57,443 nucleotides of DNA from an uncultured Candidatus Saccharibacteria bacterium (GTDB taxonomy: Bacteria; Patescibacteriota; Minisyncoccia; Minisyncoccales; GWA2-38-27): positions 1 to 57,443 of the forward strand of contig CAZKZC010000001.1 in assembly GCA_964557155.1 (NCBI GenBank), in the 5' to 3' direction. How positions within the stretch are numbered: position 1 is the stretch's first letter; every line of letters starts with the position of its first letter. The translations under genes were made by a program, and so were the position numbers. A model generated the notes under the pieces. That model saw only the letters and a list, made by a program, of their open reading frames with translations. It was not told where the DNA came from and made no database searches. Positions 1 through 57,443 of this stretch are shown here, piece after piece.

Positions 1-1
1 T

Positions 2-1123
2 TATAGTGTTGGTAAAACAAAGTTAGCCATATTTAAAAAAGAGCCTGAAATTATTGAAGAGACCAACCAACTTGATTTCCAAGAACTTAAAGTCAACAAA
101 GACACGAACCTTAACCCTAAATATACTTTTGATTCTTTTGTTGTTGGTCCATTTAATGAATTACCTCATGCCGCCAGTATCGCTGTTTCCCAAAAACCCG
201 GTCTTGTCTATAATCCTCTTTTTATTTATGGAGGCGTTGGTCTGGGTAAAACTCATTTACTTCAAGCCATTGGAAATGAAATCAGCAAAACCCTTAAAAA
301 GAAAAAGATTGTATATATATCCTCTGAAAAATTCGCCTCGGAAGTTGTTTCAGCAATCAGGAATCACACGATGGAAGCATTTAAGGAAAAGTATCGATCT
401 ATGGATGTTTTAATTTTAGATGATATTCAATTCTTAGCTGGAAAAGAAAAAACTCAAGAGGAGTTCTTCCATGTTTTCAATGTCCTTTATGAAAACAATA
501 AACAAATTATACTTTCTTCAGATAGACCACCCAAAGCCATTAATTCTTTAGCTGAAAGATTGAGATCTCGTTTTGAGGGTGGAATGATTGCTGATGTTAG
601 CTCTCCAGACCTAGAAACAAGAATGGCTATTCTAAAAACAAAAGCCCAAGAGAAGAACGCTGACTTTCCTGATGAGGTTTATCAATATATTGCTTTCTCT
701 ATTCAGAAAAACATTAGAGAGTTAGAGGGAGCTTTAAATCGTTTGATTGTTCATCAGAAAATAAGTAATCAGAAAGTTGATCTTGAATTAACAAAAACCT
801 TATTCAAAAGCTTGCTTTCTTCTCCCAATAGAATTATAACGCCCAAGAAGATAGTTCAATGCGTTGTTGAGTTTTATGACCTTAAGGAGAGAGATTTGTT
901 GACATCTTCTAGAAAGAAAGAAATTGTTAAACCAAGACAGATAGCAATGTATTTATTAAGGGAAGAATTAAAAAGCTCTTTTCCTTTTATTGGTAGAAAG
1001 TTTAATGGAAAAGATCACACAACAGCCATCCACTCTTACAAGAAAATATGTCGATGTGTCCAGACAGATAAAAGATTAGAAGAAGAAATAGAGTTAATAA
1101 AAGAGAGGATACACACTAGTTAA
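2..1123 (+). CDS. dnaA: Chromosomal replication initiator DnaA, 5' end cut by window edge
   Basis: Frame +2 is open from nt 2; the listed ORF 371..1123 is only its last Met-initiated part. Translation gives NPKYTFDSFVVGPFN, Walker A GGVGLGKTHLL, LILDDIQFL and a C-terminal DNA-binding helix (KPRQIAMYLLRE, DHTTAIHSYKKI). Confidence 0.95.
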   Translation, partial: YSVGKTKLAIFKKEPEIIEETNQLDFQELKVNKDTNLNPKYTFDSFVVGPFNELPHAASIAVSQKPGLVYNPLFIYGGVGLGKTHLLQAIGNEISKTLKKKKIVYISSEKFASEVVSAIRNHTMEAFKEKYRSMDVLILDDIQFLAGKEKTQEEFFHVFNVLYENNKQIILSSDRPPKAINSLAERLRSRFEGGMIADVSSPDLETRMAILKTKAQEKNADFPDEVYQYIAFSIQKNIRELEGALNRLIVHQKISNQKVDLELTKTLFKSLLSSPNRIITPKKIVQCVVEFYDLKERDLLTSSRKKEIVKPRQIAMYLLREELKSSFPFIGRKFNGKDHTTAIHSYKKICRCVQTDKRLEEEIELIKERIHTS

Positions 1124-1137
1124 AACACTTAATAAAC

Positions 1138-1296
1138 TGTGGATAAAATCGGCTTAAAGTTTATCCACTAAAATAGACCCATTTTTTCCCAAGAATTTTA
1201 GACGCCTTATCCCCAATACAAACAAGTGTAAAATAAAACTTTTCCACAATACTAATAATAATAACAAGTTAAATATATTTATTAATTACTATTACT
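1138..1296. promoter_or_regulatory. oriC-type DnaA-box cluster plus AT-rich tract between dnaA and dnaN
   Basis: TGTGGATAA at 1138-1146 is a perfect TTATCCACA on the other strand. Three boxes have one mismatch: TTATCCACT 1161-1169, TTATCCCCA 1207-1215, TTTTCCACA 1240-1248. A nearly pure A/T stretch follows at 1249-1296. Confidence 0.7.
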
Positions 1297-2427
1297 ATGA
1301 AATTATTAATTCCACAAGAGAAACTAAAACAAGGGTTAAATATTGTCGAAAGAATTTCATCTAAATCTCTAACTCTTCCAATATTAAACAATATTCTTAT
1401 CAATACAGAGAAAAACTTTCTTAGTTTGTCGGCTACTGATTTAGAGATTGGTGTTAGGTGGTGGGTTTTAAGCAAAGTAGAAAAACAAGGAAGCGTTACC
1501 ATCCCCTCTCGCCTATTGTCTAGTTTTGTGAACTTGCTTCCTAATAGTAATATTGCTCTTGAGAGTAAAAATAATAATTTGTCTGTAAAAAGTGATAATT
1601 ATAAAACAGAAATAAAAGGATTAAGCGCTGAAGAGTTTCCAATTATCCCAACCATTATTGATGGCGAGTCAATTTCTCTTGATAGTTTAGCTTTCTGTCG
1701 GGACTTAAATCAGGTGGCTGATATTCCTGTTCCCTCTACGACTAGACCAGAGATTTCAGGCATCTACTTTTCGTTTCAGAAAAACACAATTACCATAGCG
1801 GCTACAGATAGCTTTCGTCTTGGAGAGAAGAGAATTTTTCTTAAAAATAGTTCGTCTTTAACTAAGGAGTATTCCTTAATTCTTCCTCAAAAGACAATAA
1901 AAGAAATAATTAATATTTTTAACGAGAAACCAGGAGAGCTCAAAATGTATTTTTCACCGAATCAGATTATGTTTGAATGTCCGATGGAAGAAACCAGTCA
2001 TCCTCAAATTCAAATAATATCTAGGTTAATAGAGGGAGATTATCCTAATTATAAAGAAATTATTCCTAAAAAATATACCACCAGGTTAGTTTTAGATAGA
2101 AATGAATTTCTTAACCAAGTTAAGACAGCTAGTTTATTTAGTGGAAAGGTTAATGAGATAAAAATTAAAGTGGAGCCAAAATCTAAAAAAGTGAATATCT
2201 CAAGTCAGAGTTCTGAGCTTGGAGATCATCAATCATTTATAGCGGGAAAAGTAGAAGGAGAGCCAGTAGAAATTTCATTTAATCATAGGTTTTTATTAGA
2301 TGGCTTGCAAAGCATTAAAACCTCTGAAGTTATTTTTGAATTAAATAATGATTCTGGTCCAGGAGTATTAAAATCCCCAAATGACGAAACATATCTCTAT
2401 GTCGTCATGCCCATCAAAGCCACTTGA
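1297..2427 (+). CDS. dnaN: DNA polymerase III beta sliding clamp
   Basis: 376-aa ORF directly after dnaA. Three-domain length and typical clamp sequence (LSATDLEIG, DSFRLGEKR, FNHRFLLDGL, C-terminal YVVMPI). Confidence 0.93.
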   Translation: MKLLIPQEKLKQGLNIVERISSKSLTLPILNNILINTEKNFLSLSATDLEIGVRWWVLSKVEKQGSVTIPSRLLSSFVNLLPNSNIALESKNNNLSVKSDNYKTEIKGLSAEEFPIIPTIIDGESISLDSLAFCRDLNQVADIPVPSTTRPEISGIYFSFQKNTITIAATDSFRLGEKRIFLKNSSSLTKEYSLILPQKTIKEIINIFNEKPGELKMYFSPNQIMFECPMEETSHPQIQIISRLIEGDYPNYKEIIPKKYTTRLVLDRNEFLNQVKTASLFSGKVNEIKIKVEPKSKKVNISSQSSELGDHQSFIAGKVEGEPVEISFNHRFLLDGLQSIKTSEVIFELNNDSGPGVLKSPNDETYLYVVMPIKAT

Positions 2428-2452
2428 CAAATATATTATTGCATGATATAAT
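2424..2452 (+). promoter_or_regulatory. Sigma70-type promoter
   Basis: TTGACA (2424-2429), 17-nt spacer, TGaTATAAT extended -10 (TATAAT 2447-2452), upstream of ORF 2506. Confidence 0.6.
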
Positions 2453-2505
2453 GGAACCATTGAAAATAAAATAAACAAGCAAAAGTTTTTCAGAAAGGGA
2501 AAAGA

Positions 2506-2757
2506 ATGACCGAAAAAAGAATGAAACAGTGGCTTTTGTGTGCTATAGTAATTTATTTTCTAGGCGTTGCAACGGGAGCGACATTCAAGGTGGTTTACAC
2601 ACAAGCACAAATCACCAAAGTTTCTGAGCCGGAAGTCTCCGACACATATGTTATGGAACTTCTTGAAATGCCCCCTAGCGAAGAGCAGGATGCCGAGATA
2701 GCAATGACTATGGCTCGCATCATGGATGATGCAAACGAGCCAAATGTGGGGCAATGA
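2506..2757 (+). CDS. Small membrane-anchored hypothetical protein (83 aa)
   Basis: ORF with one N-terminal hydrophobic helix (WLLCAIVIYFLGVATGATF) and an acidic tail. A consensus promoter precedes it and hairpins follow. G+C is visibly higher than in dnaN. Confidence 0.5.
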   Translation: MTEKRMKQWLLCAIVIYFLGVATGATFKVVYTQAQITKVSEPEVSDTYVMELLEMPPSEEQDAEIAMTMARIMDDANEPNVGQ

Positions 2758-2851
2758 AAAAACAAAAGGATGGGTGGTAACCTCACCCATTTCACAACAA
2801 GGCAGTGAGTTGACAAAACTCCCTGCCTTTTTTCTTTCCCTTTTTAAAATA

Positions 2852-2880
2852 AATCCGTCTAGGTCGGACCTAGACGGATT
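2852..2880. repeat. 29-nt hairpin AATCCGTC-N13-GACGGATT (left flank of hicAB)
   Basis: aatccgtctaggtcggacctagacggatt followed by a T run. It has the same 8+13+8 architecture and the same outer stem as 3411-3439 and 41279-41307. Confidence 0.7.
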
Positions 2881-2882
2881 TT

Positions 2883-3128
2883 CTATTCGTTATAGAAATG
2901 AGATTTTAAATTGTCTTCGGGGATATATTTTAATGATTGGCGATAGATAGCTTTGAGGGTTCCTTTGTCTAATTCGGGATGATTGGGTATTGTTAGCGTT
3001 TGTTTCGTTTTATCAGATTTAATTCGTGATAATTTAACATGACTACCTTTTTGAAGAGCAATAACAAAACCAAAAGATGAAAGTATTTTTATTACATCTT
3101 GCCCTGATAAAACTTTCAACTTAGGCAT
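2883..3128 (-). CDS. hicA: HicA-family mRNA interferase toxin
   Basis: MPKLKVLSGQDVIKILSSFGFVIALQKGSHVKL...TIPNHPELDKGTLKAI is the YcfA/HicA pattern. The start at MPKLK (3128) overlaps the hicB stop by 8 nt. The listed ORF extends to 3143. Confidence 0.8.
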   Translation of the reverse strand: MPKLKVLSGQDVIKILSSFGFVIALQKGSHVKLSRIKSDKTKQTLTIPNHPELDKGTLKAIYRQSLKYIPEDNLKSHFYNE

Positions 3129-3348
3129 AAACCTGAGAATCAAGTTCTAAATTTGCTAAAATAGATGGTTGAGGAGCCAAATCAAAATCTGTTAGATCTT
3201 CATTTTCTAATTGAAGAGCAATAGCTTCTTTTAGATTAACAATAAGTTCATCAAGAGTTTTTGCTTGAGTAACAACCGGTAAATCAACAGATTCACCAAT
3301 ATAATATTTATCTCCTTTATATATACGGACTTGAATAATCTTTTTCAT
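3121..3348 (-). CDS. hicB: HicB-family antitoxin (UPF0150-like)
   Basis: 75-aa acidic protein (YYIGESVDLPVVTQAKTLDELIVNLKEAIALQLE) immediately upstream of, and overlapping, hicA. Confidence 0.75.
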   Translation of the reverse strand: MKKIIQVRIYKGDKYYIGESVDLPVVTQAKTLDELIVNLKEAIALQLENEDLTDFDLAPQPSILANLELDSQVYA

Positions 3349-3410
3349 ATGTTTTATTATATCATAATTAAAGGATTAAAGCAAAATAATCTCAATAATC
3401 CTAGTTTATG

Positions 3411-3439
3411 AATCCGTCGAGGACGGGCCTCGACGGATT
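3411..3439. repeat. 29-nt hairpin AATCCGTC-N13-GACGGATT (right flank of hicAB)
   Basis: aatccgtcgaggacgggcctcgacggatt followed by a T run. It is in direct orientation relative to 2852-2880. Confidence 0.7.
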
Positions 3440-3475
3440 TTATGTGACATTTTAACACAACTACAACAATAAAGT

Positions 3476-3504
3476 TTGACAAATATATGGATATGTGATA
3501 CAAT
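3476..3504 (+). promoter_or_regulatory. Sigma70-type promoter
   Basis: TTGACA (3476-3481), 17-nt spacer, TGaTACAAT (3499-3504), upstream of ORF 3576. Confidence 0.6.
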
Positions 3505-3575
3505 TAGAGCATTAAAAAATTTAGATCATTGGCAAGTTAATATTAAACTGAAACTGAATTTGAAAGGATAGAAAA

Positions 3576-4700
3576 ATGGTAGAACAACAGAACAATCAAA
3601 AAGAACAGCAAGAAGAAAATCGGCCAGGGAGACGAGCAACGGCACAAATAGAAGCAATAAAGAGAGATATGGAAAAAGCTACAAAAACGGTAAATCTGTT
3701 AATCAAAATTATTGTATTTGTGGCTGGGGTTTGTTTAATGCTTGGATGTATTTGTTTTCTTTTCGGGCAATGGATTGTTGGCTGTGTCTTTTGCACTCCC
3801 GCGGTCACGGTGTTGTTTCTTTTTCTTGGCGGATTAATGGTCGTTGGGCCTGAAGAGAGATTCTTGATAGAATTTTTGGGACGAGCATATTGCGTCAAGA
3901 ATCCTGGCTTAAGATGGGTTTCCCCCGTATTAATGCGCAAAAGGATGGTCGCTTATACTTGGAAACAACCAGTTGATTTGTTTCCTGAGAGGCGATATCC
4001 TAACGGAGTGCATATTGATCTTAAAAAAGGTGGAAAAACTCAATTAGTTGAACCTATTTTATGGGTTCGGATGGATGGCGTTGGGACAGATCTAGAAGAC
4101 GAAAGTGTACTCCGAATGGCCTACAGTGTTGATGACTGGAAAGAGGCAGTGACAGAAGGCGGAGAAGATGCCCTACGAACCTGTCTTAACAATCTCATGG
4201 TTGAAGAAGTGCTTTCTGCTACACACGACTCTAGTAGAGCATCGTGGTGGGAGGCAGTGAGAGAGAACTTTCCAGCACTGGAAGAGGCCATTAAGAGTTA
4301 TGGTCTAGTGCCAGTCAGCCTAACCATCAGTGATTTCAATTGGGACCCAGCAGTTGTAGCATCAAGACAGAAAGTTTTTGAAGAGGAAAGGTCGATTGCA
4401 ATTGCTGAGCTTAGCAAAGAAGCTTCAAAAGACGAAATTGGTCAGAAGGCCTTAGAGATAGGTGGTCTATATGGGGTGATGGCCAAACTCTTGATGCAGA
4501 AACAATATGGCGGACATACAGAAGAGGAGGCCAAAAGGGTTGCCAAAGAGCTTGTTATCTACTTCAAGGGAGCAGATACAGGAACTATAACTCATCTGCA
4601 GGGGGGTGGCGACTTATCACCACTTCTTACAGGTATTCTTGCTTTGATGCGTGGTAGTCGTAGAGAAGAAAATAGTCCTTCTCTTCTGCCTCCCGCTTAA
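3576..4700 (+). CDS. Membrane-anchored SPFH/band-7-like protein
   Basis: Two N-terminal hydrophobic helices, then FLIEFLGRAYCVKNPGLRWVSPVLMRKRMV, which resembles the start of an SPFH (stomatin/prohibitin) domain. A coiled C-terminal part follows. Motif-level call only. Confidence 0.5.
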   Translation: MVEQQNNQKEQQEENRPGRRATAQIEAIKRDMEKATKTVNLLIKIIVFVAGVCLMLGCICFLFGQWIVGCVFCTPAVTVLFLFLGGLMVVGPEERFLIEFLGRAYCVKNPGLRWVSPVLMRKRMVAYTWKQPVDLFPERRYPNGVHIDLKKGGKTQLVEPILWVRMDGVGTDLEDESVLRMAYSVDDWKEAVTEGGEDALRTCLNNLMVEEVLSATHDSSRASWWEAVRENFPALEEAIKSYGLVPVSLTISDFNWDPAVVASRQKVFEEERSIAIAELSKEASKDEIGQKALEIGGLYGVMAKLLMQKQYGGHTEEEAKRVAKELVIYFKGADTGTITHLQGGGDLSPLLTGILALMRGSRREENSPSLLPPA

Positions 4701-4723
4701 CGAAAAAAGAATTTAAAAATCTT

Positions 4724-4751
4724 AAAGGGATCACCTCGGTGGTCCCTTTTT
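4724..4751. terminator. Bidirectional intrinsic terminator
   Basis: aaagggatcacctcggtggtcccttttt: a GC-rich stem with an A run before and a T run after, between convergent genes. Confidence 0.7.
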
Positions 4752-4764
4752 ATTTTATCTTAAA

Positions 4765-7161
4765 TTATCCAAATATAATTATATCTGCTTGTTCTCGTGA
4801 TGTAAATCCTTTTATTCTTTCGTCAGGCCACCCCATTTTTCTTAATTTATCTATCTGACTGTCTGTTAGTATTGGATTTATTTTTGCTTGCTTTCCCGTT
4901 GTAGGTGTTTTTGTTTTTTTGCTACCTCCTGCTCCCGTTGTAGGTGTTGGTTTTACATTTACTTTTTGTCCGAGAGGTCCCATTCCGAGTCCGATTGCTG
5001 GCGAGCTTGGTGGCGTGTTGAGAGATGAATCATCCGAATCACCTTGTGGTATAAAGTTCATCTTTCTCCAACCAGTCTTTTTAAATCGATCGTCTTCTAC
5101 AGAGACAAAATACTTGCGATCACCAAAGTTTTCTTTAATATGCTTGTCAAATTCTCTCCATGCTTTTTTATGATCTGCGGTTTCAGTCGAAACTCCTGTT
5201 TCGTCATCTATTATGTCTGCTAATAATTCTGCGATCTTACTTTCGCTTAAGTCTGATTTGCCCAAAATAGATTTCTTATTTCCTCTAACAAAATCAGAAA
5301 ACATCTCATCCATGGTTTTAAGTTGGGTATCTTGACCATTCTTAATTTGACGATTAACTTGTAATTGTCTGTCTCTATCAAGGTGAGCCATGACTCCACC
5401 TGTAACCTTTTGGCTTTTAAGACTTTCAGGTTCCCAATCTTTAAGATGGTCTCTAGCTTCTGTAACAGCTTTATTCACGGCAACTTGGGCAGAAGCCATC
5501 TGTGGCTTGCCATCTTTGTCTAATCTGCCATAACTTCCAATGTTTTTCTCGTATGCTACTTCGGCTAAACGAGGATCTCTTCTTAATATTGATCCTAGCT
5601 TGCCTGAGTTGTTAGCATCCACGAGGATAGGAGCCATGATTCTTTTAAAATCTTTGTCGCTTGTTATTTCTTCATCATTCATGTCTTTCCATTTCTTGCC
5701 TCCTGCCCCCTTGCCAATTTTTCTTTTAAAAGCTTCGAAGAGGTCTTGAGAATCATTTTGTGCCAACAGTTGAGAGTACCATCCTGTGGCTTCTGCTCCC
5801 TTAATCTTTTCGTTTGCTAATTCGTCACCTATCACCGCGCCAGAGTTTCCTTTGGCATCCTCCATTCCCTTGTCTATAGTAGGTTTTAAATTGCCAAATT
5901 CTTTAAGTTTTTTTGGAGCTGCCCACTTAGAGATGGCAAAGGGCTTAAACCTGCCTCCAGCAGTTGGCGACCAGTTACCTAATTTTATCATTCTAGAATA
6001 TACACCACCAGCAGTTTTTCTTGCCATTCCTTCGACTGTAGGCTTTAAACCTCTTCCTATCTTTTTAGCAGTTGTCCCTGGCATTCTGGCTACTCCCCTG
6101 CCCACTCTTCCAAATGTTTTTGCATGGCTCCATTTACCTGCCCTTATTGCTGCCGATGAACCCATGGCGGTAGTTTTAAGAGCGATAAAGAAACCAAAAT
6201 AAATCATGGCGATTATTACAAAATAAGGAATAATGTTATCAAGAAAGCCTGTTAGGGGTGCGTCTAGTCCCGGTGCCTTTAGGTTCGCCCTGATTGTCTC
6301 ATTTAAAACTGTTGCAGATCGTATTGCTAGGTAGAGGAAAAATGCTAAAGGTATTCCAATAATTGACCATTGAATAAGTTGTTTCCACCATAAATCCCAA
6401 AAACTCTTGGTAGAGGGGAGTATCCACGAAACAAGAGCTAAAGGAGATAAAATAACTAAAATCCAAATAGCAACATATCTAAACAAGAAAATAAACGCAA
6501 AAAGAAAAAAGGCAAAACCAATAGAAATATTTAATATTATCATTGTTGACCCTTTAGCCATTAGAGATCCTTTCGTTGATAAAGACCCAAAGGTAATTTT
6601 TACTAAATCGCTAAATATATCTCCTATATCAATACCCGTTAATATGCCAGAAACTCCTTGGCCTATTCCTGCTAGGAAAAAATGCATAACAATATTTGTA
6701 GCATCAACAATTAATCCACAGATGACAGGGGCAAAGTTTACTAGCAGAGCAACAATAACTAATTTTATAAAGGTCTTTTTGGTTCCGTACTCTCTTATTT
6801 GTAAACTAATAGCTATAGCAATGAAAACTAAAGCAACCACTAATCCTAAATTAACAAAGTTTTTAGTAATGTCTAGCCCAATTCTAATAATTTCATTCCT
6901 TGCTGGGTCAGTATAACTTAAACTCATAAAACCAGGACTAGTCACCCAATTAAGAAGAGCTCCGGTAATTTTGGCAAATAAATTTGTAAGAAGAACGGTT
7001 ACGCCCATAAAAATTCCTATCTGTGATGATGGTAAAGCCGTGAGAATGCCCATGAAGCTCACATCCAGGGCAACAGTTTTTAAGGGAAATAAAAGTAAGG
7101 CAAAAACAGAACTCAACGTAATCAATATTTTTTTATTATTTGAATAAAGTTTTTTGAACAT
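4765..7161 (-). CDS. 798-aa polytopic membrane protein, VirB6/TrbL-like by architecture
   Basis: Signal/anchor helix plus about 7 further hydrophobic helices in the first ~340 aa. A ~450-aa hydrophilic Lys/Gly/Asp-rich C-terminal region follows. It is the last gene of the operon, starting 10 nt after the preceding stop. Confidence 0.8.
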   Translation of the reverse strand: MFKKLYSNNKKILITLSSVFALLLFPLKTVALDVSFMGILTALPSSQIGIFMGVTVLLTNLFAKITGALLNWVTSPGFMSLSYTDPARNEIIRIGLDITKNFVNLGLVVALVFIAIAISLQIREYGTKKTFIKLVIVALLVNFAPVICGLIVDATNIVMHFFLAGIGQGVSGILTGIDIGDIFSDLVKITFGSLSTKGSLMAKGSTMIILNISIGFAFFLFAFIFLFRYVAIWILVILSPLALVSWILPSTKSFWDLWWKQLIQWSIIGIPLAFFLYLAIRSATVLNETIRANLKAPGLDAPLTGFLDNIIPYFVIIAMIYFGFFIALKTTAMGSSAAIRAGKWSHAKTFGRVGRGVARMPGTTAKKIGRGLKPTVEGMARKTAGGVYSRMIKLGNWSPTAGGRFKPFAISKWAAPKKLKEFGNLKPTIDKGMEDAKGNSGAVIGDELANEKIKGAEATGWYSQLLAQNDSQDLFEAFKRKIGKGAGGKKWKDMNDEEITSDKDFKRIMAPILVDANNSGKLGSILRRDPRLAEVAYEKNIGSYGRLDKDGKPQMASAQVAVNKAVTEARDHLKDWEPESLKSQKVTGGVMAHLDRDRQLQVNRQIKNGQDTQLKTMDEMFSDFVRGNKKSILGKSDLSESKIAELLADIIDDETGVSTETADHKKAWREFDKHIKENFGDRKYFVSVEDDRFKKTGWRKMNFIPQGDSDDSSLNTPPSSPAIGLGMGPLGQKVNVKPTPTTGAGGSKKTKTPTTGKQAKINPILTDSQIDKLRKMGWPDERIKGFTSREQADIIIFG

Positions 7162-7171
7162 AAGACGTTTT

Positions 7172-8596
7172 TTAACGAGAACTTAAGACCTTGCCTCTGA
7201 TTACTATAGCTGACTTTGTACAAGGGCGACAATCACGAAGAGCTTCTCGCGTATCCTGATTGGGATCGAATATAGATACACACTCCCTAATCCCATCTCC
7301 AGTTCGTTCACATTGACCAATTGGTTGGTCAAGTAGATTATTGTCGTTGACGCTAATTACTTCGCATATATTGCCTTGGAAATCATCTCCTGAAAACAGT
7401 ATAACAAGATAAGAGTCGACGGGTTCGAACTTGATAGACCTGGTTCCTTTTAGAATATCATTAGCGTTATTAGACGCTGCTAGATTGCTTAAATCTAGAG
7501 TTTCATTTGATATTTTATCATATCCAGGCTCCGCACTTACTTTATAAGATGCCTGCCCAAGTGTTCCTGTTAGTCCAGGAGGACAAAGAGCGCCTTCATT
7601 GTGATTAAGGCATTGAGAGAAGGTAGCTCCTGTTTCGGCGGGAAGTACATCGCCATCAGGTTTTTTAAAAACAGTAAATGATTTAATTCTACTGAAATCT
7701 ATATTGCCAATAACTCCTTCAACGCTAGTTCCGTAAACTCTACGGAATAATCTACATTTTCCTCTAAAATTATCTTTTTCGTGAAAAACTATTCCGTAAC
7801 CATATTCCCAACGCTCTTCGTTTATATTAAGAGTGGCAGGATTATCATATATTCTTTCTGGTATAACAAATATGCTATGATCTTCAGGAGGACTTACATT
7901 GAGAGCAAAATTAAACACATCTACATTGCCAGAAAAATTTGCTCTGTAACAAGAACCCTTGTTTGTGTCTGCCACATTTTCATTTTCGTTATTCATTATA
8001 CTTCTAAACTCATTGGCTATTTTGGTTATTTCTTCGTTTGTGCTTGTTTCGTTTTCGTGTATGGCCATATATCTTCTGATGGTCTCGCCTATGAGAGGCA
8101 CTTGCTTATCGCAAAGATATATCCCTGGGGCAACTATATTACCTATAACACTTAGGGGCTGATCAGTTCCGCCTAGGTCGGTTAAATTAGGATTTATGCT
8201 GTTGAATAAAACGAAGGCACTGATGAGAATAATGGCTCCGAGGAAGGAGGCAAGCATGCTGTTCTTGGCCTCAAGAAGCTGGCCAGCGTTTCCGGCTGAC
8301 ATAGTGTATGTTATACCGGCACTAATCATAACATAGAGAATTATGAGACCAATGATGGCCATAGCGAAGCGGAAAAGGTATTGGACATATTGGGGGAGAC
8401 CAGTGGTAGGCGTTAATGTTAAGTCATTAAAAACAGGATAAACTATTTCAAGAGCTCTTTCTTCTGCCTGAGGATCGGTTTGAGCAAAAACAGACGATAT
8501 GGGAGCAACTATAATCAATAAGCAAACTATAGCGAAAAGTGACTCGGTCACTTTTCGTGGTTTTTTAGGTTTAATATAAGATGTTGAGTATTTCAT
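7172..8596 (-). CDS. 474-aa protein: signal peptide + TrbC/VirB2-like two-helix pilin module + C-terminal Cys-containing domain
   Basis: GLPQYVQYLFRFAMAIIGLIILYVMISAGITYTMSAGNAGQLLEAKNSMLASFLGAIILISAFVLFNSINPNL is paralogous to modules in ORFs 11320-13653 and 15980-16468. An alternative GTG start at 8551 would give MTESLFAIVCLLIIVAPISSVFAQ. Confidence 0.8.
   Translation of the reverse strand: MKYSTSYIKPKKPRKVTESLFAIVCLLIIVAPISSVFAQTDPQAEERALEIVYPVFNDLTLTPTTGLPQYVQYLFRFAMAIIGLIILYVMISAGITYTMSAGNAGQLLEAKNSMLASFLGAIILISAFVLFNSINPNLTDLGGTDQPLSVIGNIVAPGIYLCDKQVPLIGETIRRYMAIHENETSTNEEITKIANEFRSIMNNENENVADTNKGSCYRANFSGNVDVFNFALNVSPPEDHSIFVIPERIYDNPATLNINEERWEYGYGIVFHEKDNFRGKCRLFRRVYGTSVEGVIGNIDFSRIKSFTVFKKPDGDVLPAETGATFSQCLNHNEGALCPPGLTGTLGQASYKVSAEPGYDKISNETLDLSNLAASNNANDILKGTRSIKFEPVDSYLVILFSGDDFQGNICEVISVNDNNLLDQPIGQCERTGDGIRECVSIFDPNQDTREALRDCRPCTKSAIVIRGKVLSSR
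8533..8557. repeat. Perfect 11-bp-stem palindrome cgaaaaGTGACtcgGTCACttttcg
   Basis: The core AAAGTGACTCGGTCACTT recurs at 14886-14904 and 56371-56390. This copy lies 14 nt past the stop of the 928-aa gene, inside the annotated 5' end of the 474-aa gene. Confidence 0.8.
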
Positions 8597-11357
8597 TTGA
8601 ACTATTGGTAATATTTTGATTAATATTTACTATTTCCCCTATATTAACACGAATATCATCCATTGGGTATGGGTTCCCTCCTGAAGGTGGGACACTTTCA
8701 TACCCGGGATAAAGACCTGACAGATCAAGATCAAAATCAAAAGATGGTGTTTGAAATCCAGGAAGGTCAAATCTCTTTTGTTTGCTATAGCTTAAGTCGC
8801 CTAAAGGGATAGATGGAAGCTGGTAATTTATAGGATTAGTTAGTGGAATTTTCTTTAAATTTTCTGGCCAGGGGATATCTATTCTGTTAGCTATTTTGGC
8901 TAGTTCAGCATTCACAGTATCCATAGGAATGTTAATTTTATCTAGAAGAGCATAAGCATCTGGTATTTTAAACATACCATTTTCTACAACTGTTCGTGAT
9001 AAACTTTCAGCTATAGCCTCTTCTACTTTTCTCTTAACATTATCTAGTTGTTCATGAATAGATTTTTTAATTAGGTCTTCAAGTATTTTAGCGGCTTTAT
9101 CAAGCTGAGACTGAATTTGTGACTGAACGGTATTATCAAGAACGCCTTGAATTTGACTAATTCTGCTAGCCACATTTTGCTTCAAAGAACTATTAACATT
9201 TTTACAAAATTTATCAACATTTATATATTTATTATCGCACAAATCGGGTATTTCTGGAAATCTTGGCCAGAAAAAGTGATAATCGGAGAAACCAATATCT
9301 AATGGGATGCCGGAAATTCCTCCACTAACACATCCATTGGGGATAGAAACCAACGAAGAAACTAATCCTAGAAGCATATTTTCTATACTGATGTCTATGC
9401 CTGTAAAATTCAAAATAACTTCTGGTTGTGGAAGGGATATTTCAGGTATTTTCATATCCAAACTAAGCAAATCGGTTAAGTCAATTTCAGGCATTGGAAT
9501 AGGGATAGACGGAAATTTAATATCATTCATTTTTATGGGTAGTGGATCAAGCTGAGGACCATCTGGAATGGCGGGCATATCAGCATAAATAGTTGGAATA
9601 TCAATATCAGGAATTCTTAAAGATGGGTATTGAAAATCTACTTTCATTGAAGAAAGATCTCTTTGACAGCTATTTAGATTGCAGGGTTTTAAATCGGGAA
9701 GAATTAAATCTTCAAAAATCAGACTCGGAAGGCGAACCCTTAGAAAGGGCATAAAGTTAAAAGAAGGTAGATTGATGTCAGGAATTATTGTGTCTGGAAG
9801 TTCTATTTTTGGGAATAAGGTTGAGTTAATAGAAGGCAAAGAAGGGCAATCTAACCGAATACTATTTTGGGAATGATTAGAAACTGTTTGCGAAGCACAA
9901 GAGGCCGATGTTCCTTGGTATGTTTGAGCTCCAGGATTTTCAAATGTTCTATTAAATAAAGGAAGAAACTTGCACGATTCCGGAATGTTCATTTCCCCAG
10001 CCTTTTTTAATTCAGAGCATTTGTTTACTAAGGTGTTGAGATTGCAAGTTGGTGGTGTTGTTTCTCCTTCTGATCTAAATAACTCCTGACATTTTGCGTT
10101 AACATTAGTTATTTCATAGCATATTTCAGGAGGACGAGCACAATTGGTTCCTGTGCAAGTGGAATGTCTTTGTCGTAAAATTTGGCATTGATCAATGATT
10201 GTAAGATGAACAGCATCTTCATTAAAACATTGTTCGTATCTTTCTTGGACAGGGTTGTTATTAATATCTGTTAAGCCGGGCAATTCTTGGCATCTATCAG
10301 ACAACCAAGATAATGTTTGTAAAAACCATTCCAAGTCAATATACTGATTGTTTCCAGGGGCATTTTCCTTTGTGCATTGATAAGAACTGACATCTAATAA
10401 TTGGGTGCAAGAAAAGCTAGCCGGAGGAATCCCCGGAATATCTAGATAGGGAGGGTGAAAAACAATCGGATCTAAAGAGATGTCTGATAATCTGTCTGTT
10501 GGAATATCAGGAAAGGTGATATTGATATCTTGCAGATCAATATCAAAATCGCCTAAATTGGCAGTGTCTGACATCTGAATGCTATCTGGTAAATTTAATC
10601 CAACTTCGTCAATTGATATTCTTCCTAAGTCCAAATCACCTAAACGAACCCCTATTTCAAAAGCCATAGTTATTGGTTTTTGCCCTCCGCCACTTCCAAA
10701 AACGCAAGCATTAATTACGGGGATGGTATTGGTGTTGCACTGAGCTTGACAATGGTTTTTAGCTGAATAAGCCGAATTGTCCAATATATCAATATTTTTT
10801 GAAGCTGAATCAACAACATTTTCGCTAGAAGAAATTATATTGTTTAAATTAGATTCTAGTAATATTGCCTGGTCTTTATCCATTCTTTCTAGTTCTTCAG
10901 CTAAGCCAGTATCCATTTCTGTTTGAAGTAATTCTTTTAAAGAATCTATTTGCTGTGTTTTGCTTTTAATTTTTAATTTGGTTTTTTCTAAATCTTCCTT
11001 ATTATTACAGGTTTCACCGAAGACACCGACATTTCCATCTCTTATACATTGAGATATAGCATTGGCACAATTACATTGGGATGTTTGATTACTTAATTCT
11101 TCGTTAAAAAATTCTAGGTCTTGAGTAGTTTGATTTAATTCGCTAATAATAAATTTTAATCTATTGGGATAGTGAGGGTAATATTCTAGCCATTGGGCAA
11201 AAGCATCCGAACTAGTGCCTGATTTTTCTAGCAATGGAACAAGGATATTAATTAAAACCGCTAGAATTAAAACTCCTGCTATAATATATCTCTTTTTTTG
11301 ATTAAATAGTTTTATCATTTTAATAATCGCTTGTTTCACAATCGTATAATTCTCCAA
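8571..11357 (-). CDS. 928-aa N-terminally anchored Cys-rich protein with many short [LIF]P[DES][IL] motifs
   Basis: One N-terminal helix (YIIAGVLILAVLINILV), coiled-coil stretches, numerous Cys (by-eye estimate, over 30) and repeated motifs such as LPDTIIPDINLPSF, IPDIDIPTIYADMPAIPDGP and FPSIPIPMPEIDL. An alternative start at 11318 (MIKLFNQKK) leaves a 1-nt gap after the upstream stop. Confidence 0.8.
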   Translation of the reverse strand: MENYTIVKQAIIKMIKLFNQKKRYIIAGVLILAVLINILVPLLEKSGTSSDAFAQWLEYYPHYPNRLKFIISELNQTTQDLEFFNEELSNQTSQCNCANAISQCIRDGNVGVFGETCNNKEDLEKTKLKIKSKTQQIDSLKELLQTEMDTGLAEELERMDKDQAILLESNLNNIISSSENVVDSASKNIDILDNSAYSAKNHCQAQCNTNTIPVINACVFGSGGGQKPITMAFEIGVRLGDLDLGRISIDEVGLNLPDSIQMSDTANLGDFDIDLQDINITFPDIPTDRLSDISLDPIVFHPPYLDIPGIPPASFSCTQLLDVSSYQCTKENAPGNNQYIDLEWFLQTLSWLSDRCQELPGLTDINNNPVQERYEQCFNEDAVHLTIIDQCQILRQRHSTCTGTNCARPPEICYEITNVNAKCQELFRSEGETTPPTCNLNTLVNKCSELKKAGEMNIPESCKFLPLFNRTFENPGAQTYQGTSASCASQTVSNHSQNSIRLDCPSLPSINSTLFPKIELPDTIIPDINLPSFNFMPFLRVRLPSLIFEDLILPDLKPCNLNSCQRDLSSMKVDFQYPSLRIPDIDIPTIYADMPAIPDGPQLDPLPIKMNDIKFPSIPIPMPEIDLTDLLSLDMKIPEISLPQPEVILNFTGIDISIENMLLGLVSSLVSIPNGCVSGGISGIPLDIGFSDYHFFWPRFPEIPDLCDNKYINVDKFCKNVNSSLKQNVASRISQIQGVLDNTVQSQIQSQLDKAAKILEDLIKKSIHEQLDNVKRKVEEAIAESLSRTVVENGMFKIPDAYALLDKINIPMDTVNAELAKIANRIDIPWPENLKKIPLTNPINYQLPSIPLGDLSYSKQKRFDLPGFQTPSFDFDLDLSGLYPGYESVPPSGGNPYPMDDIRVNIGEIVNINQNITNSSNEILNILY

Positions 11358-13653
11358 TATCTATATGGAGGTGAGTTATTTTATCTAAGACATATGCTTC
11401 GGGAGCACATTTTTTAGCCGTGTTTATTATTTCATCTATATATTTTTTCTGAAGCTCAGAAGACATATCAAAGTCCACAGCATAAGATTCTTCTGTATCT
11501 CGACAAAAGGTGCCTCCATAATGAGCCGAAACTCTCATTTTGTTTTGTTCTATTCCATAGGTGTGAGAGCACTCTTCCTGATTTTTAGGGCTGATGCCCC
11601 ATTCACATGTTCCGTTATATAGTTTTTCATCAGAAATAGAAGATATTAATCCTATTATTTCCTCTGTTTCTTCTTCTGCTTCTTGATATTTGTCTAGCCC
11701 TTGACGCATACAGGAAAGAAGCTGTTTGAGTGGTTTGGAAGCGTCATTGTCATACTGGTTGTAATTTCGGACACCACTAGTGCAATCAAATCCTTTGGGA
11801 CAGCCGTCTTCTGAGGGTAGTATAGAATGTTCTTTAAGGGGAACGATATACAGAGGGTTGGAATCAGATGAGATTGGCAACGGAGGAGTATTTGCCGGAG
11901 AGCAACAATAAACATCTCTTGGATTGCAACTAGTCATAACTGTTCCGCTAGGACCATAATTACCCTTGGCACTTTCACAGCTTAATAGAGTAAATTCTGG
12001 ATTATTAATACTAGGATCAAAGCAAAGGCGGACAGCGGTATCAAGGTTGTGAAGATTATAGGGGTTTTTGGGCTCTTCTGCGTGGTATAGTACCTTTGGA
12101 AATATCTTCTTTATTTCTTCAATAACTCCAGTATCAATTTCAAGAATTTTATCTTCTGTCTCTTTAATTTCTTCTGATTTTTTGGTGATTTCTTCTACGG
12201 GGCAGGCTTCTCCGTTGCATCCTTGAACGGATTGAAGACATTTTGATTTGCAGAAAACAGCCATTGGGCCACATGGAATTATAGTACAGCATCTATACCA
12301 TGGATTAGGTATGCAAGCACAAGAAGGTTCGCAATAAGTCCGATTGCATTGCGACACAAGCTCGGTCATCTCCTGAACTTGTTGAGCCATTTTTTCAGTT
12401 AAGCGAGATAATTCCTCTAATTTGAAAATAGCAATAATTGCCAATTCTCTAAGATTGTCCATTGTTTCTCCTGTTGGTATTCTAGTGTGGCAACTAATCA
12501 ACTGAACTTCATATGGATCAGCTGTCATCTCTGGGAGAACGGGTTCTTCAGAAAGCTCCTTTATTTTCTGGGGGATATATGGAGCGTCATAAATAGTTCC
12601 TCCCACGGAGCAATAAAAAGTCAAGGCTTCATCTCCCGATTCTTCATAGCCGGATATTTTAATAACTTGATTTCCTAATGCCTCAAAATCTTTTTTAGCC
12701 AATAGAAGATCATTAAGTGTCATAAATTCTTGATTTTGGGTTCGACAAGAAATAACTTCTCCTTCTATTTCTTGAAACTTCCCCAACTCTTTTCTCAATA
12801 ATTCTTTATGCTCAGAAATTTTCTCTTTATACTTTGAAAGGGTTTTAATTTTCCCTTTGTCTATTTCTAGAACCTTTTCTATTCTTTCTCTGGCTGTTGG
12901 GTTGTCATCATCATTCTCGCAAGGATCTCCCGAACAGCCGATAGGCATAGAGCCCGTTTCGGGTTTTGTGCAAAGAGCTTTGGTGTTTTCGCATCGGCAT
13001 TCATCGGTGATCGTTTTTAGGTATTTGTTTAAATCAGAAATTCTGTTAAGCTTATCGTTTTCTAAATTAGAATCGTCTACATCTATTTCTTGTTTGAGAA
13101 AACCTTCAAATTCCGTGATAAGAGTTTCTAATTCTTCTGTTCTTTTTTTCTCCCAAACACTGCCGTCTCTCAATGCTTTTTTTAGTGGCAATTCGGCCAC
13201 AATCCATGTAAGAACTTCTCTGTCTGGAGCAGTATAGGTCTTGATGTCGTCTAGATCAATCGGAGTTAATGGACCAAAATCAAAAATTAATAATTGGGGG
13301 TTAATATTAACCAAGATTAAATATGAAGAAAAAAGAATAATTATTCCCAGAGCAGCACCGGTTAGCTGATCTTTAGCCGCTTTCAATTTAGATGGATCGG
13401 CTCCTGACATTATATATAGAACACCTCCATAAACCAAAGAACCGAAAGCTAAAAGACCTGAAATAGCAATAGCAAAGTTGAATATATATTTTACATAAGA
13501 AGGCAATCCATCTTGAACTGTTTGTGGCGCCTCGCCCATAATGCTTGGATAGTCAACCTCCAAATCTTGGGCTAAGACGAGAGAATAGATAGAAACAGAA
13601 AACAAAAAAACCGTAAAAGAAATTAAGAAAAGTTTTTTAGTTTTCCACAGCAT
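11320..13653 (-). CDS. 777-aa protein: signal peptide + TrbC/VirB2-like pilin module + Cys-rich stalk + C-terminal LAS/M15-like peptidase motifs
   Basis: N-terminus MLWKTKKLFLISFTVFLFSVSIYSLVLAQ. Pilin module GLPSYVKYIFNFAIAISGLLAFGSLVYGGVLYIMSGADPSKLKAAKDQLTGAALGIIILFSSYLILVNINPQL. Cys clusters (SQCNRTYCEPSCACIPNPWYRCCTIIPCGP). C-terminal SAHYGG...AVDFD and THLHIDIG. Confidence 0.85.
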   Translation of the reverse strand: MLWKTKKLFLISFTVFLFSVSIYSLVLAQDLEVDYPSIMGEAPQTVQDGLPSYVKYIFNFAIAISGLLAFGSLVYGGVLYIMSGADPSKLKAAKDQLTGAALGIIILFSSYLILVNINPQLLIFDFGPLTPIDLDDIKTYTAPDREVLTWIVAELPLKKALRDGSVWEKKRTEELETLITEFEGFLKQEIDVDDSNLENDKLNRISDLNKYLKTITDECRCENTKALCTKPETGSMPIGCSGDPCENDDDNPTARERIEKVLEIDKGKIKTLSKYKEKISEHKELLRKELGKFQEIEGEVISCRTQNQEFMTLNDLLLAKKDFEALGNQVIKISGYEESGDEALTFYCSVGGTIYDAPYIPQKIKELSEEPVLPEMTADPYEVQLISCHTRIPTGETMDNLRELAIIAIFKLEELSRLTEKMAQQVQEMTELVSQCNRTYCEPSCACIPNPWYRCCTIIPCGPMAVFCKSKCLQSVQGCNGEACPVEEITKKSEEIKETEDKILEIDTGVIEEIKKIFPKVLYHAEEPKNPYNLHNLDTAVRLCFDPSINNPEFTLLSCESAKGNYGPSGTVMTSCNPRDVYCCSPANTPPLPISSDSNPLYIVPLKEHSILPSEDGCPKGFDCTSGVRNYNQYDNDASKPLKQLLSCMRQGLDKYQEAEEETEEIIGLISSISDEKLYNGTCEWGISPKNQEECSHTYGIEQNKMRVSAHYGGTFCRDTEESYAVDFDMSSELQKKYIDEIINTAKKCAPEAYVLDKITHLHIDIGELYDCETSDY

Positions 13654-13700
13654 TGAATAATTATACCATCACCACTTGTCTCGTGCAACACTGAAATTAA

Positions 13701-13773
13701 ATTTAGCCAGTCCTCCACAGATAGAGTTTCGGCGCGTTGAGTTGGCTTAATCCTCTTGCTTAAAAGCAAGGAA
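13701..13773 (-). pseudogene. Displaced duplicate of the rsmA 3' coding end
   Basis: 73 nt identical to 14115-14187 except for one base, extendable to 77 nt with two differences. It encodes ...SLLLSKRIKPTQRAETLSVEDWLNL but has no upstream gene body. Confidence 0.85.
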
Positions 13774-13833
13774 AGTCTTTTTGAAATTGCTTTATTGTGT
13801 ATTTCATATATGTTAAAATATAATTGTGAGAAT

Positions 13834-13904
13834 GGGCGGGTAGTGAAACGGCATCACAAGTAACTTATACCTATTTATTGTGGGTTCGAATCCCATCCCG
13901 TCCA
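13834..13904 (+). tRNA. tRNA with anticodon UAU (Ile, AUA-reading) by cloverleaf reading
   Basis: Acceptor GGGCGGG/CCCGTCC (one G-U), D arm GTGA-AACGGCA-TCAC, anticodon arm AGTAA-CTTATAC-CTATT (A31-C39 mismatch), T arm GTGGG-TTCGAAT-CCCAT, discriminator A, no encoded CCA. Confidence 0.65.
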
Positions 13905-13961
13905 CACTCACCTTTGACTTTTGCACTATTGACAAAGTTTCTTGTATGGTATAATAAGGGT

Positions 13962-14071
13962 AGTAGGTATAAGTTCGATGCTTTCGAACTCACAAAATAT
14001 ATAACATTTAAAGTTCTTCTTTGTGTTATATGTTGGTTGGCCATTAGCCCCTTCGGGGGCTTTTGGTTTTT
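13962..14071 (+). ncRNA. Candidate ~110-nt orphan structured transcript
   Basis: Promoter TTGACA (13929-13934) and extended -10 TGgTATAAT (13947-13955). Hairpins agttcga-tgctt-tcgaact and atataaca-N16-tgttatat. Terminator gcccc-ttcg-ggggc plus T run (14047-14071). No ORF longer than 7 codons. Confidence 0.3.
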
Positions 14072-14090
14072 GTCAGAAAAACTACCGAAG

Positions 14091-14867
14091 TCAGAGCCCG
14101 CCTTTTTTTGTTAGATTTAGCCAGTTCTCCACAGATAGAGTTTCGGCGCGTTGAGTTGGCTTAATCCTCTTGCTTAAAAGCAAGGAACCGAGTTCCTTTT
14201 TGTCTATATCTAATTTCTTTGATAAATTATTGATAAGTTGTTTTCTTGGTTGAGAGAATCCGGCTTTAACAATTTTGAAAAACTTATCGGGATTGATGTC
14301 GTGTTTCTTCTTAGGAGTTATTTGAATAATAGCACTATCAACTTTTGGAACGGGCTTGAAAGATCTTTTAGATATATATGAAAGAACTTTTGCTTCTGCA
14401 TAAAACTGGACAGAAACAGCTAAGATGCTCATTCTGGGTGGTTTGGCACATATTCTTTGAGCAACCTCTTTTTGAACTATTAAAGTCATTTCTTTTGGAG
14501 GATTCTCTATTTCTAAAAACTTTCTAATAACAGGCGCTGTTATATAGAAAGGCAGGTTCGCTACTATTTTGTATTCATGATTCTTGATTCCTAATTCATG
14601 ATTCTTTAATATATCTCCGTGTATAATCTTTATGTTTTCATAATTCTTAAATTCCTGCTCCAAGAATTTGACTAATCGCTCATCTTTTTCCACAGCAATA
14701 ACCTTTTTAACTCTTTTAACTAATTCTTTCGTCAAGGCCCCTTTGCCTGGTCCAATCTCTAAGACAATATCTGTCTTAAGGAGCTTAGCTCCATTAATAA
14801 CATTAGAGATAGCCCTTTTGTTAATTAAGAAATTTTGGCCGAAATGTTTTATTGGTTTTATTTGCAT
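14091..14867 (-). CDS. rsmA: 16S rRNA (adenine1518/1519-N6)-dimethyltransferase
   Basis: FGQNFLINK, SAM motif EIGPGKGALT, ANLPFYIT; 258 aa. Confidence 0.93.
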   Translation of the reverse strand: MQIKPIKHFGQNFLINKRAISNVINGAKLLKTDIVLEIGPGKGALTKELVKRVKKVIAVEKDERLVKFLEQEFKNYENIKIIHGDILKNHELGIKNHEYKIVANLPFYITAPVIRKFLEIENPPKEMTLIVQKEVAQRICAKPPRMSILAVSVQFYAEAKVLSYISKRSFKPVPKVDSAIIQITPKKKHDINPDKFFKIVKAGFSQPRKQLINNLSKKLDIDKKELGSLLLSKRIKPTQRAETLSVENWLNLTKKGGL

Positions 14868-14885
14868 TATTCAATAATAACAGAT

Positions 14886-14904
14886 AAAAGTGACTCGGTC
14901 ACTT
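14886..14904. repeat. Palindrome AAAAGTGACTCGGTCACTT, second copy
   Basis: Lies in the divergent rsmA / LysM-M23 intergenic region, 14 nt upstream of the -35 TTGACT (14918-14923). Confidence 0.8.
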
Positions 14905-14953
14905 GTGGAAAAGGGGGTTGACTGGATATTTTCGAAAAGGTAGTATAAATAAA

Positions 14954-15976
14954 ATGAGTGATAAGATAAGTTCTTATTTAAGTAAATCATTAATCGTTTT
15001 AGCCGTTTTAATCTTCGGCTTCTTTATTTTCAGCTCAAATTCGGTGTTAAGATCTCTTGAAGATTTTTCTCTTTTAGCTTCAGCTGTAGATTCGGGTCAG
15101 GAATTATTTGTCGCAGGATCTAGTAATATTGCTAGAGAGTCCCCTAATATGAATTTTGTTCAAAATAATAGCTTAGTTGCCGTCGCTCCTCCAATGACGA
15201 TTGATGTTAATACTTTGGGAAGCATGATCGGTGGTATTGAAGAAGATGATGGTACTCGGAAAGAAATTCTTGAATATATTGTTGAGCCAGATGACACTCT
15301 TTCAACAATTGCCGACAAGTTTGATATTTCTTTAAGTACAATTTTAATAGCTAATGATCTCGGGTCTAAGTCAACTATCAAACCAGGTCAAAAACTTATT
15401 ATTCTTCCAGTAACGGGTGTTATTTATCATGTTAAAAATGGAGATACATTGGGTGATATTGCTAAGACATATAAAGGAAAAACAACGGAAATAATTACTG
15501 TTAATAATCTTTCTGGCGAGGGTAACATATTTGTCGGAGATATTTTAGTTATTCCTAATGGGAAAATACAGGTTTCTGGGTCAAGTGCTTACACTGCTAA
15601 TATCCCAGTTGGCTCAAGTTATTTTATTGCTCCTTTAGCCAAATATACAATTACCCAAGGACTTCATTGGTATAATGCTATTGATTTTGCTGCTCCTTGC
15701 GGAACGCCAATATATGCTGCCGCTGCTGGAGTAATTCAGAGAGTGGAATATGGATGGAATGGGGGGGCCGGAAATTATCTTAGAATTTTACATCCCAACG
15801 GTGTCGTTACAATGTATGGACATGTTCAGAAGAGTTTAGTTGTTCCAGGACAAAATGTTTCTCAAGGAGAAAGAATTGCTTTAGTCGGCGGAAAACCAGG
15901 AACAACTGGTGCTGGAATATCAACTGGATGTCATGTTCATTTTGATGTCCGTGGAGCTCGCAACCCCTTTCAATAA
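14954..15976 (+). CDS. LysM-repeat M23 peptidoglycan metalloendopeptidase
   Basis: N-terminal anchor helix. Two LysM repeats (YIVEPDDTLSTIADKF; YHVKNGDTLGDIAKTY). M23 motifs HWYNAIDF and GCHVHFDV. The ATG at 14954 lies 7 nt after a TAGTAT -10 box. The listed ORF starts at a TTG at 14903. Confidence 0.88.
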   Translation: MSDKISSYLSKSLIVLAVLIFGFFIFSSNSVLRSLEDFSLLASAVDSGQELFVAGSSNIARESPNMNFVQNNSLVAVAPPMTIDVNTLGSMIGGIEEDDGTRKEILEYIVEPDDTLSTIADKFDISLSTILIANDLGSKSTIKPGQKLIILPVTGVIYHVKNGDTLGDIAKTYKGKTTEIITVNNLSGEGNIFVGDILVIPNGKIQVSGSSAYTANIPVGSSYFIAPLAKYTITQGLHWYNAIDFAAPCGTPIYAAAAGVIQRVEYGWNGGAGNYLRILHPNGVVTMYGHVQKSLVVPGQNVSQGERIALVGGKPGTTGAGISTGCHVHFDVRGARNPFQ

Positions 15977-15979
15977 TAT

Positions 15980-16468
15980 ATGAAAAAAGCTTTATTCTTA
16001 TTTTTAGTCAGTATGCTTTTCTTTCCGGCTTTCGCCATGGCCAAACCTTTAGTTCCTTGCAGTTTGACTGGTGATGGCGATCTGCCAGCTTGTACGTTTT
16101 GTCATCTTTTTGTAATGTTTGGGAATATTACAGATTTTTTGTTTAAAGAAATAATTCCAATTTTAGCTGGTTTAATGATAGCCATTGGCGGAGTATATTA
16201 TCTTATTAGTCGGGGTGATCCTGAAAAACTGGCTAGTGCTAAGAAGATATTTTCGTCGGTTGCCATAGGCCTCTTGATAGCTTATAGTGCTTGGTTAATT
16301 GTTAATATGTTCTTTTTGGTAATTGGAATATCAGACTGGGAAGGTTTTCGTAATGGTTGGTGGAAAATTAATTGCCCTACGAGTCAAACACAATCATCAA
16401 CGCCTACCTATGATGAGATTGACAAATTAATGAAAGAAAACGAGAACATATTTAAAGTAAAACATTAA
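15980..16468 (+). CDS. Stand-alone TrbC/VirB2-like pilin-type protein (162 aa)
   Basis: Signal peptide MKKALFLFLVSMLFFPAFAMA, then two helices separated by SRGDPEKLASAKK (IIPILAGLMIAIGGVYYLI / IFSSVAIGLLIAYSAWLIVNMF). Same module as in the 474- and 777-aa proteins. Confidence 0.75.
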   Translation: MKKALFLFLVSMLFFPAFAMAKPLVPCSLTGDGDLPACTFCHLFVMFGNITDFLFKEIIPILAGLMIAIGGVYYLISRGDPEKLASAKKIFSSVAIGLLIAYSAWLIVNMFFLVIGISDWEGFRNGWWKINCPTSQTQSSTPTYDEIDKLMKENENIFKVKH

Positions 16469-16471
16469 AAT

Positions 16472-16544
16472 GCCCCTATAACTCAATTGGTAGAGTAACG
16501 GCCTCTTAAGCCGGTTGTTCCAGGTTCAAGTCCTGGTGGGGGCA
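16472..16544 (+). tRNA. tRNA-Lys (CUU)
   Basis: Acceptor GCCCCTA/TGGGGGC, anticodon loop CTCTTAA, T arm CCAGG-TTCAAGT-CCTGG; 73 nt, no CCA. Confidence 0.9.
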
Positions 16545-16597
16545 CAAATATATCAAAACATTATTTAGAGAATCAGGCTTGTTTTTTTTGGAGAGAT

Positions 16598-16882
16598 ATG
16601 ATATGCTTAAAAAACATGTTAAAGACAGAAGAAAAATTAAAGATAATTAAAGAGCATAAAATAAATGATGCTGATACTGGATCTGACGATGTTCAGATTG
16701 TTTTGCTTTCAGAAGAAATTAAAGAATTACTTTCTCACTTAAGGAAGCATCCTAAAGATCTTCATTCTAAAAAAGGTCTTTTAAAAATGGTTTCCCAAAG
16801 AAGAAAACTTTTAAAACATTTAAAAAAGGAAGACGAAAAAAGATATAATAAGATCGTTAAAGCCGTAGGGCTTAAACGATAG
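16598..16882 (+). CDS. rpsO: 30S ribosomal protein S15
   Basis: DTGSDDVQIVLLSEEI...HLRKHPKDLHSKKGLLKMVSQRRKLLKHLKK. The in-frame ATG at 16616 (MLKTEEK) gives the canonical ~88-aa length. Confidence 0.92.
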   Translation: MICLKNMLKTEEKLKIIKEHKINDADTGSDDVQIVLLSEEIKELLSHLRKHPKDLHSKKGLLKMVSQRRKLLKHLKKEDEKRYNKIVKAVGLKR

Positions 16883-16988
16883 AATCAAGAATTATGAATC
16901 AAGAATCAAGAATCAAGAATCAAGAATCAAGAATCATGAATTCGACGACGTCGTTCATAATTCATTATTCATAATTCATTATTCAAAT
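16883..16988 (+). repeat. Heptamer tandem arrays forming a long imperfect hairpin
   Basis: Nine 7-mers of AATCAAG type (16883-16945), a central palindrome cgacg-a-cgtcg, then five TTCATAA/TTCATTA 7-mers (16954-16988) that are partly complementary to the left arm. Confidence 0.85.
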
Positions 16989-16990
16989 TT

Positions 16991-17494
16991 ATGGTTATAA
17001 AACATATTGGACAACGCGTAGGAGTATTAATAGATGTTCAAAACCTATATCACTCAGCCAAAAATTTATATAACGCCAGAGTTAATTTCAAAGAGATTTT
17101 AAAAACATCAATAGACGAGAGAAGTTTAATCAGGGTTTTTGCTTATGTTATAAGCACAAAAACGGGAGAAGAAAAACCCTTTTTTGAAGCTCTAACAAGA
17201 CTAGGTATTGAAACAAGAGTTAAGGAATTACAGGAGTTTTATGGAGGAGCAAAGAAAGCTGATTGGGATGTTGGATTAGTTATAGATGCTATTAGAATCG
17301 CTCCTAGCGTTGATACATTGGTAATAGTTTCCGGAGACGGAGATTTTATTTCTTTAGTAGAATATTTAAAAAATCAAGGGAAAAGAGTAGAAGTAGTTGC
17401 TTTCGGAAAATCAGCCTCTTCTAAGTTAAGAGAAATAGCCGACGAGTTTATTGACTTGGGTTCAACTCCCAAAAAATATTTATTAAAAAAATGA
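16991..17494 (+). CDS. NYN-domain (LabA/DUF88-like) putative RNase
   Basis: VGVLIDVQNLYHSAK ... VIVSGDGDFISLVEYLKNQGKRVEVVAFG. Its stop overlaps the pnp start (ATGA). Confidence 0.75.
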   Translation: MVIKHIGQRVGVLIDVQNLYHSAKNLYNARVNFKEILKTSIDERSLIRVFAYVISTKTGEEKPFFEALTRLGIETRVKELQEFYGGAKKADWDVGLVIDAIRIAPSVDTLVIVSGDGDFISLVEYLKNQGKRVEVVAFGKSASSKLREIADEFIDLGSTPKKYLLKK

Positions 17495-19581
17495 GTAAAG
17501 AAAAATTTAATTTAAAACTAGACGGAAAAGATATTGAAATTGAAACTAATAGCTTAGCCGAACAAGCCAACGGAAGTGCTTTGGTTCGTTGCGGAGACAC
17601 AATGGTTTTAGCAACAGCTGTAATGGATAGACAAGATCGAGAAGATCGTGGGTTTTTTCCTTTGACAGTGGAATATCAAGAAAGATATTATGCTGCTGGA
17701 AAAATTGGTGGTGGGCGCTTCATGAAAAGAGAGGCCAGGCCTTCTGATGAAGCAACTTTAAACGCTAGGATAATAGATAGGTCTATTAGACCAAGATTTC
17801 CTAAAGAGTTGACTAAAGAGATTCAGGTAATTATAACCGTTTTATCTTGGGACGGGGAAAACGATCCAGATGTTTTGAGCTTAATAGCTGCCTCTACTGC
17901 CCTATCAATTTCTAACATACCATGGAATGGTCCTTTGGGGGCCATTAGAGTTTGTCGTAAAGACAACCAGCTTATTCTAAATCCTAGCTATGAAGAACGC
18001 AAAGAAAATGATATAGATATAATGTTTGTCGGACTTTATGAAAAAAAAGAGCTTGTTATTAATATGATCGAGGGTGGTTGTAAAGAGGTGGACGAAAAAT
18101 CAATAATGGATGCTTACGATTTCGGCGAAAAACATATTAAAAAACTGCTTGATTTTCAAAAAGAAATCCAAGATAAAATCGGAGAAGAAAAATATGTTTT
18201 AGAGCCAGCTAAAAAAGACATTGAATTAGAAAAAGAAATAAATGATTTTTTGGGAGACAAATACGAAAAAGCATTCTTTCAAAAAGATAAAGCAAAAAAA
18301 TCAAAAGATATTGAGAGTTTAACAAAAGAACTTGGTTCTTTTCTTGACGAAAAATATCTCGAAGATGATAAAAAGAAATATGCTTTCAACTTTTTAGACA
18401 AAGAAGGAGATAGATTGGTTCATGAAGGAGTGTTAAAAGAAAACAAAAGAGTTGATGGGAGAAGGTTAGACGAAGTTAGAAAGATTACTGCCGATGTGTC
18501 TATTCTTCCAAGAACTCACGGAACAGGATTATTCTCAAGAGGTTTAACTAAATCATTATCAATACTAACTTTAGGATCTCCTGGAGATCAACAGTTAATT
18601 GACGGAATGGAAATAAACGGAGATAAAAGGTTTATGCATCATTACAACTTCCCTCCTTATTCTGTTGGAGAAACTGGTTTTATGAGGGGTCCTGGAAGAA
18701 GAGAAATCGGTCACGGATTGTTAGCCGAAAAAGCATTGACGCCACTTATTCCTAGTTCAGAAGAATATCCTTATACTATTAGAATTGTATCTGAAATTCT
18801 TTCTTCAAACGGTTCTAGTTCTATGGCATCTACTTCTAGTTCTGCTTTAGCTTTGATGGATGCCGGAGTTCCAATTAAAAGATTAGTAACGGGAGTGGCT
18901 ATGGGGTTAATCAAAAATGATAAGGAGTATAAGATACTAACTGATATTCAGGGACCAGAAGATCATCACGGTGATATGGATTTTAAAGTAGCTGGAACGC
19001 GTGAAGGAATTACAGCTATTCAAATGGATGTAAAAATAGAAGGAATAACCAGAGCCATTATGGAAAAAACATTAAAGATGGCTGAAAAGGCACGTTATTC
19101 AATATTAGATGTTATGGAAAAAACCATTTCTAAGCCAGCTGAACCTTCTAAGTATGCACCTCGCATTATAACTATTACAATAAATCCAAGCAAAATTGGT
19201 GAAATAATAGGTCCTGGTGGAAAAGTTATTAACAAGATTATTGATGAGACAGGAGCTCAAATAGATATTGAGGATTCAGGTCAAGTTTTTGTTACTTCTG
19301 ATAATAAAGAATCAGCTGAGAAAGCCGTTAATTGGATTAAGAGTATTGTTGAAGAAGCTGAAATAGGAAAAATATATGAAGGAGAAGTAAAAAAAATTAT
19401 GGAGTTTGGTGCTTTTGTTGAAGTTCTTCCCGGTAAAGATGGTCTAATTCATATTTCTAAATTATCTGATAAAAGAGTAGAAAAAGTTGAAGACATCGTT
19501 AAGGAAGGAGAGATTGTCTCAGTCAAAGTTCTCTCCATAGACGCCCAAGGAAAAATAAGCCTTCAACTTGTTAAAAAATAA
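17491..19581 (+). CDS. pnp: Polyribonucleotide nucleotidyltransferase (PNPase)
   Basis: Two RNase PH domains, KH (IGEIIGPGGKVINKI) and S1 (GEVKKIMEFGAFVEVLPGKDGLIHISKL); 696 aa. Confidence 0.95.
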   Translation: MSKEKFNLKLDGKDIEIETNSLAEQANGSALVRCGDTMVLATAVMDRQDREDRGFFPLTVEYQERYYAAGKIGGGRFMKREARPSDEATLNARIIDRSIRPRFPKELTKEIQVIITVLSWDGENDPDVLSLIAASTALSISNIPWNGPLGAIRVCRKDNQLILNPSYEERKENDIDIMFVGLYEKKELVINMIEGGCKEVDEKSIMDAYDFGEKHIKKLLDFQKEIQDKIGEEKYVLEPAKKDIELEKEINDFLGDKYEKAFFQKDKAKKSKDIESLTKELGSFLDEKYLEDDKKKYAFNFLDKEGDRLVHEGVLKENKRVDGRRLDEVRKITADVSILPRTHGTGLFSRGLTKSLSILTLGSPGDQQLIDGMEINGDKRFMHHYNFPPYSVGETGFMRGPGRREIGHGLLAEKALTPLIPSSEEYPYTIRIVSEILSSNGSSSMASTSSSALALMDAGVPIKRLVTGVAMGLIKNDKEYKILTDIQGPEDHHGDMDFKVAGTREGITAIQMDVKIEGITRAIMEKTLKMAEKARYSILDVMEKTISKPAEPSKYAPRIITITINPSKIGEIIGPGGKVINKIIDETGAQIDIEDSGQVFVTSDNKESAEKAVNWIKSIVEEAEIGKIYEGEVKKIMEFGAFVEVLPGKDGLIHISKLSDKRVEKVEDIVKEGEIVSVKVLSIDAQGKISLQLVKK

Positions 19582-19592
19582 AATCGCAAAAA

Positions 19593-19622
19593 CTGCCCGA
19601 GGCCCGTCCTCGGGCAGTTTTT
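19593..19622 (+). terminator. Intrinsic terminator after pnp
   Basis: ctgcccgagg-cccgt-cctcgggcag followed by a T run. Confidence 0.8.
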
Positions 19623-19666
19623 GATTCTCCTTGATTTTACGCTCAATTGATTTATTTTTTGAAACC

Positions 19667-20410
19667 ATGAAAGACTATAAAATTTTAGCGTTAGATGAAA
19701 CAGGCAAAGCTAGCTTTGATCATCCGTCTAAGAACTTTGTTTTATCGGGTTTTATTTTACCAGAAAAGTTAAAACCGAAACTGGATAAATCAATTCGTAA
19801 ATTAAAGAAAAAATATTTTGCTGACGAGGAAATAGTATTTCATTGTAGAGATATGTTACGGAAGAAAGGTTCTTTTGCGATCTTGCGTACAGATTCAGCC
19901 AAAGAATTAAAATTCTGGTCGGAATTTATTTCCATTCTGAACGCAAAATTTTTATCATTAGCTTTTGTTATTGCTGATAAAAATAAAGCTAAAAAAATAG
20001 GATGGAATGATATCGCTATATTAAGACGATCTTATAGTAAAATGTTAGAAGAGTTTACAAAAAAACACTTAATTAAAAATAATGGGAAAATTGTAGCAGA
20101 ATCAGATCCTTATCAAGATAGGTACTTAATAGAAGCACATAATAGATTGCAATCAATAGGTGTACCATCGGAAGGCATTACGGGTTCGGACTATAGAAAT
20201 AAAATTACATCTTTAAGCTTGGTGAATAAATTAAATTTAGATGTAGATGTTCAAATGGCAGATAGTTTAGCGATAATGGCAGATATGGTTTATGGAATGA
20301 AAATTGGCATAAAGAAAAAACCTACGAGAGTACAAGTCATAATGAAGAGACTCATAAATAGAAAAATGACTGACAAAGATAATCCAGGAATTTTTGAAAT
20401 ACTCGTTTAA
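19667..20410 (+). CDS. DUF3800-like protein
   Basis: The start MKDYKILALDETG and the C-terminal DVQMADSLA resemble the DUF3800 DESG...ADxxA pattern. The listed ORF starts earlier, at 19631. Confidence 0.6.
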   Translation: MKDYKILALDETGKASFDHPSKNFVLSGFILPEKLKPKLDKSIRKLKKKYFADEEIVFHCRDMLRKKGSFAILRTDSAKELKFWSEFISILNAKFLSLAFVIADKNKAKKIGWNDIAILRRSYSKMLEEFTKKHLIKNNGKIVAESDPYQDRYLIEAHNRLQSIGVPSEGITGSDYRNKITSLSLVNKLNLDVDVQMADSLAIMADMVYGMKIGIKKKPTRVQVIMKRLINRKMTDKDNPGIFEILV

Positions 20411-20512
20411 ATCTAAACAAAAAAGCCGACCATGGCTAACCGCACATATATCGACTCTTCATATTTCTATTATAGCCGTTTTCAACAAAGGATGTCAACC
20501 CTCCCCAATGCT

Positions 20513-20596
20513 GTTAAGGAAGGAGAGATTGTTTCAGTAAAAGTTCTCTCTATAGATGCCCAAGGAAAAATAAGCCTTCAACTTGTTAAAAAATAA
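20513..20596 (+). pseudogene. Displaced duplicate of the pnp 3' coding end
   Basis: 86-nt repeat including the stop. Its 4 differences from 19498-19583 are all third-position synonymous (gtc/gtt, gtc/gta, tcc/tct, gac/gat). It encodes ...VKEGEIVSVKVLSIDAQGKISLQLVKK. Confidence 0.85.
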
Positions 20597-20626
20597 AAAC
20601 TTGACAAAAACCTAATAATATTTCAG

Positions 20627-20650
20627 AACTCGCCCTGGGCGAGTTTTGTT
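20627..20650 (+). terminator. Intrinsic terminator after the pnp remnant
   Basis: aactcgcc-ctg-ggcgagtt followed by a T run. Confidence 0.7.
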
Positions 20651-20847
20651 TTATGTTCGTCGTCGGAGGTCCGTACCTCGGATAGCAATCCGAGCTCGGA
20701 CATCTACGCAACTCTTCCGTCGTTTCTCAAGGAGCAATTTTAGTGTTTTAGATGATTTAATAGTAATAGGAGGCTAACCTACAATGGTTCTGGATGTTCT
20801 AGAATAAGTACATAAGTTGTACATATTATGAAACATGAATAAACATT

Positions 20848-20873
20848 AAATGTGCGAAGCAAATGTGCAAAGC
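20848..20873. repeat. Tandem 13-mers AAATGTGCGAAGC / AAATGTGCAAAGC
   Basis: Two adjacent copies about 100 nt upstream of ORF 20975, followed by a duplicated TGTTATAAT. Confidence 0.7.
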
Positions 20874-20974
20874 TAAGCTTTGAACATTTTATTTTTTTAT
20901 TTGCTATTTATTTTATTTTTTTTATTATGTTATAATGTTATAATAGATTAAATCAACTTTTAATTTTTAAATTT

Positions 20975-23173
20975 ATGGATCAAGAAATAGACAATAGTAT
21001 TCGTACTATGAAAAAAGACATTCAACGTCTTCAAGGGAAAGACGGTGTTACGACACCTTCTCCAGAGCAAGAAGAAAGAGAAAAAAAGGATAGGCAAAGA
21101 TTGGAAATAGAAGAAAAAATTAAAGAGAGAGAAGAAAGAAAAATCAAACAAGAAGAAGAGCAATTGCTGAGAGATAGAAAAGCAAAAAGATTGAGAGAGG
21201 TTATAATGGAAAAAGAAAGAGAGCTGGAAAAAGAACGAAACGCAGAAGAAAAAATAAAAAAAGAAATACAGGAAGAATTAAAAGTGTCTGGGGTGAAGAA
21301 AAAACCAGAAGATGGTCTTGACTCTAGGGTTGGCGGAGTATTGTCTAGATTCAGGCCTAGAGCAGAGCAAAAGATTGAGCCGATACCTGTGCCAAGACCT
21401 ATTCCAATACCAAGACCAGTGCCAATACCAAAACCCGAGCCAGTTCCTGTTAAAGAATTAACAAAAGAGGAATTTCTCTTAAAAGAAAAAGAAGAAATCG
21501 AGAAAGAAAAAATAGTGGTAGGAAAAGAGCTTAGAGAATTTCTAGGTACAGAATATCCACTAGAAGCTAAAAGGAATCAAATCCTTGCTGAATTAGAGCG
21601 AGTCAAAAAGGGTTTTCTTTCTATTGCCGACAAGGAGAAAAAGATTGAAAATATACAACAAGATCTTGAACGGAAAGAAATGAGTGCTAGTGTAGCCAAA
21701 GAAAGAAAGAAAATAGAAAAAGAAAGATGGAGCATAGAAGAAAAAAGAAGAGAGCTTGAAAAGCAGAGATGGCCATGGGATGAAAAAATTAAAACATTAG
21801 ATGTTGAATTACAGGAAATTGAAAATCAATTGATTGGTTTAAATTCTAAGAGATTAATGTTAGAAAGCAAACAGGGAGAAATTGTTAAAAAGGAGAACGA
21901 AATTGAACTGAAATTAGAAAAAATAGAACTAGAAGTAAGATTGGAGGATATAGCGGATCTTAAATATTCTCTTGAAAATGGAGCTGTTGAGATAGAAAAA
22001 GAAAAAGAGGAAATTAGCAATCAGTTAAAAATCGTCATGGGGAAGGAGAATGAGATAGAAAAAGAAAAAGAGCGGATTGAACAAGAAGAAGCATCGGTTC
22101 AAGACCTAAACAAGAAAAGGGAGCTAGAAAAAGAAAGATGGAATATAGAAGAAAAAAGAAGAGATATTGAAAAAAAGAGATGGGTTTTGGATGAAAGAAT
22201 CGACGAAGCAAAGAATAAATTAGAAAAAATAGAAAGTAGATTCGAAGATCTTCTTAAAAAAGAAGAAGGTACGGTTATCAAATTAGATGAGATAAATAGA
22301 AAGCTGATAGGAGAACCGATTAAACCGATTAAACGGATTATTGTGGAAAAACCTATAGAGAGGTCTGTGGAGAAAATAGAGCCGGTTGGGAAAGCACCTG
22401 TTAAATCGGTAGAACTTGTTGAAGAACCCGAAGAATTAATTTCATCTTCATTCCCTGCAGACAGAGAATTGAGTTTAAAAAGAGCTAGAGAGCGCATAGA
22501 AGCACTCAAAAGAGCTGAAGTCGCAGCGGGTGAGGATGGGAAAGAAGTGGAAAAGAAAAAAGAAGAAGAAACGAGAACCCCAACAGATGAAAAAAGGGAT
22601 ATAGAAATAAAAGTGAAAGAAAAAGAAATCGAACAAAAAGAAATCAGAATTGATTTGGAGGAAAAAGAAAAAAGAAGAAAAGAACTATTAGGAAGATTAC
22701 AGTCGCCCTTAGCTGTTCAGCAAAGAAGGTCTATCCCTATAAAACCAGCTGAGTTCGTTAAGTCGCTTCCTAAAAAACCAACTGGGAAACAAAAAATATG
22801 GCTTAGGATAATAATTGTTGTTTTTGTAATAATTTTACTTACAGCAATTCTTACATTTTGGTATTGGTATCTTAAGGTGAGAAATCAAACTATTATAGAG
22901 TCAGAGCAACCGGCAGTAGAAGAAGAAAAAATTATTGAGGAAGAAGTCGTAGAAGAAGCTTCCAAAGAAATAATTATGGTCATTGTCTCGACAGGTTGGT
23001 TGGAAGCAAGAGAAGAACCAGATGTTGAATCTCCAGCGTTAAGAAGGATATTTAAAGATGAGAGCTATCAATTTTTAGAAGAGTTAAACGGATGGTATAA
23101 GATACAATTGGAGGAAAATTTAGAGGGTTGGGTACCAGCCGATTATGTTAATAAAATAATTAACGAAATATGA
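20975..23173 (+). CDS. 732-aa Glu/Lys-rich coiled-coil protein with one late TM helix and a C-terminal SH3b-like domain
   Basis: Pro-rich PIPVPRPIPIPRPVPIPKPEPVP. Internal repeats ERWxIEEKRRxxEKxRWxxDExI occur twice. TM helix IWLRIIIVVFVIILLTAILTFWYWYL. C-terminal GWLEAREEP...NGWYKIQLEENLEGWVPADYV. Confidence 0.75.
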   Translation: MDQEIDNSIRTMKKDIQRLQGKDGVTTPSPEQEEREKKDRQRLEIEEKIKEREERKIKQEEEQLLRDRKAKRLREVIMEKERELEKERNAEEKIKKEIQEELKVSGVKKKPEDGLDSRVGGVLSRFRPRAEQKIEPIPVPRPIPIPRPVPIPKPEPVPVKELTKEEFLLKEKEEIEKEKIVVGKELREFLGTEYPLEAKRNQILAELERVKKGFLSIADKEKKIENIQQDLERKEMSASVAKERKKIEKERWSIEEKRRELEKQRWPWDEKIKTLDVELQEIENQLIGLNSKRLMLESKQGEIVKKENEIELKLEKIELEVRLEDIADLKYSLENGAVEIEKEKEEISNQLKIVMGKENEIEKEKERIEQEEASVQDLNKKRELEKERWNIEEKRRDIEKKRWVLDERIDEAKNKLEKIESRFEDLLKKEEGTVIKLDEINRKLIGEPIKPIKRIIVEKPIERSVEKIEPVGKAPVKSVELVEEPEELISSSFPADRELSLKRARERIEALKRAEVAAGEDGKEVEKKKEEETRTPTDEKRDIEIKVKEKEIEQKEIRIDLEEKEKRRKELLGRLQSPLAVQQRRSIPIKPAEFVKSLPKKPTGKQKIWLRIIIVVFVIILLTAILTFWYWYLKVRNQTIIESEQPAVEEEKIIEEEVVEEASKEIIMVIVSTGWLEAREEPDVESPALRRIFKDESYQFLEELNGWYKIQLEENLEGWVPADYVNKIINEI

Positions 23174-23532
23174 ACAAAAAACTACAGCAAGAATTAAAGG
23201 AAAAATTAGAAAAACAGAAGGTCTCTCTAGAAGTGGAACTTGGAAAATTTGCCAGAAAAGATAAAAAGCTTGATGGAGATTGGGATACTAAATTTCCCGA
23301 AGCAAATGGATCTTCGGGAAGCTCGGCTTTAGAGGATGCTGCCGATCAAGTAACAGAGTATGCCAATTTATTACCGGTAGAACATAATATGGAACTTCGG
23401 CTTCAAGATATAAACAAAGCATTGACTAAGATTAAAAAAGATAAATATGGTAAGTGTGAAAAATGCAATAAAGCTATTCCTGAAGAGCGTTTAAAGATAT
23501 ATCCTGAAGCCACAACTTGTAGTAAGTGTTAA
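23170..23532 (+). CDS. DksA/TraR-family C4 zinc-finger protein
   Basis: C-terminal CEKCNKAIPEERLKIYPEATTCSKC after a coiled region; 120 aa. Confidence 0.75.
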   Translation: MNKKLQQELKEKLEKQKVSLEVELGKFARKDKKLDGDWDTKFPEANGSSGSSALEDAADQVTEYANLLPVEHNMELRLQDINKALTKIKKDKYGKCEKCNKAIPEERLKIYPEATTCSKC

Positions 23533-23569
23533 AAAAGAAGGCAATGATCGCATCATTGCCTTTTTTGAA

Positions 23570-23643
23570 TGGAGCCAGTGGGATTTGAACCCACGACCTC
23601 TCCGAAGCCATCGGAGCACTCTACCAGCCTGAGCTATGGCCCC
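23570..23643 (-). tRNA. tRNA-Ala (GGC)
   Basis: Reverse complement GGGGCCA...TGGCTCCA with G3-U70, anticodon loop ATGGCTT, T arm GTGGG-TTCAAAT-CCCAC. Confidence 0.88.
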
Positions 23644-23650
23644 TTTTTTG

Positions 23651-23724
23651 AGCGCCTGGCAGGACTCGAACCTGCAACCTTTAGGGCCGAAACCTAACAC
23701 TCTATCCAATTGAGCTACAGGCGC
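23651..23724 (-). tRNA. tRNA-Arg (UCG)
   Basis: Reverse complement GCGCCTG...CAGGCGC, anticodon arm TTAGG-TTTCGGC-CCTAA, T arm GCAGG-TTCGAGT-CCTGC. Confidence 0.88.
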
Positions 23725-23777
23725 ATTTCATTATGATTTTACCAGAAAAATTGAAATAAATCAACTTTTAAGATAAG

Positions 23778-25208
23778 ATGAAGATAATGGATATACCCAA
23801 AAAAATAGAAGGTATTTTAAAGAAGCTGGAGAAAAATGGATATAAGGCCTATCTTGTAGGAGGCTGTGTTCGGGATTTATTAATGGACATTGAACCGAAG
23901 GATTGGGATATAACAACAGATGCTTCTCCAGAAGAGATTCAAAAGATTTTCCCCGATAATTTTATGAACAATAAATTTGGCACAGTAACTGTTCTGGGCA
24001 GTGTTGAAATTACTCCTTTTAGAATAGAGACCAAATATACAGACAAGAGACATCCAGACAAAGTTGAATGGGCCAAGACCATTGAAGAAGATCTTTCCAG
24101 ACGCGATTTCACTATAAACTCAATCGCACTGGAATTTCCCAAAATTGTTGATCTTTACAAGGGACAAGAAGATTTAAAGAAAAGAATTGTTAGGGCGGTT
24201 GGTAAGGCCGAAGATAGGTTTGCCGAAGATGCTTTGAGAATGATGAGGGCAGTTAGATTTGCCAGTGTTTTAGATTTTACAATAGATAAAAAAACAGCCG
24301 ATGCTATAAAGAAGAATGCACCATGGATGAAAGCTATTTCTAAAGAAAGAATAAGAGATGAATTGTTAAAAATCATTATGTCAGACAATGCTTCTGATGG
24401 CATAGAAATGTTAAGAGAGCTTGGCTTGCTGAAATATATTATTCCCGAGCTAGAAGATGGCTATAGGGTGGCCCAGTCAAAGCACCACACATATGATGTT
24501 TATAAGCACTCAATTCTTTCTCTAAAATATGCCGCTCAAAAGAAGTTTAGCAAAGATGTCAGAATAGCCTCTTTGCTTCACGATATTGGTAAGCCAAAAT
24601 CTAAAAGAGGGTCTGGTGAAAATGCTACCTTCTATGGACATGAAGTTGTTGGAGCCAAGATGGTCAGGCAGATATTAAATCATTTGAGGTTCTCTAAAAA
24701 AGAGATAGAAAAAATTACTAAATTGATTAGATATCATTTGTTTTATTATAATGTTGATGAAGTTACCGAGGCATCGGTTAGAAAGTTAGTTCGTAAGGTG
24801 GGTCCAGAAAGCATAGAAGAATTGTTGCAAGTAAGAATGGCTGATAGAATTGGCTCAGGCGTTCCTAAAGCAGAACCATACAAGCTTCGCCATATGAAAT
24901 ATATTATTGAGAAAGCAGCCAAAGATCCTATTTCGGTAAAGATGTTAAAAGTAGATGGTGGAGATATAATGAAGATATTAAAGATTAAACCAAGCGTTAA
25001 GATTGGGCGGGTTTTAGATGTGTTATTGGGCTATGTTTTAGTTGACCCCAAGAATAATAAAAAAGCATATTTAGAAAGAGAAATTAAAAAACTAGGCAAG
25101 CTTTCGGATAAAGAGCTTGACTTCTTGTCTAAAAGTTCGCGTAAAGAACGAGAAGAGGTTATAATGAAAGAAGATAAAATGACTAAACAAAAGTACTGGG
25201 TTACTTGA
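23778..25208 (+). CDS. cca: CCA-adding tRNA nucleotidyltransferase with HD domain
   Basis: LVGGCVRDLLM, DWDITT, RRDFTIN and HD motif LLHDIGKP; 476 aa. Most tRNAs in this window lack an encoded CCA. Confidence 0.88.
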   Translation: MKIMDIPKKIEGILKKLEKNGYKAYLVGGCVRDLLMDIEPKDWDITTDASPEEIQKIFPDNFMNNKFGTVTVLGSVEITPFRIETKYTDKRHPDKVEWAKTIEEDLSRRDFTINSIALEFPKIVDLYKGQEDLKKRIVRAVGKAEDRFAEDALRMMRAVRFASVLDFTIDKKTADAIKKNAPWMKAISKERIRDELLKIIMSDNASDGIEMLRELGLLKYIIPELEDGYRVAQSKHHTYDVYKHSILSLKYAAQKKFSKDVRIASLLHDIGKPKSKRGSGENATFYGHEVVGAKMVRQILNHLRFSKKEIEKITKLIRYHLFYYNVDEVTEASVRKLVRKVGPESIEELLQVRMADRIGSGVPKAEPYKLRHMKYIIEKAAKDPISVKMLKVDGGDIMKILKIKPSVKIGRVLDVLLGYVLVDPKNNKKAYLEREIKKLGKLSDKELDFLSKSSRKEREEVIMKEDKMTKQKYWVT

Positions 25209-25385
25209 AAAAAATATAAGACTATGGTATAATAGCACATAAAATTAAATAAACAAAAAAGACGACCGAATTAGCTCACTTAAGGGGCGAGACTAAACAT
25301 TAGGTCATCTAATTGTGTCATGACATATAAATCTTATCAAGGACACGGATTAATGTCAAGAGATGTACACTGGGGAAAACTTGGT

Positions 25386-26018
25386 ATGCACTCTTTCATT
25401 TCTCTGATCTTCTCTCTTTCATTTTTGATTCCAATGAAACTGTTTCTTTGGTTTTTTTTACATCCAGAGGTAAAATCAGAAATAAATGTTAAGAAGCTTA
25501 ACGGGCCTTTAATAATTGCCTGTAATCATACTTCCTGGGCAGATCCATTTTTAATAGGATATAAATTACCTTTAGATTCTAAAATATTCCCTATCCATTT
25601 TGCTATCTTGAATAAAATTTATCATTTCCCCTTTGTCTTTCCTCTTCTTTGGCTTCTTGGAACATTTCCCGTAAAAAGAAGAATAGGATTAGATGAATCA
25701 TTAAAAGTCCCTGTAAATATTTTAAACAGAGGAGGAGTTGTTGGAATTTTCCCTGAAGGAAAAAGACAATGGAAAGGAGGGCCAGGGAAGCCCAAAAGAG
25801 GAGTTGCTTATTTAGCTTTTAAAACTGGAACCCAGATATTGCCGATTAGAATTATAACGCCAGTTATAAAAATGACCGCTTTCGGAGTTTTATCAAGAAG
25901 ATATAGGTTGAAGGTAAAAATAGGCAAGCCATTCTATTTGCCTTCTAAAACAATTAAAGAAGTTGAGGACTACAATCAACCAGCTAATTACGTTATAAAC
26001 CGCATTCGCCAGCTCTAG
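25386..26018 (+). CDS. 1-acyl-sn-glycerol-3-phosphate acyltransferase-like
   Basis: HX4D motif NHTSWADP and FPEGKR. The start is chosen at MHSFISLIF (hydrophobic N-terminus). The listed ORF begins at 25320. Confidence 0.8.
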   Translation: MHSFISLIFSLSFLIPMKLFLWFFLHPEVKSEINVKKLNGPLIIACNHTSWADPFLIGYKLPLDSKIFPIHFAILNKIYHFPFVFPLLWLLGTFPVKRRIGLDESLKVPVNILNRGGVVGIFPEGKRQWKGGPGKPKRGVAYLAFKTGTQILPIRIITPVIKMTAFGVLSRRYRLKVKIGKPFYLPSKTIKEVEDYNQPANYVINRIRQL

Positions 26019-26021
26019 CTA

Positions 26022-26148
26022 TTGACTTTGTTTTAGTTATAGTATATAATCATAAATAGTACTCGGAAAGACCATTTTCATTTCCCGACACAATGTGTCA
26101 GGAAGCACAAGGGGTTCTGTTTTTCAACTCGGAAACAGAACCTTTTTT
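26022..26148 (+). promoter_or_regulatory. Promoter plus short leader ending in an intrinsic terminator
   Basis: TTGACT (26022-26027), 17-nt spacer, TATAAT (26045-26050). Hairpin gacac-aat-gtgtc. Terminator ggttctgttt-N10-aaacagaacc plus T run (26113-26148). No promoter lies between it and ORF 26227. Confidence 0.5.
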
Positions 26149-26195
26149 CTTTTATTCTAAAATGCTAGAATAGAAGAATATGAAGAAAGTAAATC

Positions 26196-26216
26196 TGCAG
26201 AAGTCCGACTTCGGCA
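26196..26216. repeat. GC-rich hairpin tgcaGAAGTCCGACTTCggca
   Basis: Exact reverse complement of 39641-39661. The same GAAGTCCGACTTC core occurs in 41279-41307. Confidence 0.85.
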
Positions 26217-26226
26217 AAAAAAATAT

Positions 26227-26409
26227 ATGAAGAAAATAATTTTTTTATCGGTAGTTGTCGTTTTGGGACTTATTATAGTTTTGTTTGTTATTTCTAATAT
26301 AAAAGATTTGAGCAAAACAGATAATAATATAGATTATAATATGGATGACGAAAAACCAGTTAATGATATTCTAGAAACTCCAACTTCTCTTGAGCAAGAT
26401 GAAATTTAA
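26227..26409 (+). CDS. Small membrane-anchored protein (60 aa)
   Basis: N-terminal helix IIFLSVVVVLGLIIVLFVI with an acidic tail. It overlaps the next ORF. Confidence 0.45.
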   Translation: MKKIIFLSVVVVLGLIIVLFVISNIKDLSKTDNNIDYNMDDEKPVNDILETPTSLEQDEI

Positions 26410-26692
26410 TATTAAAAATCCTGGGAAGAGTTCTGTTGGTATTGGAAGAGATATGGGCTATATTCTCCAAAAAGAGACTTCAAGTGGTGAGGTCTCTTTT
26501 GTTCGTCTTTTGGAAAGAAGTGGCTATCCAAGATTCCATCTATATGTTAAACTAGATGGAGATAATTTAATATTTGATTTGCATCTTGATCAAAAAAGAC
26601 CTGTTTATAGAACGGCTCATGATCATGCTGCCGAATATGACGGAGCTCTCGTAGAAAACGAGGCTCAAAGAATAAATGGAATTTTTAGATGA
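26390..26692 (+). CDS. Hypothetical protein (100 aa)
   Basis: ORF overlapping both neighbours, with an alternative start MKFNIKN at 26399. No motif recognised. Confidence 0.5.
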   Translation: MSKMKFNIKNPGKSSVGIGRDMGYILQKETSSGEVSFVRLLERSGYPRFHLYVKLDGDNLIFDLHLDQKRPVYRTAHDHAAEYDGALVENEAQRINGIFR

Positions 26693-28412
26693 TATAAAAA
26701 TAGTTTGGAGATATATGAGAAAGTATAAGAAAGCAGTCATTGGGACTGCAGTTTTGGCTGTGATTTTTGCTGTGTTTGAGGCATTCATCCCATATATTTA
26801 TGGTCGTTTAGTAGATATTATTTCTGACAAGACAGCTTCTTCTCTTGTCTTGTTTTTACTTGGAATTTGGGTCTTAACAAGTTTTTTAGCAGCCGTGTTC
26901 AGGAATATAGTTTCTAAAACAGGAGAATATATGGGGGCAGATATTTTAAGTGACTTTATTCACGATCATATGTCTCATGTTATGAATTTGCCATTAACCT
27001 TCCATCGTGAAAAAAAGGTTGGTGAAATTGTTTCTAGAATAATAAGAGCCGGTGATCACATGAAAGAACTTATCGGAACTACTTTGTTTTGGGTAGCTCC
27101 AAGATTTTTAACTGTTTTAATTGGCGTGATCGTAATGTTCTTTATAAATTGGCAATTAGCGTTAGGGTCTATTATTGTTTTTGTTTTGTCGGCAGGGATA
27201 GTTTTGATGGGAGCTCCATCACTTGTAACAGGTCAAAAAGAATTAAACAAAAGCTTAGACAAATCGGCCGGTGTCTTAAATGATTCTTTTCTTAATATTC
27301 AAGCTATAAAATCATCAGCGGCCGAAGAATTTCAAAAATCAAAAATAAAAGAGATATATGGAGAAGAAGTAAATCCTAAGGTTAAAAACGTTGTTAAGAT
27401 ATATGAAAACATACATCTCTTCCAAGAAATTATTTTTTCTTTGGGATTCGTTGTTGTCTTCGGCTATGCAGTTTTACTAATGGGGAGAGGCGTTATCTCT
27501 CAGGGAGTATTGGTGATGTTTTTAGGCTATTTAACTCTAACAAGAATGCCTTTAACGGTTCTTTTGTGGCAATGGCTTGGTATTCAAAGAGGGTTAACAG
27601 CAATTAAAAGAGCTAATGAATTTCTAGATATAGAAACAGAAGTTCATAATGAGAACGGTAAGATTATGAAGGATGTTAAAGCGAAGGTAGAATATAGAAA
27701 TGTTGGCTTTGGTTATAGCAGGAAAAGACCTGTTTTAGATCATATTAGTTTTACCGCCCTACCGGGTGAAAAGATTGCCTTGGTTGGCGGAAGCGGAGAA
27801 GGAAAAACAACAACCATAGATTTATTGTCTCTTTATTTTAATCCAGACAAAGGGGAGATATTGATAGATGATGTTGATATTAGAGAATTAAATATGAATT
27901 TTTTGAGAAGCATTATTGCTTATGTGCCTCAAGAAATAATGTTGTTTAACGATACGATTAAAAACAATATATTGTACGGTAAGCCAGAGGCAACAAAAAA
28001 AGAAATAATAGACGCAACTAAAGCAGCTAATATTTACAATTTCATAGAATCATTACCAGAGAAGTATGATACTTTGGTGGGAGAAAGAGGAGTTAAGCTC
28101 TCTACTGGTCAGAAGCAAAGATTGGCTATTGCTAGAGCTATTATTCGTAATCCTAAAATACTGGTTTTAGATGAGGCAACATCTTCCTTGGACGTTCAAT
28201 CAGAAAAGTTAATTCAGGAAGCCTTAGAAAGATTGGTGGAGAATAAAACAACATTTATTATTGCTCATCGCTTAAGTACGGTTAGAAAAGCTAATAAGAT
28301 TTTAGTTTTGGAGAAGGGCAGGATAATTGAACAAGGCACCCACGATGAATTAATAAAAAAACAAGGAGCTTATTCCAAGTTTTACAATCTTCAATTTTCC
28401 AAACAAAAATAA
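26676..28412 (+). CDS. ABC exporter, fused permease/ATPase (MsbA-like type)
   Basis: Six-helix TMD, Walker A GGSGEGKTT, signature LSTGQKQRLAIARA, Walker B ILVLDEATSSLD. Confidence 0.9.
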   Translation: MEFLDDIKIVWRYMRKYKKAVIGTAVLAVIFAVFEAFIPYIYGRLVDIISDKTASSLVLFLLGIWVLTSFLAAVFRNIVSKTGEYMGADILSDFIHDHMSHVMNLPLTFHREKKVGEIVSRIIRAGDHMKELIGTTLFWVAPRFLTVLIGVIVMFFINWQLALGSIIVFVLSAGIVLMGAPSLVTGQKELNKSLDKSAGVLNDSFLNIQAIKSSAAEEFQKSKIKEIYGEEVNPKVKNVVKIYENIHLFQEIIFSLGFVVVFGYAVLLMGRGVISQGVLVMFLGYLTLTRMPLTVLLWQWLGIQRGLTAIKRANEFLDIETEVHNENGKIMKDVKAKVEYRNVGFGYSRKRPVLDHISFTALPGEKIALVGGSGEGKTTTIDLLSLYFNPDKGEILIDDVDIRELNMNFLRSIIAYVPQEIMLFNDTIKNNILYGKPEATKKEIIDATKAANIYNFIESLPEKYDTLVGERGVKLSTGQKQRLAIARAIIRNPKILVLDEATSSLDVQSEKLIQEALERLVENKTTFIIAHRLSTVRKANKILVLEKGRIIEQGTHDELIKKQGAYSKFYNLQFSKQK

Positions 28413-28429
28413 ATTAATAAATAAATATT

Positions 28430-28759
28430 ATGAATTTTGAAGAATATCAAAAATTAGTTAAAAAAACAGCTATTTATCCTGAGATAGGTAGGGGCTATGT
28501 TTACCCAACCTTGGGGCTAGTTGGCGAAGCCGGAGAAATAGCCGAAAAAGTTAAAAAGATCTTTAGAGACAACGATGGTGTTCTTGATGAAGAAAGAAAA
28601 CAAATGTTAAAAAAGGAACTAGGTGATGTTCTTTGGTATTTGGCTCAACTTTCTACAGAATTAGGAATATCTTTTGATGAAGTAGCTTCCTATAATATAG
28701 AAAAATTAGCATCAAGACAGCAGAGAGGCACTCTTCACGGAGACGGCGATAACAGATAA
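28430..28759 (+). CDS. MazG-like nucleotide pyrophosphohydrolase
   Basis: GLVGEAGEIAEKVKK and ELGDVLWYLAQL (EExxE/D-type helices); 109 aa. Confidence 0.8.
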   Translation: MNFEEYQKLVKKTAIYPEIGRGYVYPTLGLVGEAGEIAEKVKKIFRDNDGVLDEERKQMLKKELGDVLWYLAQLSTELGISFDEVASYNIEKLASRQQRGTLHGDGDNR

Positions 28760-28775
28760 AAAAAGAAACTGCCTT

Positions 28776-29078
28776 TTAGGGGGCAGTTTTTGATTTTTTC
28801 TTTCTCATTTTCAATCTTTTGTTCTTTGGATTAAAAAGAAAAGTTTTATTCGTTATTTTTCCGTGATGTCCTTGCTTTCCCCAGATCTCAAATTTTAAAT
28901 TAAAATCTGCCCTACTTGCACATAGGGATGTTACGAATTCAAGAGAACACTCCCATAAGTTCCCTTTTTTGTTAAAAAAATCTCCTGATTTTTCTGGTAA
29001 TTGTGTAGCAACTACTTCATTCGTATGACTATCTAGCGGTTGCACGTACCAAAAATACTCTTTTTTCACTGTTTTCAT
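28776..29078 (-). CDS. Hypothetical protein (100 aa)
   Basis: Convergent ORF whose 3' end overlaps the shared hairpin aactgcc-N8-ggcagtt (28767-28790). No motif recognised. Confidence 0.45.
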   Translation of the reverse strand: MKTVKKEYFWYVQPLDSHTNEVVATQLPEKSGDFFNKKGNLWECSLEFVTSLCASRADFNLKFEIWGKQGHHGKITNKTFLFNPKNKRLKMRKKKSKTAP

Positions 29079-29196
29079 TTTTTCTCCTTATATATAGTTC
29101 AAAGAACGAAACAAATTAATCTTAAACTAAACACGTCAAAAGTCAACCCGTTGAAAGAGCTTGCAAAATTATAAGTTTTATGGTATAATTAGCATA

Positions 29197-29946
29197 ATGA
29201 TATTAGAATATATTATGTATAAAAGAAATAAAGTAAGGCCTAGCTTTAATGAAACTAGGAGGGTTAAGGTTGGTTATTCTGTTCTCAAGGGAGTGCTTAG
29301 TCCCCTAATCCGTAAGGTTTGGATAGATAAAATTGAAGGTTTGGAGAATATTCCTAAAGACGGACCAATCATTATCGCTTCCAATCATCAAAGTTATTTT
29401 GATTTCCTTTGTTTTATCGCTGCTTCTCCAAGAAAGGTTCATTATCTAGCTGCTGAAAAATTCTATAAAAGTAGAATGTGGCGTCCAGTTATGAATTTGA
29501 CTGGACAGATAAAAGTTGAACGTGTTTCTCATGATAAAAAGGGAGTGCATGACAAAGTTTATTCTGCTCTAGATCAAGGTAGGGTGATTGGCATTTTTCC
29601 TGAAGGAACAAGATCTGCCGATGGAGAAATTCAAAAACCGTTTACTGGAGTAGCTAAGTTTGCTCTAAATGCTAAAGTTCCCGTGATACCAGTTGGAATA
29701 ATTGGAACTTATGATATTATGTCTCGCCATGATAAGCGTCCTAAATTTAGAGGAGCAAAGGCAAAGATTAAAATTGGAAAACCAATATACTTTTCTGAAT
29801 ATGCTAATATTCAACCAACAAACGAAGATTATAAAAAAGTAACAGATAAAATAATGTTACAAGTTGCCGAATTAGCCGAAAAGAAATACACTTACGCAGA
29901 CACCGAAACAGGCACTAAAACAGACACCGAAATAAAAACAGCATAA
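29197..29946 (+). CDS. 1-acyl-sn-glycerol-3-phosphate acyltransferase-like (second copy)
   Basis: NHQSYFDF and FPEGTRS. Promoter TTGCAA-17-TATAAT (29161-29189) leaves only 7 nt before the ATG at 29197. The listed ORF starts inside the promoter. Confidence 0.85.
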   Translation: MILEYIMYKRNKVRPSFNETRRVKVGYSVLKGVLSPLIRKVWIDKIEGLENIPKDGPIIIASNHQSYFDFLCFIAASPRKVHYLAAEKFYKSRMWRPVMNLTGQIKVERVSHDKKGVHDKVYSALDQGRVIGIFPEGTRSADGEIQKPFTGVAKFALNAKVPVIPVGIIGTYDIMSRHDKRPKFRGAKAKIKIGKPIYFSEYANIQPTNEDYKKVTDKIMLQVAELAEKKYTYADTETGTKTDTEIKTA

Positions 29947-30121
29947 AATACGAAGGTTGGACCTTCGTATTTTATGTTTGTCTTTAAAAGTGATGTGTCC
30001 CTTTTCCGTGCGTCCCCTTTCCGCTTTTCCTTAAAAGAGTCCGGCCTCTTAACTTTGCTTCTGTTTTCTGATATAATTAAGTAAAGGTTGTAATGTAATA
30101 ATAATTAATTTATTAAAACAT

Positions 30122-30724
30122 ATGAAAAAATTATGTATTTTATTATTCGTAGGCTTGGTAGTTTCAATCATGGTTTTATGTAGTAGCCAAATAATAGAGG
30201 CAAAAGGGGAAAAAGCAGGTAATGTAAGCGAATTAGAGAAAATAGAAAATGAAAAGGAGCAAGAATTAGAGCAGGAAACAAAAGGATTAAAAGAAAAACA
30301 GCAGAATGTTCATAGAAATCAAAATCGGGTAAGATTAGCGGTTCATTCTTTGCTTGCTATGGAAGATTTAGTTGGGGGAATTGGTCCGAAAGTATCCAAA
30401 ATTGCTAATGAATTTAATAGCTCTGTTGGAAAAACCATAGAGGCAGAAGAAAAGATACAAAATAAGAATCGTTTAATAAGATTTTTACTTGGAGGAGATA
30501 AAGAATCTGCAGAATTGATAGCACAAGAAGTTAATCGAAATAAAGAAAAAATTCAACAATTAAAAAACTTAATGAAAGAATGCGATTGCGATGAAGAAAT
30601 TAAAGGTATGCTCAAAGAACAAATAATAAACATAGAAGCGGAGCAGTATAGATTAGAAACTTTTGCTGAGGTTGAAAAAGGATACGGAGGACTTTTTGGA
30701 TGGTTTTTTGATCAGCTTTTCTAA
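30122..30724 (+). CDS. Secreted coiled-coil protein (200 aa)
   Basis: Signal peptide MKKLCILLFVGLVVSIMVLCSSQIIEA, Glu/Lys-rich helices and a hydrophobic C-terminal LFGWFFDQLF. Confidence 0.6.
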   Translation: MKKLCILLFVGLVVSIMVLCSSQIIEAKGEKAGNVSELEKIENEKEQELEQETKGLKEKQQNVHRNQNRVRLAVHSLLAMEDLVGGIGPKVSKIANEFNSSVGKTIEAEEKIQNKNRLIRFLLGGDKESAELIAQEVNRNKEKIQQLKNLMKECDCDEEIKGMLKEQIINIEAEQYRLETFAEVEKGYGGLFGWFFDQLF

Positions 30725-30834
30725 TGAATCCTCTTTTCTTACGGTTTTAAACTCAAGAGGCCAGGCTATTTAAATTCTTATTTTATTTTTGGCCTCAAAG
30801 TGGTGAGGTAAAATATAGTAAAACAAATAAAAAT

Positions 30835-31026
30835 ATGGAATGCAGGAAGGAAGAAAATTTGGAGAATTGTCCGTGTAGTTATTCTTGCGAGAGAAAGGGT
30901 TTGTGTTGTGAGTGTATAAAATATCACAGAGAAAGAAATGAGCTTCCTGCCTGTTATTTTTCCGAAGAGGCAGAAAAAACATACGACAGATCATTCAAGA
31001 AATTCCTCCAAAGTGTGCAAACCTAA
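30835..31026 (+). CDS. Small Cys-rich protein (63 aa)
   Basis: [42 protein letters not shown]: 8 Cys in 40 aa. Followed by hairpin gtgcaaacc-taa-ggtttgcac. Confidence 0.6.
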
Positions 31027-31196
31027 GGTTTGCACACTTCCGTCGCAATGAATGAGGTTCGACCTCATTCATTTGCTTCTCCTCAAGGAGCGATCTTTTC
31101 CGTGATTTTCGACGACGTAAATAAAAGGTAAAAGTAAAAGAGGTCAGGAGTCATTTTGTATTGCGTTTTAGGGGTATAATTCTGTAGAGAAAATCT

Positions 31197-31224
31197 TTGT
31201 CAAATTTCTTCTGTGGGGTATAAT
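31197..31224 (+). promoter_or_regulatory. Promoter TTGTCA-16-TATAAT, 6 nt before ATG 31231
   Basis: ttgtcaaatttcttctgtggggtataat: 25 of 28 positions are identical to 41953-41980. Confidence 0.6.
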
Positions 31225-31230
31225 TAAGAA

Positions 31231-31902
31231 ATGAAAGAATTAGCAATTTTTGATTTGGATAATACTTTGATAAAAAAACAAAGCCAAGTTTTTTTATTAG
31301 CTTATGCCCTCAAAAAAGGCCATGTAGGCTTTTTTTCTTATATCTTTATAATGCTATGGTTTATTGCATATAAAATTGGATTAGTTAAAAATCCCAAGAG
31401 AATAATGGAATTCTCTTTTAATTTTCTAAAAAATAAAAACATTGATGAATTCGAAAGTATTATAGATGATTTCTTCGAAAATAAACTGAAATCAACTCTT
31501 TTCGTAGAAGCATTAAGATTGGTTGAAAAACACAAAAGAAATGGAAGAGAGACTTTGATAGTTTCTAACGCAATTGAATACATCCCTAAAAAAGTTGCTC
31601 AATATCTTGGAATAGATTATTTCATCGGAACGAAATTAGAAATTGTTAATAATAAATTTACTGGAAAGATAAAAGGTGATATAATCTATGGAAGGAATAA
31701 GGTTACGAGTATAAATGATTTCGTCAGAGAAAAGGGATTTTCTCTAGACAATAGTTATGGTTATTCTGACCATTATTCAGACATCCCTTTTTTAGAAATG
31801 GTGGCCAATCCCTTTGCAGTTAATCCGGATAGTAAATTACAGAATAAAGCAAAAAGGGAAAATTGGCCTATTTTAATATTTAAACAAACTATCAAATTAT
31901 AA
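31231..31902 (+). CDS. HAD-superfamily (subfamily IB-like) hydrolase
   Basis: AIFDLDNTL motif I, VSNA motif II, late GYSDHYSD motif; 223 aa. Confidence 0.75.
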   Translation: MKELAIFDLDNTLIKKQSQVFLLAYALKKGHVGFFSYIFIMLWFIAYKIGLVKNPKRIMEFSFNFLKNKNIDEFESIIDDFFENKLKSTLFVEALRLVEKHKRNGRETLIVSNAIEYIPKKVAQYLGIDYFIGTKLEIVNNKFTGKIKGDIIYGRNKVTSINDFVREKGFSLDNSYGYSDHYSDIPFLEMVANPFAVNPDSKLQNKAKRENWPILIFKQTIKL

Positions 31903-33503
31903 TGGTTCTTACAGCTTTTCAAATATCTACTATTATTACGGCACTGGTCAGTTTATTTTTTGGTATAAGCGTATATTCTAAAGAAAGAACATCCAAAATA
32001 AATTTATTTTGGTTTCTAGTGTCTCTTGCGACTGGTGTTTGGAGTCTTGGTCTTTTTGGAGTAGTTTTCTTCACTAATAAAAGTTATGCTTGGATCTCTC
32101 AGTATGTTTTAGATGTGGGAGGAATATGGGTTCCTATATTCTTCTTCAATTTTATCCTATATGTATTAAGCAAGAAATTAATGAAAATAAGGTTACTTTC
32201 ATTTGCTATGGGGCTTGCATTGTCGGCATTAAGCTTCACATCTTTATTCAAGCTGGATATTTCTCCTAAATTTGATCTTAATTATTGGATTGAGCCAGGC
32301 AAACTATACTTTTTATTTCCTCTAGCCTTTTTAATTTTTGTTGGATTTTCCGCGGGTTTCGTCTTAAGGGAATATTGCAGAACCACAAATAAAATTTTTA
32401 AAAGACAATTATTATATATTTTACTTACGCAAATTGTCGGATTCGGCGGAGGTTTGACAAATTTCTTTCCACAGCTATTTAATGTATATCCTTTTGGTAA
32501 TTATCTGGTTATATTTTACGTTGTGTTTATGAGTTACGCTGCTCTTAAATATCGTCTCTTTAATATCAAGGTAATTGCTACTGAATTATTAACACTAGCA
32601 GTCTGGATTTTCTTATTATTAAAATTTGCTTTATCACAAACATTACAAGATTTTATAATAAACGGAAGCTTATTGGTTGTTATAGTTTTTCTTGGCTCTT
32701 TATTGGTTAGAAGCGTTATACGAGAAGTGGAACAAAGGAAGCAGATGGAAGTGTTGAATAAGAAGGTGCAGAAGGCGTATGTGTTGGAGAAGAAGGCGAG
32801 GGCGGAGATTGAGAAGATTACGGAGGCGAAGACGCAGTTTATTATGGCGACACAACATCATTTGAGGACTCCCCTAACATCTATGGCAGGATATATGGAT
32901 TTAATATTTGGTGGAACATATGGAAAAGTTTCTGCAAAACTTAAACCGCCTCTTGAAAAGTTTCAAGTTTCAACTAGGCGTCTTATAAGAGTTGTTAATA
33001 CACTGCTTGATATTTCTCAATTTCAAATGGGCAAAGAAGTTGTTTCGCTTAAGCCAGGAATTGTTTTTGAAGATTTGGTAAAAGAGGTTATGGAAGAACT
33101 TGATTTTGAGAGTAGAAATAAAGGACTTTATTTAAAATATAGTAAAATTGGAGAAATTCCTACTATAAAGGTAGATCCCGAAAAGTTTAAAGTAGCTTTA
33201 TTCAATGTTATTGATAACGCTATAAAATATACGAAAAAAGGCGGGGTTACTATAACTTTACAAAAAATTGGAACTAAGGCTCGCTTAACCGTAAAAGATA
33301 CTGGCATTGGTCTTGACCCAGAAAAAGCTAAAGTATTATTTGATTCAGCTTTTGTTAGAGGCAAAGAAGCTAAAAAAGTTCATGGATTTGGAAGAGGTAT
33401 TGGAGTATATGTAACCGGTCATATTATTAAAGCTCATAATGCAAAAATATGGGCAGAGTCACAAGGACCCGGCAAAGGAACATCATTCTTTGTTGAACTT
33501 TAA
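31902..33503 (+). CDS. Sensor histidine kinase with multi-helix membrane N-terminal domain
   Basis: About 7-8 hydrophobic helices, H box ATQHHLRTPLTSM, N box DNAIKYT, G boxes DTGIGL and GFGRGIG. Confidence 0.88.
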   Translation: MVLTAFQISTIITALVSLFFGISVYSKERTSKINLFWFLVSLATGVWSLGLFGVVFFTNKSYAWISQYVLDVGGIWVPIFFFNFILYVLSKKLMKIRLLSFAMGLALSALSFTSLFKLDISPKFDLNYWIEPGKLYFLFPLAFLIFVGFSAGFVLREYCRTTNKIFKRQLLYILLTQIVGFGGGLTNFFPQLFNVYPFGNYLVIFYVVFMSYAALKYRLFNIKVIATELLTLAVWIFLLLKFALSQTLQDFIINGSLLVVIVFLGSLLVRSVIREVEQRKQMEVLNKKVQKAYVLEKKARAEIEKITEAKTQFIMATQHHLRTPLTSMAGYMDLIFGGTYGKVSAKLKPPLEKFQVSTRRLIRVVNTLLDISQFQMGKEVVSLKPGIVFEDLVKEVMEELDFESRNKGLYLKYSKIGEIPTIKVDPEKFKVALFNVIDNAIKYTKKGGVTITLQKIGTKARLTVKDTGIGLDPEKAKVLFDSAFVRGKEAKKVHGFGRGIGVYVTGHIIKAHNAKIWAESQGPGKGTSFFVEL

Positions 33504-33597
33504 AAAGTATTGATTTTTTATTTGTTATTTGTTATTATAGATGAAGTGGAATTGAGTTATTTTTTTTCAAACCATCTAATCAAGGAAAGGAAGTGGA

Positions 33598-33747
33598 ATG
33601 GCTAATGGCAAGAGTGTCGAAAAAAGTGCTGGTTCGTCGGCGAAAAAGAGCAGAAAAGAGATCGTGGACTTTGATCCAGGCAGGAGAAGTGGACGAATAG
33701 CAGTTTTCGACAGAATGAGAATAATAACTCAAAGTAGGAGGCGATAA
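33598..33747 (+). CDS. Candidate 49-aa basic small protein; may instead be a structured RNA
   Basis: AGGAAG 4 nt before the ATG; MANGKSVEKSAGSSAKKSRKEIVDFDPGRRSGRIAVFDRMRIITQSRRR. Own promoter TTGATT-17-TATTAT (33510-33538) and terminator aagggatc-atcgc-gatccctt plus T run. A long inverted repeat (33616-33638 / 33692-33711) lies inside it. Confidence 0.3.
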   Translation: MANGKSVEKSAGSSAKKSRKEIVDFDPGRRSGRIAVFDRMRIITQSRRR

Positions 33748-33834
33748 TATCGTCATAGTTCTTTCGAAAGGGATCATCGCGATCCCTTTTTTATTTGACA
33801 AAGAACTTGGGTGGTATAGTATAAAAGTAGAGAT

Positions 33835-34236
33835 ATGGGAGATAAAAAACAAATATTGTTTATAGAGGATGATCACTCTACGATGGAAGTATATCAGATA
33901 GCTTTTGAGCAAGCTGGCTTTGAAGTTATTCCAATATTCTCTGGAGAAGATGCTCTAGAGTCAATAAAAGAGATAGTTCGAAACAAAGCCAAGAAACCAG
34001 ATTTAGTTTTATTAGACTACATGCTTTCGGGAGTTGATGGCTTTGAAGTATTAGAAGTAATTAGGAAAAATCCTAAAACAAAAAATCTAAAGGTTATTTT
34101 AACAACAAATTATTCAGTAGCTGAATTAAAGTTAAAAGGTAAGTTTATTGATGGAGAAAAGTTTATCCTTAAAGCAGACTATCCTCCTAGCAAATTAATA
34201 GAATTAATTAAAAAAGAACTCGGGGTTGACAACTGA
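33835..34236 (+). CDS. Single-domain response regulator (receiver only)
   Basis: ILFIEDD, DLVLLDYMLSG and LTTNYS; 133 aa with no output domain. Confidence 0.88.
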   Translation: MGDKKQILFIEDDHSTMEVYQIAFEQAGFEVIPIFSGEDALESIKEIVRNKAKKPDLVLLDYMLSGVDGFEVLEVIRKNPKTKNLKVILTTNYSVAELKLKGKFIDGEKFILKADYPPSKLIELIKKELGVDN

Positions 34237-34392
34237 TGTGGGTTTGCTAAAGTGCAAGTACCAATATGATTATAAATAGCTGGCAATAAAATAAGACTTC
34301 TCATTTCTGCTGTTCTGCATAGCAGGATGTTAGCATTGAGGAGTCTTTTTGTTTGTTCATTATTTATTGTTCTTTAAAAAAGGAGATGTGCA

Positions 34393-34545
34393 ATGTGTGA
34401 CGAGAATGAAGACAATCAAAATAATCCAAAAAAGAAAGAACGACATACGGCTGAGGAAGAAAAGAAAGAAAGTACTTCACCATGGACTGGAATAGAAAAA
34501 CCGGAAAAATCTCGAAGAAGAGGTTGGCTGTCTGATATAAAGTAA
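34393..34545 (+). CDS. Candidate 50-aa hydrophilic small protein
   Basis: AGGAG 7 nt before the ATG; MCDENEDNQNNPKKKERHTAEEEKKESTSPWTGIEKPEKSRRRGWLSDIK. Followed by terminator cccgtggt-gaaaatt-accacggg plus T run. Confidence 0.5.
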   Translation: MCDENEDNQNNPKKKERHTAEEEKKESTSPWTGIEKPEKSRRRGWLSDIK

Positions 34546-34596
34546 AACAGAAGTAAAAAAAGCCCGTGGTGAAAATTACCACGGGTTTTATTTGGC

Positions 34597-34677
34597 TTGA
34601 CAGATTGTGTGGGTTTGGTAAGATTAAGGTATAAGAAAGCTAATGAATCATTGTCCGTTTGAAAACGGACACTTTTA
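34597..34677 (+). promoter_or_regulatory. nusA promoter plus leader terminator-like hairpin
   Basis: TTGACA (34597-34602), N5, TGTGGGTTTG, TAAGAT (34619-34624). Hairpin tgtccgtt-tgaa-aacggaca plus cttttatt (34652-34677) ends 9 nt before the ATG at 34686. Confidence 0.5.
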
Positions 34678-34685
34678 TTAAGATT

Positions 34686-35939
34686 ATGGATTTAAAGAAT
34701 TTTACATCGGCAATTGCTCAAATTGCAGAAGAAAAAGGCATTTCTAGCGAAAAAATAATTGAAAGTATTGAGACAGCTATTGCGGCTGCTTACAAAAAAG
34801 ATTATGGCGAGAAAGGCCAAATAATTAAAGGGAAGCTTGATCAAAAAACAGGTGCTGTTAAGTTTTGGCAAGTTAAAATAGTTGTTGACGACAAAATGAT
34901 TTATAGCGAAAAGGAGCTAGAAGAAATGGGTGAATCCACCTCCGCTTCTGAGGAAGCTTCGGCGGACAAAGTTAGATTTAATCCAGAAAAACATATTATG
35001 CTTGAAGATGCAATTCGCCAGCTGGCGAAAGAGAAGAAAACTATTAAAGCTGGAGAAGAATTAGAAATACCATTGACGGCTAAAAAAGATTATGGAAGAA
35101 TTGCTGCTCAAACAGCTAAGCAAGTTGTTTTGCAAAAGATTAGAGAAGCTGAAAGAGAGATGGTTTTAGAAGAATATAAGTCAAAAGAAGGAGACATTGC
35201 TTCAGGAATAGTTCAAAGAATAGAAGGAAGAAATGTCTATGTTGATATTGGCAAAACTCTGGGTCTTATGCCAAGAGAGGAACAGGTTTATGGAGAATTC
35301 TACAAAACAGGTCAAAGATTAAAATTCTATATCATGAAAGTTGACGAAACCCCAAGAGGTCCGATTGTTCTTCTTTCAAGAGCTTACCCCAAGTTGATTA
35401 GTAGATTATTTGAATTAGAAGTTCCAGAAATAGCTCAAGGGCAAGTTGAAATTAAAGCAATTGCTAGAGAAGCTGGGTCTCGTTCTAAAGTTGCCGTTGA
35501 ATCAAACGAAGATGGTATCGATCCAATTGGAAGTGCTGTTGGTCAACGAGGAACAAGAGTGATGGCTATTATTAATGAACTTGGAGGAGAAAAAATAGAC
35601 ATTATTGAATGGTCAGAGAACCCCGACGAATTTATAACCAATGCCTTATCTCCTGCTAAAGTTGAAGAAGTAAGAATTCTTCCAAAGAATAGAGCTCTTT
35701 GTATTGTTCCCGAAGATCAGCTATCATTGGCTATTGGCAAAGAAGGTCAAAATGTTAGATTAGCAGCTAAACTAACGGGATGGAAAATAGATGTTAGAAC
35801 TCCAGCTGATGCTGACGAAGCTGAAAAGAAACTTAAAGAAGAAGCCGGAGAAGAAATCGAGAAATCCTCCTCCGCTAAAGCTCCGGCGGACAAGGAAGAA
35901 AAACCTAAAAAAATTAAAAAAGAAACTAAAAAAGAATAA
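34686..35939 (+). CDS. nusA: Transcription termination/antitermination factor NusA
   Basis: N-terminal domain, S1 ([21 protein letters not shown]), two KH domains ([22 protein letters not shown]; [23 protein letters not shown]) and a Lys/Glu tail. Start at MDLKNF; the listed ORF begins at 34659. Confidence 0.92.
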
Positions 35940-35940
35940 T

Positions 35941-37890
35941 ATGATTTATTCACCTATATATGTATCTATTCTGGCAATGCTTTTTGTCGCATATTTGATA
36001 AAAGGAATTAAAGACAAACCCTCGGGCTCAGAGAAAATGATTAGCATCTCTAAGGCTATTCAAGAAGGGGCAGTGGCTTACTTAAAAACACAATATAAGG
36101 CGGTTAGCATTGTTCTAGTGTTTTTATTTATTTTACTTTTAATAACTCTTGGTTTTACAGCAGCTGTTGGTTTCTTAATTGGAGCTGTTTTATCAGCTTT
36201 GTCTGGTTTTATTGGAATGATGGTGTCTACCAGGGCTAATGTGAAGGTTGCTCAAGCAGCTACCAAGGGATTAAAACCAGCCTTAGATTTATCTTTTAAG
36301 GGTGGATTAGTGACAGGACTTTTAGTAGTCAGCTTGGGACTATTGGCCGTGGCTGGTTTTTATTTTATTACAGAGGACTTAGCGGCTATGATTGCTTTAG
36401 GGTTTGGAGCTAGTTTAATTTCTGTTTTTGCCAGAGTCGGTGGTGGAATTTATACTAAGGCCGCTGATGTTGGAGCTGATTTAGTTGGCAAGGTTGAACA
36501 AGGTATTCCCGAAGATGATCCAAGAAATCCAGCTGTTATCGCCGATCAAGTTGGAGATAATGTTGGCGATTGTGCTGGAATGGCCGCTGATATATTTGAA
36601 ACCTATACGGTAACAATTATTGCAACAATGATTCTAGGAAGCTTAATCTTTCCTGGGAATCCTCAATTTATTGTTCTTCCATTATTCTTAGGAGCAGTTT
36701 CTATTATCGCCTCTATTATTGGTAGTTTCTTTGTTCGCCTAGGAAAGAATAAAAGTATTATGGGAGCACTATATAAAGGAATAATCGTTGCTGCCGTTCT
36801 TTCAGCTATTGGATTTTACCCACTGATTAATCAGGTTAAAACAGATGACACTAACAATCTTTACTTCTCTGCTTTGGTTGGGTTAGCGATTACTGCTGGA
36901 ATGTTTGTTGTTACAGAATATTACACTTCCAAAAAATACAATCCAGTTAAGAGTATTGCCGTTGCTTCTCAAACAGGTCATGCAACTAATATAATTACGG
37001 GGCTAGCTGTTGGATTAAGATCAACTGCTTTGCCAATTATTGTTATTTCAATCGGAATTGTCTTAAGCCATTGGTCGGCTGGAGTATATGGAATAGCTAT
37101 TGCTGTAATGGCTATGCTTTCAATGGCTGGAATTGCTGTTGCTGTTGATGCTTATGGCCCTATCACCGATAATGCTGGGGGTATTGCTGAAATGTCAGGA
37201 CTTCCAGAAGAAGTAAGAAAAGTTACCGACGAATTAGATTCAGTTGGCAATACGACTAAGGCGGTGACTAAGGCCTATGCTATTGCCTCGGCTGGTTTAG
37301 CGGCTTTGGTTCTGTTCTCGGCCTTCTCCCAAGAACTTATTGATAGAGGGGCTAAGGCAGAATTTCTTTTAGAAAATCCTAGAGTTATTGCCGGTTTATT
37401 TATTGGTGGTCTTCTTCCCTATTTATTTGCTTCCTTCGCTATGAATGCTGTTGGGAAAGCAGCTTCAAAAGTAGTTGAGGAGGTAAGATGTCAATTTAGA
37501 GAAAATATAACAGAATATGGTAAGTGTGTTGATATTGTTACCAAAGCCTCAATTAAAGAAATGATTATACCGGCCTTAATACCAGTTGTTGCTCCTATTT
37601 TAGTTGGCTTTATTCTCGGCCCAGAGGCCTTAGGCGGATTATTGATTGGAAGTATTGTTACCGGATTATTCGTTGCTTTATCAATGACAACAGGTGGAGC
37701 TGCCTGGGATAATGCCAAAAAGTATATTGAAGAAGGGGCTTATGGAGGCAAAGGATCGACGGCTCATCAAGCAGCTGTTACTGGAGATACTGTGGGAGAC
37801 CCGTATAAGGATACAGCGGGTCCGGCTATTAATCCAATGATCAAAGTTCTAAACATCGTCGCTTTATTAATTGTTGCTTTCTTAATTTAA
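35941..37890 (+). CDS. hppA: Membrane-bound ion-translocating pyrophosphatase
   Basis: [55 protein letters not shown]. The ATG at 35941 lies 1 nt after the nusA stop. The 50-codon upstream extension in the ORF track overlaps nusA. Confidence 0.93.
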
Positions 37891-37891
37891 C

Positions 37892-39049
37892 ATGAAATTT
37901 GAAATAAAAAATCAAACAAGTACGGAGATTGAAATTGAAGTAGAAGTTAGCTCTGAAGAGCTTAGTTCTTTTATTGATAAGGCACTAAATAATCTTGGAA
38001 AGGATTTGGGAATAAAAGGATTTAGAAAAGGCAAAGCTCCTAAAAACATTGTTGAAGAACATTTTAGCTCGGAAGGGGTGTTAACAGAAGCGGCTGACTT
38101 AGCGGTTAATGAAACTTATAAAAAAGTAGTTCTTCAATTAGCGGAAGAAAACAATGTCCAGGCTATTTTCCATCCAAAGGTTGAGATAAAGAAATTAGCT
38201 AAAGGCAACGATCTTATTTATACTGCTAAAACAGCTATTTTTCCAAAAATAACATTGCCAGATTATAAAGACCTGGCCTCTAAGGTTAAGAGACTTGAAG
38301 TTAAAATTGATGACAAAGAGATAGAACAAGCTTTGGCCTGGCTTCAAAAAACAAGAGCCAAACTAACCTTAAAGAATGAGCCAGCTCAAAAAGGTGATTT
38401 TGTCCAAATAGAATATACTTTGGCCGATAAGCCGGGTTCAGATCCAATAAAAGATGGCTTTATTCTGGGCGAAGGTCGTTTACTTCCTGGTTTTGAAGAT
38501 AACTTAGTGGGCATGAAGGCCAACGATGAAAAGAAAGGAATTGATTTGGATAGTAATGGTAAAAAATTCATTGTTGATGTTAAAATGACCTCTGTCCAAA
38601 GCATGGAATTGCCCGAGATTAACGATGAGTTTGCTAAATCGGTGGGAAAATTTTCTGGACTTGATTCTTTGAAGAAAAGCGTAATAGAAGGGATTAGCGT
38701 AGAAAAGAAACAAGAAGAAATCCAAAGATTAAGAAGCGAAATTTTAGGAGCCATTGAGAAAGAAACAAAAATAGAATTACCAGATGTTTTGGTTGAAAAT
38801 GAACAAAGACAAATGTTAAAAAATATTAAAAATCAGATCAGTCAAAACCTAAAAATGTCTTTTGAGGATTATTTAACAAAAACGAAGAAAACAGAAGAAG
38901 AAATATTAGGATCTTTAAAGCCAGAATCTGAGAAGAAAATAAAAAGCTTCCTAATATTAAAAGAGATAGGAGAGAAAGAAGGAATTAAAGTTGCTGACGA
39001 AGAGTCAATTGAAAAAATATTAAAATTATTAGAGGATTTAGTAAAATGA
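37892..39049 (+). CDS. tig: Trigger factor
   Basis: N-terminal [13 protein letters not shown] ribosome-binding signature and an FKBP-like middle region (GDFVQIEY...[13 protein letters not shown]); 385 aa. Confidence 0.88.
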
Positions 39050-39630
39050 TGATACCCAGCGTTTTAGAGAAAACAAGATACGGAGAAAGATCTTATGATA
39101 TATACTCTCGCCTATTAAAAGATAGGATTATCTTTTTGACTGGTCCAGTTACTGATATGAATGCTAATACTATAATTGCTCAATTATTATTTTTAGCTAG
39201 CAAAGATCACGAAAAAGAAATCCAGTTGTATATTAATACTCCTGGAGGATCAGTTACAGCTGGCCTAGCTATTTACGACACAATGCAATACATTAAATGC
39301 CCAGTGGCTACTATTTGTTTCGGGTTAGCTGGTTCAATGGGAGCAGTTTTATTGGCTTCTGGAGAAAAGGGCAAACGATTTGCTTTGCCCAACTCTGAGG
39401 TCTTGCTCCACCAGGTTGCTGGAGGAGCTCAAGGTCAGGCCTCTGAAATAGAGATAACGGCTAAGCAGATTATTAAAATCAAGAACAAGTTAAATAATAT
39501 CTTAGCCAAACACACAGGAAAACCTCTAGAAAAAATAGAAAATGATACCGATCGAGATTTCTATTTAACTGCTCAGGAAGCCAAAGAATATGGCATAATT
39601 GACCAAGTCATCTCTCCAAAGCAGGTATAA
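39046..39630 (+). CDS. clpP: ATP-dependent Clp protease proteolytic subunit
   Basis: [29 protein letters not shown] (Ser), LLHQVAGG (His). No clpX follows. Confidence 0.95.
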
Positions 39631-39640
39631 AATTAAAGTT

Positions 39641-39661
39641 TGCCGAAGTCGGACTTCTGCA
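39641..39661. repeat. GC-rich hairpin tgccGAAGTCGGACTTCtgca
   Basis: Exact reverse complement of 26196-26216. Located just after clpP. Confidence 0.85.
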
Positions 39662-39734
39662 AAAATATTGCAATTGTTTGGGATTTTTGGTATGATAAAT
39701 CTGTAATATTTATTAATTATGAATTTTAGAAATT

Positions 39735-41267
39735 ATGAATCCATTATTTTTATTGATCCCAATGGGCTTTATTGCGTTGGCAATAGGATCTGTCTTGGGA
39801 TATTTCGCACGTCAATCAATCGCTCGGAAAAGAGCAGACAAAATAGAAACCACTCTTCAAAAGAAGATTGCTCAGGTTAAAAAAGATGCCGAAGAGATAA
39901 CATTAAAGGCCAAGCAGAAAGCAGATCAGATTATCAAGGATGCTAGTCGGGATACAGAGGACCAAAGAAGAGATCTATTTAGTGCTCAAAAACTTATAAC
40001 AAATAGAGAGAGCACTTTAACTGAAAGAGTGTCGGTTTTAGATAAAAAAGAAGATGAATTTCGTCAAAGAGTAGAAAAATTAAAAGAAATAAAAACAAAT
40101 CTAGAAGACTTAAGAACAGAATCTATTAAGAAACTTGAAAGAGTTGCTAGGCTTTCAAAAGAAGAGGCCAAAAGAGAATTGCTCAAAAATCTTGAGCAAG
40201 AGTATCAGGTAGAGCTTTTGGGAAAGATGCAAAAATTAGAACAGTCTGGTTTTGAAAAATACGAAATGAGAGCCAAAGATATTTTAGCATCGGCTATTCA
40301 AAAGTTTGCCCTTTCTCAATCTCAAGAGCTCACTACAACAACTGTTTCTATCCCCTCGGACGATCTTAAAGGAAGAATAATTGGGAAAGAAGGACGGAAC
40401 ATCAGAACCTTAGAAAAACTTACTGGAGTGGAGATAGTTATTGACGAAACTCCAGAAGCAGTAATGATTTCAGGATTTGATCCCGTTAGAAGACAGATTG
40501 CTAAAATTGCTTTAGAGAGACTTATTCAGGATGGTAGAATACAGCCAGCTAGAATTGAAGAAATAGTTCATAAAGTAGAGTCGGAAATAGTTCAACAAGT
40601 AAAAGACGCTGGAGAAAGAGCTATTTATGAAACAGGAATAGTTGATTTAGATCCTAAGGTAGTTCAGCTTTTAGGAAGATTGCGTTTTAGAACTAGTTAC
40701 GGACAAAATGTATTGCTTCACTCTATAGAAGTCGCTTTTCTAGCCGAAGCAATAGCATCGGAGCTAGGGGCTAATGTTGCCGTAGCTAAAAAGGGAGGAT
40801 TACTACATGATATTGGTAAGGCAGTTGATCATCAAATCCAGGGCTCTCACACTGATATTGGAATAAGGATATTGGAGAAGTTTAATGTTGGTGATGATAT
40901 TATCGATGCTATGAAAGCTCATCACGAAGAACATCCAGCTGAAACCCTAGAAGCAGTTATTGTTCAAGTGGCTGACCAGATTTCAGGAGCCAGACCTGGG
41001 GCTAGAAAAGATAGCCTAGAGCATTATATCAAAAGATTACAGGAGCTTGAGTCGATCGCTGAAGGATTTAAAGGTGTTGATAAAGTTTATGCTATTCAGG
41101 CCGGGAGAGAGGTGAGAGTGTTTGTTAATCCAGAGGTAATAAACGATTATGATGCTAAAAAATTAAGCAGGGATATTGCTAACAAAATACAGGAAGAATT
41201 AAAGTATCCAGGCGAGATAAAAGTAACCGTTATCCGAGAAAATAGAATCGTTGAATACGCTCGCTAA
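39735..41267 (+). CDS. rny: Ribonuclease Y
   Basis: N-terminal TM helix, long coiled coil, KH (GRIIGKEGRNIRTLE), HD (LLHDIGKA); 510 aa. Confidence 0.93.
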   Translation: MNPLFLLIPMGFIALAIGSVLGYFARQSIARKRADKIETTLQKKIAQVKKDAEEITLKAKQKADQIIKDASRDTEDQRRDLFSAQKLITNRESTLTERVSVLDKKEDEFRQRVEKLKEIKTNLEDLRTESIKKLERVARLSKEEAKRELLKNLEQEYQVELLGKMQKLEQSGFEKYEMRAKDILASAIQKFALSQSQELTTTTVSIPSDDLKGRIIGKEGRNIRTLEKLTGVEIVIDETPEAVMISGFDPVRRQIAKIALERLIQDGRIQPARIEEIVHKVESEIVQQVKDAGERAIYETGIVDLDPKVVQLLGRLRFRTSYGQNVLLHSIEVAFLAEAIASELGANVAVAKKGGLLHDIGKAVDHQIQGSHTDIGIRILEKFNVGDDIIDAMKAHHEEHPAETLEAVIVQVADQISGARPGARKDSLEHYIKRLQELESIAEGFKGVDKVYAIQAGREVRVFVNPEVINDYDAKKLSRDIANKIQEELKYPGEIKVTVIRENRIVEYAR

Positions 41268-41278
41268 GCCAAATAAAA

Positions 41279-41307
41279 AATCCGCCGAAGTCCGACTTCG
41301 GCGGATT
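41279..41307. terminator. Bidirectional terminator of the AATCCGNC-N13-GNCGGATT family
   Basis: aatccgccgaagtccgacttcggcggatt with an A run before and a T run after, between convergent rny and ORF 41330-41716. Confidence 0.8.
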
Positions 41308-41329
41308 TTTATTTCACCTTAACGGCTGG

Positions 41330-41716
41330 CTACTTTCTGTATATTACATTGTACCATGCTATGTCGTTTTCATGCAACTTCTTATCGGTGTGAATATCGT
41401 GAAAAACTAATCCACCCAATACTCCTAAGAAGATAACTGGTATTGATCCAATAAATCCGAAGAAATAGGCACTTAAAATAACAGCACCTCCCATCAACCA
41501 GTGATGGATATGAATTTCCCAATCTTTTAGATTAAAAGCTACACATTTGACCCTCTTTGTTTTTATATATCTCTTGCAGAAAATCTCTGTGCTTATATAT
41601 CCAACAATTGCTCCAATAGCAAAAATCAATGATCCATATAGAGAAACCAACAAAGCAACTCCTGGAAACATGAATTTTTTATACTTCTTAATTCTCTCTC
41701 TTTGATTTTTCAGCAT
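41330..41716 (-). CDS. Small His-rich membrane protein (128 aa)
   Basis: Three hydrophobic helices and motifs HIHHW and FHDIH. No family recognised. Confidence 0.55.
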   Translation of the reverse strand: MLKNQRERIKKYKKFMFPGVALLVSLYGSLIFAIGAIVGYISTEIFCKRYIKTKRVKCVAFNLKDWEIHIHHWLMGGAVILSAYFFGFIGSIPVIFLGVLGGLVFHDIHTDKKLHENDIAWYNVIYRK

Positions 41717-41751
41717 ATATTATTCTTATTTTATTATAGCATGTAATTGCC

Positions 41752-41825
41752 TGGAGCGGGTAACGGGAATTGCACCCGTGCTAACTCCTTGGAAGGGAGT
41801 TGTACTGCTGCTATACTATACCCGC
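41752..41825 (-). tRNA. tRNA-Gly (UCC) with encoded CCA and non-canonical D and T loops
   Basis: Reverse complement GCGGGTA...TACCCGC-T-CCA, anticodon loop CTTCCAA. The T loop is TGCAATT instead of TTCRANN. The D loop AGCAGCA lacks GG. Confidence 0.8.
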
Positions 41826-41832
41826 TTGTTTG

Positions 41833-41904
41833 TCGGGGTACTGAGATTCGAACTCAGAATAAATCCTCCCAAAGGACTTGTGCTAGCCGTTACACTATAC
41901 CCCG
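41833..41904 (-). tRNA. tRNA-Pro (UGG)
   Basis: Reverse complement CGGGGTA...TACCCCG-A (C1-G72, A73), anticodon loop TTTGGGA, T arm CTGAG-TTCGAAT-CTCAG. Confidence 0.88.
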
Positions 41905-41952
41905 TTAATAATTAATATATCAAAAAAATCCCCAAAAGTCAATTACGACCCT

Positions 41953-41980
41953 TTGTAAAATTTCTTCTACGGGGTATAAT
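41953..41980 (+). promoter_or_regulatory. Promoter TTGTAA-16-TATAAT, 6 nt before ATG 41987
   Basis: ttgtaaaatttcttctacggggtataat: near-identical to 31197-31224. Confidence 0.6.
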
Positions 41981-41986
41981 GAACTA

Positions 41987-42931
41987 ATGACTTTAAAGAA
42001 GATTTTATATCAATTGAACATTGTTGAACAGTGCAAGAAAAGTGGGGTTTCTCTTTGGCAGTGCCCTCAGTTTTTGTTTGTGTTAATGGGCATCGTTATC
42101 CTTATTACGATTTCTCTCGCTTATTTAATTGGGGCTAGGTTTATTGATAATCCTGAATTAGTGGCTATTATTGTTATGATAATTACTGGCATCTTGCTCG
42201 TCATCTCCTTTATCATAACAAGAAGCTTTGAAAGATTATCCGAGGTCTCAAAATTAAAATCAGAATTTATTAATATAGTATCTCATCAACTAAGATCCCC
42301 TCTTACTAATATTAAGTGGACATTTGAGGTCTTATCTTCCCAGGAATTTGCTGTTAAGCCAGAAAAAAAAGAAGAATATTACATTAATGTAAAAGAAAAT
42401 ATAGCTAGAATGGTGGAATTAGTTGACGATTTGCTTGTGGTATCTAAAATAGAAGAAGGAGCCCTTACTTTACATAAAAAAGAAATTGATTTAGGTCAAT
42501 TAATAAACGAATTGGTCTCAAGATACAAAGTATTTGCTAAAGCTTCTGATATAGATTTGATTTTCACGCCTGACAAAAATATTCACGATGTTATGGTTGA
42601 TCCTTCAATGCTCAAGATTTTAGTAGAAAACTTGATAGATAACGCTATTCGCTACACTAAAGGGGGTGGGAAGATAGAAGTTAAATTTAAAAAACAGGGG
42701 AAAGAAATACTATTTTCTGTAAAAGACGAAGGAGTTGGAATACCAGAAAAAGAAAAAATATTTATTTTCCAAAAATTCTTCAGAGCTGAAAATGCTCTTA
42801 AAACAAGAACAAGAGGTAGCGGATTAGGGTTATATGTTTGCAAGTCAATTGTTAACGAATCAAAAGGTAAGATTTGGTTTGATTCTCAAGAGGGCAAAGG
42901 AACAACATTTTATTTTACAATACCAATATAA
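41987..42931 (+). CDS. Sensor histidine kinase (two TM helices)
   Basis: H box VSHQLRSPLTNI, N box DNAIRYT, G boxes DEGVGI and GSGLGL. Confidence 0.9.
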   Translation: MTLKKILYQLNIVEQCKKSGVSLWQCPQFLFVLMGIVILITISLAYLIGARFIDNPELVAIIVMIITGILLVISFIITRSFERLSEVSKLKSEFINIVSHQLRSPLTNIKWTFEVLSSQEFAVKPEKKEEYYINVKENIARMVELVDDLLVVSKIEEGALTLHKKEIDLGQLINELVSRYKVFAKASDIDLIFTPDKNIHDVMVDPSMLKILVENLIDNAIRYTKGGGKIEVKFKKQGKEILFSVKDEGVGIPEKEKIFIFQKFFRAENALKTRTRGSGLGLYVCKSIVNESKGKIWFDSQEGKGTTFYFTIPI

Positions 42932-43017
42932 CTAACACGACACCAATACACGAATTAACACCAATGACACGAATTTCGTAACATTGGTGACCATTAGTGT
43001 GTTGGTGGCGAGTATTT

Positions 43018-43383
43018 ATGAAAAAGATATTATTTATAGAAGACGAGGCTGCCCTTCAAGAAGCCTTTAGTGGTTTTTTAATGTCAGCTGGTTACAAGGT
43101 AATTAGCGCTTTAGATGGAGAAATAGGATCAAGATTAGCTAAAGATGAAAAGCCAGACTTAATTTTATTAGATCTTATTTTGCCTAAAATGAATGGCTTT
43201 GAAGTTCTAAAAAAGTTAAAAGGAGAAGACAAGACAAAAGATATACCTGTTATTATTTTAACCAACATGGAAAATATAGACGATATAAACAAAGCGATTA
43301 ATTTAGGAGCTAAGACATATTTAGTTAAAACAGAATATGAATTGGGAGAGGTTATCGAAAAAATTAAAAAAATCATAGAATAG
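43018..43383 (+). CDS. Single-domain response regulator (receiver only)
   Basis: MKKILFIEDE, DLILLDLILP, ILTNM. The listed ORF starts at 42997. Confidence 0.88.
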   Translation: MKKILFIEDEAALQEAFSGFLMSAGYKVISALDGEIGSRLAKDEKPDLILLDLILPKMNGFEVLKKLKGEDKTKDIPVIILTNMENIDDINKAINLGAKTYLVKTEYELGEVIEKIKKIIE

Positions 43384-43387
43384 AACC

Positions 43388-45133
43388 ATGAAGATAGATC
43401 CTAAAGATTTAAAAAAGTTTATACTAGATGCTGGATTAATTAGCAAGCAACAATTTGAGAATGTTCAAAAGAAATCCAAAGCTAAGAAAAAAGACATAGA
43501 AATAATTTTACTTGAAGACGGATTGATGGATCAAGAAGATTTATCAAAGCTTAATGCCTACATTTTAGGCATCCCTTTTGTTTCGCTAAAAAAAGAGATT
43601 ATTGATTCAGAAATTTTAAAGATAATTCCTGAACCGATCGCCAGGAAGCATAACATTATTGCTTTTAGGAAAGATGGAACTAATTTAGAGGTGGCTATGC
43701 TTGACCCAGAAGATTTAAGAACAATAGATTTTATCAAAAAGAAAATTGGGCTTAAGATTTGTCCCCGCTTAACAAGTCCAGATAGTATTAAGAAGGTTTT
43801 AATGCAATATCATGAAACGCTTGAAGCAGAATTCGGAAATATTATTAAAAAAGAATCTGGTGGAATAAAGCAAATAAAAGAAAAGTCTGAAGACGATGAA
43901 AAAAACCTAAGAAAAGTTGCCAAAGAATTGCCTGTTATTAAAATTGTCGATACTCTTTTAAAGCATGCTGTTTTGCAGAGAGCTTCGGATATTCATATTG
44001 AACCAACAGAGAAAGAGGTCATTGTTCGTTATCGTATAGATGGTATTTTGCATGATGCTATGGTTTTGCCGAAACTAGTTCGGGCTGGGATTGTTGCCAG
44101 AATAAAGGTTCTTTCTGATTTAAAGCTTGACGAGCATCGTCTTCCACAAGACGGAAGATTTAAGATAGAAACAGGGGAATTTAAGTATTCTATTCGTGTT
44201 TCCATCCTTCCCACTTTTGCTGGCGAAAAGATTGTTATGCGTCTTTTGTCAGAAACTTCAAGAGCTTTTACCTTAGAAGTATTAGGATTTAGCGGTGATA
44301 CCTTGGAGGATCTTCAACATAATTTAAAAAAGCCAGTTGGTATGATTTTGGTCACCGGGCCTACCGGTTCTGGTAAAACGACGACTCTTTATTCAATGCT
44401 TGATATTCTTAACACCCCCGAGGTTAATATCTCTACAGTTGAAGATCCAATTGAATATAGAATGCAAAGAATCAATCAAACACAAACAAACGCTAAAATA
44501 GGTTTAACTTTTGCATCTGGCCTTCGTTCGCTGGTTAGGCAAGACCCCGATATTATAATGGTTGGAGAAATTAGAGATACCGAAACATCGTCTTTAGCTA
44601 TTAATGCTGCTCTAACGGGACATTTGGTTTTATCTACCCTGCACACAACAGACGCTGCCGGAGCTATTCCAAGATTGATTGATATGAAAGCAGAACCATT
44701 TTTGATTTCTTCTACTCTAAATGTAATTATTGCTCAAAGGTTAGTTAGACGCTTATGCTCTAATAGTGAAAAATATATCTTGAAAGACTCTGAAATTAAA
44801 GACCTATCTAAATCTTGTGATTTAGAAAAAGTTTTAAATGTTTTAATAAAAGAAAAAGTAGTGAAAGCAAATGCTACCTTTAAAGATATTCCTTTTTATA
44901 AGCCGGTTGCTTCAAAGAGTTGTGAAGATGGTTACAAGGGAAGAGTTGGAATTTACGAAGTCTTAAATGTAACAGAAACTATTAAAGAATTAATTGTTAA
45001 ACGAGCAACAAGCGACGAAATTCAAGCAAGAGCTCAGCAAGAAGGAATGAGAACAATGATGGAAGATGGCTTTATCAAAGCCGCTCAAGGTCAAACAACC
45101 ATAGAAGAAGTCCTCCGTGTAATCATGGAATAA
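43388..45133 (+). CDS. pilB: Type IV pilus / type II secretion assembly ATPase (PilB/GspE family)
   Basis: N-terminal GSPII_E-type domain, Walker A GPTGSGKTTTL, Asp box, Walker B DPDIIMVGEIRD, His box TGHLVLSTLHT. Confidence 0.92.
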   Translation: MKIDPKDLKKFILDAGLISKQQFENVQKKSKAKKKDIEIILLEDGLMDQEDLSKLNAYILGIPFVSLKKEIIDSEILKIIPEPIARKHNIIAFRKDGTNLEVAMLDPEDLRTIDFIKKKIGLKICPRLTSPDSIKKVLMQYHETLEAEFGNIIKKESGGIKQIKEKSEDDEKNLRKVAKELPVIKIVDTLLKHAVLQRASDIHIEPTEKEVIVRYRIDGILHDAMVLPKLVRAGIVARIKVLSDLKLDEHRLPQDGRFKIETGEFKYSIRVSILPTFAGEKIVMRLLSETSRAFTLEVLGFSGDTLEDLQHNLKKPVGMILVTGPTGSGKTTTLYSMLDILNTPEVNISTVEDPIEYRMQRINQTQTNAKIGLTFASGLRSLVRQDPDIIMVGEIRDTETSSLAINAALTGHLVLSTLHTTDAAGAIPRLIDMKAEPFLISSTLNVIIAQRLVRRLCSNSEKYILKDSEIKDLSKSCDLEKVLNVLIKEKVVKANATFKDIPFYKPVASKSCEDGYKGRVGIYEVLNVTETIKELIVKRATSDEIQARAQQEGMRTMMEDGFIKAAQGQTTIEEVLRVIME

Positions 45134-46350
45134 TGGCACGATATTTATATATTGCAAAAAATAGGAAGGGGGAATCACAGAAAGGAGTGATGGAAGCAAG
45201 AGACGAGCACGAGCTTGCTGGAATTCTTCGAGAAGAAGGATGTATTTTGATTAAAGCAGAGTTAGAAAGTCAAAAAATAAAAAGAAAATTCCCTGTTCAT
45301 TTTTTATTTTTTGGGAGAGTGTCTTTGGTTGAAAAAACAATGTTTACCAGAAATCTTAAAGTGATGGTTGCTTCAGGTATTCCTCTTCCGAGGGCCCTAG
45401 ATATTTTAATTGCCCAAAGTAAAAGTAAAAAATTTAAAAAGGTTATTTTAAAAATTAAAGAAGATGTTATTAAGGGTTTAGCTTTTTCTGATGCGGTGGC
45501 TAAGCATCCTAGTATTTTTCCAGAAGTTTTTAGCAATATGGTAAAAGTTGGTGAAGAAAGTGGAACCTTGGAAGATGTTCTAGAAGTTCTAACCAAGCAA
45601 ATGGAAAAGGAACACGAAATAAAATCCAGAGTGAAAGGAGCAATGATATACCCGGCTGTTATATTGGTAGCTATGTTCGGGATTGGGACATTGATGCTTA
45701 TCTTGGTCGTTCCAAAATTGTCCAAACTTTTTGATGATCTAAAAATGGAACTTCCTTTGTCAACGAGAGTAATTGTTGCCATCGGCAATTTTTTAAGTGC
45801 CTACTGGTATGCCATTCCAGTGGTAGTGGTGGCTTTAGTATTTTTAGTGAGAATCATTTTAAAGACCAAAATAGGCAAAAGAGGTTTTGATGCCATGATT
45901 CTAAAAATCCCTATTATCTCACCGATTATTAGGAAAATGTATTCGGCTAGAACGATTAGAACCCTCTCTTCTCTCATTTCTTCTGGGGTACCTATTGTTA
46001 GGTCGTTAGAGATTGTATCAGGGTCTTTGGAGAATATTTATTACAAGGAAGCGATAAAAAAATCATCAGAAAAAGTTAGAAAGGGAAGTAAATTGTCAGA
46101 AGCCTTGGAACCATATGATAATATTTATCCGACTTTAGTGATTCAAATGATAGCAGTTGGAGAAGAAACGGGAGAAACATCTTCTGTTCTTGCCAAGTTA
46201 GCTGATTTCTTTGAGCAAGAAGTTAACGAAGCTACAAAAAATTTATCATCCGTAATTGAGCCAATTTTGATGTTAATTATTGGAGCAGCCGTTGGGTTTT
46301 TTGCTATTTCAATGATCCAACCAATGTATTCCATGATGGAAGGAGTATGA
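45133..46350 (+). CDS. pilC: Type IV pilus platform protein (PilC/GspF family)
   Basis: Two GspF-type repeats and three TM segments; the start overlaps the pilB stop. Confidence 0.9.
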   Translation: MARYLYIAKNRKGESQKGVMEARDEHELAGILREEGCILIKAELESQKIKRKFPVHFLFFGRVSLVEKTMFTRNLKVMVASGIPLPRALDILIAQSKSKKFKKVILKIKEDVIKGLAFSDAVAKHPSIFPEVFSNMVKVGEESGTLEDVLEVLTKQMEKEHEIKSRVKGAMIYPAVILVAMFGIGTLMLILVVPKLSKLFDDLKMELPLSTRVIVAIGNFLSAYWYAIPVVVVALVFLVRIILKTKIGKRGFDAMILKIPIISPIIRKMYSARTIRTLSSLISSGVPIVRSLEIVSGSLENIYYKEAIKKSSEKVRKGSKLSEALEPYDNIYPTLVIQMIAVGEETGETSSVLAKLADFFEQEVNEATKNLSSVIEPILMLIIGAAVGFFAISMIQPMYSMMEGV

Positions 46351-47630
46351 CCAGGCAAAAAGCATTTACATTAATAGAAGTATTGGTCGGGACATTTTTG
46401 GTTCTGGTTGTTTTTTTGGGTATTTTTACTGCTTATCAATTAGGGCTGAAGGTTGTTGGACAGAGTAAGTATAAGATTACAGCAACAGCTATTGCTAGTG
46501 GTGAATTAGAGCAAATTAAAAATTTGTCTTATGATGTTATTGGAGTGATTGGAGGATTTCCAGAAGGAATTCTAGAAGCATCGAAAACTAAAAATATTAA
46601 TGGTATAGATTATACGGTTGATATAAGAGTGGATTATATAGTTGATACGGCTGATGGTATTTCATTTCCCGAAGATAATTGCCCTAATGATTATAAAAAA
46701 ATAGAAGTGAAGGTTTCTTGGACGGATTCTTTGTCGGGAGATGTTAAGTTAGTTGCCGACATTTCACCGGAAACTTTAGCTCAAGAATGTGATGAGGAGG
46801 GGGGAATTCTTTTGATTCAGGTCTTTGATGCTTATGGAATAATGATTGCTTCTCCGCTGATTGAAATAAAAGATCCCAACACGGATCAAACTATAAAAAT
46901 GGTAACTCCTGACGATGGATCTCATTTCTTTTCGTTATCGCCTAACAATTATAAAGTGGTTATAACTAAATCTGGCAACAGCACATCAAGAACTTATGGT
47001 ATTGAAGAAGTAACTAATCCAGAAAAACCACATCCGATTGTTTTGGATGGTCAGCTTACTGAAGTAAGTTTTTCCATTGATAGATTGAGTTCAATGACCA
47101 TTGAAACTGTTGGACCTGAAGAACTAGAGTATCCAATTATTTCAAACGCTGGTTTTTATTTAACAGGAGCAAAATTAATCGGTACAGATATTAATGAAGA
47201 CCCTGTTTATAAGTATTCTGAATATCAGATAACCAATGAATCTGGTCAGGTAGCAATTTCTAATTTAGAATGGGATTCGTATGCTTTTCTTCTGGATAAT
47301 TTTAATCTAATAGATCCTATAGGGTCGGTTGGCTTAGCTCCTAACGAAAACAAAACGGTTAGATTGGTTTTGCAGGCAGACAACTCTCTTTTAGTTACCG
47401 TTCAAGACCTTGAAACTAGTGAGCCCATTTTTTCAGCTGAAACTAGATTGATTGGTTCGGAATACGATATTATTCAATATACTGACGAAGATGGAAAAAC
47501 TTATTATATACCTCTTGGATCAGCTGTTTACAATATAGACATAGTTGCCCCTGGATATAATACCTATTCGGGATCGGTTTCTGTCTCTGGAGATACGACA
47601 AAAGTAATTAATCTTCAACGGATAGAATAA
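46347..47630 (+). CDS. Large prepilin-type protein (427 aa)
   Basis: MTRQKAFTLIEVLVGTFLV class III signal (Ala at -1, Glu at +5), followed by a beta-rich ~390-aa body. Confidence 0.8.
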   Translation: MTRQKAFTLIEVLVGTFLVLVVFLGIFTAYQLGLKVVGQSKYKITATAIASGELEQIKNLSYDVIGVIGGFPEGILEASKTKNINGIDYTVDIRVDYIVDTADGISFPEDNCPNDYKKIEVKVSWTDSLSGDVKLVADISPETLAQECDEEGGILLIQVFDAYGIMIASPLIEIKDPNTDQTIKMVTPDDGSHFFSLSPNNYKVVITKSGNSTSRTYGIEEVTNPEKPHPIVLDGQLTEVSFSIDRLSSMTIETVGPEELEYPIISNAGFYLTGAKLIGTDINEDPVYKYSEYQITNESGQVAISNLEWDSYAFLLDNFNLIDPIGSVGLAPNENKTVRLVLQADNSLLVTVQDLETSEPIFSAETRLIGSEYDIIQYTDEDGKTYYIPLGSAVYNIDIVAPGYNTYSGSVSVSGDTTKVINLQRIE

Positions 47631-47632
47631 TC

Positions 47633-48604
47633 ATGAAAGGTTTTACATTAATAGAAACATTAATCGCCGTAGCCATTTTAGTTTTATTAACGGGAATAAT
47701 TTTTGGCTCTATTGTTTTATTATATAAGTCTCAATCTTTTGCTTGGCAACAATCATTAGCTCTTGATGAAGCAAGAATGGGAATAAAAACAATGGTTAGG
47801 GAAATAAGAGAAGCCAGATTTGGAGACGACGGTTCTTATCCTATTGAGAAAGCTGATGATAAAGAGTTTATTTTTTATGCTGATATTGATAAAGATGGAG
47901 AAACAGAGAAAGTCAGATATTTTATTGGAGCAGCTGAAACGGGAAGTCAAACACAAGAATGTGTTTCGTTTGCTGATGGCGGTTCTTGCAATATTACTTT
48001 TACAGATTTTTTTCAAGGAACACCCGTTTCGGCCCAAATCAAAGTTTCTGTAGAAGGAGATTTTGGTTGGGATGGTCAAGAATATGCTGATGTTTATGCC
48101 GATGGCTCAAGTTTAAGTAGGGTTTGTAATACTGGCTGTTCTGATTGTCCGGGAATTTGGCAAGGAGATGTTATTTTTGATATAACTGACCATGCCGTGG
48201 ATAATTATTTAGATATTTTAATAGATTCTAATTATAGAGTTAATGATATTTGTAATTGGCAGAATCCTAATCACTCGATGAAAGTCAAAGTTGAACTTAA
48301 TTGGGAAGAAGATAATCCAGAGCTAGATCATTTATTTAAAAAAGGAATAACTAATCCAACAACAAGCCCTATTTCTTATCCGACAGAATCAGAAGAAGTG
48401 ACTATTATAAGTTCTTATGTTCGAAATACTCCGCCTATTTTTAAGTATTATAATGCTGATGGAAATGAAATAACGGAGCATCCCATCAGACTATCTGACA
48501 CTAAAGTTATGAAAGTGCATTTAGTTGTTAATGTTAATCCGAATCATCAACCAGGCGATGTAGAATTAGAATCTTACATCCAGCTCCGCAACTTAAAAGA
48601 ATAA
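47633..48604 (+). CDS. Prepilin-type protein (323 aa)
   Basis: MKGFTLIETLIAVAIL: canonical G|FTLIE cleavage/methylation motif. Confidence 0.85.
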   Translation: MKGFTLIETLIAVAILVLLTGIIFGSIVLLYKSQSFAWQQSLALDEARMGIKTMVREIREARFGDDGSYPIEKADDKEFIFYADIDKDGETEKVRYFIGAAETGSQTQECVSFADGGSCNITFTDFFQGTPVSAQIKVSVEGDFGWDGQEYADVYADGSSLSRVCNTGCSDCPGIWQGDVIFDITDHAVDNYLDILIDSNYRVNDICNWQNPNHSMKVKVELNWEEDNPELDHLFKKGITNPTTSPISYPTESEEVTIISSYVRNTPPIFKYYNADGNEITEHPIRLSDTKVMKVHLVVNVNPNHQPGDVELESYIQLRNLKE

Positions 48605-48608
48605 ACTT

Positions 48609-49973
48609 ATGAATAAAGGATCAATAATTGCTATAGTTTTGGTTTTTGGGGCAATCTTTTTGATTTTAATCGGAGGTTTGTTTAGTTTTATTCTTTTTCA
48701 AATGAGAGCCAATGCTCAAAGATTGGCCTGGAATCAGGCATTATATGTCGCTGAATCGGGAGTTGCTTATTATAAGTGGTGTCTTAACAATGGAGTTGAG
48801 GGAGAGTGTAGCACTGGGAAAGAGTATTTTGACATACAAGGAAATTCTCTCGGTCAGTTTTCCTTAAATATAGATGAATCAATAAATTGTGGCGAAACAA
48901 CAGAAAGAAACATTTATTCTTCTGGATGGACTGATAAATTTGCTAATACCAAAAGAGAGATTAAGGTCACTTATGGAAGATTGTCGGTGGCTAAGTTCGC
49001 CTATCTTTTAAATGATAGTGTTTGGGCTGGAGCTGATAGAGAAATTAGAGGCCATTATCATTCTAATGGTGGTGTTAGAATGGATGGAGAGAATCAATCT
49101 ATAGTAAGTTCAGCTCTAGAATCGTGGACTTGTACTAGCTCTTTTGGCTGTAGTCCTAACTCTACTCAAGACGGAGTATTCTCTACAAGTGGCAATGCTA
49201 ACGAAGATCTCTTTGAATTTCCTGTTCCCTCTTTTGATTTTGACGGGATAACAATTGATTTGGCTAATATAAAAAGCAAATCTCAAACAAGCGGAACTTA
49301 CCTTCCTCCGTCTATTGATATAAATTCTTCAGCAGATGGCTATCATTTAATATTTAATAACGATGGAACTGTTGAGGTGAGAATTATAACTCGTCTTTAT
49401 AGTGATTGGGCTTATGACACAGAAGAGGGTTGGCATTATGATTATTTCAGAATTCGTGACGAATATTTTTATAACACATATAATATTGATGATTCCTGCT
49501 CGGTTATGTTTGTTGAAGATAATATTTGGATAGAAGGAGGAGTCAATAAAAAAGTTACTACGGCTTCGGCTAACCTAATTGATCCCAATAAAGACACAAA
49601 TATAATTTTAGTTGATAATATAGATTATGTTGATAAGGATGGGACAGATGGATTTGCCGCCATAGCTGAAAATAATATTTTAATTAGTCCGTCTTCTCCA
49701 AATCAAATGGAGATTAGGGGAGTTTTTGTTGCTCAAAAGGGGCATTTTGGGAGAAACCATTATCCAAATAATTTTAGAGACAAATTAGAAATAGTTGGTT
49801 CAATAGTTAGTAATGGTAGAGTAGGAACTCAATGGACTTCGGGAAGTTATCCTGTCTCTGGTTATTTAGAAAGAGAGAATTATAATGATACTAAATTAAT
49901 TTATAACCCTTGCCCTTTCGTTCCCTACGCTGAGTATGATTTCAAAATAATCAATTGGGAAGAATTAGAATAA
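48609..49973 (+). CDS. PilX-like minor-pilin-type protein (454 aa) with N-terminal hydrophobic helix
   Basis: MNKGSIIAIVLVFGAIFLILIGGLFSF with no G/FTLIE motif. Its position in the pilin block is the main argument. Confidence 0.6.
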   Translation: MNKGSIIAIVLVFGAIFLILIGGLFSFILFQMRANAQRLAWNQALYVAESGVAYYKWCLNNGVEGECSTGKEYFDIQGNSLGQFSLNIDESINCGETTERNIYSSGWTDKFANTKREIKVTYGRLSVAKFAYLLNDSVWAGADREIRGHYHSNGGVRMDGENQSIVSSALESWTCTSSFGCSPNSTQDGVFSTSGNANEDLFEFPVPSFDFDGITIDLANIKSKSQTSGTYLPPSIDINSSADGYHLIFNNDGTVEVRIITRLYSDWAYDTEEGWHYDYFRIRDEYFYNTYNIDDSCSVMFVEDNIWIEGGVNKKVTTASANLIDPNKDTNIILVDNIDYVDKDGTDGFAAIAENNILISPSSPNQMEIRGVFVAQKGHFGRNHYPNNFRDKLEIVGSIVSNGRVGTQWTSGSYPVSGYLERENYNDTKLIYNPCPFVPYAEYDFKIINWEELE

Positions 49974-49991
49974 GTATGGTATAATAAAACA

Positions 49992-51092
49992 ATGAAATTT
50001 TTATCTTTAAATCCTGAGGCGTTCGGAATGGATTTTTCCGATTTACGATTAAGAATTGTTAAATTTGAAAAAAGAGGCAAGTTTTTTGATTTGGTTTCGT
50101 GGAACGAAAAGACAATACCAGAAGGTATTATTAAAGATGGAGAGATATTAGACAGGGAAAAACTGGTGCTAATTATTAAAAATATAGTGGACAAGGCAAG
50201 AGGACGGAGAATAACAGTTAAATATGTCGTTGCTTCCCTGCCCGAACAAAAAGCCTTTTTGCAGGTGATTAAAGTTCCTAAAATGGATAAAGATGAATTA
50301 AAAACTGCTATTCCGTTTGAAATAGAAAACTATATTCCTGTGCCAATAGATCAGGTTTATTTAGATTATGAATTAATTTCTCCTGAATTCAATAACGCAA
50401 AAAATCTAGATGTTTTAATTGGGGCGATGCCCAAAAATATAGTTGATTCATATTCATATTGTATAAAAGAAGCCGGATTAATACCCAAAGCCCTAGAGGT
50501 TGAATCACAATCTATAGCAAGAGTTTTGATTAAAAATCATATTAGTTTCTCTCCAGTTCTTATTATAGATTTTGGTAAAAGTACGACTAGCTTCATAGTT
50601 TTTTCAGGTTGTTCTTTGCGTTTTACTTCTTCTATTGATATATCGTCTCAAGACTTAACTCAAGCTATTTCTCAAAAATTAGGCATAACATTAGATGAGG
50701 CGGAAAATCTTAAATTAAAATATGGCTTAGAGATTTCTGACAAAAGTGCGAGGAATAAAAAAGTTGTAGAAGCAATAACTCCTTTAATTATTGATCTAAT
50801 TAAGCAAACTAGAAAATATATTGACTACTATCATACGCATTCAAATAATATGCCTATTTCTGAGGGTGGAGGAGAAATAGAGAAAGTGCTTTTATGCGGT
50901 TTGGGTACTAATCTGAAAGGTTTATCTAAGTTTATCTCCCGAGAACTTGGCATCAAAGCTGAGATTGCTAATCCTTGGATAAATATATTTCCAGAATTAA
51001 ATAAAAAAATCCCTAAAATATCTTTCAAAGAATCTCTTGGCTATACAACAGCCATGGGATTAGCTCTATGTGGAATTCAAGAAGAAATATGA
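49992..51092 (+). CDS. pilM: Type IV pilus assembly protein PilM (actin-like ATPase fold)
   Basis: Length, position before pilN/pilO and actin-like segments (IIDFGKSTTSF, LCGLGTNLKGL). TGgTATAAT (-10 at 49980-49985) lies 6 nt before the ATG. Confidence 0.8.
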   Translation: MKFLSLNPEAFGMDFSDLRLRIVKFEKRGKFFDLVSWNEKTIPEGIIKDGEILDREKLVLIIKNIVDKARGRRITVKYVVASLPEQKAFLQVIKVPKMDKDELKTAIPFEIENYIPVPIDQVYLDYELISPEFNNAKNLDVLIGAMPKNIVDSYSYCIKEAGLIPKALEVESQSIARVLIKNHISFSPVLIIDFGKSTTSFIVFSGCSLRFTSSIDISSQDLTQAISQKLGITLDEAENLKLKYGLEISDKSARNKKVVEAITPLIIDLIKQTRKYIDYYHTHSNNMPISEGGGEIEKVLLCGLGTNLKGLSKFISRELGIKAEIANPWINIFPELNKKIPKISFKESLGYTTAMGLALCGIQEEI

Positions 51093-51667
51093 TTAATTTA
51101 TTACCACAAAAAGATAAAGAGAAGTTATTGATTGGTAAAAACAAAAGAATGTCTATTATTCTTTGCTTTCTGATTTTGTTTTTCCTTATTTATTTAATAA
51201 TAGCCTTGTTCATAGTTAAAATTTATTTAAACGGACAACTTGCCTCAAACAAAGTTTTTTTAGAAGAAAGTGAAAAACAATTTTCACAATCAGAAACTCA
51301 AGAGCTTCAAGATAAAATTGAGTCAGCTAATAAATCTTTTAGTGGCTTAAATTCTTTTTATGATAAGAAGGTATATTTTTCTAAACTATTGGAGAAAATT
51401 GCCGTAATTTTTCCGGAGAATTTTTACTTAACAAATTTTTCAATTATGCTTGATGTTAAAGAGAAGAAAGAGGAAAATGTGGTTGTAGAAACAACAAGAA
51501 CCATCAGGGCTTCTCTCTCGGGATTTGCTCCAACAAGAGAAGAATTACTTACTTTTAAAGAGAATCTTGAAAAGGATGGTAGTTTTGAAAATATTTCCTT
51601 TCCTATATCAAATTGGGCTAGCAAAGAGAACATCAATTTCTATGTAACTTTTGATATCTCTATATGA
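51089..51667 (+). CDS. pilN: PilN-like bitopic protein
   Basis: MINLLPQKDKEK (the conserved INLLP start), one TM helix, ATGA overlap with pilM. The listed ORF starts at 51068. Confidence 0.8.
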   Translation: MINLLPQKDKEKLLIGKNKRMSIILCFLILFFLIYLIIALFIVKIYLNGQLASNKVFLEESEKQFSQSETQELQDKIESANKSFSGLNSFYDKKVYFSKLLEKIAVIFPENFYLTNFSIMLDVKEKKEENVVVETTRTIRASLSGFAPTREELLTFKENLEKDGSFENISFPISNWASKENINFYVTFDISI

Positions 51668-52203
51668 ATACAAAAAAACAAATAATATTATTTTGGGGGA
51701 TTTGTTTGATAACGGCTTTTGTAATAATCTGGGTTTTTATAGTTCCCCTATTCGGAACAATTAGGCAAATTTCAATTGGGCTTGCTGGCGTGAAAAAAGA
51801 ATTAATCATAATCCATGAAAAAACAGGAGAAATAGATGAAGCTGAAAGTGTTTGTGATAGAATAGACCCGGATTTACAAAAAATAGAAAATCTTTTTGTT
51901 GATAAAGATGTTCCAGTAAAGGCAATAGAATTCTTAGAGAATATAGCTGTTGCCGTAGATCTTCCTATTGAAATCTATCCCATATCTTTAAGCGATTACG
52001 AAGATGAAATTTGGGATTTCGTTAGTTTTCGTCTAAGTGCGCGTGGTTCATACATTAACTTTATGAGGTTTTTGGAAAAAATGGAAGCGGGGCCATTTTT
52101 GATTGAGATATATAATTTATCTGTGAGAGAAATATCAAGCAGTGAAGATTCTCTTTCTAATAATGTTGACACCGTTTTAACAATCAAGGTGTTTACGAAA
52201 TAA
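51664..52203 (+). CDS. pilO: PilO-like bitopic protein
   Basis: One N-terminal TM helix and a coiled segment; overlaps the pilN stop. The call rests on position and architecture. Confidence 0.6.
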   Translation: MNTKKQIILFWGICLITAFVIIWVFIVPLFGTIRQISIGLAGVKKELIIIHEKTGEIDEAESVCDRIDPDLQKIENLFVDKDVPVKAIEFLENIAVAVDLPIEIYPISLSDYEDEIWDFVSFRLSARGSYINFMRFLEKMEAGPFLIEIYNLSVREISSSEDSLSNNVDTVLTIKVFTK

Positions 52204-52204
52204 T

Positions 52205-52519
52205 ATGAAGTTAAAAAAGATAGAAAAAATTGAAATTAAAAAAACAGAAAGATTTTTTAGAAAAGTGCCTTTGTTTATAGCTAAGCATATTTTCGAATTT
52301 TCCTTAATTGCTTTATTCTTGTCTCTTGCTATAGGGGTGATTGTTTTTTATAAATACAATATCTTAGATCAAAGAATAGATTTGAATGATTTACCTCAGA
52401 CATGTTTTTTAGAAGAAAATTCTTATCAAAGAATCTTAGATGTATGGGAAGAGAACGAGCAGATGTTTAACCAAGCCGATTCCAGAAACTATCGTAATAT
52501 ATTTTCAACTAAAGATTGA
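52205..52519 (+). CDS. Small membrane-anchored protein, last gene of the pilus cluster
   Basis: One TM helix (FEFSLIALFLSLAIGVIVFY); starts 1 nt after the pilO stop. Confidence 0.55.
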   Translation: MKLKKIEKIEIKKTERFFRKVPLFIAKHIFEFSLIALFLSLAIGVIVFYKYNILDQRIDLNDLPQTCFLEENSYQRILDVWEENEQMFNQADSRNYRNIFSTKD

Positions 52520-52544
52520 CTAAGCATTAAATTCGGAGTATAAT
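52516..52544 (+). promoter_or_regulatory. Promoter for the tRNA-Arg/tRNA-His unit
   Basis: TTGACT (52516-52521), 17-nt spacer, TATAAT (52539-52544). Confidence 0.65.
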
Positions 52545-52572
52545 CTCCTATATGGAAACTTTTAAGGTTTCC

Positions 52573-52616
52573 ATCGGGCTCGACCCGATACAAAACTTTT
52601 TTGAAGTTTTGTCGGG
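52573..52616. repeat. Palindromic module (two adjacent hairpins) in the tRNA-Arg(UCU) leader
   Basis: atcgggctcgacccgat + acaaaactt-ttttg-aagttttgt. Its reverse complement matches 54065-54101 (shared TCAAAAAAGTTTT and TCGAGC). Confidence 0.7.
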
Positions 52617-52629
52617 TACAGAGCAATAT

Positions 52630-52701
52630 GTCCCCGTGGTTCAACGGATAGAACATGGGATTTCTAATCCTATGATGGGGGTTCGATTCCCTCCGGGGAC
52701 A
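52630..52701 (+). tRNA. tRNA-Arg (UCU)
   Basis: Acceptor GTCCCCG/CGGGGAC, anticodon loop TTTCTAA, T arm GGGGG-TTCGATT-CCCTC. Confidence 0.9.
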
Positions 52702-52709
52702 CATGACAT

Positions 52710-52786
52710 GGCGGTCGTAGTGTAGTGGCCTAGCACAAGAGTTTGTGGAACTCTTAGGGGGAGTTCGAATCTCCTCGACCGCCCCA
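52710..52786 (+). tRNA. tRNA-His (GUG) with encoded G-1 and CCA
   Basis: G-1 plus GCGGTCG/CGACCGC, C73, CCA, anticodon loop TTGTGGA, T arm GGGAG-TTCGAAT-CTCCT. Confidence 0.9.
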
Positions 52787-52794
52787 TTAAAATT

Positions 52795-52935
52795 ATGGAA
52801 TTTTTGAATTTTAGAATATCAACACTATCTGGAATTATTATCCTGCTTATAATCTCTTTTGCTGTTGGCTTGGCTATTCAGCATCAGATGAAGGAAATTA
52901 TGTCTATCCGCATTCAAGCCCTTCAAATGGAGTGA
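52795..52935 (+). CDS. Possible 46-aa single-helix peptide
   Basis: MEFLNFRISTLSGIIILLIISFAVGLAIQHQ... It has no SD and no promoter of its own, and it abuts the htrA-like stop. Confidence 0.2.
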   Translation: MEFLNFRISTLSGIIILLIISFAVGLAIQHQMKEIMSIRIQALQME

Positions 52936-53964
52936 TTATTTTTTTTCTTGGAGAGTGACTTTGAGATTGAGTTGTTTTTTATCTCTCAGAACCTTTAATT
53001 CAATTTTTTCATCTATTTCGCATTTTTGCAAAATAGCCGATAGAGGATTATTGGTAGTTACCTTTTCTCCTTTGGCTTCTAAAACTATATCAAACTCTTT
53101 TAGGCCGGCTTTGTTAGCAGAAGAACCTTTGATTACTGCTGATTCTCCCAATCTTTCTCTGACTATCAATGCTCCATAATCTACAGAAAGCTTATTCTTT
53201 ACAGCTATTTCTTTTGTTAGGATAACATATTTAATTCCCAAGAAAGGTTGCTTTATTTTCCCATACTTTTTAACTTCTTCTAAATCCTCTAAAGCATAAT
53301 TGATTGGGATGGCAAAGCCAATATTTTGAGCCCCCATTACCATGGCGGTGTTAATGCCGATAACTTTTCCTTCCCTATTTACTAATGGCCCTCCAGAATT
53401 CCCTGGATTAATGGCGGCATCTGTTTGGATAAGACCTCTTAGGCGTTCTGATTGTTGAGTAACATGATTGGTTGCTTGAATGTGTCTTGATAGGCCAGAA
53501 ACAATTCCAGAACTTACTGTATCATGAAATTCTCCCAAAGCATTCCCGATAGCAACTACTTCTTGACCTAATTGAACATGGTTTAAGCTGTCTAGTTCTA
53601 AGTAGGGGAATTTTTTACCTTCTATTTTTAAGATAGCAATATCATTAAGAGGGTCCCTAGCTAAGACCTTGGCCGGGTATTTTTTTGTTGGTTCTACAAT
53701 GACAGTATATTGGGCTTCGGTGTCAGCGACAACATGTTGGGATGTTATTAAATATCCATCAGGAGAAACAATGAATCCTGATCCGCCACCTATCTTTGTT
53801 AATTCTTTTTTTCCTTGTTTGAATTTAGGCATAACAACGCCTTGTTCTCCATAGGGCATTAAATAAAAACCTTCTATTTTGGGAAGATCTTTTGAAATGA
53901 CAATAGTTATTACTGCTGGACAAACCTTTTTGGCAATATCAATGATTGATAAATCTTTTTTCAT
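52936..53964 (-). CDS. HtrA/DegP-family serine protease with one PDZ domain
   Basis: Catalytic TSQHVV (His), DIAILK (Asp), GNSGGPLVN (Ser) and a C-terminal PDZ-like region; 342 aa. Confidence 0.9.
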   Translation of the reverse strand: MKKDLSIIDIAKKVCPAVITIVISKDLPKIEGFYLMPYGEQGVVMPKFKQGKKELTKIGGGSGFIVSPDGYLITSQHVVADTEAQYTVIVEPTKKYPAKVLARDPLNDIAILKIEGKKFPYLELDSLNHVQLGQEVVAIGNALGEFHDTVSSGIVSGLSRHIQATNHVTQQSERLRGLIQTDAAINPGNSGGPLVNREGKVIGINTAMVMGAQNIGFAIPINYALEDLEEVKKYGKIKQPFLGIKYVILTKEIAVKNKLSVDYGALIVRERLGESAVIKGSSANKAGLKEFDIVLEAKGEKVTTNNPLSAILQKCEIDEKIELKVLRDKKQLNLKVTLQEKK

Positions 53965-54064
53965 GTGTCTTTTTATATAATTATTTGTTATACTTTATTA
54001 TATTATAGCAGTTAAACTTATTGAAAACAATACTGAAATATGATATTCTTGTTTAATGCTCTAT

Positions 54065-54101
54065 ACAAAAACTTTTCAAAAAAGTTTTTGTCGAGCTCGA
54101 C
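54065..54101. repeat. Palindromic module in the tRNA-Arg(CCU) leader, inverted relative to 52573-52616
   Basis: acaaaaactttt-caa-aaaagtttttgt + gtcgagctcgac. Together with acaagaaatcc-tttt-gggatttcttgt and the outer stem ctctat/atagag it forms a four-way junction abutting the tRNA 5' end. Confidence 0.7.
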
Positions 54102-54131
54102 AAGAAATCCTTTTGGGATTTCTTGTATAGA

Positions 54132-54203
54132 GCCCCTGTAGTTCAATGGATAGAACAAGACACTCCTAACGTCTAAATGTAGGTTCGATTCCTACTGGGG
54201 GCA
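54132..54203 (+). tRNA. tRNA-Arg (CCU)
   Basis: Acceptor GCCCCTG/TGGGGGC, anticodon loop CTCCTAA, T arm GTAGG-TTCGATT-CCTAC. Confidence 0.88.
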
Positions 54204-54235
54204 CACTTGACAATGGTTGCTGATATATTAATATG

Positions 54236-54395
54236 GAGGCGAGGGGGTGCGGGATAAAATTCCTAAAGGACATTAAATCTAATAAAGGAGGTTTATGAAT
54301 ATTCTCGGCTATGTCCGAACCTGACCTTAAGGGATAAACCAAGTTCGTTAGATCATTCCTCCTCGCTTAAAGCTAAGACCTCGTTTTTACGGGGT
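54236..54395 (+). ncRNA. Candidate ~150-nt structured transcript of unknown class
   Basis: Promoter TTGACA (54207-54212), 16-nt spacer, TAATAT (54229-54234). Helices GGGAT-AAA-ATTCC, GGACAT (54268-54273)/ATGTCC (54311-54316) and ATCTAA (54277-54282)/TTAGAT (54348-54353). G-rich 5' end versus TCCTCCTCGC (54357-54366). Weak terminator cctcg-N6-cgggg plus T-rich tail. Confidence 0.3.
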
Positions 54396-54465
54396 TTTGG
54401 CTTTTCTTATGTGATGTATGTTATAATACAATAATAATTAATTAATCAAAAAGTTTAAATAACCA

Positions 54466-54561
54466 TTCTTTCAAAATAACAGCTGTTCAAATTTCTGCGG
54501 AAATTTGCCAGTTTCGTTCTCGGACTTTTGCGAAAGTCTTCCGAAATGCATTTTGAAAGAA
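54466..54561 (+). promoter_or_regulatory. Structured 5' leader (12-bp closing stem around two UGCG-capped hairpins)
   Basis: ttctttcaaaat (54466-54477) pairs with attttgaaagaa (54550-54561). Inside are aaatttc-tgcg-gaaattt and gacttt-tgcg-aaagtc. It ends 24 nt before the ATG at 54586, which has no SD. Confidence 0.45.
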
Positions 54562-54585
54562 GATTATTTTCACTTTTTTAATAAT

Positions 54586-54846
54586 ATGGTTAAAGAGAAA
54601 AAAGAAAAACAAATTGGAGAAGTAATTCATTTCTTTTCTAATATTAAAGTAGCCGTTATTAAGTTATCGGCTCCTCTTTTAGTGGGCGATACTATCCATA
54701 TTGTTGGTGGCGAAGATACTGATTTTGAACAGCCCGTTAAATCAATGCAAGTGGATCATGAAAAAATTGGAAAAGCTAAAAAGGGGAATGAAGTTGGCAT
54801 AAAGGTTAAGAAGAAAGTAAGAGAAGGCTACAAAGTATTTAAATGA
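54586..54846 (+). CDS. Small EF-Tu-domain-2-like beta-barrel protein (86 aa)
   Basis: MVKEKKEKQIGEVIHFFSNIKVAVIKLSAPLLVGDTIHIVGGEDTDFEQPVKSMQVDHEKIGKAKKGNEVGIKV resembles stand-alone translation-factor-like barrels. The listed ORF starts at a TTG at 54505, inside the leader structure. Confidence 0.6.
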   Translation: MVKEKKEKQIGEVIHFFSNIKVAVIKLSAPLLVGDTIHIVGGEDTDFEQPVKSMQVDHEKIGKAKKGNEVGIKVKKKVREGYKVFK

Positions 54847-55973
54847 AATTCTTAAAGGCACTAGCAGTTTTTTTAGGAACCATAATTGGTGTTGGTATAT
54901 TTGGTTTGCCTTTTGTGGCTGCTAAGGCCGGTTTTTTTACTGTTTTTGTGTATTTTCTGATTATGGCTGGAATTGCTATTGCTATGAATATTATTTATTC
55001 TGAAATAGTTCTTGGCACTAAAAAGCTTCATCGTTTTCCTGGTTATGTCCAAGAATATCTAGGAATAAGATGGAAAAAACTTACTTTCGTAGTTACAGCT
55101 TTTGGTCTTATTGGGGCATTGCTGGCCTATTTGATTGTTGGCGGGCAGTTTCTTTTTGCTTACTTCGGACCCTTGTTGGGTGGGGATATTATCTTATACA
55201 CGCTTTTCTTTTTTGTTCTTGGTGCCTACCTAGTTTTTAGAGGAGTAAAAAGTATTTCCAGCGTTGAACTAATTTTACTTGGCATTATTCTAGCCATCTT
55301 AGTTTTATTTTTTATAAAGGCCTTTCCATTCATTAATTTAGATAATTTTAAAACATTTGATCCGGGATACATATTTTTTCCATATGGTGTGGTTCTCTTT
55401 TCTTTATGGGGAACATCAGTTATCCCTGAAATTAAAGAAATGATTGATGGGTCAGGATTTTCTTTAAAAAAGATAATAATTGTGGGAATTATTATGTCGG
55501 TTGTTATATATCTCTTCTTTATTTATGTTGTCCAGGGAGCTTCTGCTGTAGTTTCTAATGATGCCATTTCTGGTTTAGAGAAATCCGTTGGCTCTAATAT
55601 GATAAGATTGGGCTTCTTGTTTGGAGTGATAACTTGTTTTACTTCTTTTATCACGCTTGCCTTAACGCTTAAAAAAGTTTTGTGGTATGACTTTGGTTTT
55701 AATAAAAATCTATCTTGGTTTTTAACTTGTTTTATTCCTTTGGGATTATTCTTCATGGGGTTGAGAGAGTTTATTGAAGTAATAAGCTTTACTGGAGCTA
55801 TCGCTCTAGGGATAGAAGGTACAATTTTAATCTTTTTATATAAAGAATTTTTAATAAAAAATCCGCCAGGTGGCGGATCAAAAAAGATAAACCCCCTATT
55901 TTATCTTTTGTCAGGTGTCTTTGTTTTAGGCATAATACTTGAAGTTTTTCTATTTTATGCTAAATTAATCTAA
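54843..55973 (+). CDS. Amino-acid permease (aromatic amino acid / Trp-Tyr permease-like, about 11 TM)
   Basis: GTIIGVGIFGLPFVAAKAGF start and a highly hydrophobic 376 aa. The family call is by resemblance only. Confidence 0.7.
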   Translation: MKFLKALAVFLGTIIGVGIFGLPFVAAKAGFFTVFVYFLIMAGIAIAMNIIYSEIVLGTKKLHRFPGYVQEYLGIRWKKLTFVVTAFGLIGALLAYLIVGGQFLFAYFGPLLGGDIILYTLFFFVLGAYLVFRGVKSISSVELILLGIILAILVLFFIKAFPFINLDNFKTFDPGYIFFPYGVVLFSLWGTSVIPEIKEMIDGSGFSLKKIIIVGIIMSVVIYLFFIYVVQGASAVVSNDAISGLEKSVGSNMIRLGFLFGVITCFTSFITLALTLKKVLWYDFGFNKNLSWFLTCFIPLGLFFMGLREFIEVISFTGAIALGIEGTILIFLYKEFLIKNPPGGGSKKINPLFYLLSGVFVLGIILEVFLFYAKLI

Positions 55974-56065
55974 TGAGTAAATTATTAGACACTGTAGTTA
56001 TCGTAATATTTGTTGCTTTTGTTTTTTGGTATGTAGTTAATAGCGTCATACCGTCTATCTCTTAA
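55973..56065 (+). CDS. Possible 30-aa single-helix peptide
   Basis: MSKLLDTVVIVIFVAFVFWYVVNSVIPSIS. TAATG overlap with the permease stop; it ends 1 nt before the acyP ATG. Confidence 0.35.
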   Translation: MSKLLDTVVIVIFVAFVFWYVVNSVIPSIS

Positions 56066-56066
56066 T

Positions 56067-56339
56067 ATGATTAGAGCACATCTTTTTATTTCTGGAAGAG
56101 TTCAGATGGTCTTGTTCAGAGCATCAACCCAGCGGAAAGCTAAAAAGTTCGGGGTTAAAGGATTTGTTAAAAATCTTCCAGACAAAAGAGTGGAGGTAGT
56201 TATTGAAGGAGAACAAGAGAATGTTCAGAAGCTTATAGAGTGGTGCCGAAAAGGACCAATGTTGGCCAAGATTAAAGATGTGGCAGTAACCCAAGAAAAT
56301 TACACTGGTGAATTTAATAAATTTAGTATTCTATATTAA
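56067..56339 (+). CDS. acyP: Acylphosphatase
   Basis: ISGRVQMVLFRASTQRKAKKFGVKGFVKNLPDKRVEVVIEG...WCRKGP; 90 aa. Confidence 0.88.
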   Translation: MIRAHLFISGRVQMVLFRASTQRKAKKFGVKGFVKNLPDKRVEVVIEGEQENVQKLIEWCRKGPMLAKIKDVAVTQENYTGEFNKFSILY

Positions 56340-56347
56340 ATAAAAAA

Positions 56348-56396
56348 AGTAACCGAGTCACCTTCGTTTTAAAGTGACTCGGTCACTTTTTTCTTA
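56348..56396 (+). terminator. Terminator built from the GTGAC-TCG-GTCAC palindrome family
   Basis: gtaaccgagtcac ... aaagtgactcggtcac followed by a T run. It contains the third copy (56371-56390) of AAAGTGACTCGGTCACTT plus a partial inverted copy. Confidence 0.8.
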
Positions 56397-56462
56397 TGCT
56401 ATATTAAACAAAAACAACCTGGTTTAACAGATTGTTTTTGTATTTTGCTAAAAGAATTTTTC

Positions 56463-56687
56463 TTAAAATCCTGGAGTTTCCTCTTCTGGAGTTTCAGAAA
56501 CTTCTTCCTCTGCTGGAGTTTCCTCTGCTGGAGTTTCCTCTGCTGGAGTTTCCTCTGCTGGAGTATCTTCTATTGGAGTTTCTTCTTGATTAACTGTTTC
56601 GTCAGTTGTTTCTTCTCCTCCCTCAGTAGGAGTTTCAGGAGTTTTTTCCTGAGATGTAAAAGTAGGATATAAATTATCTGTAATCAT
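56463..56687 (-). CDS. Acidic Thr/Pro/Glu repeat protein (74 aa)
   Basis: ETPAEETPAEETPAEETPAEE. Own promoter (see 56748-56775) and a bidirectional hairpin downstream (about 56412-56442). Confidence 0.55.
   Translation of the reverse strand: MITDNLYPTFTSQEKTPETPTEGGEETTDETVNQEETPIEDTPAEETPAEETPAEETPAEEEVSETPEEETPGF
56510..56569. repeat. 15-nt tandem repeat CTGCTGGAGTTTCCT, 3 perfect copies plus 1 degenerate
   Basis: In frame within ORF 56463-56687 (encodes EETPA units). Confidence 0.9.
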
Positions 56688-56747
56688 GTTTTTAACTTTA
56701 TTTTAATGTTTCTTACGACCTTTTAGCTATTTATACACTATATCTTA

Positions 56748-56775
56748 ATTATAAGGAAATATGGACTTGTGTCAA
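56748..56775 (-). promoter_or_regulatory. Minus-strand promoter TTGACA-16-TATAAT
   Basis: The reverse complements of tgtcaa (56770-56775) and attata (56748-56753) give TTGACA-16-TATAAT. It lies about 60 nt upstream of the ATG at 56687. Confidence 0.55.
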
Positions 56776-56854
56776 CCCCGTAGAGAAAATTTGTTCTACG
56801 GGGTCAACCCTTAATTGTGGAAATAATATATATATAATGTTAGAATAGAATAAG

Positions 56855-57443
56855 ATGAATAATAAAAAATTTGCAGCAGAGTCTGTGGGGAAAAGAATGA
56901 TAAAACAAGTCCCGGTGTGTCATCAAAATGACCGTGTTTTAGATGTAAAGAAAATGCTTTTTGATACTATGGATGGTCTGGAAACTATTAACTATATATA
57001 TGTCATTGATAATAAGAATAAATTGATTGGAGTTTTTTCTATAAAAGAAATTTTCAGAAAACCAGAGAAAACATTGATTAGAGAAATCATGGAGAACGAA
57101 CTTGTTAAGATAAGACCTCATGCTGACCAAGAGAAGGTTGTCATTCTTGCTCTCAGAAACAACCTTAAAGCCATCCCTGTCGTTGGCAAAGGCGATGAAT
57201 TTTTAGGAATAGTTCCTTCAGATGTTATTTTAGATATTCTTCACTTAGAAAATGTCGAGGATTTTTTGAAAATGGCTGGGATTAATAGTCCTCTCCAAAA
57301 AGTACTAAAGGGTTCGGCATGGTATTTATTCAAGGTTAGAATACCGTGGCTAGTTCTAGGTCTTTTGGGTGGTATTGTTGGGGCAACTGTTATTACATAT
57401 TTTGAGGGTCCCTTGCGAGAAAATTTTATTCTAGCTAGCTTTA
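56855..57443 (+). CDS. mgtE: Magnesium transporter MgtE, 3' end cut by window edge; starts directly with the CBS pair
   Basis: Open frame from the ATG at 56855 to the window end; it is absent from the ORF track because it has no stop. Two CBS modules (IYVIDNKNKLIGVFSIKEI; AIPVVGKGDEFLGIVPSDVILDIL), then RIPWLVLGLLGGIVGATVI. Confidence 0.85.
   Translation, partial: MNNKKFAAESVGKRMIKQVPVCHQNDRVLDVKKMLFDTMDGLETINYIYVIDNKNKLIGVFSIKEIFRKPEKTLIREIMENELVKIRPHADQEKVVILALRNNLKAIPVVGKGDEFLGIVPSDVILDILHLENVEDFLKMAGINSPLQKVLKGSAWYLFKVRIPWLVLGLLGGIVGATVITYFEGPLRENFILASF

What the first reader, a model, noticed from the sequence alone, without database searches (positions are those of the whole stretch)
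4765..13653. Four-gene coupled operon: pilin-module fusion proteins, a giant Cys/Pro-motif protein and a VirB6-like membrane protein, with no secretion ATPase
The four minus-strand genes encode proteins of 777, 928, 474 and 798 aa.
- **Coupling.** The genes are packed with a 38-nt overlap (or a 1-nt gap using the ATG at 11318), a 26-nt overlap and a 10-nt gap. They are transcribed head-on to the expected replication direction from the adjacent oriC.
- **Pilin modules.** The 777-aa and 474-aa products each start with a signal peptide. A two-helix module with a short basic loop follows (GLPSYVKYIFNFAIAISGLLAFGSLVYGGVLYIMSGADPSKLKAAKDQLTGAALGIIILFSSYLILVNINPQL versus GLPQYVQYLFRFAMAIIGLIILYVMISAGITYTMSAGNAGQLLEAKNSMLASFLGAIILISAFVLFNSINPNL). 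This is the architecture of TrbC/VirB2 conjugative pilins, and it recurs in the stand-alone 162-aa gene at 15980.
- **Ectodomains.** The module is fused to 330-650 aa of Cys-rich, presumably extracellular sequence.
- **Last gene.** It is polytopic like VirB6/TrbL and has a 450-aa hydrophilic tail.
- **What is missing.** No VirB4, VirD4 or VirB11-type ATPase, coupling protein or relaxase is in the window. The only secretion ATPase, PilB, is 30 kb away.

My hypothesis is a pilin-anchored surface display or cell-contact apparatus, possibly used for host attachment in an episymbiotic lifestyle, rather than a conjugation machine.
Basis: partly seen in the sequence, partly recalled or inferred. Interest (0 to 1): 0.88.

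Follow-up and report, generated by a model that had tools for sequence, protein, structure and literature searches.

The report
Envelope half of a Patescibacterial T4SS
The four genes are real, but they are the membrane and surface half of the type IV secretion system already described in ultra-small Patescibacteria, and its "missing" VirB4 ATPase operon lies about 2.3 kb beyond the window's left edge.

Summary
The four minus-strand genes exist as described. Two carry VirB2-type pilin hairpins and the last is VirB6/TrbL-like.

The headline "no secretion ATPase" is a window-edge artefact. On the same 102.5-kb contig, about 2.3 kb left of window position 1, lies an operon of a 132-aa protein, PrgI/VirB3, a TraC/TrsD-like protein, a 600-aa VirB4 ATPase and a 105-aa protein. 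In 80 species-level relatives the same genes travel together, and in some they form one contiguous block running VirB6, VirB3, TrsD, VirB4, then the three envelope proteins.

This is the oriC-proximal, relaxase-less Patescibacteria T4SS published in 2023-2025, so it is a new member of a known kind.

The literature read here does not describe:
- a conserved, ordered trio of disulfide-rich envelope proteins;
- pilin hairpins of a distinct "LE-x-YP" subtype fused to 330-650-aa ectodomains;
- a beta-gamma-crystallin-like head on the 474-aa protein;
- a C-terminal slot on the 777-aa protein that holds NlpC/P60 or C39-like peptidases in orthologues;
- confident AlphaFold models of the 777- and 915-aa proteins with no structural neighbour in PDB, nor in BFVD for the 915-aa model.

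Function is inferred to be host contact and transport, not conjugation.

The parts
11320..13653 (-). 777-aa pilin-hairpin fusion protein. It has a signal peptide (about residues 1-28), an 'LEVDYP' motif, a VirB2-type two-helix hairpin (about 46-117), a 32-Cys helical/beta ectodomain, and a roughly 160-aa C-terminal domain with conserved S709-x-H711, D727 and H763.
   Evidence: ORF. PF18895 at 32.2 bits. Topology and Cys count. AF2 model with pLDDT 79.4 and pTM 0.71. No PDB structural neighbour. Orthologues carry Peptidase_C39_2 (5e-18) or NlpC/P60 (3e-7) in the C-terminal slot.
8571..11318 (-). 915-aa single-pass, Cys- and Pro-rich envelope protein (928 aa if the TTG at 11357 is used). Its N-terminal CxC/coiled-coil region is related to the middle of the 777-aa protein. 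It has a Pro/Ile/Asp short-repeat beta region at about 490-650 and a long helix at 701-773.
   Evidence: The 777-aa protein's residues 208-333 match P0176 residues 66-180 at E 3e-5. Family size is 197 representatives at E<=1e-3 among 1.84 billion proteins. AF2 model with pLDDT 78.9 and pTM 0.47. No neighbour in PDB or BFVD.
7172..8596 (-). 474-aa pilin-hairpin fusion protein. It has a signal peptide, an 'LEIVYP' motif, a hairpin (about 72-132) and an ectodomain with two beta-gamma-crystallin-type Greek-key motifs (YGIVFHEKDNFRGK...S, YLVILFSGDDFQGN...S).
   Evidence: PF18895 at 22.6 bits, below cut-off. BLASTP to 777-family modules at E 1e-22. A profile of 27 orthologous ectodomains has beta-gamma-crystallins as its seven best PDB hits: betaB2 0.0018, 3hzb 0.0039, Protein S 0.011. 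Pfam Crystall appears in 3 of 27 members.
4765..7161 (-). 798-aa extended VirB6/TrbL-like polytopic membrane protein. The TM domain spans about 1-325 and the basic, Cys-free hydrophilic tail about 326-798. The tail is inferred to be cytoplasmic.
   Evidence: Precomputed weak TrbL_3 hit. Thirteen of 38 homologues hit Pfam TrbL, best E 1e-9. TrwI at E 0.59 in the TM region. The query itself has no Pfam hit at E<=1.
13660..13688 (-). Sigma-70-like promoter TTGCAC-17 nt-TATAAT. It ends 6 nt before the ATG of the 777-aa gene, which suggests a leaderless or near-leaderless operon transcript.
   Evidence: Read directly from the sequence. Not tested further.
4715..4746 (-). Imperfect GC-rich hairpin followed by a T-rich run, just after the VirB6-like stop codon, between convergent genes. 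Likely the operon terminator.
   Evidence: Read directly from the sequence. Not tested further.
15980..16468 (+). 162-aa stand-alone VirB2-like pilin of the short Cys-flanked subtype (PAC-TFC-HLF ... WW-x-I-x-C). Candidate major pilin of the same system.
   Evidence: PF18895 at 44.3 bits and TrbC at E 0.0011. Subtype analysis.
14903..15976 (+). LysM-LysM-Peptidase_M23 cell-wall hydrolase, 3 nt upstream of the 162-aa pilin gene. Candidate VirB1-like function for the system.
   Evidence: LysM at 1.3e-24 and M23 at 7.3e-24. Next to ksgA and VirB6 in 55 of 80 relatives. PMC12102498 reports M23/LysM domains on VirB1-like proteins of Patescibacteria.
3576..4700 (+). 374-aa membrane protein with a weak SPFH/Band_7 match, convergent with the VirB6-like gene. 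It is a conserved neighbour but membership of the system is uncertain.
   Evidence: Band_7 at E 0.02. The orthologue in L006 carries PF01145. Present next to VirB6 in 38 of 80 relatives.

Best explanation
The four genes encode the membrane and extracytoplasmic half of the chromosomal, oriC-proximal type IV secretion system characteristic of Patescibacteria. That system derives from MPF-FATA, the monoderm conjugation class. The cytoplasmic and inner-membrane half lies on the other side of the dnaA block, just outside the window. It comprises a 132-aa protein, PrgI/VirB3, a TraC/TrsD-like protein, VirB4 and a 105-aa protein.

**Shown**
- Gene identities.
- The split layout on this contig.
- Conserved linkage of all parts across about 80 species.

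**Inferred mechanism**
- The VirB6-like protein forms the membrane channel or platform, and its basic tail faces the cytoplasm.
- VirB4 extracts VirB2-type hairpins from the membrane.
- The short 162-aa pilin polymerises into a pilus-like conduit.
- The 777- and 474-aa proteins use the same hairpin as an extractable anchor. This would place them as minor, tip or base subunits that display large disulfide-stabilised ectodomains outside the cell.
- One ectodomain ends in a slot that is a peptidoglycan-type peptidase in orthologues. The other is a beta-gamma-crystallin-like, probably Ca2+-dependent, binding head.
- The 915-aa protein is a single-pass stalk or scaffold partner of the two.
- The assembly serves host-cell contact and transport of protein or metabolites rather than conjugative DNA transfer.
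For: - VirB4, PrgI and a TraC-like protein lie on the same contig, 7.3 kb from the VirB6 gene.
- All 80 species-level loci fetched through VirB6 are Nealsonbacteria, Parcubacteria or Paceibacteria MAGs. ksgA is present in 60 and the M23 peptidase in 55.
- Among the 23 loci with at least 9 kb on both sides, 17 have VirB4 in the fetched flanks and 22 have a pilin-module gene.
- The order pilin+mid777, then P915-like, then pilin+c474 is kept in 37 loci. It occurs in at least three genomic placements: upstream of VirB6 (16 loci), downstream of VirB4 (4) and next to yidC (8).
- Some relatives show one contiguous run of VirB6, u132, VirB3, TrsD, VirB4, u105 and then the trio, for example L027, L043 and L051.
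- The ectodomain side is extracytoplasmic by VirB2 topology (signal peptide plus a two-helix hairpin) and by 4-7-fold Cys enrichment.
- A crystallin-like head is supported. The hydrolase slot swap is supported.
- PMC12102498 describes this T4SS near dnaA, dnaN, rnpA, rpmH and ksgA, with TrsD, PrgI, VirB6 and VirB2-like arrays and usually no relaxase.
- PMC10633639 shows that the T4SS and its pilin array are essential in Southlakia epibionticum.
Against: - No experiment exists on this lineage. Pilus formation, VirB4-driven extraction and tip location are all inferred.
- A 330-650-aa C-terminal cargo is unprecedented for VirB2-type pilins and might prevent polymerisation altogether.
- The 474-aa module is below the Pfam cut-off on its own, and the 798-aa protein has no direct Pfam hit.
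- The crystallin E-values are marginal (0.002-0.03).
- The C-terminal domain of the window's own 777-aa protein matched no hydrolase family.
- About 36 kb of the contig and the rest of the genome were not seen, so a T4CP or relaxase elsewhere cannot be excluded.
Confidence: 0.85

Rival explanations
1. This is an ATPase-independent, pilin-anchored surface-display or cell-contact apparatus that only borrows T4SS parts. The hairpins are plain membrane anchors inserted by Sec/YidC, and the ectodomains work as adhesins or enzymes on the cell surface without any T4SS motor.
For: - No ATPase lies inside the operon or the window.
- The large ectodomains look incompatible with packing in a VirB2 helical lattice (inference).
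- In one common arrangement the trio is separated from VirB4 by the whole dnaA/yidC block.
Against: - VirB4 is 7.3 kb away on the same contig.
- In several species the trio is directly downstream of VirB4 and u105 in one block.
- The trio never appears without VirB6, although every locus was fetched through VirB6, which biases this observation.
- The hairpin sequence is conserved at pilin-family level rather than as a generic TM anchor.
Confidence: 0.1
2. It is a conjugative or DNA-transfer T4SS. That could be an integrated conjugative element or its remnant, or a ComB-like DNA-uptake machine. The Cys-rich proteins would then be mating-pair adhesins.
For: - The core genes (VirB4, PrgI, TrsD, VirB6) are homologous to monoderm conjugation machinery (PMC12102498).
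- The pilin module also hits a Mycoplasma ICE pilin-like family weakly: NF045849 at E 2.8e-6 and 2.2e-4, both below cut-off.
- Some Patescibacteria classes link their T4SS with comF, recG and radA (PMC12102498).
Against: - No relaxase, T4CP or integrase was found in the roughly 66 kb examined.
- The locus sits at the same oriC-proximal core position, next to ksgA, dnaA, dnaN and yidC, in dozens of species. That is not the behaviour of a mobile element.
- Relaxases are rare in Patescibacteria: 109 in the whole published dataset (PMC12102498).
- In S. epibionticum, comEC-dependent transformation is dispensable while the T4SS is essential (PMC10633639, PMC12857230).
Confidence: 0.05

Closest known systems
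Patescibacteria T4SS as described by Quinonero-Coronel et al. 2025 (PMC12102498) and the essential SEML1_0006-0019 cluster of Ca. Southlakia epibionticum (Wang et al. 2023, PMC10633639)
   Same: - Chromosomal and oriC-proximal, next to dnaA, dnaN, rnpA, rpmH, yidC and ksgA.
- Contains VirB4, PrgI/VirB3, a TrsD/TraC-like protein, VirB6 and VirB2-like pilins (PF18895).
- LysM/M23 hydrolases lie nearby.
- No relaxase or coupling protein is in the neighbourhood.
- Pilin genes occur in an array interrupted by a non-pilin gene.
   Different: - The cluster here is split in two across the dnaA block.
- Two of the three pilin-module genes are 474-777-aa fusions with Cys-rich ectodomains rather than short pilins.
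- A conserved 915-aa partner sits between them.
- The papers read here do not mention pilin length, fusions, the crystallin-like head or the peptidase slot.
MPF-FATA conjugative T4SSs of monoderms (pCF10 Prg, pIP501 Tra, pGO1 Trs, ICEBs1)
   Same: - VirB4, PrgI and TrsD/TraC-like core.
- A polytopic VirB6 analogue.
- Dedicated cell-wall hydrolases.
- No outer-membrane core complex.
   Different: Those systems have a relaxase and T4CP, lack VirB2-like pilins, and use LPXTG-type adhesins such as PrgB. None of these features applies here.
VirB2/TrbC/TraA conjugative pilins with the VirB5 tip protein (Agrobacterium VirB, RP4 Trb, F Tra)
   Same: - Signal peptide plus two hydrophobic helices joined by a short basic loop.
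- Genetically tied to VirB4 and VirB6.
- A separate specialised protein at the pilus tip (VirB5) is a precedent for a few adhesive subunits on a pilus.
   Different: - Canonical pilins are about 70-130 aa when mature and carry no C-terminal domain.
- Here the adhesin or enzyme is covalently fused to the hairpin.
- The pilin-module profile found no solved VirB2 or TraA by sequence.
Extended VirB6 proteins (Rickettsia RvhB6, F-plasmid TraG; reviewed in PMC12857230)
   Same: Five or more hydrophobic helices plus a large C-proximal hydrophilic domain of unknown role.
   Different: The tail here shares no detectable similarity with any solved protein or Pfam family. It is conserved only among the closest relatives, in 22 of 86 loci.
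Microbial beta-gamma-crystallins (Myxococcus Protein S, Flavobacterium 'flavollin' 3hzb)
   Same: Paired Y/F-x-x-x-x-F-x-G ... S Greek-key signatures in an extracellular protein, with best profile hits to this superfamily.
   Different: - The matches are marginal.
- The two motifs are separated by long inserts.
- The canonical N/D-N/D-x-x-S/T-S calcium-binding motif was not evident on reading the sequence.
- No structure was predicted for this protein.

Membership tests
Patescibacteria-type T4SS (MPF-FATA-derived) | VirB4 ATPase encoded in the neighbourhood | tested here: met
   A 600-aa protein at L003 4323-6125 on the same contig, about 2.6 kb left of window position 1. It hits P-loop_TraG at 1e-25, AAA_10 at 3e-11, plus DUF87 and TraC_F_IV.
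Patescibacteria-type T4SS (MPF-FATA-derived) | VirB3/PrgI and TrsD/TraC-like genes next to virB4 | tested here: met
   PrgI PF12666 at 1.2e-7, above cut-off. The TraC-like PF26593 hit comes only from the precomputed table. My own hmmscan did not list it.
Patescibacteria-type T4SS (MPF-FATA-derived) | Chromosomal position near dnaA, dnaN, rnpA, rpmH and ksgA, with no relaxase or T4CP nearby | tested here: met
   Gene maps. No ORF of 500 aa or more in the window is a T4CP. About 36 kb of the contig and the rest of the genome were not seen.
Patescibacteria-type T4SS (MPF-FATA-derived) | VirB4 falls in the monophyletic Patescibacteria VirB4 clade | not tested
   No phylogeny was run. All 80 related loci come from Patescibacteria MAGs.
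VirB2/TrbC-type T4SS pilin (PF18895 / PF04956) | Pfam score above the gathering threshold | tested here: met
   The 777-aa protein scores 32.2 bits and the 162-aa protein 44.3 bits, against a cut-off of 26.6. The 474-aa protein scores 22.6 bits, below cut-off, but its module matches 777-family modules at E 1e-22.
VirB2/TrbC-type T4SS pilin (PF18895 / PF04956) | Signal peptide plus two TM helices joined by a short polar loop | tested here: met
   Hydropathy gives segments at 8-26, 56-74 and 97-115 in the 777-aa protein, and at 20-38, 77-95 and 113-131 in the 474-aa protein. The AF2 model has helices at 46-82 and 87-117.
VirB2/TrbC-type T4SS pilin (PF18895 / PF04956) | Small mature protein (about 70-130 aa) that polymerises into a pilus | tested here: not met
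   Size is not met for the 777- and 474-aa proteins and is met for the 162-aa protein. Polymerisation cannot be tested with these tools.
VirB6/TrbL (PF04610, PF19590) | Polytopic membrane protein with at least 5 TM helices | tested here: met
   Seven hydrophobic segments within residues 12-321.
VirB6/TrbL (PF04610, PF19590) | Significant profile match to TrbL/VirB6 | tested here: inconclusive
   The query has no hit at E<=1 in hmmscan. It has a precomputed weak TrbL_3 hit. Thirteen of 38 homologues hit TrbL, best E 1e-9, and 3 hit TrbL_4. TrwI is reached only at E 0.59. Homology holds transitively.
Beta-gamma-crystallin superfamily (ectodomain of the 474-aa protein) | Greek-key signature Y/F-x-x-x-x-F/Y-x-G followed by a conserved Ser, with a profile match to known members | tested here: inconclusive
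   Two signatures are visible in alignment A5. The seven best PDB profile hits are all crystallins, at E 0.0018-0.033. Pfam Crystall appears in 3 of 27 members, best E 0.01. No structure was predicted.
LAS / peptidase M15 zinc peptidases (C-terminal domain of the 777-aa protein) | S-x-H-x-x-G-x-A-x-D and H-x-D/H metal-ligand motifs on a LAS fold | tested here: not met
   A motif-like S-A-H-Y-G-G...Y-A-V-D...H-I-D is conserved. There was no Pfam hit, no PDB profile hit, no Foldseek hit for the confident model, and hhalign against the Ply500 catalytic domain gave probability 0.1%.
Conjugative element (ICE or plasmid T4SS) | Relaxase, type IV coupling protein and integration or replication functions linked to the T4SS | tested here: not met
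   None were found in the window plus 8.7 kb upstream. The core chromosomal position is conserved across species.

The most novel reading that the evidence does not exclude
In Paceibacteria and Nealsonbacteria-like episymbionts, the VirB2 hairpin has been turned into a portable, VirB4-extractable anchor. A dedicated 'LE-x-YP' hairpin subtype would load large disulfide-rich cargo onto or at the tip of a T4SS pilus built from short Cys-flanked pilins. The cargo is a swappable cell-wall peptidase head on one protein and a crystallin-like binding head on another. This would give a monoderm a pilus with covalently fused enzymatic and adhesive 'minor pilins' that breach and hold the host envelope. 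The ectodomain folds would be new.
Probability: 0.25. Interest if true: 0.75.

Novelty: new member of a known kind. Interest (0 to 1): 0.4.

Why it matters
The Patescibacteria T4SS is essential for epibiotic growth in the one species tested. Its function is described as "completely unknown" (PMC11665869). Published surveys catalogue the core genes but not the surface components.

This locus and its 80 relatives point to concrete, testable surface parts:
- a conserved trio of secreted proteins;
- two proteins tethered by pilin hairpins;
- a probable binding head;
- a slot that alternates between different cell-wall peptidases.

These proteins are the obvious candidates for the host-contact end of the machine. 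They could be targets for antibodies, cryo-ET labelling or knock-down.

The practical lesson for the scan is that "no ATPase" claims near a window edge need the flanking contig.

Tried and rejected
1. **LAS/M15 peptidase for the C-terminal domain of the 777-aa protein.** I proposed this from the S-x-H...D...H motif. It was rejected after Pfam, a PDB profile search, Foldseek and hhalign against Ply500 all failed. Only the slot-swap argument remains.
2. **Foldseek on the 777-aa model against PDB.** Best E was 3.8.
3. **Foldseek on the 915-aa model against PDB and BFVD.** Best E values were 0.36 and 0.14, at probability 0.03 or less. No usable neighbour emerged.
4. **Pilin-module profile against PDB sequences.** It returned only generic TM proteins and no VirB2 or TraA.
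5. **Direct phmmer of the 798-aa protein against PDB.** Nothing was found. The family profile reached TrwI only at E 0.59.
6. **NCBIfam on all five proteins.** Only sub-threshold Mycoplasma ICE pilin-like hits appeared.
7. **Word-indexed homologue search for the 915-aa protein.** It found only 7 relatives. The exhaustive HMMER search was needed to see the family.
8. **ICE or horizontal-transfer reading.** I considered and rejected it because the core chromosomal position is conserved and no mobility genes are present.
9. **Regex bug.** My first regular expressions for hairpin subtypes failed and were redone.
Full report
**1. The observation**

The window carries four tightly packed minus-strand ORFs:
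- 11320-13653, 777 aa;
- 8571-11357, 928 aa from a TTG start;
- 7172-8596, 474 aa;
- 4765-7161, 798 aa.

The second gene most likely starts at the ATG at 11318, giving 915 aa. One of two public gene calls uses that start (L002, 915 aa; the L001 call is 928 aa). A 100%-identical database protein is also 915 aa, and homologue N-termini align to it. The junctions are then a 1-nt gap, a 26-nt overlap and a 10-nt gap.

A TTGCAC-17 nt-TATAAT promoter-like site ends 6 nt before the first ATG. A hairpin followed by a T-run follows the last stop codon.

Hydropathy gives a signal peptide plus two TM helices for the 777- and 474-aa proteins. It gives one N-terminal TM helix for the 915-aa protein, and about seven hydrophobic segments followed by a roughly 470-aa hydrophilic tail for the 798-aa protein.

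The three upstream proteins hold 4.1%, 2.8% and 2.3% Cys. The other 36 genes of the window hold 0.6%, and the 798-aa protein holds 0.13%.

**2. The pilin modules and the VirB6-like protein**

Pfam PF18895 (T4SS_pilin) matches the proteins as follows:
- the 777-aa protein above threshold, at 32.2 bits against a cut-off of 26.6;
- the stand-alone 162-aa protein at 15980-16468 at 44.3 bits, with a weak TrbC/VirB2 hit;
- the 474-aa protein below threshold, at 22.6 bits.

The 474-aa module aligns to 777-family modules at E of about 1e-22.

The 798-aa protein itself has no Pfam hit at E<=1. The identical database entry and many homologues carry precomputed TrbL_3 or TrbL hits. Thirteen of 38 aligned homologues hit Pfam TrbL, with a best E of 1e-9. 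The family profile touches TrwI, the VirB6 of R388, in the TM region at E 0.59.

**3. The "missing" ATPase**

Looking up the exact 798-aa protein and then DnaN returned the source contig, ENA ERZ27248922 k141_403017, 102.5 kb.

In window orientation, window position 1 falls inside dnaA. To its left lie rpmH, rnpA, yidC and jag. Beyond them is a plus-strand operon of five genes (L003 2866-6446):
- a 132-aa protein;
- PrgI/VirB3, 139 aa;
- a TraC/TrsD-like protein, 208 aa;
- a 600-aa VirB4;
- a 105-aa membrane protein.

My own scan confirmed the VirB4 (P-loop_TraG 1e-25, AAA_10 3e-11, DUF87, TraC_F_IV) and PrgI (1.2e-7).

The operon ends about 2.3 kb left of the window edge, 7.3 kb from the VirB6-like gene. 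"No secretion ATPase" is thus a window-edge artefact. No VirD4-type coupling protein, VirB11 or relaxase was seen in the roughly 66 kb examined.

**4. Relatives**

A genome scan seeded with the VirB6-like alignment returned 80 species-level loci. All are from Patescibacteria MAGs (Nealsonbacteria, Parcubacteria, Paceibacteria). Some records are mislabelled Saccharibacteria or Woesearchaeota.

I called ORFs and searched them with iterated HMMs built from the window and contig proteins. The results were:
- ksgA is present in 60 of 80 loci and the LysM-M23 peptidase in 55 of 80.
- Among the 23 loci with at least 9 kb on both sides, VirB4 is in the fetched flanks in 17 and a pilin-module gene in 22.
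- A pilin+c474 gene occurs in 37 loci. Wherever sequence is available it is preceded, in the same orientation, by P915-like and pilin+mid777 genes.

This ordered trio occurs in at least three placements:
- upstream of VirB6, as in the window (16 loci);
- directly downstream of VirB4 and u105 (4 loci; L027, for example, reads ksgA, VirB6, SPFH-like gene, u132, VirB3, TrsD, VirB4, u105, trio);
- next to yidC (8 loci).

The trio is therefore a unit that belongs to the T4SS gene set. The caveat is that all loci were fetched through VirB6, so co-occurrence with VirB6 is built in.

**5. What is known**

This matches the T4SS of Patescibacteria described by Quinonero-Coronel et al. 2025 (PMC12102498). 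That paper reports:
- a VirB4 clade derived from the monoderm MPF-FATA class;
- TrsD, PrgI, VirB6 and VirB2-like pilins (PF18895, PF04956) encoded nearby;
- frequent location next to dnaA, dnaN, rnpA, rpmH and ksgA;
- M23/LysM domains on VirB1-like proteins;
- coupling-protein homologues usually encoded far from virB4, and relaxases that are rare.

In Ca. Southlakia epibionticum the T4SS cluster and its array of predicted pilins are essential for epibiotic growth (PMC10633639). That array comprises six sequence-divergent VirB2-like pilins (PMC12857230). The role of the system is called completely unknown (PMC11665869).

None of these texts mentions pilin modules fused to large ectodomains. NCBI already names one 85%-identical orthologue "pilin".

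**6. What the literature read here does not describe**

(a) Pilin-hairpin fusions dominate in this lineage. Of 116 pilin-module ORFs in the 80 loci, 70 exceed 400 aa and only 22 are 200 aa or shorter.

(b) The hairpins fall into two subtypes. Large fusions carry an E-x-x-Y-P motif ahead of helix 1, in 59 of 70 cases. Short pilins such as the 162-aa one carry Cys pairs flanking the hairpin, in 11 of 22 cases against 0 of 70 large fusions.

(c) The ectodomain of the 474-aa protein shows two Greek-key signatures. A 27-sequence profile has beta-gamma-crystallins as its seven best PDB hits: betaB2 at 0.0018, a microbial member 3hzb at 0.0039 and Protein S at 0.011. Three members hit Pfam Crystall weakly. 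This is suggestive, not proven.

(d) The last roughly 160 aa of the 777-aa protein form a family-specific domain with invariant Ser, His, Cys and a second His, plus a nearly invariant Asp. In orthologues at 35-38% identity the same C-terminal slot is a Peptidase_C39_2 domain (5e-18) or an NlpC/P60 domain (3e-7). This argues that the slot holds a cell-wall-type peptidase. My LAS/M15 guess for the window's own domain failed four tests.

(e) The middle of the 777-aa protein and the N-terminal region of the 915-aa family share a CxC-containing module (E 3e-5).

(f) The 915-aa family is small. It has 197 representatives at E<=1e-3, of which 88 are at E<=1e-30, among 1.84 billion proteins. Its Pro/Ile/Asp short-repeat region also matches giant 4-7-thousand-aa repeat proteins.

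(g) AlphaFold2 models are confident: pLDDT 79.4 and pTM 0.71 for the 777-aa protein, and pLDDT 78.9 and pTM 0.47 for the 915-aa protein. Neither model has a meaningful neighbour in PDB, and the 915-aa model has none in BFVD either.

**7. Mechanism**

Shown: the gene identities, topology-compatible sequence features, the split layout on this contig and the conserved linkage.

Inferred from established T4SS biology:
- The VirB6-like protein provides the membrane platform. Its basic, Cys-free tail faces the cytoplasm by the positive-inside rule.
- VirB4 extracts VirB2-type hairpins from the membrane.
- The short 162-aa pilin builds a pilus-like conduit. It is encoded 3 nt downstream of a LysM-M23 hydrolase.
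- The two fusion proteins use their own hairpin subtype to enter the same pathway as low-copy tip or base subunits. They would display a peptidase-slot head and a crystallin-like binding head.
- The 915-aa protein acts as a single-pass stalk or scaffold.

The function would be host contact and transport rather than conjugation. This is consistent with the lack of a relaxase or T4CP nearby and with the literature.

I put 0.85 on the identity as part of the Patescibacteria T4SS. I put about 0.25 on the specific "cargo-bearing minor pilin" model.

**8. Rivals**

A conjugative or DNA-uptake reading (0.05) is weakened by the absence of mobility genes and by the fixed core-chromosome position across species.

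**9. Verdict**

The domain calls are right, but the headline is wrong. The locus is a new member of a published system. It adds useful, undescribed detail on the surface components and two confidently modelled proteins without known structural relatives. Interest is moderate (0.4).

Noticed in passing
L006 19437-22196 and L008 (same species); L065: The VirB4 gene of some relatives is about 1,260 aa and carries Intein_splicing and LAGLIDADG_3 domains. That is an intein inside the T4SS ATPase.
   Followed up: no
window 13660-13688 (-): The TTGCAC-17-TATAAT promoter-like site ends only 6 nt before the ATG of the 777-aa gene, which suggests a leaderless transcript. None of the three downstream genes has an obvious Shine-Dalgarno sequence, consistent with translational coupling.
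   Followed up: partly
window 15980-16468 (+) and short pilins in L075, L083 and others: Short stand-alone pilins carry conserved Cys pairs on both sides of the hairpin (P-C-x-x-C-H-F-F ... W-W-x-I-x-C). These could tie the N- and C-terminal ends together by disulfides, a possible stand-in for the head-to-tail cyclisation of TrbC/VirB2 pilins. Large fusions lack this and instead have an E-x-x-Y-P motif.
   Followed up: partly
window 2883-3348 (-): A HicA-toxin gene (81-86 aa) with a small upstream partner sits between dnaN and the SPFH-like gene, inside the otherwise conserved oriC-proximal block.
   Followed up: no
window 3576-4700 (+): A membrane protein with a weak SPFH/Band_7 match is a conserved convergent neighbour of the VirB6-like gene in 38 of 80 relatives. 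It may belong to the system or may simply reflect conserved synteny.
   Followed up: partly
window 13834-13905 (+): A tRNA-Ile with anticodon TAT lies directly upstream of the operon promoter. From my own knowledge this is an uncommon way to read AUA in bacteria, most of which use a lysidine-modified CAU tRNA.
   Followed up: no
window 43388-52203 (+): A type IV pilus cluster lies in the same window: PilB-like T2SSE ATPase, PilC-like T2SSF, an N_methyl prepilin with a CarboxypepD_reg domain, and several unannotated ORFs. It is the second envelope machine known to be essential in Saccharibacteria.
   Followed up: no
window 8571-11318 (-), residues about 490-650: The Pro/Ile/Asp short-repeat region (LPDxxIPDIxLPSF...) of the 915-aa protein matches giant 4,000-7,000-aa proteins, with up to 35 repeated stretches in one protein. 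It is a repeat module shared with very large proteins of unknown function.
   Followed up: no
window 20975-23173 (+): A 732-aa protein whose only recognisable part is a C-terminal bacterial SH3_3 domain. It may be another cell-wall- or surface-associated protein.
   Followed up: no
L008-L081 record titles: Many genome records that carry this Nealsonbacteria/Parcubacteria-type locus are titled 'uncultured Candidatus Saccharibacteria', and one is titled 'Woesearchaeota archaeon'. These are probably generic or wrong taxonomic labels.
   Followed up: no

Follow-up and report, generated by a model that had tools for sequence, protein, structure and literature searches.

How does a copy of the end of a housekeeping gene come to lie on the far side of a small insert when no integrase is at hand? 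Patescibacteria have very small genomes, and the ways in which they gain and lose genes are little understood. We address this question in a 57-kb stretch of DNA (57,443 nucleotides; hereafter the window) from W, a Nealsonbacteria-like patescibacterium, and compare it with the sister species A (GCA_018830125.1) and the outgroup species B (ERZ24794679 NODE_17049); a tree from seven genes has the form ((W,A),B). Three insertion hot spots lie within 6 kb: after rsmA, tRNA-Lys, and pnp. Their contents differ between the sister species and comprise an RNA cassette, a DUF3800 gene, toxin–antitoxin-type modules, Fic, and NUDIX; several of these inserts are flanked by 80–100-nt copies of the upstream gene end, and no recombinase was detected among them. 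We read the orphan gene-end copies as scars that recombination or repair, acting without an integrase, left at insertion hot spots directly downstream of conserved genes, an account to which we give somewhat less than even weight.

The orphan copy of the rsmA end

The gene rsmA/ksgA encodes a 258-aa 16S rRNA dimethyltransferase on the minus strand (14091–14867; translation and Pfam RrnaAD, 4.8e-59). A 77-nt direct repeat, identical at 75 of its 77 positions, occurs at 13697–13773 and 14111–14187; its 73-nt core (13701–13773 and 14115–14187) holds a single difference, as the first-pass annotation of this DNA had reported. The functional copy, R′ (14111–14187), lies in frame within the rsmA coding sequence. 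It had been taken for the in-frame end of the gene: the frame is right, and the very end is elsewhere, since the last six codons and the stop (TKKGGL*, ~14091–14110) lie past the repeat and are encoded by the insert. This new tail is read from the terminator region of the cargo itself, which supplies no restored gene end; of the 21 closest homologues, only that of A has the tail too. Two derived states are specific to R′: CTA, and AAC, which gives Asn where each of the 20 relatives inspected has Asp; the orphan has TTA and Asp.

The other copy is an orphan of the rsmA 3′ end (13697–13773). It is clean across the core (13701–13773) and has a ragged extension to ~13784, with a CAAAAAG match and 5 nt missing inside the perfect palindrome GGAACCGAGTTCC. 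As had been proposed, the orphan would read into a 777-aa gene with a T4SS-pilin-like domain (11320–13653, minus strand), which heads the large operon downstream of rsmA; the orphan lies 43 nt upstream of its start. The spacer between them (13654–13696, minus strand) shares homology with A and B in their rsmA tail and the region upstream of the operon, and carries a putative promoter on the minus strand, with promoter-like TTGCAC (13683–13688) and TATAAT (13660–13665). At one side the orphan adjoins the last cargo base that W has in common with A; at the other it runs into operon-upstream sequence common to A and B, so that native downstream sequence follows the distal copy. An empty W site, if one exists, would carry the rsmA body through the repeat straight into ...ATTTCAGTGTTGCAC.

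A second orphan copy at pnp

The same geometry had been noted at pnp; it recurs there, and also at an island beside tRNA-Lys in A. The pnp gene encodes a 696-aa polynucleotide phosphorylase (17491–19581, plus strand; Pfam RNase_PH, KH, and S1), and its 86-nt repeat (19498–19583 and 20513–20598; 82/86 identical) brackets a 929-bp insert. The functional copy, R1 (19498–19583), spans the final 27 codons of pnp with the stop and 2 further nt. At positions 21 and 27 it has derived synonymous changes that are specific to this copy; the orphan has GTT/GTA. The repeat does not adjoin the left edge of the cargo: between them lies a plus-strand segment (19584–19661) made of the terminator termA (hairpin 19587–19623) and a short left-end sequence. 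A has an identical termA, and B a variant of it at its empty pnp site; the short sequence after termA is one that W has in common with the different cargo of A. The pnp cargos of W and A thus both start after termA, not inside pnp.

The orphan copy, R2 (20513–20598), starts 14 nt after the right edge of the DUF3800-like unit described below, an edge defined from four other genomes. It is followed by a W-specific spacer (20599–20938, plus strand) with a second terminator, termB (20629–20652), and a GC-rich ~75-nt element (20655–20728), two copies of which also occur in the tRNA-Lys island of A. The functional copy is therefore followed by termA, as at the empty site of B, and the orphan by termB and 340 bp of other sequence. 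If the pnp orphan is the displaced native end, what followed pnp in the W ancestor must have differed from both relatives; an empty W site, if it exists, would join pnp directly to termB. All differences between the pnp copies are synonymous, which might seem to prove evolution of the orphan as coding sequence; this argument is weakened because at least two of the four changes lie in the functional copy, where only silent changes survive.

Contents of the two inserts

The rsmA cargo (13774–14110, plus strand) measures 337 bp between the 77-nt copies, or 341 bp if counted between the 73-nt cores, and it contains, in agreement with the first-pass annotation, a tRNA and a unit bounded by its own promoter and terminator. 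The tRNA (13834–13904, plus strand; ARAGORN, with 55.2 bits for Rfam tRNA) has the anticodon UAU and is called Ile. Its acceptor stem, read from the sequence, is GGGCGGG/CCCGUCC, which gives a G3:U70 pair, and position 73 is A. The predicted small-RNA unit (13929–14072, plus strand) is supported by its sequence, a terminator scan, and a fold z of −6.3: TTGACA (13929–13934) and the extended −10 TGgTATAAT (13947–13955) lead to a predicted start at ~13962, followed by three hairpins and an intrinsic terminator (14046–14061) with a T run. Twelve nucleotides of the small RNA are perfectly complementary to the anticodon arm of the tRNA. A tRNA(UAU) with the alanine-type G3:U70 pair and a small RNA complementary to its anticodon arm could constitute a self-regulating recoding or addiction module. 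The small-RNA unit belongs to no Rfam family. Rfam searches at E up to 10 for the rsmA cargo and up to 1 for the pnp cargo returned the tRNA alone, and on this basis we set aside, for both inserts, a group II intron and any other known RNA element.

By blastn, the rsmA cargo is 98% identical to A over 306 nt and absent from B. In the alignment, its core (~290 nt) has one mismatch between W and A; the ~45 nt adjoining rsmA have diverged and include an 11-nt indel. Neither the window nor any fetched locus has more than one copy of the cargo; in the collections searched it occurs at this locus only, its single metagenome match is the contig of A itself, and viral contigs and a phage collection hold no match. 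The near-identity of the core might be taken for recent horizontal transfer. Yet W, A, and B also differ very little in promoter-bearing spacers at other places, which weakens that argument, as constraint may suffice.

The pnp cargo is a DUF3800-like unit (19662–20498, plus strand): a 247-aa gene (19667–20410) and a conserved ~88-nt 3′ element. Its boundaries are drawn from DNA homology to copies in unrelated genomic contexts in Patescibacteria, where gene and element form a discrete unit at 83–87% DNA identity. In one such context (L100–L103), an 81-nt direct repeat lies on both sides; the repeat in L100 is 85% identical with compensatory hairpin changes and looks like two old homologous terminator modules. 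Two others (L098 and L099) have no flanking repeat. The protein has an RNase H-like fold, with RNase HII/HIII as its best structural matches, at weak scores (E ~1e-3, TM 0.4–0.5), and not transposases or integrases. PADLOC and PHROG gave no match to the gene, PDB gave no sequence match, viral contigs hold no relatives of the unit, and no convincing consensus structure was found for the 3′ element. DUF3800 genes associate with diverse unexplained structured RNAs (PMC5737381). Both cargos are small self-contained modules: a tRNA(UAU) and a small RNA with their own promoters and terminators in one case, a single DUF3800-like gene with its 3′ element in the other.

Relatives and the age of the duplications

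An insertion implies an empty site in relatives, and B provides it. Its RsmA ends in ...DWLKLALH*, and the large operon begins 27 bp downstream; at pnp, in B as in the loci L095 and L096, a terminator and then the next gene follow directly. B is empty at both loci, which marks both W cargos, by sequence comparison, as lineage-specific insertions. A is occupied at both in its own manner. At pnp it has a different cargo, a PIN toxin module. At rsmA it has the cargo, the left junction, and the new RsmA tail as in W, but only a 5-bp AATTA repeat and no orphan copy. Seen on the plus strand, W equals A plus ~84 nt placed exactly between ...AATTA and AAATTGC.... By parsimony, the rsmA cargo junction would be older than the W–A split.

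The copies themselves appear younger. Judged against A and B, the 77-nt repeat holds five derived substitutions present in both W copies, two in the functional copy only, and none in the orphan only; both pnp copies carry the W-specific ending LVKK. Since W-specific substitutions are present in both copies, their last common sequence is younger than the W–A split. All four polarisable differences, from both loci, are derived in the functional copy. Such a 4:0 pattern, which under equal rates has ~p = 0.06, hints weakly at copies taken from slightly different alleles and fits the local decay of a pseudocopy less well. Distances computed gene by gene give a mosaic picture of W, A, and B: pnp, NYN, and rsmA are star-like and LysM is strongly W+A, which suggests recombination among these lineages.

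Duplication sizes are similar throughout: 77–86 nt here, and 81 and 101–104 nt in other islands. The largest flanks the tRNA-Lys island of A and consists of the 3′ 68 nt of tRNA-Lys with its terminator. Microhomology at the junctions spans 0–5 nt, with nothing clear at most of them.

Repeats in metagenome assemblies carry a general risk of misassembly, which the first-pass annotation had raised. Both arrangements recur unchanged in six contigs, each assembled independently from a different sample (three from ENA and three from JGI, among them ERZ27248922 and JGI 3300028169), at 99.95% identity or more; the copies differ at 2 and 4 positions, their flanks are unique, and repeats of such length and identity are far beyond chance. 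Misassembly is thereby excluded, and an artefact or a chance repeat has a negligible share in our weighing. These six W assemblies are clonal; the collections hold no relative closer to W than A and no empty or alternative allele of the W lineage. A survey of pnp in the genome collection gave relatives at 68% identity or less, which were uninformative about the two sites but served as background for a geometry scan, which looked for a repeat copy at the 3′ end of an ORF with an orphan copy at least 300 nt away. Over ~1.47 Mb of related loci this one method found the rsmA pair, the pnp pair, and one weak case only.

Tests against known element classes

Two features recall integrative elements: direct repeats flank the cargos, one copy of each being the 3′ end of the gene (77 nt and 86 nt), and relatives have empty sites (B for rsmA; B, L095, and L096 for pnp). 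Native downstream sequence after the orphan, as expected of such elements, is present at rsmA, and at pnp the evidence from relatives speaks against it. The other occupied genome, A, has the 5-bp AATTA repeat in place of an att duplication. No ORF of at least 90 aa in the window, cargos included, has a recombinase or transposase Pfam domain, which upholds the earlier statement that no integrase is present, and none was found in the repeat-flanked tRNA-Lys island of A.

Insertion sequences and MITEs are rejected on the grounds of cargo ends without terminal inverted repeats, the single copy, and a duplication of 5 bp in A against 77–84 bp in W. A diversity-generating retroelement is rejected as well: the window has no RT domain, and the mismatches between copies (C/T, C/A, and A/G) are not adenine-specific. 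A phage origin finds no support in viral contigs, where the tRNA, the small-RNA patterns, and the DUF3800 unit are unmatched, or in the phage collection, where the cargo is unmatched.

How the orphan ends may have arisen

In the variant we favour, recombination in the W lineage would have taken place between a cargo-carrying allele and a closely related cargo-free allele. The incoming DNA would probably enter by the type IV pilus or competence-like apparatus encoded in the window, where type IV pilus or ComG-like genes are present (43388–52203: T2SSE/PilB, T2SSF/PilC, PilM, PilN, and prepilin-type genes; presence only); we know of no demonstration of natural transformation in these organisms. 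Pairing would run through the common sequence and halt at the cargo edge, where homology ends. Resolution could then take the Campbell-type route, with one crossover within the ~80-nt gene end, or that of homology-facilitated illegitimate recombination, in which the unpaired flap is joined illegitimately; either would leave the cargo between two copies of the ~80-nt anchor. The orphans lie at the cargo edge, which is where homology of occupied and empty alleles would end; the recombination route, the second allele, and the uptake route are inferred. Several points speak against this model: no empty or alternative W allele was found in the collections, duplication sizes are similar, whereas illegitimate joining should give arbitrary lengths, most junctions have no clear microhomology, and at pnp it needs a W ancestor with termB downstream, unlike the termA of A and B. 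We also considered a single imported 6.7-kb block (13774–20512), bounded by both cargos, as the source of both orphans; the evidence tips neither for nor against it. At rsmA the order of events could be the reverse, with the W state ancestral, the orphan lost from A by deletion, and the W copies homogenised by gene conversion.

The copies might instead have been made in place. At the AT-rich border of an older insertion, a break or a stalled fork would be repaired by a template switch: the free end would anneal at AATTA, the short repeat that the first insertion had left, copy ~84 nt of the nearby gene end, and rejoin, with neither foreign DNA nor a recombinase, and the pnp orphan would form by the same route. 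Much at rsmA is consistent with this: the W orphan extends the 5-bp repeat of A, the 5 nt lost within the palindrome are as error-prone copying across a hairpin predicts, the W-specific substitutions are in both copies, and the junction common to A makes the cargo, by parsimony, older than the duplication; the copy lengths (84 and 86 nt) are also similar. We nevertheless consider templated duplication somewhat unlikely. An orphan free of constraint should evolve no more slowly than the gene, and all four polarisable differences are in the functional copy; moreover, two independent ~85-nt events 5 kb apart, each at a cargo edge, would need a cause for the breaks, and the pnp junctions have no evident microhomology. 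The first-pass annotation had preferred classical site-specific integration, in which a tyrosine or serine integrase, acting in trans or since deleted, would have used an attP that held the gene 3′ end; the repeats would be attL and attR, the cargos decayed remnants, and the orphan of A would have been deleted later. At rsmA the order of gene, functional end, cargo, and orphan end is that of known integration sites, B supplies the empty site, the tRNA-Lys island of A has the geometry of a classical att site, and tRNA genes are common phage or island cargo; a microhomology-mediated deletion could even turn a W-like into an A-like state, one T off. The att-site reading is not supported by the comparison, and we judge it unlikely: no recombinase domain was detected in the cargos, the window, or the island of A, viral and phage collections hold no cargo homologue, the RsmA tail is improvised from the cargo terminator in place of a substitute gene end, and A has the identical junction with a 5-bp repeat only. 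At pnp the functional copy keeps the B-type terminator, with the W and A cargos beginning beyond termA, and W-specific substitutions in both copies would need gene conversion or a very recent event.

Two further proposals bring in the cargos themselves. The DUF3800-like protein and its 3′ element might act as a mobility or homing nuclease, whose breaks would be repaired from sister or foreign copies to give ~80-nt duplications, possibly in trans at rsmA, 5 kb away. The unit moves among unrelated contexts, one of them again with a flanking repeat; the RNase H-like superfamily includes DDE transposases and RuvC, and DUF3800 genes are linked to unexplained structured RNAs (PMC5737381). We consider this very unlikely, given that RNase HII/HIII head the structural matches, with weak scores, that two contexts are without flanking repeats and the L100 repeat resembles old terminator modules, and that the rsmA cargo has no protein gene and neither cargo has terminal inverted repeats. 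It is also doubtful, though a little less so, that the inserts are integrase-free mobile cassettes or, as a separate reading, that the tRNA(UAU) and small RNA serve jointly as a recoding or addiction module. In the cassette reading, host homologous recombination between ~80–100-nt direct repeats would excise modules as small circles, and the gene-end copy would serve as a homing arm to the same conserved gene end in related DNA-uptaking cells, possibly with help from the DUF3800 protein, with its RNase H-like fold, and from the conserved 3′ element.

Comparison with known systems

Prophage e14 and phage 21 integrate into the 3′ end of icd in E. coli, where the displaced pseudo-end is icdC. As in W, there is a housekeeping gene, an insert, and an orphan 3′ end, and the copies differ mainly at silent sites. 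These phages bring their own integrase gene, located beside att, and a proper replacement for the gene end, whereas in W we found no recombinase, and the rsmA tail is improvised; unlike in e14 and phage 21, the sister of W has the cargo without the orphan, and the outgroup terminator at pnp stays with the functional copy. Genomic islands at tRNA genes are likewise flanked by ~50–100-nt direct repeats of the 3′ part of the gene, and the tRNA-Lys island of A has identical geometry; W differs from them in its protein-coding targets and cargos of 0.34 and 0.93 kb, and no integrase was found in the W cargos or the island of A. A Campbell-type single crossover of circular DNA with a short homology arm, as with suicide plasmids, also yields arm, cargo, and arm as direct repeats of the length of the arm, and for it host homologous recombination suffices. 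For the W cargos, however, we know of no circular form or replicon, and the match to the relatives' native terminator after the functional pnp copy needs an extra assumption.

A parallel in recombination logic comes from Rhs, CdiA, and T6SS effectors, whose C-terminal displacement is attributed to homology-facilitated illegitimate recombination; for T6SS and Rhs loci, a proposal on the origin of orphan modules follows the logic of our favoured model (PMC5361080). In these systems, as proposed for W, entry is anchored by conserved upstream sequence, the old end lies downstream as an orphan with a stub, and no integrase is involved. They are polymorphic toxins, in which displacement swaps the toxin tip, whereas in W the genes are rsmA and pnp, the stub measures ~80 nt, and gene and cargo have no relation to each other.

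For annotators, orphan gene-end fragments are not proof of integrase-mediated islands. Acquisition by recombination only, if true, would give a concrete, testable picture of accessory-gene flux in Patescibacteria, and the cassette reading, if true, a general route by which recombinase-poor Patescibacteria circulate small modules. As a single case the locus is a modest curiosity; the tRNA with its complementary RNA and the DUF3800 unit may be richer leads.

Duplicated gene ends at rsmA and pnp

The 3' ends of rsmA and pnp are each present twice in the window: once within the gene itself (the functional copy) and once as a stray copy (the orphan), with a small inserted segment, or cargo, after the gene. 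The rsmA copies, at 13697-13773 and 14111-14187, span 77 nt with 2 differences and contain a 73-nt core with 1; the pnp copies, at 19498-19583 and 20513-20598, span 86 nt with four. Both pairs agree with the first-pass annotation. Both structures recur, at an identity of 99.95% or better, in six contigs, each from a different metagenome sample, which rules out misassembly. The geometry was sought across about 1.47 Mb of related loci as a copy at an ORF 3' end with an orphan at least 300 nt away; only the rsmA and pnp pairs and one weak case were recovered.

The right-hand rsmA copy is in frame inside the gene (14091-14867, minus strand; RrnaAD, 4.8e-59), as had been described, but it is not the very gene end: six further codons and a stop (TKKGGL*) follow beyond the repeat, within the inserted segment. 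The left-hand copy is indeed an orphan, lying 43 nt before the start of a 777-aa gene (11320-13653, minus strand). The 337 bp between the copies hold the anticipated cargo of two units, both on the strand opposite rsmA: a tRNA with anticodon UAU (13834-13904, plus strand) and a promoter- and terminator-bounded small-RNA unit (about 13929-14072, plus strand). At the protein level, the six-residue RsmA tail (14094-14110) is encoded by the cargo terminator, and the functional RsmA has Asn at 14129-14131, within an S-V/I-x-D-W motif that has Asp in all 20 relatives inspected; the orphan retains the ancestral Asp codon.

The two sites in related genomes

By the names of its homologues, the window belongs to Patescibacteria, near Candidatus Nealsonbacteria. 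A seven-gene tree places the organism of the window (W) with a sister species (A, GCA_018830125.1, represented by loci L008 and L093), and an outgroup (B, ERZ24794679 NODE_17049) branches outside them; three of the genes, pnp, NYN, and rsmA, come close to a star among the three species. The empty rsmA site that an insertion predicts is found in B, where the gene ends in ...DWLKLALH* and 27 bp separate it from the start of the large operon. Species A has the same cargo, the same left junction, and the same improvised tail as W; this tail is read from a terminator of the cargo, through its A-run and stem, and W and A are the only ones to have it in the set of 21 closest RsmA homologues inspected. 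The cargo of A has no orphan: its flanks are a 5-bp AATTA repeat only, and beyond it an in-frame, native-type tail (LKLLLH*) is restored. Viewed on the plus strand, W equals A plus about 84 nt placed exactly between ...AATTA and AAATTGC..., so that the W orphan extends the 5-bp repeat of A. Five nucleotides missing from the W orphan lie inside the palindrome GGAACCGAGTTCC. Two orders of events are possible: either the A-like state came first, or the W-like state did, in which case A later lost sequence by deletion and W underwent gene conversion.

In B and two further relatives (L095, L096), pnp is followed within 152-185 bp by a terminator and the next gene. In W, pnp is followed by one terminator (termA, adjoining the functional copy), a short left-end sequence, a unit with a DUF3800-like gene (19662-20498, plus strand), 14 nt, the orphan, a different terminator (termB), and 340 bp of W-specific sequence. 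In A, an identical termA precedes a different cargo comprising a 78-aa gene, a PIN-domain (VapC-like) gene, and a 68-aa gene (L093:7083-8135); it is flanked by a 5-bp ATTGA repeat and lacks any pnp repeat, and its first ~22 nt, the left-end sequence after termA, are common to the W cargo. The terminator of B's empty site thus stays beside the functional copy in W, and reading the pnp orphan as the displaced native end would require an ancestral W downstream region unlike that of A and B.

The age of the copies can be read from their substitutions. Across the 77 nt at rsmA, five positions derived relative to A and B are common to both W copies; the functional copy alone carries two changes (CTA, and AAC, which gives Asn versus Asp in every relative), the orphan alone none. 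The W-specific ending LVKK is likewise common to both pnp copies, and all four differences between these are at third codon positions, 2 clearly derived in the functional copy and 2 not polarisable. W-specific changes common to both copies indicate that the copies last shared sequence after the W-A split. Judged by these patterns, the orphans are not old, decaying pseudogenes, unless gene conversion kept the copies uniform.

Variable islands and the search for recombinases

Three neighbouring hot spots hold lineage-specific small modules, several of which have copies of the end of the upstream gene at their flanks. The third, at tRNA-Lys, carries in A a 2.7-kb island (L093:320-3130, equivalent to L008:1492-4301) bounded by an intact tRNA-Lys(CUU) on one side and by a partial 3' copy with a terminator hairpin on the other, the repeat being 101-104 nt long and 91-92% identical. 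Its genes encode a 94-aa protein, a NUDIX protein, a 78-aa protein, and a Fic protein, with an NTase/HEPN pair next; none is a recombinase. The same spot holds a Fic gene in B and nothing in W. A GC-rich repeat element of ~70-95 nt (CGTTCGTCGTCG.GAGGTCCGTACCTC...CTACGCAACTC...GTCGTTTCTC), with no match in Rfam, occurs in the W pnp island (20655-20728) and twice in the A tRNA-Lys island (L093:1567-1666 and 3133-3204), and is thus associated with variable islands.

The earlier statement that no integrase is present holds: a Pfam scan detected no integrase, resolvase, or transposase domain in any window ORF of at least 90 aa, about a dozen of which had no Pfam match at all. Neither viral contigs nor a phage collection contained a counterpart of the cargo sequences, and in one metagenome scan the small-RNA pattern was found only in A's own contig.

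Origin of the duplications

The first-pass annotation proposed site-specific integration at a gene 3' end. The insertion itself stands, given the empty site in B; the reading of the repeat as an attachment site is unsupported, because A, the sister species, shows this junction but lacks the repeat, W-specific substitutions are common to both copies, the gene end is improvised rather than restored, the order of the pnp terminators is the reverse of that predicted from relatives, and a recombinase is not detectable. The geometry of the tRNA-Lys island in A speaks for such integration, as does the narrow range of duplication sizes (77-104 nt), which illegitimate joining does not predict. Site-specific integration would call for an integrase that acted in trans or was later lost, and we consider it unlikely.

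We favour an integrase-independent origin. Our preferred variant, held tentatively and at somewhat under an even chance, is recombination between occupied and empty alleles of closely related W-lineage genomes. The two alleles would pair, pairing would stop at the cargo edge, and the event would be resolved in one of two ways: a Campbell-type crossover within the ~80-nt gene end, or illegitimate joining of the flap (homology-facilitated illegitimate recombination, HFIR). The same logic has been put forward for the orphan modules of T6SS and Rhs loci (PMC5361080). Allele recombination would explain why the orphans lie exactly at the cargo edges and why derived differences fall in the functional copies, not in the unconstrained orphans. 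The main rival, to which we give perhaps one chance in four, holds that a break was repaired in situ and that the repair switched template, with the 5-bp repeat as primer; it is favoured by the loss of 5 nt at a hairpin in the copy and by the cargo junction common to W and A. A role for the DUF3800-like protein in the duplications is a long shot. The feature is real and reproducible, and its most economical explanation is a scar that recombination or repair left at insertion hot spots; we class the W case with the known orphan gene-end stubs left by displacement-type recombination. The structure itself is modestly interesting, and some features of the cargo merit separate follow-up.

Features of the cargo

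In the acceptor stem of the tRNA(UAU), GGGCGGG/CCCGUCC, G3 and U70 form a wobble pair, and the discriminator base is A73; the tRNA-Ala(GGC) of the window shares the G3:U70 pair. This pair is the main AlaRS identity element and the hallmark of alanine tRNAs. The anticodon stem contains an A-C mismatch, and no similar isotype was found among about 100 tRNAs from related loci. The adjacent small RNA (13962-14072, plus strand; ~110 nt, start near 13962 predicted) has a promoter at 13929-13955 with an extended -10, an intrinsic terminator, a strong predicted fold, and no Rfam family. Of its first 14 nt, 12 (13964-13975) are perfectly complementary to the tRNA(UAU) anticodon arm (13862-13873, positions 29-40), a match reached by 10 of 20,000 shuffles; a second block (13983-14001) is complementary at 16 of 19 positions to the variable and T arms (13872-13890). 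The small RNA resembles an antisense derivative of the tRNA with its parts scrambled. Elsewhere, the position of tRNA-Ala(GGC) in W (23570-23643, minus strand) is occupied in A by a clearly different tRNA-like sequence (L093:~10860-10945); the neighbouring tRNA-Arg(UCG) and the flanks are conserved in A.

The DUF3800-like unit at pnp also occurs in L098, L099, L100-L103, and L029 (4585-5510). Homologues of its gene number 179; with few exceptions they come from Patescibacteria and are about 247 aa long, and they lie in unrelated genomic contexts. A weak DUF3800 match is present in 38 of 40 family members. The protein is modelled with an RNase H-like fold (pLDDT 91.7), best matching RNase HII/HIII (E about 1e-3, TM 0.4-0.5). 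A conserved 3' element of ~88 nt (AAAAAAGCCGACCATGGCTAACCGCACATATATCGAC...) travels with the gene and is kept in L029 even behind a diverged, split copy; it matched no known RNA motif and gave no convincing structure. Unexplained RNA motifs are known to associate with DUF3800 genes (PMC5737381). In L100-L103, the unit lies between the two copies of an 81-nt direct repeat.

Downstream of the pnp island, a repeat-rich, 732-aa SH3-domain gene (20975-23173, plus strand) is length-polymorphic in an otherwise clonal W population: it encodes 687 aa in L001, where about 135 nt are absent near 21124-21244. At the start of the window, dnaA (54-1123, plus strand) appears split; the match of ORF 371-1123 to the DnaA ATPase domain starts only at profile position 89, and the overlapping upstream ORF 54-413, in another frame, has no Pfam match. 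The next gene is dnaN (1297-2427), which indicates that the window starts near the replication origin.

What the first reader, a model, noticed from the sequence alone, without database searches (positions are those of the whole stretch)
19498..20598. DUF3800 cassette inserted at the pnp 3' end; the flanking 86-bp repeats differ only at synonymous positions
The last 83 nt of pnp, including the stop codon, plus the 3 nt that follow (19498-19583) are repeated at 20513-20598. The 4 differences are all third-codon-position synonymous changes. Each copy is followed by a different terminator. The 929 bp between them carry only a DUF3800-like gene. Synonymous-only divergence implies that both copies evolved as functional coding ends in different lineages. 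That is what is expected if an incoming element brought its own pnp 3' end and displaced the resident one, as happens with 3'-end-targeting integrative elements. No integrase remains. This is the second case of the pattern in the window.
Basis: seen in the sequence. Interest (0 to 1): 0.7.

Follow-up and report, generated by a model that had tools for sequence, protein, structure and literature searches.

The report
Integrase-less DUF3800 and small-RNA cassette at pnp
A roughly 1-kb laterally acquired cassette, carrying an RNase H2-like DUF3800 gene and a previously undescribed antisense small RNA, sits at the end of the essential pnp gene of a Patescibacteria (CPR) bacterium between two versions of the gene's last 86 bases; it is a real but fairly ordinary kind of genomic islet whose way of inserting is still unknown.

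Summary
The 86-nt repeat (19498-19583 and 20513-20598) has four differences, all synonymous third-codon changes. It appears in five independent assemblies.

A 95%-PNPase relative has an empty site. A 96% relative carries a PIN toxin-antitoxin (TA) cassette at the same spot.

The cargo is a two-gene unit. One gene is DUF3800, with an RNase HII/H2-like fold. The other is a convergent RNA of about 45 nt with a perfect promoter, a covarying hairpin and a U-tail. It has no Rfam match. It lies 3' of every complete DUF3800 gene examined and nowhere else.

Units up to 91% identical sit in unrelated contexts across Patescibacteria, often among TA or defence genes. At least ten are bounded by 20-162-nt repeats of local sequence (fusA, murJ, hisS, terminators). 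Across five coding repeats, counting the window's rsmA repeat, 14 of 17 differences are synonymous.

For rsmA in this window, and more weakly for hisS elsewhere, relatives show the orphan copy is the resident gene end.

A dedicated integrase is not supported. None is present, and no att sequence or target is conserved.

Best reading: homology-assisted insertion of an integrase-less, TA/defence-like cassette.

The parts
17491..19581 (+). pnp (polynucleotide phosphorylase), intact; its last 86 nt are repeat copy 1
   Evidence: ORF list. Pfam hits to RNase_PH x2, KH and S1. 100-88% identical orthologues in relatives.
19498..19583 (+). Repeat copy 1: the functional pnp 3' end, including the stop codon and 2 further nt
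   Evidence: It carries two window-specific third-position states (19518 C, 19524 C) not seen in relatives or in copy 2.
19587..19623 (+). Terminator 1 (16-bp stem plus T-run). It is shared with relatives L047 and L049; in L049 the loop is inverted.
19624..19660 (+). Spacer ending in ATTGATTTATTTTTT (19646-19660). In relative L047 the same sequence directly precedes a different (PIN) cassette, so this marks the left edge of an insertion hot spot.
   Evidence: Homology between DUF3800 units of different genomes begins at 19657-19667.
19667..20410 (+). DUF3800 gene, 247 aa, with an RNase HII/H2-like fold. Invariant residues include the D10-E11 motif, D62, E145, D151 and Q196xxD199.
   Evidence: Pfam PF12686. 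Alignment A1. AlphaFold2 model with pLDDT 92. Foldseek top hits are RNase HII/H2 structures 1eke, 1io2 and 3puf.
20413..20498 (-). Small RNA gene convergent with DUF3800. The promoter is TTGACA (20498-20493), an 18-nt spacer and TATAAT (20474-20469). The transcript, roughly 20462 to 20414, is a 14-pair hairpin with a conserved loop followed by a U-run.
   Evidence: 12/12 promoter match. Fold of -16.8 kcal/mol, z = -3.8. In 38 sequences 99.6% of pair cells are paired, 7 pairs show compensatory changes and 0/500 shuffles reach this. Covariance-model hit at 20413-20478, 76 bits. No Rfam match.
20499..20512 (+). 14-nt linker between the conserved unit and repeat copy 2. 20512|20513 is the one clearly novel junction.
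   Evidence: Unit homology ends at 20498. The repeat starts at 20513.
20513..20598 (+). Repeat copy 2: an orphan pnp 3' end with the reading frame and stop codon intact. Gene callers fuse it into a spurious 54-aa ORF (20432-20596).
   Evidence: At repeat positions 21 and 27 it has the states found in all relatives.
20599..20892 (+). Sequence after copy 2 that is absent from relatives L047 and L049. It contains terminator 2 (20624-20648), a GC-rich ~75-90-nt repeat element (20655-20744) and a hairpin (20868-20882). Homology to relatives resumes at 20893.
13697..14187 (-). Second case of the same architecture. The rsmA 3'-end repeat (14187-14111 attached to the gene; 13773-13697 orphan) flanks a 414-bp insert with its own terminator and tRNA-Ile(UAU) (13834-13905, + strand).
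   Evidence: Relative L054 lacks the insert and is collinear with the orphan copy and its downstream sequence.

Best explanation
The region is a small, integrase-less accessory cassette acquired laterally from a related Patescibacteria lineage.

Its functional core is a two-gene unit (about 19661-20498). It comprises a DUF3800 protein with an RNase HII/H2-like nuclease fold and a convergent RNA of about 45 nt with its own promoter and terminator hairpin. By its neighbours and its architecture, the unit behaves like a selfish toxin-antitoxin or defence-type module. That function is inferred, not shown.

In a donor lineage the unit sat in an insertion hot spot just downstream of the pnp terminator. 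The incoming DNA carried the donor's pnp end, terminator 1, the spacer and the unit. It recombined with the recipient using the pnp homology. This was either a Campbell-type single crossover of a circularised fragment, or one homologous crossover plus one illegitimate join at 20512|20513.

The donor-type end stayed attached to pnp. The recipient's own last 86 nt were displaced downstream as an orphan. The two repeat copies are therefore orthologous gene ends from two lineages. This explains why they differ only at synonymous sites and why similarity stops at the stop codon.

Shown:
- the repeat and its synonymous-only differences;
- presence/absence polymorphism at the site;
- mobility of the unit;
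- the RNA gene and its structure;
- the resident status of the orphan copy for rsmA, and more weakly for hisS.

Inferred:
- that copy 2 is the resident copy at pnp;
- the recombination route;
- the TA/defence function.
For: - Empty site in relative L049 and a different cassette at the same junction in L047.
- Units 84-87% identical in nucleotides to the window's lie in unrelated contexts. None of 40 GTDB loci is next to pnp.
- About ten unit-only cassettes of 0.8-1.2 kb are bounded by 20-162-nt direct repeats of whatever lies next to them. These include the fusA and murJ 3' ends, the hisS and GT2 5' ends, terminators and promoters.
- In five coding repeats, counting the window's rsmA repeat, 14 of 17 differences are synonymous. 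In pnp, fusA and hisS together, 12 of 12 are third-position synonymous (P about 2e-6 by position alone). In L065 the repeat differences preserve a terminator hairpin.
- In the three cassette-linked 3'-end cases (pnp, fusA, murJ) the repeat ends 0-3 nt after the stop codon. This is expected for two orthologues and not for a target-site duplication.
- The orphan copy is the resident end for rsmA. The same holds more weakly for hisS: its start codon overlaps the upstream gene's stop as ATGA, its N-terminal length matches relatives, and 33 of 35 nt match relative L071 against 29 of 35 for the functional copy.
- No integrase in the window. No relative on IMG/VR or plasmid records.
- Neighbouring slots hold PIN, HigBA, MazF, Phd and YafQ modules or restriction-modification genes.
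- The literature links DUF3800 to non-coding RNAs, type VII retrons and Cas12a2 (PMC5737381, PMC7736814, PMC10910872).
Against: - For pnp itself, terminator 1 (after copy 1) is shared with both close relatives. Terminator 2 and the ~290 nt after copy 2 are not. Read naively, this suggests copy 1 is the resident copy. My model has to assume a donor from the terminator-1 clade and an atypical intergenic region in the recipient.
- No closer cassette-free relative exists in the databases I could search.
- RecA-type recombination over 40 nt with 6 mismatches (L037) would be very inefficient. That case therefore needs the anchor-plus-illegitimate-join route.
- About 70% of loci show no flanking repeat.
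- De novo insertion at so many different sites is not explained by homology alone.
- No experiment shows toxicity, RNA expression or nuclease activity.
Confidence: 0.55

Rival explanations
1. This is a classical site-specific integration. An element with an attP that mimics the pnp 3' end was integrated by a tyrosine or serine integrase. That integrase is now deleted or encoded elsewhere and acts in trans, as for an integrase-less, att-flanked CIME or satellite element.
For: - attL/attR-like direct repeats with a 41-nt identical block lie at the 3' end of a conserved gene.
- The site is empty in a relative.
- In L047 an island is flanked by two tRNA-Lys copies.
- In L034 four copies of a 162-nt repeat separate successive cassettes, as in tandem accretion.
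- In L047 the PIN cassette is flanked by a short ATTGA(G)ATTTA repeat.
Against: - No integrase in the 57-kb window or in any repeat-bounded cassette.
- The repeat-bounded segments contain only the unit plus at most ~280 nt of spacer in about ten independent cases. That leaves no room for a decayed integrase.
- Units share no conserved att-like sequence outside the ORF and the RNA gene.
- Units 84-87% identical in nucleotides to the window's use different targets.
- Repeat length and composition vary with the local context.
Confidence: 0.2
2. The DUF3800 and small-RNA unit is itself an autonomous mobile element. The RNase H-fold protein, perhaps together with its RNA, would catalyse insertion at the ends of conserved genes and generate long duplications of the target.
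For: - The protein and the RNA are linked 1:1 in all complete loci and the RNA is found nowhere else.
- Contexts are extremely varied even for near-identical units.
- The cassettes contain nothing but the unit, with junctions within 5-14 nt of the unit's edges in L037 and in the window.
- The RNase H-like fold is shared with DDE and DEDD recombinases (fold relationship from general knowledge).
Against: - The best structural matches are RNase HII/H2 enzymes, not transposases or RuvC.
- The RNA is nearly invariant, so it cannot encode target specificity.
- There are no terminal inverted repeats and no fixed-length target duplication.
- Synonymous-only repeat differences and repeat edges at stop codons contradict a simple target-site duplication.
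- Unrelated TA cassettes in the same arrays are bounded by the same repeats. The mechanism is therefore not specific to DUF3800.
- pnp joins copy 1 with the same first 20 nt of repeat that an empty allele has at that position. A homing nuclease recognising that junction would therefore also cut the occupied allele.
Confidence: 0.1
3. Copy 1 with terminator 1 is the resident end. A foreign segment (about 19661-20892) was inserted into the intergenic hot spot. It happened to carry a fragment of another strain's pnp end, together with that strain's terminator and downstream sequence.
For: - Homology to L047 runs through pnp and terminator 1 to 19637, and the spacer ending at 19660 is also shared. 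It resumes only at 20893.
- L049 has terminator 1 and only 28 nt in place of the whole segment.
- The GC-rich element at 20655-20744 recurs next to other islands in L047.
Against: - It requires a donor that already had the same unit-then-orphan arrangement, so it explains nothing about how that arrangement arose.
- In the two cases where relatives decide the matter (rsmA firmly, hisS more weakly), the orphan is the resident copy.
- Copy 2 carries the clade-typical states at two sites where copy 1 is unique.
Confidence: 0.1
4. The repeat arose by local tandem duplication followed by decay, or it is an assembly artefact that joins two strains.
For: Short contigs L005 and L006 break or loop within the identical 41-nt block. 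L006 is 1034 bp with a 19-nt terminal overlap, which gives a 1015-bp period.
Against: - Five independent contigs span the whole structure.
- The sequence between the copies is unrelated to pnp's surroundings in relatives, and its unit occurs in unrelated contexts elsewhere.
- A neutral orphan copy should accumulate changes at all codon positions, yet 4 of 4 here are synonymous (12 of 12 over pnp, fusA and hisS).
- The looped contigs are what a de Bruijn graph produces from a repeat.
Confidence: 0.02

Closest known systems
Integrative islands and prophages that insert into the 3' end of a tRNA or protein gene and supply a replacement gene end; also their integrase-less derivatives, such as CIMEs (cis-mobilisable elements at the fda 3' end in Streptococcus thermophilus) and tycheposon satellites (from my own knowledge)
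   Same: The cassette is flanked by direct repeats made of the target gene's end. The gene stays intact and an orphan copy is left behind. The cassette is present or absent among relatives. Similarity between the repeat copies stops at the end of the gene. The cargo consists of TA or defence-type genes.
   Different: There is no integrase anywhere nearby. The element is only about 1 kb. No att sequence is conserved among related units. Near-identical units use many different targets, including 5' gene ends and intergenic terminators. Repeat length ranges from 20 to 162 nt.
DUF3800-associated structured RNA motifs (DUF3800-I to -XI; Weinberg et al. 2017, PMC5737381)
   Same: A conserved structured RNA is encoded directly next to a DUF3800 gene, on the opposite strand, and ends in a Rho-independent terminator. 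Its function is unknown.
   Different: It matches none of the Rfam 15 models. It is very small, a single hairpin of about 45 nt, and has its own consensus promoter. In this dataset it was found only in Patescibacteria-type loci (some records carry other bin labels).
Toxin-antitoxin modules with a cis-encoded antisense RNA antitoxin overlapping the toxin's 3' end (type I systems such as txpA/RatA and bsrG/SR4 of Bacillus subtilis; from my own knowledge)
   Same: A protein gene and a small RNA gene converge and overlap in the 3' UTR. The compact two-gene unit moves as a cassette and sits among other TA modules.
   Different: The protein is a 247-aa RNase H2-like enzyme, not a small membrane peptide. 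The overlap covers only about 45 nt after the stop codon. Toxicity and neutralisation are untested.
Homology-facilitated illegitimate recombination during natural transformation (de Vries and Wackernagel 2002; from my own knowledge)
   Same: One side of the foreign DNA is anchored in a conserved homologous gene. The other side is joined at a non-homologous point. No recombinase is carried by the insert.
   Different: The classical cases usually delete recipient DNA. Here the join lies upstream of the end of the homology and creates a duplication. The process has not been demonstrated in CPR bacteria.

Membership tests
Site-specific integrative element targeting a gene 3' end | Direct repeats (attL/attR) made of the target gene's end flank the element | tested here: met
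   An 86-nt repeat, 95% identical.
Site-specific integrative element targeting a gene 3' end | An integrase or recombinase is encoded in the element | tested here: not met
   Only DUF3800 and the RNA gene lie between the repeats. No scanned ORF of 90 aa or more in the window hits an integrase or transposase Pfam family.
Site-specific integrative element targeting a gene 3' end | Related elements share a conserved att sequence and the same target | tested here: not met
   Homology among units is confined to the ORF and the RNA gene. Units 84-87% identical in nucleotides to the window's lie at pnp, next to tRNA-Glu, next to tRNA-Asn and at a terminator after a 131-aa gene.
Site-specific integrative element targeting a gene 3' end | Relatives have an empty site, and the element-borne copy replaces the resident gene end | tested here: inconclusive
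   The empty site is confirmed in L049. The replacement direction is shown for rsmA and more weakly for hisS in L037. For pnp the shared terminator 1 argues the other way.
CIME-like integrase-less att-flanked element | Flanked by att-like repeats, lacks recombination genes, and a related autonomous element uses the same site | tested here: inconclusive
   The first two features are met. No autonomous partner was found on IMG/VR, plasmid or phage records, but CPR mobile elements are poorly sampled.
DUF3800 (Pfam PF12686) | Profile match with an N-terminal DE motif and a C-terminal QxxD motif | tested here: met
   21.2 bits against a cutoff of 21. D10-E11 and Q196-x-x-D199 are invariant in 20 homologues. 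The motif definitions are from PMC7736814.
DUF3800 (Pfam PF12686) | RNase H2-like fold | tested here: met
   AlphaFold2 model with pLDDT 92. Foldseek top hits are RNase HII/H2 structures 1eke, 1io2 and 3puf, with probability about 1.0 and TM-score 0.4-0.5.
Rfam DUF3800-I to -XI RNA motifs | Match to one of the curated covariance models | tested here: not met
   No hit at E <= 10 in 19560-20700. No hit at the gathering threshold in 11 related loci.
Structured small RNA gene | Promoter, a helix supported by covariation on the transcribed strand, and a terminator | tested here: met
   12/12 promoter match. 14 pairs, 99.6% paired, 7 pairs with double changes, 0/500 shuffles reach this. Many G-U pairs would be C-A mismatches on the other strand. 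A U-run follows the helix. Transcription itself was not testable.
Toxin-antitoxin module (antisense-RNA antitoxin type) | The protein is toxic and the RNA neutralises it | not testable with these tools
   Only the architecture and the neighbourhood (arrays of PIN, HigBA, MazF, Phd and YafQ modules) point this way. There is no PADLOC hit.
Free-standing homing endonuclease | A known homing-endonuclease fold, and a target site destroyed in the occupied allele | tested here: not met
   The fold is RNase HII-like. pnp joins copy 1 with the same first 20 nt of repeat that an empty allele has at that position.
Transposon or insertion sequence | Terminal inverted repeats and a short target-site duplication of fixed length | tested here: not met
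   There are no terminal inverted repeats; only a weak 28-nt pair at 71% complementarity, placed unrelated to the cassette ends. Flanking repeats are 20-162 nt and imperfect in a synonymous pattern.

The most novel reading that the evidence does not exclude
The DUF3800 protein and its dedicated hairpin RNA form a new kind of autonomous mobile element in CPR bacteria. An RNase H2-fold enzyme with an RNA cofactor would insert the 0.85-kb unit at the ends of conserved genes while rebuilding the gene end. This would also explain the long-unexplained partnership between DUF3800 genes and structured RNAs across bacteria.
Probability: 0.1. Interest if true: 0.85.

Novelty: new variant of a known kind. 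Interest (0 to 1): 0.5.

Why it matters
The finding gives a well-resolved example of how streamlined CPR genomes gain accessory genes without carrying integrases. Minimal cassettes are slotted in at the ends of essential genes (pnp, rsmA, fusA, murJ, hisS). A donor-derived gene end keeps the gene working and the recipient's own end is left behind as a datable orphan.

It also adds a twelfth, very compact RNA partner to the unexplained DUF3800 and RNA association. The promoter, strand and structure are clearly defined, and the RNA is linked 1:1 to its protein. This makes the pair easy to test, for example as a toxin-antitoxin pair or as a nuclease with an RNA cofactor.

If the pair turned out to drive its own insertion, it would be a new class of mobile element. 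If not, it is one more selfish or defence module in hot spots, and the finding is of specialist interest only.

Tried and rejected
- **Assembly artefact.** Rejected. Five independent contigs span the structure. The looped 1034-bp contig L006 is what a de Bruijn graph produces from the repeat, and it is not evidence for a circular form.
- **Known RNA family.** Rfam scans found nothing at the motif.
- **Known defence system.** PADLOC and NCBIfam gave nothing meaningful.
There were no relatives on IMG/VR contigs or PLSDB plasmids. Only a 31% match on one uncultured phage turned up.
- **Metagenome scan for other pnp ends.** I used a third-position-degenerate pattern and found only the L047 contig, so no closer cassette-free relative was obtained.
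- **Recombination breakpoint in pnp.** I looked at sliding identity against L047, L049 and L050. Divergence is uniform. There are 3 window-specific changes in copy 1 against 1.6 expected, which is not significant.
- **Identical DUF3800 proteins in different contexts.** I checked P0102, seen on 24 contigs. All share one context.
- **tRNA-Glu fragment duplication in L007.** A 12-nt match turned out to be chance.
- **Integron-like attC reading.** The window repeat starts with GTTAAGG, close to GTTRRRY, but the other junctions show no common motif. I dropped this idea.
- **Common target motif at the inner repeat boundaries.** None was found.
- **Pairing of the RNA with the DUF3800 start region.** Only the palindromic CCATGG could pair, and start contexts vary. 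I did not pursue this.

Full report
**1. Observation**

It lies at 19498-19583 and 20513-20598, is 86 nt long and has four mismatches. The ORF at 17491-19581 is pnp, with RNase_PH x2, KH and S1 domains. In its frame the four differences are GTC/GTT, GTC/GTA, TCC/TCT and GAC/GAT. All are third-position and synonymous, and the last 41 nt are identical.

Two different terminator hairpins follow the copies, at 19587-19623 and 20624-20648. The DUF3800 ORF is 19667-20410 (PF12686, 21.2 bits against a cutoff of 21).

The whole arrangement, with the same four differences, lies inside single contigs from five separate samples and assemblers: L001-L004 and L053. It is therefore not an assembly artefact.

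A 77-nt repeat of the rsmA 3' end flanks a 414-bp insert with tRNA-Ile(UAU).

**2. What the cargo is**

The protein has 179 detectable close homologues. Those that carry names or organism labels are from Patescibacteria. Nucleotide homology between the window and 40 GTDB loci starts within about 6 nt of the ATG. For the closest relatives it ends at 20498, 88 nt after the stop codon.

That 3' stretch, read on the opposite strand, is a small gene. It has a perfect TTGACA-18-TATAAT promoter (20498-20469). It then has a 14-pair hairpin with a conserved 5-nt GGAUA apical loop, and a U-run.

Across 38 loci, 99.6% of pair cells are paired and 7 pairs show compensatory double changes. None of 500 shuffles reaches this. 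The many G-U pairs would be C-A mismatches on the coding strand, which fixes the strand of the RNA.

A covariance model finds the motif once directly 3' of every complete DUF3800 gene, and twice in tandem in L015, L017, L019 and L020. It finds it nowhere else in 464 kb, apart from one marginal hit at E = 0.04. No Rfam family matches.

The protein model (pLDDT 92) resembles RNase HII/H2. D10-E11 and Q196xxD199 are invariant.

The literature already links DUF3800 to eleven unexplained RNA motifs (PMC5737381), to type VII retrons as an RNase H2-like partner (PMC7736814) and to Cas12a2 loci (PMC10910872). This RNA is therefore a new member of a known but unexplained partnership. The family has 1114 clusters at 50% identity at E <= 1e-3.

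**3. Polymorphism and mobility**

The closest PNPase relatives differ at this spot.
- L049 (95% identical) has pnp, terminator 1, 28 nt and then the next gene. This is an empty site.
- L047/L048 (96%) has a ~1-kb cassette of a 78-aa ORF, a PIN-domain gene and a 68-aa ORF. It begins at exactly the same point, after ATTGATTTATTTTTT, where the DUF3800 unit begins in the window.
- L050 and L051 (88%) differ again.

None of the 40 GTDB DUF3800 loci is near pnp or shares any neighbour with the window. The closest units are 84-87% identical in nucleotides to the window's. They lie next to tRNA-Glu (L007), next to tRNA-Asn (L008) and after a 131-aa gene (L065).

Neighbouring slots typically hold TA or defence genes. 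In L034 the unit is one cassette in an array of PIN-TA, DUF3800, HigBA, PIN/Phd and YafQ modules. Four copies of a 162-nt repeat separate the first three cassettes.

**4. The repeats recur and are not target-site duplications**

Local alignment of flanks against shuffled controls found significant flanking repeats in about 10 of 37 GTDB loci, and also in L065. Each repeat is made of whatever lies next to the unit:
- the fusA 3' end (L027, 34 nt);
- the murJ 3' end (L030, 33 nt);
- the hisS 5' end (L037, 40 nt);
- the 5' end of a GT2 gene (L046);
- terminators or promoters (L012, L013, L034, L065).

The repeat-bounded segments are 0.8-1.2 kb and hold only the unit.

Differences between copies are synonymous in 4 of 4 (pnp), 2 of 2 (fusA) and 6 of 6 (hisS) cases. 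Overall, 14 of 17 are synonymous across five coding repeats, counting the window's rsmA repeat. In L065 the differences preserve the terminator stem.

In the three cassette-linked 3'-end cases (pnp, fusA, murJ), similarity stops 0-3 nt after the stop codon. L027 even has TAA in one copy and TAG in the other.

A neutral orphan would accumulate changes at all positions, and a staggered-cut duplication would not end at stop codons. The two copies are therefore orthologous functional sequences from two lineages, joined recently enough that the orphan has not yet decayed.

**5. Which copy is resident**

For rsmA, relative L054 lacks the insert. Its gene end and the start of the next gene are collinear with the window's orphan copy. 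The gene-attached copy has a different tail (LTKKGGL*), its own terminator and the tRNA.

For hisS in L037, three observations point the same way.
- The orphan's ATG overlaps the upstream gene's stop codon as ATGA.
- Its N-terminal length matches that of relatives.
- It matches relative L071 at 33 of 35 nt, against 29 of 35 for the functional copy.

The functional hisS now starts at an ATG inside the cassette's -35 box.

For pnp the evidence is mixed. Copy 2 has the clade-typical states at two sites where copy 1 is unique. However, terminator 1, after copy 1, is the one shared with L047 and L049. The 294 nt after copy 2 are absent from those relatives.

This is consistent if the donor belonged to the terminator-1 clade and carried the unit in the hot spot after ATTGATTTATTTTTT. 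No closer cassette-free relative was available to prove it.

**6. Mechanism**

A dedicated integrase is unlikely. None is present in the window or in the cassettes. There is no conserved att sequence and no conserved target, and repeat lengths vary. No phage or plasmid relative was found.

I favour homology-assisted insertion. The incoming fragment carried the donor's gene end next to the unit. It recombined through that homology, either as a circle (Campbell type) or by one homologous and one illegitimate crossover. The one clearly novel junction is 20512|20513.

The window encodes type IV pilus machinery. This fits DNA uptake, though that link is an inference.

How the unit reaches entirely new sites remains unexplained. 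This leaves room, at about 10%, for the unit being mobile in its own right.

The TA or defence role of the unit is inferred from its architecture and neighbourhood only.

**7. Verdict**

The resident copy at pnp is unproven.

This is a new variant of a known kind and is of moderate interest. Its main added value is the newly defined RNA partner of DUF3800 and the recurrent pattern of gene-end duplication in CPR genomes.

Noticed in passing
window 13697-14187: A 414-bp insert at the rsmA 3' end carries tRNA-Ile with anticodon UAU (13834-13905) and supplies rsmA with a new C-terminal tail and terminator. Relative L054 lacks the insert. A tRNA gene is travelling here as a gene-end cassette.
   Followed up: partly
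window 19587-19623 versus L049 7090-7123: The pnp terminator hairpin of L049 is the exact reverse complement of the window's. The stem is the same and the loop is flipped (CCCGTC against GACGGG). This looks like an inversion of a palindromic hairpin between close relatives.
   Followed up: no
window 20655-20744; L047 1576-1666 and 3143-3207: A GC-rich repeat element of about 75-90 nt (TTCGTCGTCGAGAGGTCCG...CGGACCTCTACGCAACTC...TTTCTCGGGAAGCGATTTT) contains two hairpins. It recurs beside accessory cassettes in this lineage, including ~50 nt after the second tRNA-Lys copy in L047. Its fold is not better than shuffles (z = -0.9). Its nature is unknown.
   Followed up: partly
L047 320-393 and 3019-3090: A 2.6-kb island (NUDIX, a 78-aa ORF and Fic) is flanked by two copies of tRNA-Lys(CUU) and has no integrase. 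The window has a single tRNA-Lys (16472-16545) directly followed by rpsO. This is the same integrase-less, repeat-flanked pattern at a tRNA gene.
   Followed up: partly
L037 5929-6000 and 6770-6830: The displaced 5' end of hisS survives as an 18-codon ORF. Its stop codon lies 1 nt before the DUF3800 start, which suggests possible translational coupling. The working hisS now starts at an ATG that lies inside the -35 box (ATGTCAA) of the cassette's small-RNA promoter.
   Followed up: partly
L037 9921-10500 versus L071 7350-7929: An AAA_14/DUF4143 ATPase gene is 98% identical between two genomes whose surrounding genes are only ~79% identical. This suggests recent lateral transfer of that gene.
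   Followed up: no
L015, L017, L019, L020 (about 70-80 nt beyond the first RNA copy): In these four loci the DUF3800-associated RNA gene is tandemly duplicated (two covariance-model hits each).
   Followed up: no
window 20432-20596: Gene callers report a 54-aa ORF here in several assemblies. It is a chimera of cassette sequence fused to the orphan pnp end and is almost certainly not a real gene.
   Followed up: yes
window 54-1123: dnaA appears as two overlapping ORFs (54-413 and 371-1123). Only the second hits the DnaA domains. This may be a frameshift or a start-site problem next to dnaN (1297-2427). The window therefore lies near the replication origin.
   Followed up: no
window 2424-2466 and 3476-3518: Two similar promoter-like sequences (TTGACAAATAT...GATAyAAT), 72% identical over 43 nt, lie upstream of a gap after dnaN and of the ORF at 3576-4700.
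   Followed up: no
L020 462-587: There is a LOOT RNA (RF03000) hit at 84.7 bits in a genome record labelled Bdellovibrionales that otherwise looks like a Patescibacteria-type locus.
   Followed up: no
L008, L013, L020, L025, L028 and other GTDB records: Many 'binchicken' and SRP MAG records that carry this Patescibacteria-type DUF3800 unit are labelled Gammaproteobacteria, Saccharibacteria or Bdellovibrionales. The bin-level taxonomy is probably unreliable.
   Followed up: no
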